From a virus (lineage: Duplodnaviria; Caudoviricetes): a DNA stretch of 25,803 nt. The position numbers and the translations under genes are program-made. This document shows positions 1 through 25,803 of the stretch, in pieces. Every line of letters starts with the position of its first letter. Positions within the stretch are counted from its first letter, which is position 1. A model generated the notes under the pieces. It was not told the origin of the DNA. It ran no database searches and saw only the letters and a list, made by a program, of their open reading frames with translations. The DNA is taken from positions 1 to 25,803 of the IMG/VR virus record IMGVR_UViG_3300034092_001533. One strand, given 5' to 3'.

Positions 1-1756
1 CACCTGGCTGACCAAGTGTATTGTCTACGGGTGCTAGTGACTGTGCTGATCCAGCAGTTGGCGCAATTCTTGTAATTCCGTCATTATTAAATGACCATAC
101 ACCAATTCTGTTATAAATCTGGTTCCAGTAATTTTGTCCCACATATCCAGATCTGTTTTGGTACTCCTCAAATCCAAGATTGGTTCTGATACTACCGCCG
201 TACATCCACCAGTAGAAGTTTGTTGTAGATTTTGTTGGATATTTTGCAACAGCTTGAAGAATTCCTTGACGTGAGTAGCAATAATTCATATCTGTGAATT
301 TTGTTGCTGTTGCAGGGAATGTTAAGCTTGTTGTTTCACCAAAAGTATAGTCTATATCGAAGTAGAACATTCCTGTAGATGCTGTTGTTCCATCCCAGTT
401 ATCTGCTCCGTGTTGCCATAGACGCATCTTTCTTTCCTCTTGGAATACTTGAAGTTGTCTATTGTATCTTCTTCCTCCATCAGTTCCTGTGGCTGCGGCG
501 CTGTTATTAGTACCACGCCATCTTGTATGCCATCCCGCTGAGTTATCTGCCCATCCAGTATGAACTGTAGGTGTTGCAGCAGGTGATGCGAAGTTAGATC
601 CGTTGGTAAACATAATGTAAGCACGGATATTTGTATCAACGCTAGTGTCTGAATCTGGTCCTAGAACTGAGAAGTAATAGTTTCCAGAGTATCTTCCTAG
701 ATATCCAATTACGTGTCCGAATCCTCTTCCATATCTACCAGGTCCACCTTGCCATGACTGGTTAGATGAGTTTCCTACTGCTGAAGAAGCAAATGTTTCA
801 ACTCTTAAAGTTAAGTAGTTAAATCTCCATAGGTTAACAAAGTGTCCTTGGTATCCAGCTGTTCCTATTGATTGAGAGTTATTTCCCCAAACATATGCTC
901 CTACTGGCTCACCAAATCCAAATTGTGTATTATCATCGAGTTGTGACTGTGCGCCATCTCCTCTATATCTTTGAATTTCTGAATATCCAATATATTCACC
1001 TTGTGAGTAATATCTATCTTGTGCAACATTAATCTGTGTCTTTAATTGGAATGTATGTGCTGTCCAGTATTCTGCACCGTCTGATGTACTATCTGTATAC
1101 ATCCAAACAAGTAAGTACTGTCCTCTAATCCACATCACATCAGAGATGTGTTTTCTTGTACTTCCAATATCTGGTGATACTGAAATTCTAGATACCTGAA
1201 TGTCTACTGGCATTGGTGATGATGATCCAGAGACTCCTGCTGTAATTGTGTAAGGTGATGTTGATAGGTTTACAGAGGTATTTGATGCCACGTTAATAAG
1301 CTCTGCGTTTCCAAATGTTACACCCTCGTTTGTGTTAATTCCTGTTTCTATATCATAAGATTGTGTCATGTCTGACCATCTCATCCAACCTTGTGGTGGG
1401 CATGCAATCTTGTAAATCTGAATAAATCTTTGTGCTGGTTGTGTAGGGTCAACTTGATACACTGCAAAGTAGATGTTGTCTTGATCATCTTTTGCCAATG
1501 CTTGAAATTCTGGTCTATCTGAATTGTATTGGTAGTTTCCCTGTACTGAAAATTGTGTTGTAGCTACTGGTGCGTTCTCTTTACCATTTACGATAAGATC
1601 GCATCGAATAATGTGTCTTTCGGTATCAATTTCTTGTCCCATGAATAGCATTAATTCGGCTCCGTCGTTTGTGTGAATGACAGATCCGTGTCCTGAATAG
1701 TTTAAGTAGTCTGTTTGCCTTGGCCCAGTTACTACAAATTGTTTTGTTAGTGGCAT
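1..1756 (-). CDS. Large virion/tail-associated protein, truncated by the window edge (>585 aa, starts MPLTKQFVVTGPRQ)
   Basis: Absent from the ORF track because it has no stop in the window. ATG at 1756 follows the SD AAAGGAG and the frame is open to position 1. Rich in W/Y/G/N/T, beta-strand-like, and at the end of the tail gene cluster. Confidence 0.8.
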   Translation of the reverse strand, partial: MPLTKQFVVTGPRQTDYLNYSGHGSVIHTNDGAELMLFMGQEIDTERHIIRCDLIVNGKENAPVATTQFSVQGNYQYNSDRPEFQALAKDDQDNIYFAVYQVDPTQPAQRFIQIYKIACPPQGWMRWSDMTQSYDIETGINTNEGVTFGNAELINVASNTSVNLSTSPYTITAGVSGSSSPMPVDIQVSRISVSPDIGSTRKHISDVMWIRGQYLLVWMYTDSTSDGAEYWTAHTFQLKTQINVAQDRYYSQGEYIGYSEIQRYRGDGAQSQLDDNTQFGFGEPVGAYVWGNNSQSIGTAGYQGHFVNLWRFNYLTLRVETFASSAVGNSSNQSWQGGPGRYGRGFGHVIGYLGRYSGNYYFSVLGPDSDTSVDTNIRAYIMFTNGSNFASPAATPTVHTGWADNSAGWHTRWRGTNNSAAATGTDGGRRYNRQLQVFQEERKMRLWQHGADNWDGTTASTGMFYFDIDYTFGETTSLTFPATATKFTDMNYCYSRQGILQAVAKYPTKSTTNFYWWMYGGSIRTNLGFEEYQNRSGYVGQNYWNQIYNRIGVWSFNNDGITRIAPTAGSAQSLAPVDNTLGQPG

Positions 1757-1768
1757 TTATTTCTCCTT

Positions 1769-2323
1769 TTAAATTGCTCCCATTAGCGAGAGGATTTGTG
1801 TTCCTGTATCAGATAGTTTTCCCCATCTAACACCTGAAGTTTCTGTGGAATCTGCAAGTAATGCGGTTCCGTCGCTACCTACGGCAACCCTTACAGGGTT
1901 GGAATTTGCCGTCGAAGCAATTATATCACCTTTCGTTGTAAAGGTCGATTTCTGAACCCTTGCATTTAAGGCTGTTGTTACTGTAGAGGCGAAGTTTGAA
2001 TCGTCTCCAAGTGCTGCTGCTAATTCGTCTAGTGTATCTAGAGCTGCTGGAGCACCTAAAACTACTGAGTTGTAGTAATTCTGAAGATCTGTTAATTTTG
2101 TAGCACCTGCTGAGTTTACAGCTGAAATTTGTGAGGTACCAGCGGCTTGTACTAAGCCAATCTGTGTTGTTCCTGTTGATTGAATATCTGCTACAACAAG
2201 GTTTCCTACTGTTGATTGTACAGACTTTGATATAAGCAACAAGTCCTGTGGAGTTGTGCTTGATGTTACTGCATTAAGTTTTGCTTGCAGTACCGTTTCA
2301 TAATTAGTAAAGCTTAGTGTCAT
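1769..2323 (-). CDS. Tail fibre-related protein
   Basis: Contains the common tail-fibre motif GAPAALDTLDELAAALGDDSNFASTV and a C-terminal TTKGDII...VGSDGTALLADS...GVRW module. Confidence 0.8.
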   Translation of the reverse strand: MTLSFTNYETVLQAKLNAVTSSTTPQDLLLISKSVQSTVGNLVVADIQSTGTTQIGLVQAAGTSQISAVNSAGATKLTDLQNYYNSVVLGAPAALDTLDELAAALGDDSNFASTVTTALNARVQKSTFTTKGDIIASTANSNPVRVAVGSDGTALLADSTETSGVRWGKLSDTGTQILSLMGAI

Positions 2324-2329
2324 ATTTAA

Positions 2330-2358
2330 ATTTTACCATCCCTTTTCTGCTCTGTCAA
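2330..2358 (-). promoter_or_regulatory. sigmaA/sigma70-type promoter, leaderless start
   Basis: TTGACA(2358-2353)-17 nt-TAAAAT(2335-2330) with TG extension; ATG 6 nt downstream; no SD. Confidence 0.75.
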
Positions 2359-2413
2359 ACCCTTGGTCGAAAGGCTTTTAGAGACTGTTTTTGTGTTTTC
2401 TTGCTTCATAATA

Positions 2414-3289
2414 CTAGTCTGTTAAGGCGTAGATAAGCGCCTGTGGGCTGTTAGCCTCCAGGATGTCTAATCGTCCGTCTAGATCATTTAGCGATGCTGA
2501 TATCGTTGATAATCCAGTTCCTGTAAGAGTTGTATTAATTTCAACTATTGCTGCATCTTTGGCTGTAGTGATTGCTGTTGTAGCAGTGGTTGTAGCAGAA
2601 GTTGCTGCATTCTGAACCGCTGTTATAGATGTAGACTGCTGACTGGAAACAGCATTTACAGATGTTGTCTGTTGTGCTGATACAGCATTTACGGCATTTG
2701 TTTGAGCAGTGCTTGCTGCTGTATTAATATTGTTAATTGCGGTAGTTGTAGCAGAGTTAATTTCTGCAAGCTTTTGTGTTACAAGGTCAATAATGGCCTG
2801 TGTATTAATGCCACCCAGTTGTGCTAAAAGTGCATTTAACTGTGTTGTGGCTGTTGCCACATTTGAGTTATATGTAGATAGGGCTGAGTTTGCAGTTGTT
2901 TGAATAAGACCCTGTTGATACAGACCCTCTGCAACTACTTTACCTAATGATAAATTTTGCGTGGCCGCTTCTAAGGCCTTCATTTGAATTAAAAGTTCTT
3001 TTGAGTCAACAATGATTGTTGCTACTCCTGATGCTCCTGTTACCGCTGTGCCAGTGGCTGCATTTGTAACTGTAAACTGTGTAGGAGACTTTGTTGCTAC
3101 TGTAACACCCTGTAGGTTAAATGCTGCTGTAGACAGTCCAGTAATTGTTATTGTCTGTCCTACTGCAAATGCGTTGTTTGCTGTATAGGTTACTACACCA
3201 CCTGCTGCTGATGCAGCGGTTACTGTTGCAGTAAGCGAATTAAGCTTAGCATTGATTGTTGCTTCAAGATTTGTGAAATTAAGTGACAT
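2414..3289 (-). CDS. Ala/Thr-rich coiled-coil virion protein, paralogue of 1769..2323
   Basis: N-terminus MSLNFTNLEATINAKLN resembles MTLSFTNYETVLQAKLN; long A/T/N/Q-rich helical tract. Confidence 0.7.
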   Translation of the reverse strand: MSLNFTNLEATINAKLNSLTATVTAASAAGGVVTYTANNAFAVGQTITITGLSTAAFNLQGVTVATKSPTQFTVTNAATGTAVTGASGVATIIVDSKELLIQMKALEAATQNLSLGKVVAEGLYQQGLIQTTANSALSTYNSNVATATTQLNALLAQLGGINTQAIIDLVTQKLAEINSATTTAINNINTAASTAQTNAVNAVSAQQTTSVNAVSSQQSTSITAVQNAATSATTTATTAITTAKDAAIVEINTTLTGTGLSTISASLNDLDGRLDILEANSPQALIYALTD

Positions 3290-3322
3290 ATTTACCTCTA
3301 TAGAAGTATAGCATTACTGGCA

Positions 3323-4213
3323 TTATAAGCCAGCAAGTACTAGGGCTTCTAAATCCTCCAGTTCCGCCTTTGTGGCAAATTGACTTGTATCGGCTGAGCT
3401 AGTTTGTACGCTGTTATCGGCAAACCTGATTCCGCCTGATCCTACCTGTACTGTTCCAGTAAAAGTTGGGTTATTGATTGTTGCATAGATTGTTGAAATG
3501 TCGACATCTTCCCAGAGGCCAGTGGTAGAGTTAAATAGTATTGCTGATCCATTTACTGGACTAGTTATTGCAACATCATGAAGCTCACCTATCTCAAATC
3601 CATTTTGAACCTTTACAAATATAGATCCTGTGTTCTGCTGTGCTCTTGTTACTATTCCAACAAACACCATATGTGCTGGAGCAACTGGTTTATTGGCTAC
3701 TCCAAAAATTAATGATCCTGGTGTTGACCCAAGCCATACTGGGTCTCCTGGCTGGGCAGCAGATGTATCTATACCCTCGATAAGACCTTCTGTTATTACG
3801 GTTCCTATAGCGCCGTCGGATATTGTATCTTCTAATATTCCAAATGTTTTTGATGATGTTGATTCTGATGAGTTTGATGAAAGAGTAACTCTTAACTGCC
3901 CAGATGAACCAACAGCTCCTGAAGCATATACAGCTTGACCTTTAAATAAAGTTGAACCAGTATTATTTATAACTTCTTGAGATATTTTTGATGCTGCTGT
4001 AACTGTAGCTGCAGCAGCGGATAAAACAATTCTATTGTTTGCATCATCGTAGGTAGCGCTTACATTTGTATGTAGGTTATGTGTAAATAAAGAGGCAACA
4101 TCATCTTGAGCTTTTTCAACACTATTGTCTATTACTTTCCATGCTTCACCGTTCCAAATGTACCCTTGGTATACCTGGTTTAGCGTGGGGTTGGAAGGAA
4201 AAATTGTGGCCAT
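3323..4213 (-). CDS. Tail fibre/virion structural protein
   Basis: FPSNPTLNQVY..WNGEAW N-terminus and VINNTGSTLFKGQAVY and ELHDVAI modules typical of phage fibre proteins; cluster context. Confidence 0.7.
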   Translation of the reverse strand: MATIFPSNPTLNQVYQGYIWNGEAWKVIDNSVEKAQDDVASLFTHNLHTNVSATYDDANNRIVLSAAAATVTAASKISQEVINNTGSTLFKGQAVYASGAVGSSGQLRVTLSSNSSESTSSKTFGILEDTISDGAIGTVITEGLIEGIDTSAAQPGDPVWLGSTPGSLIFGVANKPVAPAHMVFVGIVTRAQQNTGSIFVKVQNGFEIGELHDVAITSPVNGSAILFNSTTGLWEDVDISTIYATINNPTFTGTVQVGSGGIRFADNSVQTSSADTSQFATKAELEDLEALVLAGL

Positions 4214-4227
4214 ATACTAATTATACC

Positions 4228-4932
4228 TCATTTAAATATTTTAGACCTTCTAAAAACCTTTTTATAATATCCAGTAATGCTTGTTCTTAATAGCCATTGC
4301 TGCTTATCTCGCTCCTGCATTAAATGCTCTGCTTTTTCCGATTTCCAGACTTCATCAGTCTTTATTGGAATAATTTGAACAATTGGGGTTCCAGCTGGAA
4401 TAATTCCAGTAAAGTCTTTTTTAATAAAAAACGGTACCTTTCCTTCACCCATATAGTTATCAGAATCAACTATTCCACTCAGGGTATAGAATGGCAGGTC
4501 CGTTCTATTAAGGGGATGAGTCATTAGTAGGCTATACCCCTTGGGCGCTTTAGCACCCCATTGTAAAACCCAATTAAACATATCTTCATACATTTCTGTT
4601 GGTCTTGGTATTTTAGCTCCCAGGTCTTTTGTTCTTTGAACTATAGGGTCTGGAGTGTTTGTCCAACTAATTTGTATTCCATTTTCTCCATTAGACACAT
4701 GTATGTCTGTCCAAAGCTCGTATATGTATCCGTGTACCATTGCATCTAGGTATGACATACAATGTTTTAAACCAGCATTTGTTGCATATCTATCTACCTG
4801 TAAACGATCTGCACCCATAAATAGTTCTGATTCTTTATACCAATCAGGTATTATGTTTTTTGCAGGATAGGGGGTTTTTAATAAATTTGAAACTTCTTTA
4901 TTTTTTGGTATAAAAAATATTTTTTTAAACAT
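4228..4932 (-). CDS. Conserved phage hypothetical protein (possibly DUF6065/dUTPase-like beta fold)
   Basis: Motifs KHCMSYLDAM, PKGYSLLMTHPLNR, GIVDSD and GTPIVQIIP recalled from aquatic-phage proteins found near tail genes; fold assignment tentative. Confidence 0.55.
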   Translation of the reverse strand: MFKKIFFIPKNKEVSNLLKTPYPAKNIIPDWYKESELFMGADRLQVDRYATNAGLKHCMSYLDAMVHGYIYELWTDIHVSNGENGIQISWTNTPDPIVQRTKDLGAKIPRPTEMYEDMFNWVLQWGAKAPKGYSLLMTHPLNRTDLPFYTLSGIVDSDNYMGEGKVPFFIKKDFTGIIPAGTPIVQIIPIKTDEVWKSEKAEHLMQERDKQQWLLRTSITGYYKKVFRRSKIFK

Positions 4933-4943
4933 TTTTTCCTATT

Positions 4944-5327
4944 CTATAGTTTATGATAGTTATTAATTTTATTTAATATGTCTTGCCAGTTCCATGGCTT
5001 TTCCATATTTAGTATATCAAAAAATGTCCACTTTGCATATACTAAATGTTCTGTTTTTTCTCTTCGTGGATCATTTTCTGGTAAAAATTGTAAATTTGGA
5101 AAAAATGAGCTATCTGCATAATGCTCCTCTATGTATGCCACCACGCAAGGTATACTAGAAACAGAAACACTTAATTCTCTCATAATGGCATTTCTATTTG
5201 ACTCTGCTTCTTCTGACCAGCCAAATGGTACGGAGACAACGTTTTCTGGAATTGTATTTAAAAGTTCTTGTTCATCTCCATATATATTATGAAAAAAATA
5301 TATTTTGTTTTTATCTATCATGTCCAC
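4944..5327 (-). CDS. Hypothetical protein
   Basis: 127-aa ORF overlapping the upstream stop; AT-rich. Confidence 0.6.
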   Translation of the reverse strand: MDMIDKNKIYFFHNIYGDEQELLNTIPENVVSVPFGWSEEAESNRNAIMRELSVSVSSIPCVVAYIEEHYADSSFFPNLQFLPENDPRREKTEHLVYAKWTFFDILNMEKPWNWQDILNKINNYHKL

Positions 5328-7126
5328 AATAGTTTCCTTGCTGTTCCTGCGCCTCCGCTGTTAATTGCAGAAGCATTTGGTGTTGGACCCATATCTGTTT
5401 TTACCATAACCGTTATTGATCCACCACCTGATGCTTGACCATGTGATGCACCTTGTGCAGTTATAGTTCCAGTTCCACCAGTTGAAAGTGTACCATTAAC
5501 AAAAATAATTAAAACTCCACCAGTACCAGTTACTGGAGAAGTTCCCAGCGCACCTGGATTATTAGTTCCGTAATAAGATCTTCCAGTTGGGTTTCCAGCT
5601 CCACCATTTTGTCCAGGAAAATTTGCATAATAGTTATGTGAGTCTCCTCCGTAACCACCGTTTGATTGTGCATCTGGGTTCATTCCACTAAAATATCCAG
5701 AAAATACATCTCCACCACCAGATCCACCGCTAAATGAAGTTCCAGCAGATCCGTTTCCTCCTCGTGAAAAATTTGTTGGCTGTACTGGAGTGTAATGTGA
5801 TCCACCAGCTCCACCACCAGTTCCTCCAGCTGTTCCTGCGCCGCCGTTGGTACCTGCTCCACTGTTACCCCATGCACCATCTGGATCTACTCCGCCAGTT
5901 CCCCCTGAACCACCAGATGCGGGAACTCTAGGGTTTGTAACACTACTATATGTACCAGTTTTAATTAAAATTTCTCCAGGGCTTATATTTGACCCACTTG
6001 TAGAATGGTTTGCACCACGAGCAGTCATAGAAATTTCTCCATTAAGAGTAAGGTCTCCATTAACGTAAATACATGTAAATAATTTTCTTTTTGATGGCTT
6101 AAATATTTGTCCAGTATTTATTGTTAAATTTCCTTCAATGTAGACAAAGGCCGATCTGCTATCTTCTGTAACAGTAAACCAGTCGTCTGATGAAAAATTA
6201 AATACTGTAAATGGTCCGTTTCTTTTAACATAATCATAAGATCCAAGTGAAACGCTATTTACTGATAGTGTTCCTCCAGCAGTTGGAATTCCAACAACTG
6301 CATCTGGATGAGAAAACGACTCTGCTGCGGTAAATAAATCTGGAACAGATTTATTTATTAAAAATGGCGCTATTGGAGTAACTGTTGTAGAACCGCTACT
6401 TAAAGATGTACCATTAGCATTTGTAGATGAAGCTGTTATTGTATAAGTAACTCCATTTGTTAATCCAGAAATTGTAATTGGAGATGAAGAACCAGAGGCA
6501 GTTATGTTGCCAGGGTTTGCTGTTATGGTATGAGATGTTATTGCTGACCCTCCAGTAGCACCAGGAGTAAAAGAAACAGAAGCTGATAAATCTCCTGGCG
6601 TTGCTGTTCCAATTGTTGGAGATTGAGGAACCGTTGTAACCGTAATAGAGTTTGATGCCAAACTTGGCTGGGATGCACCTTGTGGACTTGATGCAACAAC
6701 TGAAAATGTGTATGCCGTATTAGATTGTAATCCAGTTATTATTATAGGAATAGAGCTTGATGTTGTTGTTATTGCCCCTGGATTAGAAGTTGAGGTATAT
6801 GAAGTTCCAGGTACTACACCTGGTTCAAATGACAACGATACTTGTCCATTATTGTAAGGCCTATCACTACCTTGATTTGTTGCTACTAAATTTGTTACAG
6901 TATCTGGTAGTAAAATTAGGGATGTCCATGCAGAGTTTTTAAATATTTCTAGGCTTCCTGTTTCTGTATTTAAATAGTTTTCTCCCTCTACTGGAGACTG
7001 TGTTCTATTAGCAGTATTACCACTTTTTAATCCCATTTTATTTTGTGATCCTATAATAGTCTTACTCTCAAAAGTCTCTGTAGATTTTGGACCTTGTGGT
7101 TGTGAATTAGATAGATTTATTACCAT
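5318..7126 (-). CDS. Tail fibre/receptor-binding protein with two Fn3-like domains and a Gly-rich C-terminal domain
   Basis: ITGLQSNTAYTFSVVA and ISGLTNGVTYTITASSTNANG Fn3 signatures; Gly-rich tail. Likely start is ATG 7126 (TAATG coupling to the upstream stop) rather than 7141. Confidence 0.8.
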   Translation of the reverse strand: MVINLSNSQPQGPKSTETFESKTIIGSQNKMGLKSGNTANRTQSPVEGENYLNTETGSLEIFKNSAWTSLILLPDTVTNLVATNQGSDRPYNNGQVSLSFEPGVVPGTSYTSTSNPGAITTTSSSIPIIITGLQSNTAYTFSVVASSPQGASQPSLASNSITVTTVPQSPTIGTATPGDLSASVSFTPGATGGSAITSHTITANPGNITASGSSSPITISGLTNGVTYTITASSTNANGTSLSSGSTTVTPIAPFLINKSVPDLFTAAESFSHPDAVVGIPTAGGTLSVNSVSLGSYDYVKRNGPFTVFNFSSDDWFTVTEDSRSAFVYIEGNLTINTGQIFKPSKRKLFTCIYVNGDLTLNGEISMTARGANHSTSGSNISPGEILIKTGTYSSVTNPRVPASGGSGGTGGVDPDGAWGNSGAGTNGGAGTAGGTGGGAGGSHYTPVQPTNFSRGGNGSAGTSFSGGSGGGDVFSGYFSGMNPDAQSNGGYGGDSHNYYANFPGQNGGAGNPTGRSYYGTNNPGALGTSPVTGTGGVLIIFVNGTLSTGGTGTITAQGASHGQASGGGSITVMVKTDMGPTPNASAINSGGAGTARKLLWT

Positions 7127-8823
7127 TATTTCATCTTCCATCCATAAGTAGATCCAGTATATATAAATGATACTGAAAATCCACTTATATCTAATGATGC
7201 ATTGTCAGCAACACCATTTATTTTTTCACCGTTTCTATTTATAATAACATCGTTAACTGATGCATTGTTAGATGCATCTAAAATTTCTATTTCAGCTCCT
7301 AGTGCTGGTGTGGCTGGCAAAGTAAGGCTTCTGTCTCCTGTGGTATCTACAAAATATCTTGTGCTTGCCGATAGTGTTATGTCTGTAGATACTGATTGTG
7401 GTGATAGGCCTCCTGCAATGCTAGACCATTCTGTTGCATAATCTGTATTGCTTGATTTTACAAGATACTGTCCTGTAGATCCTCCCGCTGCAACACCTGG
7501 TCCTGTAGCACCTGTGGCACCTGTAGCACCTGTGGCACCTGTAGCACCTGTAGCGCCTTGAATTCCTTGTATTCCTTGTTCACCTTGTGGACCAGCTGGT
7601 CCTGTAGCGCCAGTTGCGCCAGTTGCTCCTGTTGGTCCAGTTGGCCCAACTATTTGTCCAGCATCTGTCCAACTAGTTCCATTCCAAACATAAAGATTTC
7701 CGTCTGCATCTACAATCCATGAATCTCCTATTGTATTTCCGCTTGAAGGTAAATTAATAACTGCAGCAACGCTACCCTTTAATGTGACTGATGCTCCAGC
7801 CTGTCCTTGTGGTCCCGTCGGACCTTGTGGTCCAGTTGGTCCTGTAGCGCCAGTTGCTCCTGTTGCTCCTTGTATTCCCTGTATTCCTTGTGGACCAGTT
7901 TCTCCTTGTGCACCAGTAGGGCCAGTAGCTCCTTGATTACCAGTTCTAGTAACAACAAATAACATATTGCTATTATTTGTTGGAATAGATGTAGAACCAG
8001 AAACATATGCTACTGGAACCTTATAATATCCAGAAGCGGAAGTTACTGATCCATTAATTGCAAAAACATAATTCCTAGATTCTGACTCACCACTTATTAC
8101 TATATGTCCCTTTATTGGAGAGCTTGAATCATCCCAGCTTCCCAACCAGTCAAACTGTGATGCAGATATTTTATCTGTATTGCTTATATAAATGTTTGTA
8201 ACAGTTAGTGGAACTGCACTATTAAGTTTAAAGTTTCCCGATCCAGGATCTGAATCTGTAGTTCCAGTTATAAAAGACCATTTTACTCCAGCAGAAGCAC
8301 CCGTAACACCTTGTATACCTTGTATTCCCTGCTCACCCTGTATACCCTGTATTCCTTGTGGACCAGTTGCGCCTGTTGCACCAGCAGGGCCTGTTGCACC
8401 AGCGGGACCAGTTGCTCCAGTTGGTCCGACTGGACCAGTTACTCCAGATACCTGTACCCAGTATGTTCCATCAAATACATAAAATTCTCCAGTTTCATTA
8501 TCAAACCATACTTCACCAGCTGATGAAGATGTTGGCGGGGTAAATTGTACTTTAACAGCTTCGTCTACAGTTAAAACAACACGATTATTATTATCATCGT
8601 ATGTGGCTGTTACATTGTTATGATTTGCATGATTAAAAAGTGTTGCTGTTGCATCTTGAATTTCTTCAGAAGTCAGTGATGATGATACTGGACCCCATGC
8701 GGTTCCATTATAGTATTTTAAAGAATTTAGGGATGTGTTGTAATATATATCCCCAGCAATAGCTGTCCCTGGGTCTTGGGCTAAAGCTACTAAATTTACA
8801 GGTAACTTAAATTTAATAGACAT
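7126..8823 (-). CDS. Collagen-like tail fibre protein
   Basis: Three Gly-X-Y tracts (GPT/GAT/GIQ/GEQ) separated by globular modules. Confidence 0.9.
7502..7555. repeat. Six tandem 9-nt repeats (CCTGTRGCR) encoding Gly-Ala-Thr collagen units
   Basis: CCTGTAGCA CCTGTGGCA CCTGTAGCA CCTGTGGCA CCTGTAGCA CCTGTAGCG read directly. Confidence 0.9.
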
Positions 8824-8826
8824 TTA

Positions 8827-10134
8827 CTACCCTACTACTACTACCTTATAAGCTCCAGACGCAGGTGCTACTGCAAAAGATACTGTGGCAGCAGATGTAC
8901 TTGTTCTTACAACGCCAGCCTCTACTGACTCAAAAGTTGCTGAATCAAAAATCTGGACTGTTACCTCTCTTGTTCCAAGATTGTGTGTGATTGTAAATGA
9001 TGTTGCGGTACCGTCTCCTATAACCTCAGAGTGTTTTCTTGTTATAGCATGGTATGTTGTACCGTTATTTGTAAGTGTCCAGTTATCATTTGTCTCATTC
9101 CATAGAATTTCAACATCTGATTCTGATCCACGCTCTACTCTAATTCCAGCATCTGCTGTTGGTGTACCAGTAAAGTCTGTATTAAGGTTAATCTTATTAT
9201 CAACAATGTTTACCTGAGTAGTATTAACAGAGTTAATTGTTCCAGTTACGTTTAAGTTTCCGCCAACTGTTAAATTATTAGTAATGGATACGTCATTTGG
9301 TAATCCAATTGTTACGCTTGAGCCTTCTGATCCAGAACCAGTAACCTCAATCTCATTTGTAGTTCCTGTAATTCCAGCAACGTAATTTCCTGTTGTTTGT
9401 GTTCCAAGGTTTACGTTCTTTATTGATACTGCGCCAGATGATACTGTGAAATCTGCATCTGCGAATGAAGCAACACCCTTATTAGTTGTTGTTGCATCTT
9501 CTGCAGATACTGTAATTGTATTGTTTGTTACAGCTACATCTATACCTTCTCCACCAGATATTGTTAGTGTATCTGTAAGAAGATTTACTGTGTCTGTTCC
9601 AGTATCTCCTGCTATTGAAAGATTAGTTGCTACATCTACTTCACCAGCAGCGGTCAAACGACCTCTTGAGTCTACTGTGAATGTAGGAATTTTTGTTGTT
9701 GATCCATATGAACCAGCGGTTACACCAGTTGTAGGAAGATCAATGTTTACTGCTGCTGTTTCTGAACCAGAACCTGTAACTGTTATTGTTCCACCAGATG
9801 ATGCTAGTGTTGCTACATAGTCACCAGTTGTATCTGTGCCAAGTGCTACTGAGTTTGCATTGATTGTAGCATTAAGAGTAATTTCTCCAGCTGCATTAGT
9901 TGTTGCTGTTCCTGTAAGATCTCCACCAAGAGTAATGGACATTTGTCCAGATGAAACCCATGCTGTTCCATTGTAATAAAATAGTTTATTTGATGTTGAA
10001 TCGAAGTAGACTCGTCCTTTATATACGGTCTCTGATCCAGATGGTACTGTTGGATTTGAAGTAGCGTTTTCTATGCGGAGTTTCTGGATTTCCAGACCCG
10101 TCATATCTATCGACGTTAAAAATTTACGTGCCAC
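8827..10134 (-). CDS. Tail fibre/minor tail protein
   Basis: GTG start with SD AGGAG; motifs GVTAGSYG..IPTFTVDSRGRLTAA, GNLNVTGT..VDNKINLN and GIRVERG typical of phage fibres. Confidence 0.8.
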   Translation of the reverse strand: MARKFLTSIDMTGLEIQKLRIENATSNPTVPSGSETVYKGRVYFDSTSNKLFYYNGTAWVSSGQMSITLGGDLTGTATTNAAGEITLNATINANSVALGTDTTGDYVATLASSGGTITVTGSGSETAAVNIDLPTTGVTAGSYGSTTKIPTFTVDSRGRLTAAGEVDVATNLSIAGDTGTDTVNLLTDTLTISGGEGIDVAVTNNTITVSAEDATTTNKGVASFADADFTVSSGAVSIKNVNLGTQTTGNYVAGITGTTNEIEVTGSGSEGSSVTIGLPNDVSITNNLTVGGNLNVTGTINSVNTTQVNIVDNKINLNTDFTGTPTADAGIRVERGSESDVEILWNETNDNWTLTNNGTTYHAITRKHSEVIGDGTATSFTITHNLGTREVTVQIFDSATFESVEAGVVRTSTSAATVSFAVAPASGAYKVVVVG

Positions 10135-10160
10135 TGTTTATTACTCCTAGGTATTTAAGA

Positions 10161-10616
10161 TTACGACAGGTATGCTTTTCCAGAAAAACCTGCTGCAAAA
10201 CTAATTATAACAGAATTATCATTCTGGTACTGGACATGCCCCTCGACTTGATATCCGTTATTATCCACTACGGTTACGTTTGGCTTAAACTGTAATTTAT
10301 GTGCTGAAAATGGTATGTTCCAGGTGGTATTTGAAATCTCTTGAGTATGGGTATAGACAGATTCTGGTAGGGTAAATAGATCAATTGGGGTTCCCCAGTC
10401 ACCTGCATATGTTCTTGGACCGTATAGTAAATACTCTGGTACCTTAAGGTAAAAATCTCCCTCTACTGCATTTACTGGAAAATTGGCTGTAGGAACTTGT
10501 GTTCCATTAAGTATAGAATTACCTCTAGGACCTGGTTGACCAGTATCAGATATTATTACCTCATTTTCAGTGGTAGTAATATCTATAATATTTGAGTTGT
10601 CTATATAATTAGTCAT
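10161..10616 (-). CDS. Virion structural protein (fibre adaptor-like)
   Basis: Short collagen GQPGPRG, a GDFYL...LYGP motif and a C-terminal PNVTVVD...FSGKAYLS module. Confidence 0.65.
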   Translation of the reverse strand: MTNYIDNSNIIDITTTENEVIISDTGQPGPRGNSILNGTQVPTANFPVNAVEGDFYLKVPEYLLYGPRTYAGDWGTPIDLFTLPESVYTHTQEISNTTWNIPFSAHKLQFKPNVTVVDNNGYQVEGHVQYQNDNSVIISFAAGFSGKAYLS

Positions 10617-10962
10617 TTATTGTTACCGCTCTAGAAACATCTAGCCATCCCTCAAGCAGTCTTGTTACCACTCCGCTTCCGTTTACAATAATTAAATCAT
10701 AAGCAGATTTTGGATATGCAATAACTTTTGTTTTATCCGCATTAACATTAATATCAATTTTTCCAGCAAGCGGTGTAACCACTATGCCGTCTCCAATAGA
10801 GCATGAAGCTAGAATCTTTTTTGATCCTGGTGCTGACTTAATATCCATATAAACTTGGTACTGTGTTAAATCTATTGGGTCTCCGTCTGGGTCTTTATAG
10901 ACTATGCTAAAGCGGAAATTGGCGGCCTGATCAACCTTCCAATTCTTAATTCCTGCCATCAA
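10609..10962 (-). CDS. Baseplate/fibre-connector beta-sandwich protein (BppU/LtfC-like)
   Basis: VDQAANF...PIDLTQY...YDL...TRLLEG pattern; heads the tail-fibre operon. Confidence 0.6.
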   Translation of the reverse strand: MMAGIKNWKVDQAANFRFSIVYKDPDGDPIDLTQYQVYMDIKSAPGSKKILASCSIGDGIVVTPLAGKIDINVNADKTKVIAYPKSAYDLIIVNGSGVVTRLLEGWLDVSRAVTIND

Positions 10963-11005
10963 TTATATACCTCCGAGATAATTCAATTTTATCATGAAAG
11001 TAGTT

Positions 11006-12940
11006 CTAGACTGATGTTGTGGTTAAGTCTACAATCTCGCAATGATCTGAGGTACAGGCAAGAGTTTGGGCTCCTGCTGTCATGTCCTCTTTTTCAAAAA
11101 ATGACAGGTCTTCCCATCTAATTACTGAAGGCATTTTAGCCAACAACTCTAAGTATTCAGTTTCGTTAACTTCTTGGTATGGTGCTTGTTTATATGTATG
11201 GTCTGAATATGGTAAAAAGGATATTCCAGAAACCTCGTCAAAATGTTCCCACACCCATGCACCTACGGCCATCCATTCAGTTTCGTGAACAGATACAGTA
11301 ATTGATGGTTTATGCTCACACCATGCTCTTTGATATACCAGCCATGTATTTAAGTGCTCTATTGCGGTTAATTCATTTCTTAATATTGCGCCCTCTGGTG
11401 CTTTTACTGGGAAAGAAAATACCGTTGTTGAGTCTGGCTTCATAACATCTGGCTCGTTTGGTACGTTATAAGACTTCATTAATTCTGTTAAAGGATCTTT
11501 ATTATCTGCACGTACTGTTCTAATATAATATTGAGAATGCCAAGGGTGCATTCCTGAAGATACTCCAGTAAGCTGAGATACTGTTCCAGATGGCTTTACG
11601 CAAGTAATGGCTGCTGATTCGCTTATTCCTATTTTCTTGGCCTCATCTGAATTTATTGTACGGGCATACTCACGTAGCCCATTAAGTGTAGACTCTAGCT
11701 TTTTAATGTCTTCTTTTCCAGAAAAAAACTTATGCCCAAATTGTCCAGTTAAAGATACTCCAAGTAAGCGCTCTTCTTCTGTATTATCCTTCCAAATTTT
11801 ACGAAGGTATTTAAAGTCAGTAAGGGTTGATTGCCATGTTCCTAGGATTGTGGCTAGTCTTACTTTATTTGATATGTCCTCGACTTTATCATTTTCACGA
11901 ATTACTACCTCTGAAAGATTACAGAACTGGTACGGGCGAAGGATAATTTCAGAGCATGGATTTGTTCCATAGTGTATTTCAGGATCTCTGCGACCATACT
12001 TGGCTGCCTGCTTCTGTGCAGCAGCAACATTGTATATACCACGTTCTCCAGATTTAGAGTCATATAAGTTTTTCCACTCTGCAATAAACTGTGCCATTTC
12101 TGGTCTTCTTGAATATGCAACTGAGTTATTTGATAGTGCACGTTGTGAATTATTTTCCCACCAATTTCCAACCTTAGCTTGTGCCATTTCAATGTCATTG
12201 ATATTAGAAAGAGAAATCATTGCTGATCTACGTACTCCACCAACAACTACAATTTCTCCAATTTTACACATTATGTCATGGCATTCAATTGGCTTTAAAT
12301 TTCTTCCGACAGCATTCTTAAAAACCTTTATTGTAAAATCAAATAAGTTTACAAGTGGTTGTGGTCCAGATGATCTTCCACCCATTGTCTTTAGCCTTGC
12401 TCCAGAAGGTCTTAGCTTACTAACATCTATTGTTGGTATTTGACCAGACCAGAGAAGTGCTAGTAGCTCTCTGTATGCTTTAGCCCAACCAGTTTTAGAA
12501 TCTTCTACAGTTATAACTGTTGATGATTTTTCTAGTAATTCTGGGACTGGTGGTAATTTATTTATGTATTTATATTCTACAGAAAATCCTACTCCAGTTC
12601 CGCACATTAATATATACATTGTTTCATCGAATGATCTTGGTGAATCTACTGGAACAAATGAACAATTGTATCCAGCAACGTGATCTCTTGATAGTGCTGC
12701 TCCAGCAGTCATAACAGATCTCATTGATGGCATGATGTCTAAATTATAAACAGCATTTTTTAATTCTTGTATTAACTTTGTATCTGGTTCATATAAATGG
12801 TTCTCAAAAAGATGGTCAAGCATGAAACTAAAATATCTATCAACAGTCTCACCCCAGGTTTCTCTGCGATTCTCTGAATCTATATATCTTGCGTATCTTG
12901 AGAGAGCGATAAACTCTTGGTAAGCTGATGGTAATGACAT
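11006..12940 (-). CDS. nrdJ: Class II adenosylcobalamin-dependent ribonucleotide reductase (monomeric RTPR type)
   Basis: YNCSF, GGVRRSA, TNPCSEI (catalytic N-C-E), QFCNLSE, TCVKPSGTVSQL and C-terminal CTSDHCE cysteine pair; no small subunit nearby. Confidence 0.95.
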   Translation of the reverse strand: MSLPSAYQEFIALSRYARYIDSENRRETWGETVDRYFSFMLDHLFENHLYEPDTKLIQELKNAVYNLDIMPSMRSVMTAGAALSRDHVAGYNCSFVPVDSPRSFDETMYILMCGTGVGFSVEYKYINKLPPVPELLEKSSTVITVEDSKTGWAKAYRELLALLWSGQIPTIDVSKLRPSGARLKTMGGRSSGPQPLVNLFDFTIKVFKNAVGRNLKPIECHDIMCKIGEIVVVGGVRRSAMISLSNINDIEMAQAKVGNWWENNSQRALSNNSVAYSRRPEMAQFIAEWKNLYDSKSGERGIYNVAAAQKQAAKYGRRDPEIHYGTNPCSEIILRPYQFCNLSEVVIRENDKVEDISNKVRLATILGTWQSTLTDFKYLRKIWKDNTEEERLLGVSLTGQFGHKFFSGKEDIKKLESTLNGLREYARTINSDEAKKIGISESAAITCVKPSGTVSQLTGVSSGMHPWHSQYYIRTVRADNKDPLTELMKSYNVPNEPDVMKPDSTTVFSFPVKAPEGAILRNELTAIEHLNTWLVYQRAWCEHKPSITVSVHETEWMAVGAWVWEHFDEVSGISFLPYSDHTYKQAPYQEVNETEYLELLAKMPSVIRWEDLSFFEKEDMTAGAQTLACTSDHCEIVDLTTTSV

Positions 12941-12999
12941 TTTATAAAGCCTCTTTCTTATCCCATTTAGGATTTTTTAATTTTTGATTTGGATTACTA

Positions 13000-13028
13000 A
13001 GTCTAGCACAAACAATTTTTGATGCCAA
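13000..13028 (-). promoter_or_regulatory. Putative nrdJ promoter
   Basis: TTGGCA-17 nt-TAGACT with TG extension, 60 nt upstream of the ATG. Confidence 0.55.
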
Positions 13029-13030
13029 GT

Positions 13031-14005
13031 CTAAGCTAGGTGGCTAAAAGATTTTTTAGTTAAATCTATCCAGTTATACTTCTCATAAATTTTAGTTGTG
13101 TTTTTCAGGGCAATTGCGGAGTATTTACTGTAACTGTTTATTGCTTCAAGCATCAATTCTTTCAAATGATCTATCTTTGGCTCAAACATTTTCCCTGGAT
13201 GCATTATTGGCCATGGAGAGTCTCCAAGTGTTGAGTCTAACTTTAGAGTTATAAAATCTTTATATGGTGCCCAAGACTCTGTACAAATTACGGGCATTGC
13301 TGTTGCCATTGCTTGCAGTGGTATAAAACCAAACCCTTCTCCCCAAGACGGATACACGAGGCAGTGGTGCATTGACATTAGTTGTAAAAGTTCTTCGTCT
13401 TCCATTTCACGATTTACAATTTTTATGTTTGGATACTTCTGAGATATGTCTATAAAATTTCCAAATATATCTTTGTGTCTTATCGTATGAGCTTCATGTG
13501 CTTTTATAGTTAATTCAACATCTGGATTATCACCAAATAACTCTATGAAAGCTTTTACTGTTAGGGATCCGCCCTTTCTTTCGGCTGGCTCTCCAATATG
13601 TAGAAATCTAAATTTATTTTTTACTTCCCTTACTCTTGGTACTTTCCATATATCGTGTAATCCGTGTTCATATACACGAACTGGTTTTTTTACACCAGCA
13701 TCGACATACCATTCTGCAACAAGTGGGGAGGTAGCCCATACCTCGTCACATTGATTAAAATTTTCTAACCAGTACATTGGCAACTCAGTAGATTCCCAGG
13801 GAGTATACCCAATTGTATGAATATCTGATCTAATATACTTATAGTGTATTGGCTGTACGAAATTTAGGTGAATGTCAGCTTTAGGGTTTGTAAGTGTAAC
13901 AAAGTGTCCCAGACTCTGTAATGATGATATTATGCCTTTCCCAGCCTGACCATACCCTACAGTGGCATTATATCCAGACTCAGACGTAAAAAAGCTTATA
14001 TGCAT
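13031..14005 (-). CDS. GT-B glycosyltransferase (GT4/Glycos_transf_1-like)
   Basis: RKGG, LVYPSWGEGFGFIPLQAMATAMPVI and WESTELP motifs. Likely start is ATG 14005 (SD GAAGGA) rather than 14077. Confidence 0.9.
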   Translation of the reverse strand: MHISFFTSESGYNATVGYGQAGKGIISSLQSLGHFVTLTNPKADIHLNFVQPIHYKYIRSDIHTIGYTPWESTELPMYWLENFNQCDEVWATSPLVAEWYVDAGVKKPVRVYEHGLHDIWKVPRVREVKNKFRFLHIGEPAERKGGSLTVKAFIELFGDNPDVELTIKAHEAHTIRHKDIFGNFIDISQKYPNIKIVNREMEDEELLQLMSMHHCLVYPSWGEGFGFIPLQAMATAMPVICTESWAPYKDFITLKLDSTLGDSPWPIMHPGKMFEPKIDHLKELMLEAINSYSKYSAIALKNTTKIYEKYNWIDLTKKSFSHLA

Positions 14006-14063
14006 AAAATCCTTCGCTTCAGAATATATTAAGTCTACCACATGGATATTTTTTTTAAAATAG

Positions 14064-14092
14064 TTGACTTGGTCCAATTTAGCAGATAAACT
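14064..14092 (+). promoter_or_regulatory. sigmaA-type promoter, leaderless start
   Basis: TTGACT-17 nt-TAAACT, ATG 6 nt downstream. Confidence 0.65.
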
Positions 14093-14098
14093 AATATT

Positions 14099-14719
14099 AT
14101 GAGTAAAAACCTAATTATAAAAGTAATTAGTTACTTATCGATAATTATAGTTGGTAGCAACATGCTTGGTACTACTATTGATTATGATAATTATACTAAA
14201 AATCCTTTGAAAAAGGTAAGTAGCTTAGGTGTCGGCTTACCACTTTCTATTGAAAGTAGTAAATACCAGCACTTAAAGGAAATTCTTGAGACTAGGGAAC
14301 TTAGAGAAGCTAAGCTCGAAGAGCTTAAAAAATCTAAGAATCTATCCAATGAAGATCTAGTTATTTTATTATACCTAGTTGGCTTTGAGGGTAGAGACCT
14401 AAAGGAGGCCTGGGCTGTTGCTAAAAAGGAGTCCAATGGGCGTCCTCTTGCATACAATGGTAATAGAAAAACAGGAGATAATTCTTACGGTATATTCCAA
14501 ATCAATATGATTGGAAATCTAGGTCCAGCCAGACTTGAAAAATTTGGACTTAACAGCAATAAGGAGTTGCTAAATCCTGTTACCAATGCTGAAATAGCAT
14601 TTAGAATGTCTAGGGGTGGTGAGGACTGGACCGCATGGAAAGGCCTTACTCCAAGGACTCAAGATTTAATGGAACAGTTTCCAAAAGTAGATATCCAAAA
14701 GTACCAAATGCCTGTGTAA
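14099..14719 (+). CDS. Membrane-anchored lysozyme-like/lytic transglycosylase (SLT-type)
   Basis: N-terminal hydrophobic segment; AVAKKES (catalytic Glu), SYGIFQIN, LLNPVTNA and GGEDWTAW motifs. Confidence 0.85.
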   Translation: MSKNLIIKVISYLSIIIVGSNMLGTTIDYDNYTKNPLKKVSSLGVGLPLSIESSKYQHLKEILETRELREAKLEELKKSKNLSNEDLVILLYLVGFEGRDLKEAWAVAKKESNGRPLAYNGNRKTGDNSYGIFQINMIGNLGPARLEKFGLNSNKELLNPVTNAEIAFRMSRGGEDWTAWKGLTPRTQDLMEQFPKVDIQKYQMPV

Positions 14720-14724
14720 ATTGT

Positions 14725-14753
14725 TTGACATCAATCTTACAAAATGATACAGT
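14725..14753 (+). promoter_or_regulatory. sigmaA-type promoter, leaderless start
   Basis: TTGACA-17 nt-TACAGT with TG extension, ATG 6 nt downstream. Confidence 0.7.
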
Positions 14754-14759
14754 TATTGT

Positions 14760-14972
14760 ATGGACATAGATAATACTGGAACTATAGACATTAGAGTCGT
14801 TAGGTCATGGCTAGATAACAGAGATGGTTATAGGCATGGCGCAGAGTGTACTACTAAATTGCTCTCTGGATTTGACGATGATGGTGTTTATTTAATATGC
14901 CTAGAGTGTAATGAAAAAACATACGTTGGATTACACACATACGAGATTATGAAAAGAGAATTAGATGTCTGA
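14760..14972 (+). CDS. Small hypothetical protein, possible Zn-binding (H..EC...CLEC)
   Basis: ORF with a dedicated promoter. Confidence 0.65.
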   Translation: MDIDNTGTIDIRVVRSWLDNRDGYRHGAECTTKLLSGFDDDGVYLICLECNEKTYVGLHTYEIMKRELDV

Positions 14973-15150
14973 AGAAAACGACAATATTCTTCTAGGTATT
15001 TATATACAGCTATCTAGAGTTTATGATATGCTTATGTTAATAGCAGATGGTGTAGGAAAAGGCGAAGAAGCAATAGAGATAAGAAATCTTCATAGCGAAG
15101 GTAAAATACTTACACCACCGCCATCATTAGTGGAGGACGAGAATGAATAA
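14965..15150 (+). CDS. Hypothetical protein
   Basis: Overlap-coupled ORF. Confidence 0.65.
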   Translation: MSEENDNILLGIYIQLSRVYDMLMLIADGVGKGEEAIEIRNLHSEGKILTPPPSLVEDENE

Positions 15151-15322
15151 ATATTTCGTAAATATCAGCCTTGAGGTTGATATAAATAAATACGATAATA
15201 TACAAGCCATAGTTGACTCTTTTGACTTAATAGGATCTGCAGAAAATACAGAAATCCTTGAAGTTACATATGAAAAAGTTGAACAAGACTGGCAATCAGA
15301 TTCATCAGACGAAGACTACTAA
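15143..15322 (+). CDS. Small acidic hypothetical protein (59 aa, MNKYFVNISLEVD...)
   Basis: Translated by hand; SD GGAGG; overlaps the previous stop. Confidence 0.65.
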   Translation: MNKYFVNISLEVDINKYDNIQAIVDSFDLIGSAENTEILEVTYEKVEQDWQSDSSDEDY

Positions 15323-15335
15323 CTAGCATTTAATT

Positions 15336-15406
15336 GCGAGTGTTACATAATGGTAGTGTCTCTGCCTTCCAAGCAGATAGTGCCAGTTCGATTCTGGTCA
15401 CTCGCT
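15336..15406 (+). tRNA. trnG: tRNA-Gly(TCC)
   Basis: Acceptor GCGAGTG/CACTCGC, D arm ACAT/GTGT, anticodon arm TCTGC-CTTCCAA-GCAGA, T arm GCCAG-TTCGATT-CTGGT; CCA not encoded. Confidence 0.95.
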
Positions 15407-15410
15407 CAAT

Positions 15411-15449
15411 AAAAAACCCCTAGGATAATGCCTAGGGGTTATTTTTTTT
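15411..15449. terminator. Bidirectional intrinsic terminator
   Basis: AACCCCTAGG-ATAATG-CCTAGGGGTT flanked by A and T tracts, between convergent tRNA-Gly and endolysin. Confidence 0.9.
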
Positions 15450-15457
15450 ATAATGTT

Positions 15458-16276
15458 TTACTTTTTAGCTTTTAATGCTTTCCAAGTATTTTCATCAACA
15501 ATGCCAGTCTCAGCAATCTTATTTGCTTTCTGGAATGCTTTTACTGATGTTAATGTTAGACTACCAAAATCACCGTCAGCCTTTAGTTTAAGGAATGATT
15601 GTAGCTTTTTGACACGATCACCCTTATCTCCAAGCTTGATGGGTTTAAATGGCTCTGTAGCCTCTTTTTTAACTACTGGTTTATCTGCTACAGAAGGTTT
15701 TGGTGCTGATGCTGATGGCGAATCAGTTGATCCAACTTTAGATAGAAGAGGTAAATTTTCTTCTCCTACATAAACTGGTCTTCCCCATCCAACTACAGCG
15801 TTGAGAAGTTTCTTTTTGTTGTTCTTAACATATGCTCTAGTTTTTTCTACGCACATGCCACCATTACGTTGGTCACCCTTTGCTGTTCCTGAAGTATTTC
15901 CTTCAACAACCTGTATGGTTCCATCTCCATTATTCTTAACACAAATTCCAACATGAGATATTCTGTTTACTCCATCTTCTGGAAAATCAAAATAAATCCA
16001 GTCTCCTGGAGTTGGGTCATCATTTCTTGCGTCTGCCCATCTATTGTTTTTCTTAAACCAATCAGATGCTGCAACGGTAGATGCTGACTTTGGATATTTC
16101 TTAGGATCTAGACCAGCAGTAAAGGCACACCAAGAAACGAAAGACTGGCACCATGGTGCAAAATTTACTCCGCTCCATTTTCCATATTTAGTTTCGTTAT
16201 CTTTTGGTCCTTCTATGGTACCTATTTCTTTTTTAGCAACTTCAATAATTGCTTCTAGAGATCCTTTTGCTGACAC
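15458..16276 (-). CDS. Endolysin: CHAP amidase plus C-terminal peptidoglycan-binding domain
   Basis: PWCQSFVSW (catalytic Cys), SHVGI, VEGNT; P/K-rich linker; GDRVKKLQ..L..DGDFG..T..VKAFQ...GIVD..TW (PG_binding_1). Confidence 0.93.
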   Translation of the reverse strand: MSAKGSLEAIIEVAKKEIGTIEGPKDNETKYGKWSGVNFAPWCQSFVSWCAFTAGLDPKKYPKSASTVAASDWFKKNNRWADARNDDPTPGDWIYFDFPEDGVNRISHVGICVKNNGDGTIQVVEGNTSGTAKGDQRNGGMCVEKTRAYVKNNKKKLLNAVVGWGRPVYVGEENLPLLSKVGSTDSPSASAPKPSVADKPVVKKEATEPFKPIKLGDKGDRVKKLQSFLKLKADGDFGSLTLTSVKAFQKANKIAETGIVDENTWKALKAKK

Positions 16277-16278
16277 TA

Positions 16279-16530
16279 TTACTTGGCCGCCTTTTTCTTT
16301 GAAGGCTTTTTAACAGACTTAAGAGCTTCCTCAACATCTGATGTTGCTGGCAATCTTCCAAAAGCTTTGTCATTTGGATTGATTGCACGTAATGCAACTG
16401 GGATTAGGGCAGCTAGTAAAGCCTTAGATAGATCTGCAGGATCTGTTACACCAGCCATGTATAGAGCTGTTGCTGCTCCAATTACGGAACGTCCGTATGA
16501 AGCTAATGCATTTTTAATTTGTTCTGACAT
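16279..16530 (-). CDS. Putative holin (r1t-like)
   Basis: 83 aa with two hydrophobic helices and a basic C-terminus, immediately upstream of the endolysin. Confidence 0.7.
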   Translation of the reverse strand: MSEQIKNALASYGRSVIGAATALYMAGVTDPADLSKALLAALIPVALRAINPNDKAFGRLPATSDVEEALKSVKKPSKKKAAK

Positions 16531-16596
16531 GTATGTTTTCCTTTTCTAATATCTTTAGATATTATTAATATTTATTAAATTATTAAGATAATAAAT

Positions 16597-16626
16597 GAGC
16601 CGTTTACATGGACAATGCTCAGGTCC
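16597..16626 (-). ncRNA. Candidate H-type pseudoknot element, copy 1
   Basis: GGAC-CTGAGCATT-GTCC-ATG-TAAAC-GGCTC; second copy at 25505-25535 has compensatory stem changes. Confidence 0.6.
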
Positions 16627-16692
16627 CTTATGCTTTTCACCATAGCCTAAAAGGCTTTAGGTCCGAATAGAAAAGCACAATTATATTATAGC

Positions 16693-17115
16693 CTATTTAA
16701 CTTTTATTTGTCTAGGCTTCTTTTCCTCTGGAAGGATACGCTCAATTTCAATTTTAAGCATCCCGTCCTTGAGTTCAGCAGCTTTTACTTCCATATATTC
16801 ACCAAGGGCCCACTCACGGGTAAATTTACGGGCAGCGATACCACGGTGGATAAACTTCGAATCGTTATCCTCCGCCTTTGTCTCTCCCTTTACGATGAGT
16901 TTTCCATCAGATACAGAAATATCAATATCTGTCTTGGTAAATCCAGCCAAAGCAAGCTCTACGACAAAGCTGTCGTCGTCTACTTTGATTAGATTATATG
17001 GTGGGTAATTTGTTGCTGTAGATACATTCTGGACATGATTCCAGGTATCTAGGGCTCTATCGAACCCAATGAAAAATGGGTCTTTAAAAAGATCCCATGT
17101 GTAAGTTGTAACCAT
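16693..17115 (-). CDS. hsp20: Small heat-shock protein (Hsp20/alpha-crystallin)
   Basis: FFIGFD, NYPPYNL, LAGF, HRGIAARKFTR and LKDGMLKI...PEEKKP motifs. Confidence 0.96.
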   Translation of the reverse strand: MVTTYTWDLFKDPFFIGFDRALDTWNHVQNVSTATNYPPYNLIKVDDDSFVVELALAGFTKTDIDISVSDGKLIVKGETKAEDNDSKFIHRGIAARKFTREWALGEYMEVKAAELKDGMLKIEIERILPEEKKPRQIKVK

Positions 17116-17178
17116 TTTTTGCTCCTTTTAAGCGAGTTAATTTAGCACCCCCCGAAGCGAGGTACTATTAATATTATA
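17116..17178 (-). promoter_or_regulatory. hsp20 promoter -10 box and ROSE-like 5'UTR
   Basis: TATAAT at 17178-17173; 5' hairpin TAGTACCTC/GGGGTGCTA; CTCGCT-TAAA-AGGAG hairpin sequesters the SD with a bulged G. Confidence 0.6.
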
Positions 17179-17267
17179 TCAAATATTTTTTAAATATGTC
17201 CATATAGACGGGAGTGAAGTGCGCCGAAAAATAGGGGTAAGAACACTTTTGCCTGTATAATTTAAGC

Positions 17268-17621
17268 ATGGAATTATACGACCAATTAACGCCTGTAGAA
17301 AAGGCCTATCATGACGCCCTACTTGGCGTAGTAGATAAATACGGACCATTTGATAAAGGTAGCGGCAGTGTTTGGGTCGGATATGAAGATGGCGAAGATA
17401 ATGAAAATTCAGCTATTGGAGTAAAGTGCGGAAACTGCTCATTTCATGTAGAGCTTTCTGGAACTACTGAGCTAGGATGTAAGATACTATCATTTAATGT
17501 AGAAGAGAATGGATTATGTAGATTAGCTGCTATTCCAGATGGATTAGTGAACGCCGAATCAGATGATATGGATGATATGGAAAATATGAATAAATTTTGG
17601 AATGGGGCATTTAGTAAATAA
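17268..17621 (+). CDS. Hypothetical protein with a HiPIP-like four-cysteine motif
   Basis: CGNC-x13-C-x12-C with V...GLC; leaderless start after TATAAT. Confidence 0.6.
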   Translation: MELYDQLTPVEKAYHDALLGVVDKYGPFDKGSGSVWVGYEDGEDNENSAIGVKCGNCSFHVELSGTTELGCKILSFNVEENGLCRLAAIPDGLVNAESDDMDDMENMNKFWNGAFSK

Positions 17622-18001
17622 TGTATACATACTACACTAAGGTAAGTAATATAGTAGATGGAGATACAGTAGATGTATTTGTTGATTTGGGATTTAAGGT
17701 ATGGCGTCAAGAACGTATGCGTTTAGTAGGTATTGATACCGCCGAGAAAAATACACCATATGGTAAGGCTACTAAAGAGTACCTTACTAAGCTATTAGTT
17801 GATAAGACTGTAAAGCTTGAGGTGTTTAAACCTGATAAATATGGTAGATACCTAGCAAAGATTTATATTAATTCCGAGAAATCGATCAACGACCAAATGG
17901 TAGAAAAAGGTATGGCTAAAGGCTATATGGGTGATTCTAAAGTTGGTCTATGGACTGAAGCTGAATTAGCCAGAACTACTGTAGATATAGTATTAGAGTA
18001 A
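17621..18001 (+). CDS. Thermonuclease (SNase-like)
   Basis: VDGDTV, RLVGIDTAE, DKYGRYLA and INDQMVEKGMA motifs. Confidence 0.93.
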   Translation: MYTYYTKVSNIVDGDTVDVFVDLGFKVWRQERMRLVGIDTAEKNTPYGKATKEYLTKLLVDKTVKLEVFKPDKYGRYLAKIYINSEKSINDQMVEKGMAKGYMGDSKVGLWTEAELARTTVDIVLE

Positions 18002-18005
18002 TATA

Positions 18006-18149
18006 CTAGGAGTTAGGATCATAACTCTCTAGGGCAAGAAGGATCTCTTCTGCCATCCCGTCGAAATTCAATTTTTGCTCTGAAGTGATATATTGACCTG
18101 ATTGAATCATCTTTTGAATTACAGATGATAGATATTGTTTTTTAGACAT
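18006..18149 (-). CDS. Small hypothetical protein (47 aa, MSKKQYLSS...)
   Basis: Translated by hand; strong SD GGGAGGT. Confidence 0.6.
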   Translation of the reverse strand: MSKKQYLSSVIQKMIQSGQYITSEQKLNFDGMAEEILLALESYDPNS

Positions 18150-18240
18150 AATTACCTCCCTAAATTTTAGGTTAGTAATCTATTATAAGATAAATAGACA
18201 TATTTTACAAATATAGCAATATGCCCTGTTTATTTATATA

Positions 18241-18486
18241 CTATGATATACGCTTAGTAGCTATATAAAGTGAAATACATACTGCAGACATTGCTAACAT
18301 TGGTATTAAGCTAGAAAGATTATTGATCAAGCTATAGTGACCGTTATAGAATCTCCAGGCATACTCATGAATTGAAGTTACAGTAAATAGTGTTGATATA
18401 TGAAGATGGAAAGATAATATTTTTGACAATACGCTAGCGCTACCGCCAGTTATAATTGTTGGTTTATCTAATATGTTTAATGACAT
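18241..18486 (-). CDS. Small hydrophobic/membrane protein
   Basis: SD GAGGAG; hydrophobic segments. Confidence 0.55.
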   Translation of the reverse strand: MSLNILDKPTIITGGSASVLSKILSFHLHISTLFTVTSIHEYAWRFYNGHYSLINNLSSLIPMLAMSAVCISLYIATKRIS

Positions 18487-18488
18487 TT

Positions 18489-18635
18489 TTACTCCTCAAA
18501 AGATACTTGATTTTCGATCATTTCATCAGTTACAGAATTACATGAACAATTACAGCATTTTTCTTTAACCATTGAAATTGGATCGTAGCCTTTTGGGGTT
18601 TGTCTGGCCCATGAATCTGGGTAATTATTTTCCAT
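18489..18635 (-). CDS. Small Cys-rich protein (48 aa, KCCNCSC)
   Basis: Translated by hand; fills the gap in a leftward operon. Confidence 0.5.
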   Translation of the reverse strand: MENNYPDSWARQTPKGYDPISMVKEKCCNCSCNSVTDEMIENQVSFEE

Positions 18636-18646
18636 ACCCAATTCTA

Positions 18647-19108
18647 TCATGGAAATTTTATATTGCCATTGTCGGCAAAGACAAGAGCTAGTGAGTCTCC
18701 TGGATTTAAAGATAGTTCATTAACTCCTACTTGAGCCCAAGCATATTTACCATTGAGGTCAAACGGGTTAGGGATAGGTTGTTTTCTTTTTTCTAGAATA
18801 GCCCAGTATGCTTTCTCTGAAGGCATCTCCTGACATGACTCATCTTTATAGGCAGGCAATCCATTTAGACGACATACTACAGCATCGCCATACTTAACTG
18901 TTCCCTCTACCTTAAAGCCATTATTCTTTAGGAAGTCTAGAGCTTTTACCTCATCACTCCAAGGAATACACTTATCAATTGTTGGCTCTCCCAAAACGCT
19001 ATAGTCTACATATAGACCTATGCAATCTTTACTTGGATCTGTTGCTACGGATATTACTCCACCAACACCTAATAAAATTAAAATTGATAATAATACTCTA
19101 GATAACAT
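18647..19108 (-). CDS. Secreted/membrane-anchored protein, possibly DUF4430/transcobalamin-C-like
   Basis: N-terminal signal/TM; VVCRLNGLP..C..MP..AYWA..AQVG..L.PGDSL pattern recalled from actinobacterial surface proteins; SD AGAGGAG. Confidence 0.55.
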   Translation of the reverse strand: MLSRVLLSILILLGVGGVISVATDPSKDCIGLYVDYSVLGEPTIDKCIPWSDEVKALDFLKNNGFKVEGTVKYGDAVVCRLNGLPAYKDESCQEMPSEKAYWAILEKRKQPIPNPFDLNGKYAWAQVGVNELSLNPGDSLALVFADNGNIKFP

Positions 19109-19181
19109 TTACTCTCCTCTTATAGTAATAATAATATACAGAAAGCTGTATATAATAATGCTACCATAATTATTAGGTTTT

Positions 19182-19343
19182 TCATAGGGTAGGCTTGGGA
19201 AAGTGAATTTCGAAACAGGACTGACAATATTTTATTAATATACCTTTAGAGTCTAACTTTGAGGTATAGGCATACTTATCACAATAATTACATATCGGCG
19301 GGGTGAAATCTAGTGAGTTCTCGAGATTCTCCAATATAGCCAT
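19182..19343 (-). CDS. Small Zn-finger-like protein (CNYC...CQSC)
   Basis: Likely start is ATG 19343 with SD GGGAG. Confidence 0.55.
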   Translation of the reverse strand: MAILENLENSLDFTPPICNYCDKYAYTSKLDSKGILIKYCQSCFEIHFPKPTL

Positions 19344-19543
19344 AATACTCCCTAATAAGATCAAAGGTTAATACGATACATACCTTGATATATCAATTAT
19401 ATCATATATGCCCTGTTTTTATATACCTATAATGTTAATAAAATTTTAAAATTTAGATACTATGTTACTGATGAGTAACTTATATTTGATATATATAATC
19501 ATATATTCTTTATCTTTTCTATCTTGTATTCTATACTTGATAC

Positions 19544-19680
19544 TTGGGAATTAGATTTTAGCAAAACCCCCCCTCCCCCCATGAATTAAATTCTCATGGT
19601 GAGAAGAGAGAAGCTTCACTAAACTCCCAAGAATTACTTGGTGTATTGAGTTCTAGTGTAAACCCCCAAAAACCTTTTCC
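19544..19680 (-). ncRNA. Candidate structured non-coding RNA (three-way junction, about 135 nt)
   Basis: Own promoter; two long hairpins inside a closing stem; many G-U pairs that work only on the minus strand; no ORF. Confidence 0.5.
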
Positions 19681-19683
19681 TCA

Positions 19684-19713
19684 AGTATAACAGCAAGGTA
19701 AATTTTATGTCAA
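19684..19713 (-). promoter_or_regulatory. Strong sigmaA-type promoter
   Basis: TTGACA(19713-19708)-18 nt-TATACT(19689-19684) with TG extension. Confidence 0.7.
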
Positions 19714-19780
19714 CCCTTCTCGATCTAAAATACCCAAAATGTTAATAAATTTTTATTTTGTATGATGCACTATTTTGAGC

Positions 19781-19796
19781 TCGAACACCTGTTCGA
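19781..19796. promoter_or_regulatory. Actinobacterial LexA (SOS) box
   Basis: TCGAAC-ACCT-GTTCGA, a perfect match to TCGAAC-N4-GTTCGA, intergenic. Confidence 0.75.
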
Positions 19797-19853
19797 ATAG
19801 CGAGCACAGAGGATAGGGATAAAAGGGACATACTACTCAGTAGGGTCCCCCCA

Positions 19854-19869
19854 TGTGATGGACATCACA
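19854..19869. promoter_or_regulatory. CRP/GlxR-type box
   Basis: TGTGA-TGGACA-TCACA. Confidence 0.7.
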
Positions 19870-19907
19870 AAAATAATTTACCGACACGCCCGAAAAACAC
19901 CCTAAAA

Positions 19908-19929
19908 TGTCAGTGGTCTATGTTAGGAT
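19908..19929 (+). promoter_or_regulatory. PafBC/RecA-NDp-type promoter 1
   Basis: TGTCAG-N10-TAGGAT. Confidence 0.7.
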
Positions 19930-19980
19930 ACTATGTATAAAGAAAGTTAAGGAAAGTCCTTAAACTAGAAAGGAGTTCAG

Positions 19981-20175
19981 ATGAACTCAATTATCCTAGA
20001 GCCTAGCCACCCAATGGCTAGCAGTAATACAGGCGATAGCCGTATTTTCCGTAATACAGTAGGTAACTACATAAGCCGTAAGGCTTATCTAGAAATGCTA
20101 TCTACTAGTAAGGGTTGCGTATCTCATAAATACCTTAGCCCTAATGAGTCTGCTTGGCTCATGAGTGTGAGATAA
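19981..20175 (+). CDS. Small early-region hypothetical protein
   Basis: SD AGAAAGGAG. Confidence 0.7.
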   Translation: MNSIILEPSHPMASSNTGDSRIFRNTVGNYISRKAYLEMLSTSKGCVSHKYLSPNESAWLMSVR

Positions 20176-20181
20176 CTCACA
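20166..20181. promoter_or_regulatory. CRP/GlxR-type box
   Basis: TGTGA-GATAAC-TCACA. Confidence 0.7.
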
Positions 20182-20209
20182 CCCCACGCCCTGCGTGTCG
20201 GCTTGATAA

Positions 20210-20231
20210 TGTCGGTCAAGTCTGATAGTCT
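20210..20231 (+). promoter_or_regulatory. PafBC/RecA-NDp-type promoter 2
   Basis: TGTCGG-N10-TAGTCT. Confidence 0.75.
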
Positions 20232-20274
20232 TACAGACAACAAAATGAAAGTTATCTTAGAAAGGATAAACTAA

Positions 20275-20403
20275 ATGAATATCGAACAATATAAAGAAAT
20301 GGTAGAGGCTCAGAGAGCCGAGAGCCTAAGAAACGCAATTCTTGCGCTAACAAAAGCGAACAACGCTTTAACTAATAATTTTAATGTAGAGGAGAATAAC
20401 TAA
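20275..20403 (+). CDS. Small hypothetical protein (42 aa)
   Basis: Translated by hand (MNIEQYKEMVEAQR...); SD AGAAAGGA. Confidence 0.7.
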   Translation: MNIEQYKEMVEAQRAESLRNAILALTKANNALTNNFNVEENN

Positions 20404-20565
20404 ATGAAAATAACTTACTCAATTTGGCAAGGCTCATTACAGAAGGGCACACTAACTTCTAATAGTATTAAAGATATAGTTAAGACTATAGACGAGTTAA
20501 ACTCAGTTAATCCACCCGTTAAGTTTGAATACCTAGTCCATAAGATTGAACAGGTAAATAACTAA
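20404..20565 (+). CDS. Small hypothetical protein (53 aa)
   Basis: MKITYSIWQG...; SD GAGGAG; TAATG coupling. Confidence 0.7.
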   Translation: MKITYSIWQGSLQKGTLTSNSIKDIVKTIDELNSVNPPVKFEYLVHKIEQVNN

Positions 20566-20753
20566 TGAAATCAGGATATCAAGTTAGATTAGAAACTTAC
20601 AGCGGTGAGGTAATGAATATCCACCTAATTAATAAAGAAGCCGTAAGGTTATTCATAGAAGAATTACCTAATCGATTAAGTAAGGGAACTAAAGTCAGCT
20701 TCGCTTGCGATGTCTTGGCTATTGGTGGCTCTCTAATGGGGAGAAAAGAATAA
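20565..20753 (+). CDS. Small hypothetical protein, paralogue of 22778..22969
   Basis: Shared T[YF]SGEV...IN..AV..F...LP..L...V.F.CD.L. Confidence 0.7.
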   Translation: MKSGYQVRLETYSGEVMNIHLINKEAVRLFIEELPNRLSKGTKVSFACDVLAIGGSLMGRKE

Positions 20754-20893
20754 TGAAATCTATAATCGCTTCCCTAGTAATCTGCTCGGCTATTGTGTCC
20801 CTCGATATTCTAACCGATCCAATTTACTCGAATTGTAAACAGACAATAGAAGGACGCACCTGCGACCTTGTTGGATATAAGTGGAAGCCTTGA
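20753..20893 (+). CDS. Small secreted/membrane protein (46 aa)
   Basis: Start at TAATG 20753 (MKSIIASLVIC...); hydrophobic N-terminus. Confidence 0.6.
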   Translation: MKSIIASLVICSAIVSLDILTDPIYSNCKQTIEGRTCDLVGYKWKP

Positions 20894-20919
20894 CAGTTGT
20901 CAGGGCTAACCGATAGAAT
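20890..20919 (+). promoter_or_regulatory. PafBC-type promoter 3, also with a canonical -35
   Basis: TGTCAG(20898)-N10-TAGAAT; TTGACA at 20890-20895. Confidence 0.7.
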
Positions 20920-20945
20920 TAAACTACGAAAGGAAAACTAAACAA

Positions 20946-21116
20946 ATGGAAATAACTATAGAAATAAATGAGTGGGGCTTAGGTCTTTACTCTCCTTGGG
21001 CTGGCTTCGATTTTACTTGGGGCTTTGCTATCACCACCGCAATTTTAATTTATGCGATTAGATATTTTAAAAAGTATCCAATCAAGACTCCTAGATTTTT
21101 AAGGAGAATTAAATAA
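20946..21116 (+). CDS. Small membrane protein (56 aa)
   Basis: MEITIEINEWG...; one hydrophobic helix and a basic tail; SD GAAAGGA. Confidence 0.7.
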   Translation: MEITIEINEWGLGLYSPWAGFDFTWGFAITTAILIYAIRYFKKYPIKTPRFLRRIK

Positions 21117-21307
21117 TGCCAATGACTAGAAAAGATTATCAGGAAACTGCTAAGATTTTAAAACAATATGCCGATGAAATTCATCCCGCTATTTTTAATG
21201 ATTTAGTAGATGAGTTTTCTGAAATGTTTGAAAAAGATAATCCGAGATTTGACCCAGAGCGATTTGAAAAAGCAACGGGCGCAAATAATTTAGAATTTAA
21301 TTTTTAA
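21116..21307 (+). CDS. Small phage protein (MTRKDY...DNPRFD..RF..A type)
   Basis: Recurrent phage early-protein motif; SD AAGGAG. Confidence 0.75.
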   Translation: MPMTRKDYQETAKILKQYADEIHPAIFNDLVDEFSEMFEKDNPRFDPERFEKATGANNLEFNF

Positions 21308-21335
21308 TAAATTAAATTAACTCGTTAGGGTGTGG

Positions 21336-21375
21336 CGACACGCCCGAACGAGGCGCCCCGCAGTCGGGCGTGTCG
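21336..21375. repeat. Perfect 12-bp inverted repeat CGACACGCCCGA/TCGGGCGTGTCG around GGCGCCCCGC
   Basis: Arms 21336-21347 and 21364-21375; half-copies at 19882, 22172, 23192 and 24261. Confidence 0.9.
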
Positions 21376-21382
21376 ATTAAGA

Positions 21383-21440
21383 CGTGATTTTAATCACCTG
21401 GAAAATTTGAGCGTGAAAAATCCATGTGAGGTTTATCACA
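21383..21440. promoter_or_regulatory. Two CRP/GlxR-type boxes
   Basis: CGTGA-TTTTAA-TCACC (21383-21398) and TGTGA-GGTTTA-TCACA (21425-21440). Confidence 0.7.
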
Positions 21441-21480
21441 ATCCCAAATGTCCGTTTTGGTATGGTTACTGGTCAGTAAA

Positions 21481-21502
21481 TGTCAGTGGTAGGTGTTATA
21501 CT
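21481..21502 (+). promoter_or_regulatory. PafBC-type promoter 4
   Basis: TGTCAG-N10-TATACT. Confidence 0.75.
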
Positions 21503-21552
21503 TCTAGTATAAAGAAAGTTGAGAAAGGTTCTCAAACTAGAAAGGAATTCAA

Positions 21553-21732
21553 ATGAATTCAACAATAATCGAAGTGTGCAAGACACACGTTCCTAATAAA
21601 TCTGCTATCTCCGAAGTAGGAGATGACCAGTTTACATTCTGCGAAGTTTGTGAACAAAACATTGAGCGTTGGTATAACGATACTGACCCTGAGCGTCTAC
21701 CTATGTGGACTTCATGGAAAGTAGGTAAGTAA
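21553..21732 (+). CDS. Small Zn-binding-like protein (59 aa; CKTH...CEVC)
   Basis: Translated by hand; SD AGAAAGGA. Confidence 0.7.
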   Translation: MNSTIIEVCKTHVPNKSAISEVGDDQFTFCEVCEQNIERWYNDTDPERLPMWTSWKVGK

Positions 21733-21733
21733 T

Positions 21734-21868
21734 ATGAATACACTTATCTGCGCTTTCTGCGAAATGGTTTACACCAATGATGTAAAGTTTTGCGGTTTCT
21801 GTAATGAATATAAAGGTCTAATGACCATATCCGATTTTGATAAATACTATGGAAAGGTTTCTAACTAA
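21734..21868 (+). CDS. Small Zn-ribbon protein (44 aa; CAFC-x10-CGFC)
   Basis: Translated by hand; coupled to neighbours. Confidence 0.65.
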   Translation: MNTLICAFCEMVYTNDVKFCGFCNEYKGLMTISDFDKYYGKVSN

Positions 21869-22029
21869 TGAATGACTATGAATTAAAAAATAATCTAATA
21901 AATCAAATTAAAGATTTAGCGGATAATAAATATACTAAAGAGTTTTCTAACTCTGCTCTATGGGGTTGTGCAACAGCATTGCTAACCACTGAACAATTAA
22001 AAATTATAAAATCGGTAATGGAGAAATAA
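21868..22029 (+). CDS. Small hypothetical protein (53 aa)
   Basis: TAATG coupling; SD GAAAGG. Confidence 0.65.
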   Translation: MNDYELKNNLINQIKDLADNKYTKEFSNSALWGCATALLTTEQLKIIKSVMEK

Positions 22030-22121
22030 TGAAAATAGAATTTGAAAAAGCAATTCAATTAGATCATTTAACTAAAGATGAATTGGAATTAGTAGAAAAT
22101 ATTTTAAAAGATTTTAAATAA
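22029..22121 (+). CDS. Very small hypothetical protein (30 aa)
   Basis: TAATG coupling; SD GGAG. Confidence 0.55.
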   Translation: MKIEFEKAIQLDHLTKDELELVENILKDFK

Positions 22122-22154
22122 ATAAAAAGCGTGTTAGCTTGACAAACGCAGAAA

Positions 22155-22233
22155 TGCGGGGCACCCCGCAGTCGGGCGTGTCGATTAAGTACGATGTGAT
22201 TAAGTTCACAGAATTTTTGTGGTGTAAATCACA
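22155..22233. promoter_or_regulatory. Cassette spacer: GC-rich repeat plus two CRP-type boxes
   Basis: GGGCACCCCGCAGTCGGGCGTGTCG; TGTGA-TTAAGT-TCACA (22195-22210); TGTGG-TGTAAA-TCACA (22218-22233). Confidence 0.7.
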
Positions 22234-22281
22234 CGGCTGAGCGTCTCATTATTTGGAATTACTGGCGGGTAAGTAGCAAAA

Positions 22282-22303
22282 TGTCTGCCCGTTCTGATAG
22301 ACT
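22282..22303 (+). promoter_or_regulatory. PafBC-type promoter 5
   Basis: TGTCTG-N10-TAGACT. Confidence 0.7.
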
Positions 22304-22339
22304 TACAGAGTAAGAAAATAAAGAAAGGAAGTAGTCACA

Positions 22340-22540
22340 ATGGCTAACTTATACACAATACAAGACCTTTTAATAGGTAAAAAATACGATAGCAATTCTC
22401 TAAGTGGAGTAATTGTATCTGCTGAAAAATCTAACCAACCAATTTGGTATGGTGAAAATACTGATGCTTATTTAGTAGAAATTAACTGCGGAACTTTGAA
22501 AAACCAATTCCGCACAATAGCAGTAAAGGTTGGTGAATAA
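22340..22540 (+). CDS. Small hypothetical protein
   Basis: SD AGAAAGGA. Confidence 0.75.
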   Translation: MANLYTIQDLLIGKKYDSNSLSGVIVSAEKSNQPIWYGENTDAYLVEINCGTLKNQFRTIAVKVGE

Positions 22541-22542
22541 TA

Positions 22543-22665
22543 ATGGGTTATGTTGAAATCTTTCGCCTTGATGAGCAAGGTGCTGGCTGGGTAGATTTAT
22601 CTGAGGCTACCCCGCAGGAATTATTAGACTTAGAAATTGGATTATTTCAGGAAGGTGCTATCTAA
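22543..22665 (+). CDS. Small acidic protein (40 aa, MGYVEIFRLDE...)
   Basis: Translated by hand; coupled. Confidence 0.65.
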   Translation: MGYVEIFRLDEQGAGWVDLSEATPQELLDLEIGLFQEGAI

Positions 22666-22781
22666 TGATAAACTCCGTAATGAGATTTGATTGCAACGAA
22701 TGTTCAGGCTCAGGCTTGATTTTTTGGGGCGATAATGATAACTATGATGTTGAAACTTGCGAATGTGAGGTGCTAGTTTGA
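22665..22781 (+). CDS. Small Zn-finger protein (38 aa; CNECSGSG...YDVETCEC)
   Basis: Translated by hand; paralogous to 23475..23660. Confidence 0.7.
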   Translation: MINSVMRFDCNECSGSGLIFWGDNDNYDVETCECEVLV

Positions 22782-22969
22782 TACCAGCAACAATAACAAC
22801 CTTTTCAGGAGAAGTAAAAAAACTAGAGTTTATAAATCCTAATGCAGTTGATTTTTTTACAAAGAAATTGCCTGCAGTATTGCCCGAAAATGTTTCGGTA
22901 TATTTTGAATGTGACTTATTAGATTTGCGTGGAACAATTAGAAGCGCAATTAAATCGGATGGAGAATAA
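22778..22969 (+). CDS. Small hypothetical protein, paralogue of 20565..20753
   Basis: TTG start overlapping the previous stop; SD GAGGTG. Confidence 0.7.
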   Translation: MIPATITTFSGEVKKLEFINPNAVDFFTKKLPAVLPENVSVYFECDLLDLRGTIRSAIKSDGE

Positions 22970-22970
22970 A

Positions 22971-23171
22971 ATGAAAACAATTAAACACTCTTTAGATTTT
23001 GTAACTGAGTTAGATGAAAATGACCCAACTGCTAAAAGATTATTAGCGATACCTGAAAATGAAAGAGAAATGTTGTTAAAAGATATGTTAATTAATATGT
23101 TTGATTTGGACAGTTTAATTGATGCAGTAAATGCTGGCAACTCTTGGGCTCATCTAAAACTTTTAAAATAA
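22971..23171 (+). CDS. Small hypothetical protein
   Basis: Likely start ATG 22971 (MKTIKHSLDF), SD GGAG. Confidence 0.65.
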   Translation: MKTIKHSLDFVTELDENDPTAKRLLAIPENEREMLLKDMLINMFDLDSLIDAVNAGNSWAHLKLLK

Positions 23172-23181
23172 AAAGCTTGGA

Positions 23182-23299
23182 TCGGGTGTGGCGACACGCC
23201 CGACCGAGGGGCCCCGCCCGAAATGTCCGATTTACGTAGATTAAGTAGATTGCCTGGAAAGTTGTGAAATAGATCACAAAATTAAATTACGGCGTGTCG
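23182..23299. promoter_or_regulatory. Cassette spacer: GC-rich hairpin repeat, CRP-type box and GGCGTGTCG
   Basis: TCGGGTGTG-GCGA-CACGCCCGA; TGTGA-AATAGA-TCACA (23263-23278); GGCGTGTCG (23291-23299). Confidence 0.7.
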
Positions 23300-23306
23300 T
23301 AGAAAA

Positions 23307-23328
23307 TGTCACCCCAACCTGATAGGCT
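23307..23328 (+). promoter_or_regulatory. PafBC-type promoter 6
   Basis: TGTCAC-N10-TAGGCT. Confidence 0.65.
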
Positions 23329-23352
23329 TAGATTATCTAAGAAAGGAAAACT

Positions 23353-23475
23353 ATGAAAGACTACTACGACGAATACTATGATGATTACTATTCTAAAGAA
23401 CTGCCACCTAGCGGTGATAGTTGTTATTGTCGCACTATGGTGTTATGCTCTAATTGTATGAAGGGATACAAATAA
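23353..23475 (+). CDS. Small D/Y-rich, Cys-rich protein (40 aa)
   Basis: MKDYYDEYYDDYY...CYC...CSNC; SD AGAAAGGA. Confidence 0.7.
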   Translation: MKDYYDEYYDDYYSKELPPSGDSCYCRTMVLCSNCMKGYK

Positions 23476-23660
23476 TGGGAAAGTTTAAGGAAAGTATTAC
23501 TAATATATTGACCTGCGGTTGGTGTTATGGTCAAGGCTGGCAATATGTCGGTAATGATGTAGACTATGATGTATGGGCTTGTGAGTGTAATACTTACAAT
23601 ATACCTGCTGATGAAATACTGGAGTACCACCAATTATTCAAAACTAAGGAGAACGCATAA
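23475..23660 (+). CDS. Small Zn-finger protein (CGWCYGQG...YDVWACEC)
   Basis: Start at TAATG 23475. Confidence 0.7.
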   Translation: MGKFKESITNILTCGWCYGQGWQYVGNDVDYDVWACECNTYNIPADEILEYHQLFKTKENA

Positions 23661-23869
23661 TGGAATATAACTACTCAATTACCACTTCCTATGACGGGGA
23701 GTTGGTTCACACCCTGCGTGTTAGCGATATGCTAGAGGCAGTAGACGCTTGGAATAAATGTGTAGATTTTGGCGACGCTAAAGAATACGCAACCTATAAC
23801 TTGTCCGACCCAACGGGTAAGATGTATACAAAGAACTTCTATAGAAATGGAGTAGTAAGTGGGAAATAA
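23660..23869 (+). CDS. Small hypothetical protein
   Basis: SD AAGGAG; TAATG coupling. Confidence 0.75.
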   Translation: MEYNYSITTSYDGELVHTLRVSDMLEAVDAWNKCVDFGDAKEYATYNLSDPTGKMYTKNFYRNGVVSGK

Positions 23870-24170
23870 TCTATCTCAGGAATTAGCCGAAGGTCTATTA
23901 GACTTAGACTTAGAAACTCAGATAACAATTCAATTAAGGAATAATCATTATCCGCCCGTTCCTTATTCAATGGTTCAACCTTGTATTGACGCTATTGACG
24001 CTTACAATGATGGTGAGCATGATAAGTTAATTCAATTACCAACCGACGGGTTTGATGCTAATGGTGAGCCGTTCCAAATTACTTGGCGTGGTAAAACTTC
24101 AGCACCTGCTCATGCCTTAGTTGAAGCACACCACTTAGAAAATTGGATTATAGAAAGAGAGTTGTGTTAA
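23859..24170 (+). CDS. Hypothetical phage protein (NHYPPVP motif)
   Basis: GTG start; SD GGAG. Confidence 0.75.
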   Translation: MGNNLSQELAEGLLDLDLETQITIQLRNNHYPPVPYSMVQPCIDAIDAYNDGEHDKLIQLPTDGFDANGEPFQITWRGKTSAPAHALVEAHHLENWIIERELC

Positions 24171-24186
24171 TTTATAATTAAATAAA

Positions 24187-24260
24187 GGTTCGTTAGCTCA
24201 GTTGGTTAGAGCGCTACCCTGTCACGGTAGAGGTCACGGGTTCAAGTCCCGTACGAATCG
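24187..24260 (+). tRNA. trnD: tRNA-Asp(GTC)
   Basis: Acceptor GGTTCGT/ACGAATC, D arm GCTC/GAGC, anticodon arm CTACC-CTGTCAC-GGTAG, T arm ACGGG-TTCAAGT-CCCGT, discriminator G; CCA not encoded. Confidence 0.96.
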
Positions 24261-24336
24261 CAACACGCCCGAACGGGGCGCCCCGCATTTTCTGGCATTT
24301 ACGTACATTAAGCAGAGCCCCACAAAATTTGTGGAA

Positions 24337-24358
24337 TGTCAGTCAAAGCTGCTAGAAT
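24337..24358 (+). promoter_or_regulatory. PafBC-type promoter 7 (leaderless)
   Basis: TGTCAG-N10-TAGAAT, ATG 6 nt downstream. Confidence 0.75.
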
Positions 24359-24364
24359 TAAATC

Positions 24365-25084
24365 ATGAAGCTAAAAAGATCAAATGACAGGAAGGTGGCC
24401 AACCTTGTCACAAAAAATGGAAAGCAAGCCGCTATGGCAAATACTTTTGGATTACCTGCTGGTAAAGAATTCTCATGTCCTGGCGCTACTAGTATATGCG
24501 AAAGTGTCTGCTACGCAGGAAAGCTTGAAAAACTCTTCAAAGGAGTAAAAACTAATCTGCTGCATAACTGGGAGCTCCTTAAGGACGCAGATCTTCAGAC
24601 AATGTACTCTCTAATTTCTGACATGATCTCAGAATTTAAAACAGAATGCGTAAAGAAAAATGCGCCTATGTTATTCCGTATACACTGGGACGGAGATTTT
24701 TTTAACGAAGACTACACACATGCATGGAAGCTGGTTATTGAAGAACAGCCCGATATTAAATTTTGGGTATATACTCGTGTTAAGTCCGCTGCACTAATTC
24801 TTAAAGACATCCCTAACTTATCACTATATTATTCTACGGATGATGAGAATCTACCAATTGCTACAGAATTAAAACAGGTTAACGGTGTTAGACTTGCATA
24901 CCTAGGAAAAACTTTTGCTCTTACAGAAACTAAGATGAAAGAAATAACTGGCAAAGTTGGTGCAAAGTGCCCTGAAAACAATAAGTCTATTCCGCTAATT
25001 AGCAATGCAGGATCTGCCTGCGTCTCTTGTGGATTGTGTGTATACGGTAAGGCGGATATTCGATTTAGCGCTACCAAAAAATAG
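24365..25084 (+). CDS. GP88-like protein (Fe-S/radical-SAM-like; mycobacteriophage gp88 family)
   Basis: FGLPAG..SCPGAT..C...CYA, FRIHWDGDF, WVYTR and C-terminal CPE...CVSCGLC. Confidence 0.8.
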   Translation: MKLKRSNDRKVANLVTKNGKQAAMANTFGLPAGKEFSCPGATSICESVCYAGKLEKLFKGVKTNLLHNWELLKDADLQTMYSLISDMISEFKTECVKKNAPMLFRIHWDGDFFNEDYTHAWKLVIEEQPDIKFWVYTRVKSAALILKDIPNLSLYYSTDDENLPIATELKQVNGVRLAYLGKTFALTETKMKEITGKVGAKCPENNKSIPLISNAGSACVSCGLCVYGKADIRFSATKK

Positions 25085-25119
25085 TTAGGGCCCATTAATG
25101 ATTTGGTTTGTTGTTGTTG

Positions 25120-25165
25120 CTGCAGCGGGGATTGTTGTGGTCCCCGTTGCAGGGGTTTTTATTTT
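25120..25165 (+). terminator. Intrinsic terminator
   Basis: CTGCAGCGGGGAT/GTCCCCGTTGCAG 13-bp stem followed by GGGTTTTTATTTT. Confidence 0.7.
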
Positions 25166-25234
25166 ATTTAGATCAGCTCGTAATATATAGCGCTGCGAGG
25201 CGCCCCGCAAATCCATTTTGTCAAATTAAGAACG

Positions 25235-25250
25235 TGTGATTTTTCCCACA
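25235..25250. promoter_or_regulatory. CRP/GlxR-type box (one mismatch)
   Basis: TGTGA-TTTTTC-CCACA. Confidence 0.6.
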
Positions 25251-25297
25251 AAAATAATCAGTAAAATGTCCGATTTGCCCTATTCATAAATTGTAAA

Positions 25298-25319
25298 TGT
25301 CGGTCAGTTCTGATAGAGT
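25298..25319 (+). promoter_or_regulatory. PafBC-type promoter 8
   Basis: TGTCGG-N10-TAGAGT. Confidence 0.75.
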
Positions 25320-25345
25320 TGTATTACTAAACGAAAGGAAGCACA

Positions 25346-25495
25346 ATGGCAAATACACCAAAAATCGGTGAAACAATTACCACTACCAAGTCTGGTATTA
25401 CAGGCAAGGTTGAGGAAGTTGTAAAGAACGCATCTGGCTCGGTGCGTGTCCGTCTAACAGTAGATGGAAAGCCACGCTGGACTACTATCAAGTAG
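25346..25495 (+). CDS. Small basic beta-rich (SH3/KOW-like) protein (49 aa)
   Basis: MANTPKIGETITTTKSGITGKVEEV...; SD GAAAGGA. Confidence 0.7.
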   Translation: MANTPKIGETITTTKSGITGKVEEVVKNASGSVRVRLTVDGKPRWTTIK

Positions 25496-25504
25496 CAAGC
25501 AACG

Positions 25505-25535
25505 CCACCTGAGCAAGTGGAGGGATAAACTGCTC
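25505..25535 (+). ncRNA. Candidate H-type pseudoknot element, copy 2
   Basis: CCAC-CTGAGCAA-GTGG-AGGGA-TAAAC-TGCTC. Confidence 0.6.
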
Positions 25536-25549
25536 AACAAAAACCCTAG

Positions 25550-25571
25550 TGTCTGACCCCTATGTTAGACT
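25550..25571 (+). promoter_or_regulatory. PafBC-type promoter 9
   Basis: TGTCTG-N10-TAGACT. Confidence 0.65.
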
Positions 25572-25608
25572 TAAATAACAACAACAAAAGAAAAGGAAAC
25601 CCTACACA

Positions 25609-25803
25609 ATGGCAAGAAGCGGAAAAGCGATACAGGTAAAAATCGCAACTACTAAGGTTATCAAAGCCTTAGAAATAAGATTAGCCAAACTAGAGGCTGA
25701 TTACACAAAGCAAGATGAAAACGAAGCAAAGTATCAGAAGGCTATGGAAAAATGGCGTAAAGAAATTGGCAAGTGGGCTATTGCTAATTTTGCTAAAGCA
25801 GAA
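25609..25803 (+). CDS. Hypothetical coiled-coil protein, truncated by the window edge
   Basis: MARSGKAIQVKIATTKVIKALE...; SD AAAGGA; no stop in the window. Confidence 0.75.
   Translation, partial: MARSGKAIQVKIATTKVIKALEIRLAKLEADYTKQDENEAKYQKAMEKWRKEIGKWAIANFAKAE

Follow-up and report, generated by a model that had tools for sequence, protein, structure and literature searches.

Two pseudoknot copies and their neighbours

The window, i.e. the whole 25,803-nt stretch of DNA that we analysed, carries two copies of a small RNA pseudoknot, each between two genes. Copy 1 (16596..16626, minus strand) has upstream of it an hsp20 small heat-shock protein gene (16693..17115, minus) and downstream an 83-aa ORF (16279..16530, minus), which is followed by a CHAP/PG-binding endolysin (15458-16276). 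An earlier sequence-only reading had named the two neighbours hsp20 and holin. The first name was confirmed by Pfam (PF00011) and PHROGs (phrog_432), whereas the 83-aa ORF has no family match and is a putative holin from its position before the CHAP endolysin. Both copies had also been placed just after a stop codon, which is true for copy 2 (9 nt) but not for copy 1, as it starts 66 nt past the hsp20 stop. Between hsp20 and the knot lie a predicted sigma-70-type promoter-like site (16685..16714, minus; TAGACA-18-TATAAT, 11/12 matches) overlapping this stop and a 53-nt leader hairpin (16628..16680, minus; -18.3 kcal/mol, z -3.55, 1 of 200 shuffles). The sequence of the hairpin differs among hsp20 relatives, and TATAAT directly follows the hsp20 stop in the 31 correctly framed ones. 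Of 32 distinct loci of hsp20 relatives, 31 have retained the knot itself. In most of them a ribosome-binding site and start codon follow about 20 nt on, with no terminator in between, and thus the knot is not an obligatory terminator. Among the hsp20 relatives no correctly framed one without the knot was found, and the knot remains with hsp20 across 24 downstream families.

Copy 2 (25505..25536, plus strand) follows a 49-aa ORF of unknown function (25346..25495, plus), for which only four loci could be compared. A 7-bp hairpin (25551..25570, plus; z -2.95 for the 75-nt spacer) begins 15 nt after the knot, and an ORF cut by the window end (25609..25803, plus) comes next. In a near-identical relative this ORF has 141 aa and a third knot copy after its stop.

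Both 30-base sequences were confirmed at minus 16626-16597 and plus 25505-25535. The pattern common to them matches twice in the window while none of 100 dinucleotide shuffles yields even one match, and a covariance model also finds only these two full copies, a third match (17419-17447) being the 3' half only, within an ORF. The fold is based on predicted pairing, together with covariation across the family. In copy 1 (minus strand) stem 1 pairs 16626-16623 with 16613-16610, the loop-1 C is 16622, and stem 2 pairs UGAGC (16621-16617) with GCUCA (16600-16596), with an extra U-G pair predicted to be possible if an A is bulged; loop 3 reads AUGUAAAC. In copy 2 (plus strand) stem 1 pairs 25505-25508 with 25517-25520, the loop-1 C is 25509, stem 2 pairs UGAGCA (25510-25515) with UGCUCA (25531-25536) next to a bulged A at 25516, and loop 3 reads AGGGAUAAAC. 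The hairpin loops are CUGAGCAUU and CUGAGCAA, respectively. The pairing of the loop GAGC(A) with the 3' (U)GCUC, proposed before, stands, but stem 2 is possibly one pair longer, since an additional pair between the loop U and the A that follows GCUC would leave a single C as loop 1 (U-A in 18 and U-G in 3 of 24 alignment rows). Standard folding of the spacers, a method without pseudoknots, draws one stem or the other with a z-score that is not significant. Neither copy was called as an intrinsic terminator in a scan of the window, and copy 2 is not followed by a U-tract. Three RNA runs of the same study gave no contigs that match 15200-18100, a result that bears in neither way on expression.

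A phage family with two covarying stems

We estimate that the family occurs in several thousand IMG/VR stretches. It is found in cultured phages of E. coli, Roseobacter, Bacillus, Lactobacillus, actinobacteria and Nostoc as well as in a crAss-like phage (two pattern matches) and a microvirus, whereas its frequency in cellular genomes is near chance level. SIO1, Molivia, Labelle and phig1e are among the cultured phages that carry it. Several loci carry tandem copies. In the copy of phiEcoM-GJ1, which is situated inside an annotated hypothetical gene, stem 1 contains a mismatch, and BLAST matches in AR9/PBS1, Phabio and a Staphylococcus phage turned out on inspection not to be full motifs. A cmscan of the whole window and both spacers against Rfam gave no family match for the element even at loose thresholds, only two tRNAs reaching the gathering score. 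The fluoride riboswitch, tmRNA pk1 and boxA, as well as hammerhead, pistol and HDV-like ribozymes, were dropped for their topology and for the same lack of an Rfam match. In the open-access literature we found no report of the motif from phages. Its motif words are absent from the seven supplementary files covered of a catalogue of viral candidate RNAs (PMC10690425), and files 1 and 2, which lie outside these seven, may contain an uncharacterised listing.

When stem 1 was left free in the search, 90 of the 100 distinct matches from viruses had at least four pairs in it; after stricter dereplication the same was true for 64 of 73 viral versus 18 of 95 cellular matches. At least three pairs are present in 391 of 393 distinct instances. 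The covariation first seen between the two copies (GGAC/GUCC versus CCAC/GUGG) holds across the family, with AU 171, UA 159, CG 20 and GC 3 times at the second pair of the 353 instances in standard register. When stem 2 was not constrained, at least three in-register pairs formed in 58 of 110 loop/tail pairs, compared to 25.9 (maximum 36) in 1000 permutations, and in the 24-row alignment 97% of the stem-2 cells are paired. The closing pair is C-G in 23 of the 24 rows, the exception being the out-of-register row of copy 1. Strongly conserved unpaired positions are the loop-1 C and AAAC, while the base before AAAC is mostly U (211/393) or A (139/393) and the last loop base is U 179, A 132, C 37 or G 5 times among the 353 instances. 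The invariance claimed for CUGAGCA and UAAAC is hence true for the two copies in the window but lost family-wide, where stem 2 covaries. Stem 1 covaries almost fully and stem 2 across subfamilies. The family-wide search delivered the further homologues with covariation on which the claim of a functional RNA had been made to depend, and the covariation of stem 1 and stem 2 is good support for a functional RNA pseudoknot.

Possible roles of the knot between genes

Most neighbouring gene calls are in sense orientation (122 of 129 upstream, 104 of 118 downstream). As the best explanation we tentatively favour that the knot acts as a protein-free block to 5'-to-3' decay, by RNase J or scanning RNase E, just outside the terminating ribosome. 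An endonuclease would first cut the upstream gene; RNase J would then halt at the knot, as would RNase E when it scans from a 5' monophosphate, and the next gene, tRNA or small RNA would thereby outlive the upstream one. Copy 1 would protect the holin-endolysin message and copy 2 the 141-aa gene. The support for such an exonuclease block, one of the functions offered by the sequence-only reading, comes from the likeness to coremin (xrRNA-C), an exoribonuclease-resistant RNA of plant RNA viruses. The lone C of loop 1 and the strand with AAAC may pack on both stems in the way suggested for coremin, whose second hairpin may be replaced here by the long Watson-Crick stem 2. A flaviviral xrRNA does block bacterial RNase J1; xrRNAs have been described from eukaryotic viruses and are said never to meet RNase J naturally (PMC5760640). 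In E. coli, H-type pseudoknots hinder the scanning of RNase E to an extent that scales with their size, an 11-pair pseudoknot being only a modest obstacle (PMC9943677). With about 10 pairs, the size of the phage knot counts against a strong RNase E block. Six of the ten cellular carriers encode the RNase J C-terminal domain, as does an actinobacterial control genome, but it is absent from all of five Bacteroidota genomes, which counts against the block given the matches in the crAss-like phage. In some copies there is nothing obvious to protect, as convergent genes, promoter-like sites or U-rich tracts follow the knot, which also speaks against a block.

The main rival, which we regard as rather unlikely, is that the knot serves the upstream RNA by forming or protecting its 3' end against 3'-to-5' exonucleases, with RNase P or RNase E cutting just downstream or, together with a U-tract, as a possible leaky terminator. 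The tie to the upstream stop is indeed tight: where a stop is present within 25 nt (152 cases), the closing C follows it by 8-9 nt in 52 and by less than 8 nt in only five, and the knot stays with hsp20 while the downstream families change. In two loci (L001 and L077) Pfam-supported convergent genes end 5 nt past the knot. In a set rich in one phage group, promoter-like sites within 70 nt downstream (15/93 versus 3.5 expected) and U-rich tracts (40/93 versus 9.4) are both enriched; in a larger set U-tracts follow 80 of 257 knots and are commoner without a close downstream gene (67/192 versus 13/65, p 0.03). Transfer RNAs were called downstream in 20 of 257 cases (14 at 3-7 nt) and upstream in four, 6 of the 14 close calls being doubtful tRNA-Asp-like ones apparently from one phage group, and the phages Molivia and NMeng1 have an annotated tRNA after the knot. 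Classical terminators are also rare nearby (2 downstream and 5 upstream of 168). Nevertheless, efficient termination is impossible at the many copies with a start codon about 20 nt on and no promoter between. The direction counts are not significant either, with 14 convergent downstream versus 7 divergent upstream genes (p 0.19) and neighbour swaps in 17 versus 16 families, a comparison confounded by single-linkage chains. Finally, a plain hairpin suffices for 3' protection, so that the conserved coremin-type core would be left unexplained.

An action on ribosomes, in which the knot at the mRNA entrance of a terminating ribosome insulates the translation of neighbouring genes or shapes loading at the next start, appears clearly unlikely. 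The mRNA emerges from a ribosome with the stop codon in the A site at about five nucleotides past that codon, and stem 1 starts most often just there (13/59) while the knot ends 19-23 nt before the start codon in 18 of 59 cases. The same spacings would be expected, however, if the knot merely stays folded between two ribosome footprints, and copies before tRNAs, before convergent genes or, as copy 1, at 66 nt do not fit. Coremin offers a precedent, since it stalls scanning ribosomes and promotes frameshifting, but a -1 frameshift or readthrough pseudoknot is unsupported for the phage knot: there is no slippery heptamer at any of 102 stops, the upstream stop is UAA in 73 of 102, and no frame is preferentially open past the knot (21, 26 and 14 of 102). 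It is very unlikely that the knot binds a protein or a small ligand, as the sequence-only reading had suggested, or that it is a small self-cleaving RNA. The conserved unpaired loop-1 C and AAAC and the tandem copies would agree with it, as would a hairpin RNA that would start from the promoter-like site behind hsp20, end in the knot and possibly be a decoy. The conserved positions, though, are those that coremin needs for folding, and Rfam gave no riboswitch or ribozyme match. The downstream genes share no function or pathway, which makes a riboswitch or other ligand-binding module unlikely, and the spread over unrelated host phyla disfavours a host-protein site.

Returning to the decay block, it is conceivable, albeit more doubtful, that phages of nearly all bacterial phyla use the fold of coremin as a natural exoribonuclease-resistant RNA. 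If so, a self-sufficient 30-nt knot would punctuate polycistronic messages and set which genes outlast host decay, and phages would be the main reservoir of the coremin xrRNA class, their covariation settling its fold. Thousands of phage elements on a coremin frame with both stems covarying give a direct model for this fold, and the family offers a simple test of phage gene-dosage control by structured decay blocks. In either direction, a portable 30-nt element that works in hosts of different phyla would add a new layer to the regulation of phage genes and would also be useful as a part for stabilising RNA.

Comparison with coremin and other known systems

Intrinsic terminators and REP-type 3' stabilisers lie just after stops too, sometimes before a U-tract, promoter or convergent gene, but the phage element is a pseudoknot with conserved sequence and most of its copies are inside apparent operons. 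Its closest relative, which the sequence-only reading could not name, is the coremin motif, for which Rfam gave no hit here. Coremin of BNYVV, cucumoviruses and other eukaryotic RNA viruses (PMC6546385; PMC10520033) shares with it the 3-4-bp first stem closed by a pyrimidine-purine (C-G) pair, present in both window copies, a loop starting with C and ending with A-N and a spacer ending in AAAC-U; both are often just past a stop codon and in tandem. In contrast to coremin the knot has an 8-9-nt loop with U at position 2 in place of YGAD/YGNNAD with G there, a 5-6-bp Watson-Crick stem 2 and no adjacent second hairpin, and it occurs in DNA viruses of bacteria. Six-nucleotide YGNNAD loops are present in related viral contigs and absent from the window copies. 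Of the spacer A16-A20 (AACUA) both copies keep AAAC, U19 is kept in copy 2 and is G in copy 1, and A20 is G in both, pairing with the loop. No second hairpin directly follows the spacer in copy 1, and that after copy 2 is too distant to be the adjacent one of coremin. In the family it is found in 8 of 93 copies (16.2 in shuffles) and in 18 of 59 (15.8) in another set. The corresponding numbers are 13 of 24 versus 9.2 expected for six-nt-loop copies, only 24 in number, and in a similar test 34 of 48 versus 20.2 for four-nt-loop coremins, which together with the second hairpin occur in one lineage of 17-43 kb contigs. The second hairpin is strictly required for the Xrn1 resistance of coremin, whose structure was unsolved as of 2023. 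Strict coremin membership of the knot fails, as its loop is not YGNNAD and this hairpin is absent. The failure of coremin-defining features (loop, U19 in copy 1, second hairpin) is also an observation against a decay block.

A search fixing only the stem and spacer of coremin retrieved 128 loops, 37 of six nt and 66 of eight nt of the type of the knot. Many of the six-nt loops (CGCAAU, CGAGAU, CGAAAU, CGCGAA) are identical to coremin loops that stall Xrn1 (PMC10520033), and coremin stem and spacer, exact or with one change, surround a longer loop in 6 of 257 lineage representatives. The Watson-Crick coremin variant xrRNA-WCC, which also stalls Xrn1, is like the knot a canonical H-type pseudoknot on a coremin frame, in which loop and spacer form a Watson-Crick stem 2 that includes an A7-U19 pair and loop 1 is a single nucleotide (PMC10321173). 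It has a 4-nt loop and needs G5, a G8-C18 pair and the second hairpin (PMC10321173), whereas the knot has C at position 5, mostly U or A as its last loop base, no G8-C18 pair and a stem 2 of twice the length. The luteoviral -1 frameshift pseudoknots of BWYV and PLRV resemble it in size, one-C loop 1, A-rich loop 3 and a position about 5 nt behind a ribosome, but the phage knot is intergenic and has no slippery sites (0/102). As the BWYV knot, of similar size, fails to stall Xrn1 (PMC10321173), topology alone is insufficient for a block. The pseudoknot obstacles to RNase E scanning share with the knot coaxial H-type pairing in a bacterial leader, followed by AU-rich single-stranded RNA; these were foreign knots placed in reporters (PMC9943677), whereas the element described here is a natural one of phages.

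A viral pseudoknot family with two members in the window

As the sequence-only reading had claimed, two pseudoknots are present in the window at 16626–16597 (minus strand, copy 1) and 25505–25535 (plus strand, copy 2), and we checked their positions and sequences. Their common pattern occurs twice in the window and in none of 100 shuffles, and a covariance model of 24 examples, both copies among them, found no further full copy there. At 17419–17447 (plus strand), within a 117-aa ORF, just the motif's 3' half is seen, which is taken as chance. Either copy can form an H-type pseudoknot, with a predicted stem 1 of 4 bp closed by a C-G pair, a predicted loop 1 of one C, a predicted stem 2 of 5–6 bp, a single bulged base and a loop 3 whose 3' part is AAAC. 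No Rfam family matched either copy in a covariance-model check. The motif is absent from Rfam, and no description of it in phages was found in the literature, the search stopping short of two large supplements of a viral candidate-RNA catalogue. The element is real and is a candidate decay block.

With stem 1 unconstrained, a scan of 9 of 64 parts of the viral contigs yielded 122 stretches, corresponding to an estimated 900 or so overall, and two looser patterns gave estimates of about 3500 and 3200 (stored stretches, not species). At least 4 pairs of the unconstrained stem 1 form in 90 of 100 distinct viral matches. The claimed covariation of stem 1 extends to the family. Among 393 distinct viral instances, all but 2 form 3 or more of its pairs, and the base pairs change: among 353 standard-register instances the second pair is AU in 171, UA in 159, CG in 20 and GC in 3, and the third position is paired in 352. 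In the 24-row alignment 96.7% of the cells pair versus 22–42% in slid controls, a percentage biased towards structure since the rows were picked as carriers. CUGAGCA and UAAAC had been called invariant, which holds for the two copies. Stem 2 is nearly fixed within the subfamily searched first; when left unconstrained it covaries, with at least 3 in-register pairs in 58 of 110 loop/tail pairs versus 25.9 in permutations and with compensating series such as GAGCA/UGCUC, GGACA/UGUCC, CAGCA/UGCUG and GGUCA/UGACC.

Cellular genomes (596 billion bases) gave 98 matches versus about 104 expected by chance, and by the same counting a stem 1 of at least 4 pairs is found in 18 of 95 cellular versus 64 of 73 viral matches. 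The element is thus viral, with a few copies on cellular contigs. Well-formed copies lie on contigs of Methanobrevibacter, Saccharibacteria, Ktedonobacter and Mesorhizobium (database stretches L130, L136, L160, L173 and L199). Among the carriers are the phages phiEcoM-GJ1 of E. coli (imperfect), SIO1 of Roseobacter, crAss-like cr7_1, WH1 of Bacillus, phig1e of Lactobacillus, mycobacteriophage Labelle, Molivia of Arthrobacter, NMeng1 of Nostoc and one microvirus. Giant-virus-labelled contigs L276 (two) and L762 also match the pattern. In L028, L059, L067 and L094 a second knot, a variant whose stem 2 differs, precedes the main copy in tandem by about 10–35 nt, and tandem copies also occur in L004, L013, L086, L087 and L112.

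Position at gene boundaries

Among 168 long-flank representatives the flanking genes run in sense orientation in 122 of 129 cases upstream and 104 of 118 downstream, with no gene call in 39 and 50, respectively. A stop codon lies within 25 nt of the knot in 152 of 257 lineage representatives (drawn from 371 instances with flanks), and the closing C is found 8–9 nt past the stop in 52 of these and closer in 5, in a count that looked just 6 nt into the motif. In a separate count allowing stops anywhere in the motif, no sense gene was listed as ending inside. Given the size of the footprint of a terminating ribosome on its mRNA, a closing C at 8–9 nt means that the 4-bp stem begins at about the first base outside, and this hard edge is new from the window. 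The downstream flank is G-poor and holds no adjacent hairpin in the family flanks examined. A start codon follows about 20 nt downstream in many cases, and a tRNA 3–7 nt downstream in some; other copies are followed by a promoter-like site, a U-tract or a convergent gene. A tRNA-Asp-like element, possibly a degenerate tRNA-like structure, was called 4–7 nt past the knot in trimmed flanks of L028, L039, L070, L423, L506 and L523, and was not called when the first three were scanned whole.

The window itself, a 25.8-kb virus record, carries tail-fibre-like genes and genes for ribonucleotide reductase, endolysin and hsp20, along with two tRNAs and numerous small genes. A 49-aa ORF stops 9 nt before copy 2 begins, and 72 nt separate the end of this copy from the start codon that follows. 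In a near-identical phage the next gene is followed by a third copy, past the window's end. Copy 1 has the hsp20 stop 66 nt upstream and a putative holin gene 65 nt downstream, and is preceded by a strong promoter-like site and a 53-nt hairpin. Its spacer to the holin gene (16531–16595, minus strand) has 65 AU-rich bases, with about 22 in the 94%-identical relative L625. Read from Rfam alignments, the anticodons of the tRNA genes (15336–15406 and 24187–24260, plus strand) are UCC and GUC. Between the first of these genes and the endolysin gene lies a two-way terminator-like hairpin (15415–15440).

Of 32 distinct loci behind hsp20 (drawn from 80), 31 retain the order stop/TATAAT, variable hairpins and knot, the sole miss being a misframed locus, and the arrangement is maintained with 24 different downstream families. 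In the window (16628–16714, minus strand), L001, L011, L628 and L633, a series of one to three hairpins ending in the knot is preceded by a promoter-like site that overlaps the stop of hsp20, and the hairpin sequences vary by lineage. This unit could be a stand-alone small RNA, as the next feature in some lineages is a convergent gene or a new promoter.

Possible functions of the knot

Covariation, position and a shared core characterize the family, and as the best explanation we tentatively propose a folded block at gene boundaries that would halt 5'-to-3' decay of the phage transcript; how the knot packs in three dimensions, that it blocks decay and which enzyme it stops are what we infer. 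A flaviviral xrRNA is reported to stop RNase J1 (PMC5760640, PMC8374639), and H-type knots are reported to slow RNase E scanning (PMC9943677). Of 10 cellular carriers 6 have an RNase J domain, which was seen in 0 of 5 Bacteroidota genomes; as a crAss-like phage nevertheless has two motif matches, RNase J could not be the only target.

We consider it rather unlikely that the knot instead serves the 3' end of the upstream RNA. Cases pointing to the upstream side are new from the window, and this reading accounts better than a decay block for the convergent genes and for the promoters, U-tracts and tRNAs that follow the knot, but not for the conserved core or the copies 20 nt ahead of a start codon. 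Two direction tests comparing both sides did not separate these readings. An action on ribosomes is improbable; it would fit the knot spacings but shows no signs of recoding, and a binding site or ribozyme, for which nothing positive was found, is more doubtful still. The readings are non-exclusive, and a very stable knot could block both directions.

Relationship to coremin

Coremin (xrRNA-C) is an RNA element of plant RNA viruses that stalls the exoribonuclease Xrn1. According to the respective reports its closing pair must be C-G and its loop YGAD or YGNNAD, and it also needs the spacer A16–A20 and an adjacent second hairpin (PMC6546385, PMC10520033, PMC10321173), and a Watson-Crick variant likewise stalls Xrn1 (PMC10321173). 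With only its stem and spacer fixed, viral contigs gave 128 distinct matches, of which 66 have eight-nt loops of the same type as the window copies and 37 have six-nt loops, many of them the same as loops that proved resistant when tested; the second-last loop base is A in 114. Several six-nt-loop cases are located on 18–39 kb contigs and others on 2–4 kb contigs, which may be RNA viruses. Coremin with a four-nt loop was found in 94 stretches of viral contigs, where chance would give about 5. One lineage among them (L847 and relatives), on 17–43 kb contigs, has the canonical four-nt-loop form, which is preceded by a U-rich tract and has a small second hairpin. The four-, six- and eight-nt-loop forms have one junction in common, and such a loop continuum from four to eight nt on one frame is new from the window. 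The window copies differ from coremin in the loop, at A20 and in the second hairpin and are therefore not filed as coremin; at best they function like it.

What the first reader, a model, noticed from the sequence alone, without database searches (positions are those of the whole stretch)
19908..25571. Nine promoters with the PafBC (RecA-NDp) DNA-damage architecture TGTC(R)G-N10-TAnnnT
Seen: copies start at 19908, 20210, 20898, 21481, 22282, 23307, 24337, 25298 and 25550. All are intergenic, on the plus strand, directly upstream of a cassette, with invariant spacing TGTC-N9-(T)GnTAnnnT; only one has an obvious canonical -35. Known: mycobacterial PafBC, a WYL-domain activator triggered by single-stranded nucleic acid, redirects sigmaA-RNAP to a -26 element with consensus TGTCGG-N10-TA-N3-T. 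Inference: incoming or replicating phage DNA could switch on PafBC, so the host damage alarm would drive phage early transcription. The left part of the window instead uses ordinary TTGACA-17/18-TAnnnT promoters.
Basis: partly seen in the sequence, partly recalled or inferred. Interest (0 to 1): 0.85.

Follow-up and report, generated by a model that had tools for sequence, protein, structure and literature searches.

The report
Lake phage promoters copy PafBC boxes
An uncultured lake phage, likely of small freshwater actinobacteria, carries in front of its small, probably early genes a promoter-like signal of the same build as the one before those bacteria's own recA gene, so it likely borrows the host's single-stranded-DNA alarm protein PafBC to turn these genes up; none of this has been tested at the bench.

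Summary
Confirmed. All nine sites exist: TGTC-N12-TAnnnT, + strand, intergenic. Eleven match against 0.09 expected, two of them inside ORFs. The window is a fragment of a ~110-kb freshwater actinophage family; across 80 related loci the 12-nt spacer occurs 1123 times against 59-164 for other spacers. ATGs 7-8 nt behind the -10 place TGTC near -28, the PafBC position. The same signal precedes recA in 19 of 19 candidate host genomes, and the family logo matches theirs at positions not used for selection. PafC is in 116 of 121 Nanopelagicaceae genomes. Five complete relatives encode no WYL protein or sigma factor. New here: phased CRP-type boxes upstream, and one relative with ordinary TTGAC promoters in the same block. 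Against a pure switch: the phage -10 is near-consensus and often extended, so basal activity is likely. Host, timing, ssDNA trigger and PafBC binding are untested. Cultured soil relatives lack the array. I found no report in print (10 searches); one pafBC-and-phage paper could not be read. This scan has noted the same thing in at least 222 other genomes.

The parts
19908..19929 (+). -26/-10 promoter signal 1 (TGTCAG..TAGGAT), before ORF 19981-20175
20210..20231 (+). signal 2 (TGTCGG..TAGTCT), before the ORF run 20275-20893
20890..20919 (+). signal 3, dual: canonical TTGACA at 20890 plus TGTCAG at 20898, -10 TAGAAT; before ORFs 20946-21307
21481..21502 (+). signal 4 (TGTCAG..TATACT), before ORFs 21553-22121
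22282..22303 (+). signal 5 (TGTCTG..TAGACT), before ORFs 22340-23171
23307..23328 (+). signal 6 (TGTCAC..TAGGCT), before ORFs 23353-24170
23428..23449 (+). extra, weaker match inside ORF 23353-23475; possible internal promoter
   Evidence: inferred
23802..23823 (+). extra, weaker match inside ORF 23660-23869; possible internal promoter
   Evidence: inferred
24337..24358 (+). signal 7 (TGTCAG..TAGAAT); the gp88 ATG follows 7 nt later with no ribosome-binding site, so a leaderless start is predicted
25298..25319 (+). signal 8 (TGTCGG..TAGAGT), before ORF 25346-25495
25550..25571 (+). signal 9 (TGTCTG..TAGACT), before ORF 25609-end
19854..19869 (.). perfect CRP-type box, 54 nt before signal 1
20166..20181 (.). 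perfect CRP-type box, 44 nt before signal 2
21425..21440 (.). perfect CRP-type box, 56 nt before signal 4 (a weaker one at 21383)
22195..22233 (.). two CRP-type boxes (22195 perfect, 22218 one change), 87 and 64 nt before signal 5
23263..23278 (.). perfect CRP-type box, 44 nt before signal 6
25235..25250 (.). CRP-type box with one change, 63 nt before signal 8
19883..23298 (.). six GACACGCC / GGCGTGTC words (19883, 21337, 21367, 22175, 23193, 23291) that hold the WhiA core GACAC; reader unknown
   Evidence: WhiA motif from PMC10243135
24365..25084 (+). gp88-family gene (PF17338 on its G001 orthologue), family marker; homologues lie in the terminal repeat of Streptomyces cluster BE phages
24187..24261 (+). 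tRNA-Asp(GTC) inside the block
25120..25160 (+). terminator-like hairpin after gp88
19684..19713 (-). ordinary TTGACA-18-TATACT promoter signal facing away from the block (contrast case)

Best explanation
The nine repeats share one fixed TGTC-N12-TAnnnT layout in front of a block of small phage genes, and they are likely sigma-A promoters whose missing -35 is replaced by the -26 box that the host's ssDNA-activated PafBC would read, so that PafBC probably raises their output during infection. Shown: the repeat, its fixed spacing, its conservation through a ~110-kb phage family, the same signal before recA in candidate hosts, pafBC in those hosts, and no WYL or sigma gene detected in complete relatives. 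Inferred: (1) transcription starts 7-8 nt behind the -10, from ATG positions; (2) the host is a Nanopelagicales-type actinobacterium; (3) PafB's HTH reads the GTC triplet and PafC bridges sigma region 4, as in Mycobacterium; (4) ssDNA made by DNA entry, end processing, host-DNA breakdown or phage recombination activates PafBC; (5) because the -10 is near-consensus and often extended, there is some PafBC-free activity, and PafBC acts as a feed-forward amplifier; (6) host CRP at the phased upstream boxes tunes about half of the promoters.
For: 11 matches against 0.09 by chance, one strand. 80 related loci: spacer 12 gives 1123 on + against 59-164 for spacers 8-17 (143 on -); 79 of 80 loci have 5 or more. 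IMG/VR scan: at least 123 stretches at the right spacing, 1 with one more base. Of 77 ORF-opening ATGs within 15 nt of the -10, 69 lie at 7-8 nt; 71 of 76 gp88 genes have the signal within 60 nt, 39 of them at 7-8 nt. This places the first T near -28, as in PMC8635444. 19 of 19 candidate-host recA genes have the signal within 450 nt, against 15 of 1287 ORFs of one host genome. At positions +4 to +7, not used for selection, host/phage read A.58+G.42/A.80+G.19, G.95/.98, T.68/.72, G.89/.54. The phage matrix run blind on genome G640 ranks recA, rmuC, a LysM YneA-like gene, a PRK07883-like DEDD exonuclease and a PD-(D/E)XK nuclease among its top 13 of 21 hits. HTH_PafC is in 116 of 121 family genomes. 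The RxxxR (R46/R50-like) recognition helix is seen in the aligned PafB N-termini, which were picked on the neighbouring FERDK word. WYL 0 of 5 and Sigma70_r2 0 of 5 complete relatives; PafB/PafC HTH profiles find nothing below E 0.38 in 25,531 phage peptides. Canonical -35 and TGTC box rarely coincide (7 of 1044 sites), and relative L014 uses TTGAC promoters through much of its block.
Against: No binding, transcript or timing data. The host is inferred: whiB in 5 of 5 relatives, kinship to Streptomyces and Rhodococcus phages, and related phage contigs in 2 of 401 Nanopelagicales assemblies. Such contigs also sit in bins labelled Beijerinckiaceae and Acidimicrobiaceae, so binning is weak evidence. 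Phage GC is 0.37-0.38 against 0.47 for G640. The phage -10 matches TATAAT at 5-6 of 6 in 364 of 413 sites, host recA at 3 of 6 in 15 of 19; 271 of 413 have an extended-10 TG (host 9 of 19), so PafBC may be dispensable. 8 of the 13 top host hits are unrelated, unknown or only plausibly DNA-related, and 15 of 21 genes from the relaxed host scan are unrelated. The 80 loci and 19 hosts are kin, not independent samples. Ten cultured phages lack the array (0-6 matches), so the family's relatives do without it.
Confidence: 0.68

Rival explanations
1. They are strong extended -10 promoters that sigma-A RNA polymerase uses alone; the TGTC box gives only a small PafBC boost or is contacted by another general factor.
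For: Near-consensus -10 in 364 of 413 sites and TG extension in 271 of 413; first-expressed genes should not wait for a signal (inference); L014 does with ordinary -35 promoters.
Against: TGTCRG is held at one exact spacing over hundreds of sites, with G at +5 in 98%. In G001, 8 of 9 strong extended -10 hexamers in the block carry the box, and 0 of 48 elsewhere do. Such constraint implies a specific reader that matters.
Confidence: 0.12
2. A phage-encoded factor (the small sigma-4-like HTH, the phage WhiB, or an unrecognised small protein) reads the box in the manner of T4 MotA, and the match to PafBC sites is inherited or convergent.
For: The HTH is conserved in 5 of 5 relatives, below the Pfam cut-off; whiB 5 of 5; most small ORFs have no family.
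Against: The same HTH is found in 93 Streptomyces and 6 Rhodococcus phage records, a group whose sampled members lack the array. It lies in the opposite-strand replication operon. No PafB-like HTH was found. The logo equals the host recA logo at unselected positions.
Confidence: 0.1
3. The 15-19 sites per genome mainly act as a decoy that soaks up active PafBC and blunts the host's damage response (division inhibitor, island nucleases).
For: 15-19 copies per complete genome; host targets include a YneA-like gene and island genes; a cited paper links pafBC to phage resistance (title only).
Against: Every copy is oriented, heads a gene and carries a full -10 with a ribosome-binding site or an ATG at the predicted start. 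PafBC joins only polymerase-bound promoter DNA (PMC11804915), so a decoy would itself be a promoter.
Confidence: 0.06
4. TGTC is the complement of the WhiA core GACAC, and WhiA with the phage WhiB activates these promoters.
For: whiA in 5 of 5 host genomes, phage whiB, GACACGCC words near the promoters.
Against: GACAC needs a G before TGTC, found in 4% of sites. WhiA binds upstream of an intact -35 with variable spacing (PMC10243135), not at a fixed -28. WhiA remains a candidate only for the separate GACACGCC words.
Confidence: 0.04

Closest known systems
PafBC-dependent (RecA-NDp) promoters of Mycobacterium and other actinobacteria, 'sigma adaptation' (PMC8635444, PMC11804915, PMC8223512)
   Same: tGTCrg, 10 nt, TAnnnT; no -35; first T near -28; GTC triplet invariant; the same signal precedes recA in candidate hosts.
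   Different: Here the sites are on a phage, 15-19 packed in one ~11-13 kb block before small unknown genes, not repair genes. The -10 is much stronger, and CRP-type boxes lie upstream. Dependence on PafBC and ssDNA is untested.
T4 middle promoters, MotA/AsiA 'sigma appropriation' (named in PMC8635444)
   Same: A -35-less phage promoter class with a canonical -10 and a factor-specific upstream box.
   Different: T4 encodes its own factors; here no such gene was detected and the box equals a host regulon's box.
Temperate phages wired to host LexA/SOS, such as coliphage 186, CTXphi and GIL01/Bam35 (recalled, no call)
   Same: Phage genes coupled to a host DNA-damage sensor.
   Different: Those use release from a repressor to leave lysogeny. 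This would use an activator, in a phage with no integrase seen in the scanned ORFs of G001.
Terminal-repeat small-gene blocks of Stanwilliamsviridae (Streptomyces clusters BE/BK) and Rhodococcus phages Peregrin, Trina, NiceHouse, Dorin
   Same: Shared gp88, DnaE (51-57%), major capsid (58-61%) and small HTH; a block of short, separately promoted genes.
   Different: These carry 0-6 TGTCRG-N10-TAnnnT matches at background level, against 15-19 on one strand in the lake phages.
Class I CRP/GlxR-activated promoters (outline in PMC10243135; positions -61.5/-71.5 recalled)
   Same: Perfect TGTGA-N6-TCACA boxes at whole-turn steps upstream; hosts have one CRP with an SRETVNK helix.
   Different: Predicted centres -54.5, -64.5, -74.5, -84.5 are about 3 bp off the recalled E. 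coli optima; a side group lies half a turn away; the combination with a -26 box was not met in the passages read.

Membership tests
PafBC-dependent promoter | GTC triplet within tGTCgg upstream element | tested here: met
   9 of 9 TGTC, 8 of 9 G at +5; G 0.98 in 413 family sites
PafBC-dependent promoter | exactly 10 nt between the hexamer and TAnnnT | tested here: met
   1123 against 59-164 for other spacers; at least 123 against 1 in IMG/VR
PafBC-dependent promoter | element at -28 to -23 from the start site | tested here: inconclusive
   indirect only: 69 of 77 close ATGs at 7-8 nt behind the -10; no RNA data
PafBC-dependent promoter | no canonical -35 | tested here: met
   8 of 9 in the window; 7 of 1044 family sites have a TTGAC -35; 113 of 687 have a one-mismatch or perfect TTGACA at spacers 16-19
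PafBC-dependent promoter | host encodes PafB and PafC with the recognition arginines | tested here: inconclusive
   met for candidate hosts; the true host is not shown
PafBC-dependent promoter | silent without PafBC, activated by PafBC plus ssDNA, induced by DNA damage | not testable with these tools
   needs reporters or in vitro transcription; the strong -10 makes full silence doubtful
Phage-factor (MotA-type) promoter | phage encodes the dedicated activator or sigma factor | tested here: inconclusive
   no WYL, Sigma70_r2 or PafB/C-like HTH; a small HTH and WhiB are present
WhiA/WhiB promoter | GACAC on either strand upstream of an intact -35 | tested here: not met
   G before TGTC in 4% of sites, no -35; separate GACACGCC words exist
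Class I CRP-activated promoter | consensus box at helical intervals upstream | tested here: met
   237 of 301 box-to-site distances end in 3, 4 or 5, peaks at 34/44/54/64; sites are partly orthologous
Class I CRP-activated promoter | CRP binding and activation through the alpha-CTD | not testable with these tools
   host CRP present in 5 of 5; no perfect or near-perfect box in host G640

The most novel reading that the evidence does not exclude
A widespread lytic phage family of the dominant lake bacteria makes the host's ssDNA alarm its early-gene switch. Phage-made ssDNA activates host PafBC, which with host CRP (damage and nutrient state read together) fires some fifteen promoters, so sunlight-damaged or already attacked cells commit fastest, and loss of pafBC would give resistance.
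Probability: 0.3. Interest if true: 0.9.

Novelty: new variant of a known kind. Interest (0 to 1): 0.7.

Why it matters
WYL-domain ssDNA sensors are known as host tools for repair and anti-phage control. A phage that drives a whole gene block from the activator's promoter class would turn that alarm into its own amplifier, a lytic, activator-based counterpart to prophages that listen to SOS. It predicts a host-dependency gene (pafBC) and a link between UV damage and infection in Nanopelagicales, abundant freshwater bacteria. It is testable today without the phage, because an in vitro PafBC assay exists (PMC11804915). The hundreds of natural sites also give a ready map of what PafBC tolerates and how it may combine with CRP.

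Tried and rejected
Host by tRNA: an exact tRNA-Asp stretch found 0 genomes. Host by AhpC: top hits were phage-like contigs in mixed bins and betaproteobacteria, uninformative. Phage against G640 by blastn: only short matches (32-174 nt), the window's best at its tRNA-Asp. First host sample (401 Actinomycetota, WYL in 344) drew mostly deep lineages. A recA-upstream scan of 59 of 60 loci from it gave TGTC-type sites in 2 of 15 WYL-bearing and 1 of 44 WYL-less genomes, with uncertain starts and only 300 nt, so it is inconclusive (its tree was the quick one and is not used). My first 200-nt look upstream of candidate-host recA missed most sites and showed a CGTCG-type site with 12-13 nt spacing instead; the 450-nt look found them. 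Terminal repeat: G002 has an exact 3269-nt repeat inside the block, G001 and G003 only 55 and 127 nt, so 'injected first' is not shown. One search had one N too many; it is kept as the spacing control. TGTC as a reversed -35 was rejected: the reverse reads CTGACA/CCGACA with no opposite-strand gene. PHROGs named 1 of 22 small block ORFs, an unknown family. No fold or complex job was run. Literature searches listed no paper whose title or abstract opening describes PafBC-type promoters on a phage. Genomes flagged unpublished enter only the tallies and rows; no main claim rests on them.


Full report
Observation. In 19701-25803 the pattern TGTC-N10-G-N-TAnnnT occurs 11 times on + and never on -, against a shuffle mean of 0.09 (maximum 2 in 1000), and not at all in 1-19700. 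Two of the 11 (23428, 23802) lie inside small ORFs. Six of the nine fit TGTCRG. Only 20898 also has TTGACA at 18 nt; four ordinary TTGAC promoters lie to the left. A contig 99.98% identical over 11.4 kb (L002) shows five more matches beyond the window's end.

What the DNA is. The held genome is the window alone, a virus record. Its left part has tail-like, ribonucleotide reductase, glycosyltransferase, endolysin and Hsp20 genes. The right part is a + strand block of short ORFs, tRNA-Asp and a gp88 gene. gp88 finds 598 confirmed IMG/VR stretches, of which the best 80 were kept, at 79-100% identity. Five complete relatives are 108-115 kb; three were fetched and have GC 0.37-0.38. DnaE and capsid are closest to Streptomyces BE/BK phages, then Rhodococcus phages. 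whiB is in 5 of 5, a marker used for freshwater actinophages (PMC10914622 passages; PMC10202952 first part). The only runs offered were lake-water metagenomes.

Family-wide signal. Over the 80 loci, spacer 12 gives 1123 matches on + (143 on -), spacers 8-17 otherwise 59-164; 79 of 80 loci have at least five. Three complete genomes have 15-19 TGTCRG-N10-TAnnnT on one strand, nearly all within one 11-13 kb block, against 0-3 for the reversed control. These loci are kin, so counts are not independent. Position evidence: among 693 distinct sites, 77 have an ORF-opening ATG within 15 nt, 69 of them 7-8 nt behind the -10; for gp88, 71 of 76 have the signal and 39 of those put the ATG at 7-8 nt. Leaderless starts there would put the first T at -28 or -29 (inference).

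Comparison with PafBC. PMC8635444 (passages; second part of Results) gives tGTCgg(N10)tA(N3)T at -28 to -23, read at GTC by PafB R46/R50 while PafC takes sigma region 4. PMC11804915 (passages) shows activation by ssDNA, not ssRNA, and only on polymerase-bound promoter. PMC8223512 (passages) says PafBC levels do not change under stress. To test the likely hosts I drew 301 Actinomycetes genomes and took the 20 small ones among 39 with a rhodopsin. Four of nine proteins looked up carried the source name Ca. Nanopelagicaceae. All 20 have a WYL match; 18 have two short WYL genes side by side, and two fragmented assemblies show only a weak long one. HTH_PafC is in 116 of 121 family genomes. recA was found in 19 of 20, and all 19 have TGTC-N12-TAnnnT within 450 nt upstream (17 distinct sequences), against 15 of 1287 ORFs in G640. 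Host and phage logos agree at the unselected positions +4 to +7. A matrix made from 377 phage sites and run on G640 gave 21 hits over 11 bits. The top 13 include recA, rmuC, a LysM gene like yneA (below the NCBIfam cut-off), a PRK07883-like DEDD exonuclease and a PD-(D/E)XK nuclease. A DUF6504 gene, a DNA methylase and a HATPase_c_3 gene are plausible; five are unrelated or unknown. A looser scan added an AdnAB-like helicase-nuclease but was mostly noise, 15 of 21 genes.

A phage reader? WYL 0 of 5 and Sigma70_r2 0 of 5. Pfam on 149 of 181 called G001 ORFs and PHROGs on 52 showed RecA, DnaE, SSB, RuvC-like, WhiB and an HTH_17 protein, and no sigma factor or integrase. Profiles of host PafB and PafC N-termini found nothing better than E 0.38 in 25,531 six-frame peptides. 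Against this, a ~50-aa sigma-4-like HTH scores below cut-off in 5 of 5. It also occurs in 93 Streptomyces and 6 Rhodococcus phage records, and ten cultured phages sampled (eight large relatives, one Mycobacterium phage, one small Streptomyces phage) have 0-6 matches at background level. It is therefore a weak candidate but not excluded. The phage's own recA and SSB in G001 have no such signal near their starts: the regulon is the small-gene block, not repair.

First, CRP-type boxes: five perfect ones in the block (shuffle mean 0.01). In the family 230 of 248 distinct perfect boxes are followed by a TGTC-type site, 283 of 687 sites have a box within 130 nt, and 237 of 301 distances fall at 33-35, 43-45, 53-55, 63-65 and so on, with a side peak at 49. 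Hosts have one CRP with an intact recognition helix, but G640 has no perfect or near-perfect box, and the phase is about 3 bp off the E. coli optima that I recall. Second, GACACGCC words at preferred distances of 17-18, 25, 59 and 100-101 nt; whiA is in 5 of 5 hosts, reader unknown. Third, a natural swap: L014 has five TGTC-type sites, three of them dual, among a row of TTGAC promoters, and its CRP boxes keep the same phase to the -10 (7 TTGAC-only cases in the family at 49-50, 60, 69-70). The -26 box thus seems to stand in for the -35, and the family is not bound to it.

Mechanism. Most likely host sigma-A polymerase uses these promoters, and ssDNA-loaded PafBC supplies the upstream contact (0.68). 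The main caution is the -10: 364 of 413 phage sites match TATAAT at 5-6 of 6, and 271 have an extended TG, while 15 of 19 host recA sites match at 3 of 6. I therefore expect basal activity with PafBC as amplifier; a strict switch is the bolder reading (0.3). 'Early' rests on the layout and on gp88 homologues lying in BE-phage terminal repeats (two places per record); end repeats of the three relatives do not settle it. The source of ssDNA is inferred. The host link is weak: related contigs in 2 of 401 Nanopelagicales assemblies, but also in bins of other taxa.

Novelty. Ten searches of the held library (listings and abstract openings) showed no report of PafBC-type promoters on a phage. PMC12848934 (passages) cites Rafique et al. 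[quoted passage not shown] That paper is not held; I saw only its title and cannot say whether it anticipates this. PMC10243135 was seen as passages. No supplements were read; site lists in the PafBC papers' supplements could bear on the logo comparison. The scan's own notes report the same reading in at least 222 genomes, one marked 'part of it fell' without detail; they are not independent support. Verdict: real, a known promoter class in a new setting, well supported by comparison, untested at the bench; interest 0.7.

Noticed in passing
window 21330-21480, 22140-22280, 23185-23306, 24260-24336, 25190-25297: A loose scaffold recurs upstream of five promoters: GACACGCC, then a GC-rich G..CCCCGC word, then TTTACG and/or ATTAAG, then a CRP-type box. 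Its reader is unknown.
   Followed up: partly
G640, G609, G509, G594, G655; loci L277-L294: These candidate host genomes keep pafBC, crp and whiA but show no Pup ligase (0 of 5); pafB follows a tRNA-methyltransferase-like gene directly and pafC leads to tatC. PafBC seems to outlast the pupylation genes.
   Followed up: partly
L014:6243-15216: A family member whose block is driven mostly by canonical TTGAC promoters, with three dual sites and CRP boxes in the same phase.
   Followed up: partly
G640:C1:411697-438797: Seven strong PafBC-type sites cluster in 27 kb of the host genome, before a DNA methylase, a HATPase_c_3 protein, a trypsin-like protease and others; possibly a damage-inducible island.
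   Followed up: no
L310-L324, about 90-110 nt before recA: A second conserved element, CGTCG or CGTAG then 11-13 nt then CCGTACCTT, lies between the PafBC-type site and recA in many candidate hosts.
   Followed up: no
G002:C1:1-3269 and 108743-112011: An exact 3269-nt terminal repeat falls inside the promoter block; real genome end or assembly overlap is unknown.
   Followed up: no
window 19110-19900: About 800 nt of A+T-rich DNA without clear genes between the divergent halves, with a C-run at 19568-19580; a candidate genome end or origin.
   Followed up: no
window 19935-19990 and 21507-21562: The leaders behind signals 1 and 4 are 86% identical over 56 nt, suggesting that promoter cassettes are duplicated or swapped.
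   Followed up: no
L001:8172-8193 (phage Spelly) and MF347638.1:8037-8058 (Peebs): Cluster BE phages have a single TGTC-N12-TAGACT site in the terminal repeat; chance or a lone PafBC-type promoter in a cultured phage, which could be tested.
   Followed up: no
G001 (L087, L088, L089, L092): The relative carries about a dozen 2OG-Fe(II)/JmjC oxygenases, an AhpC with an AhpD-like neighbour, APS kinase and a pyrimidine-dimer glycosylase.
   Followed up: no
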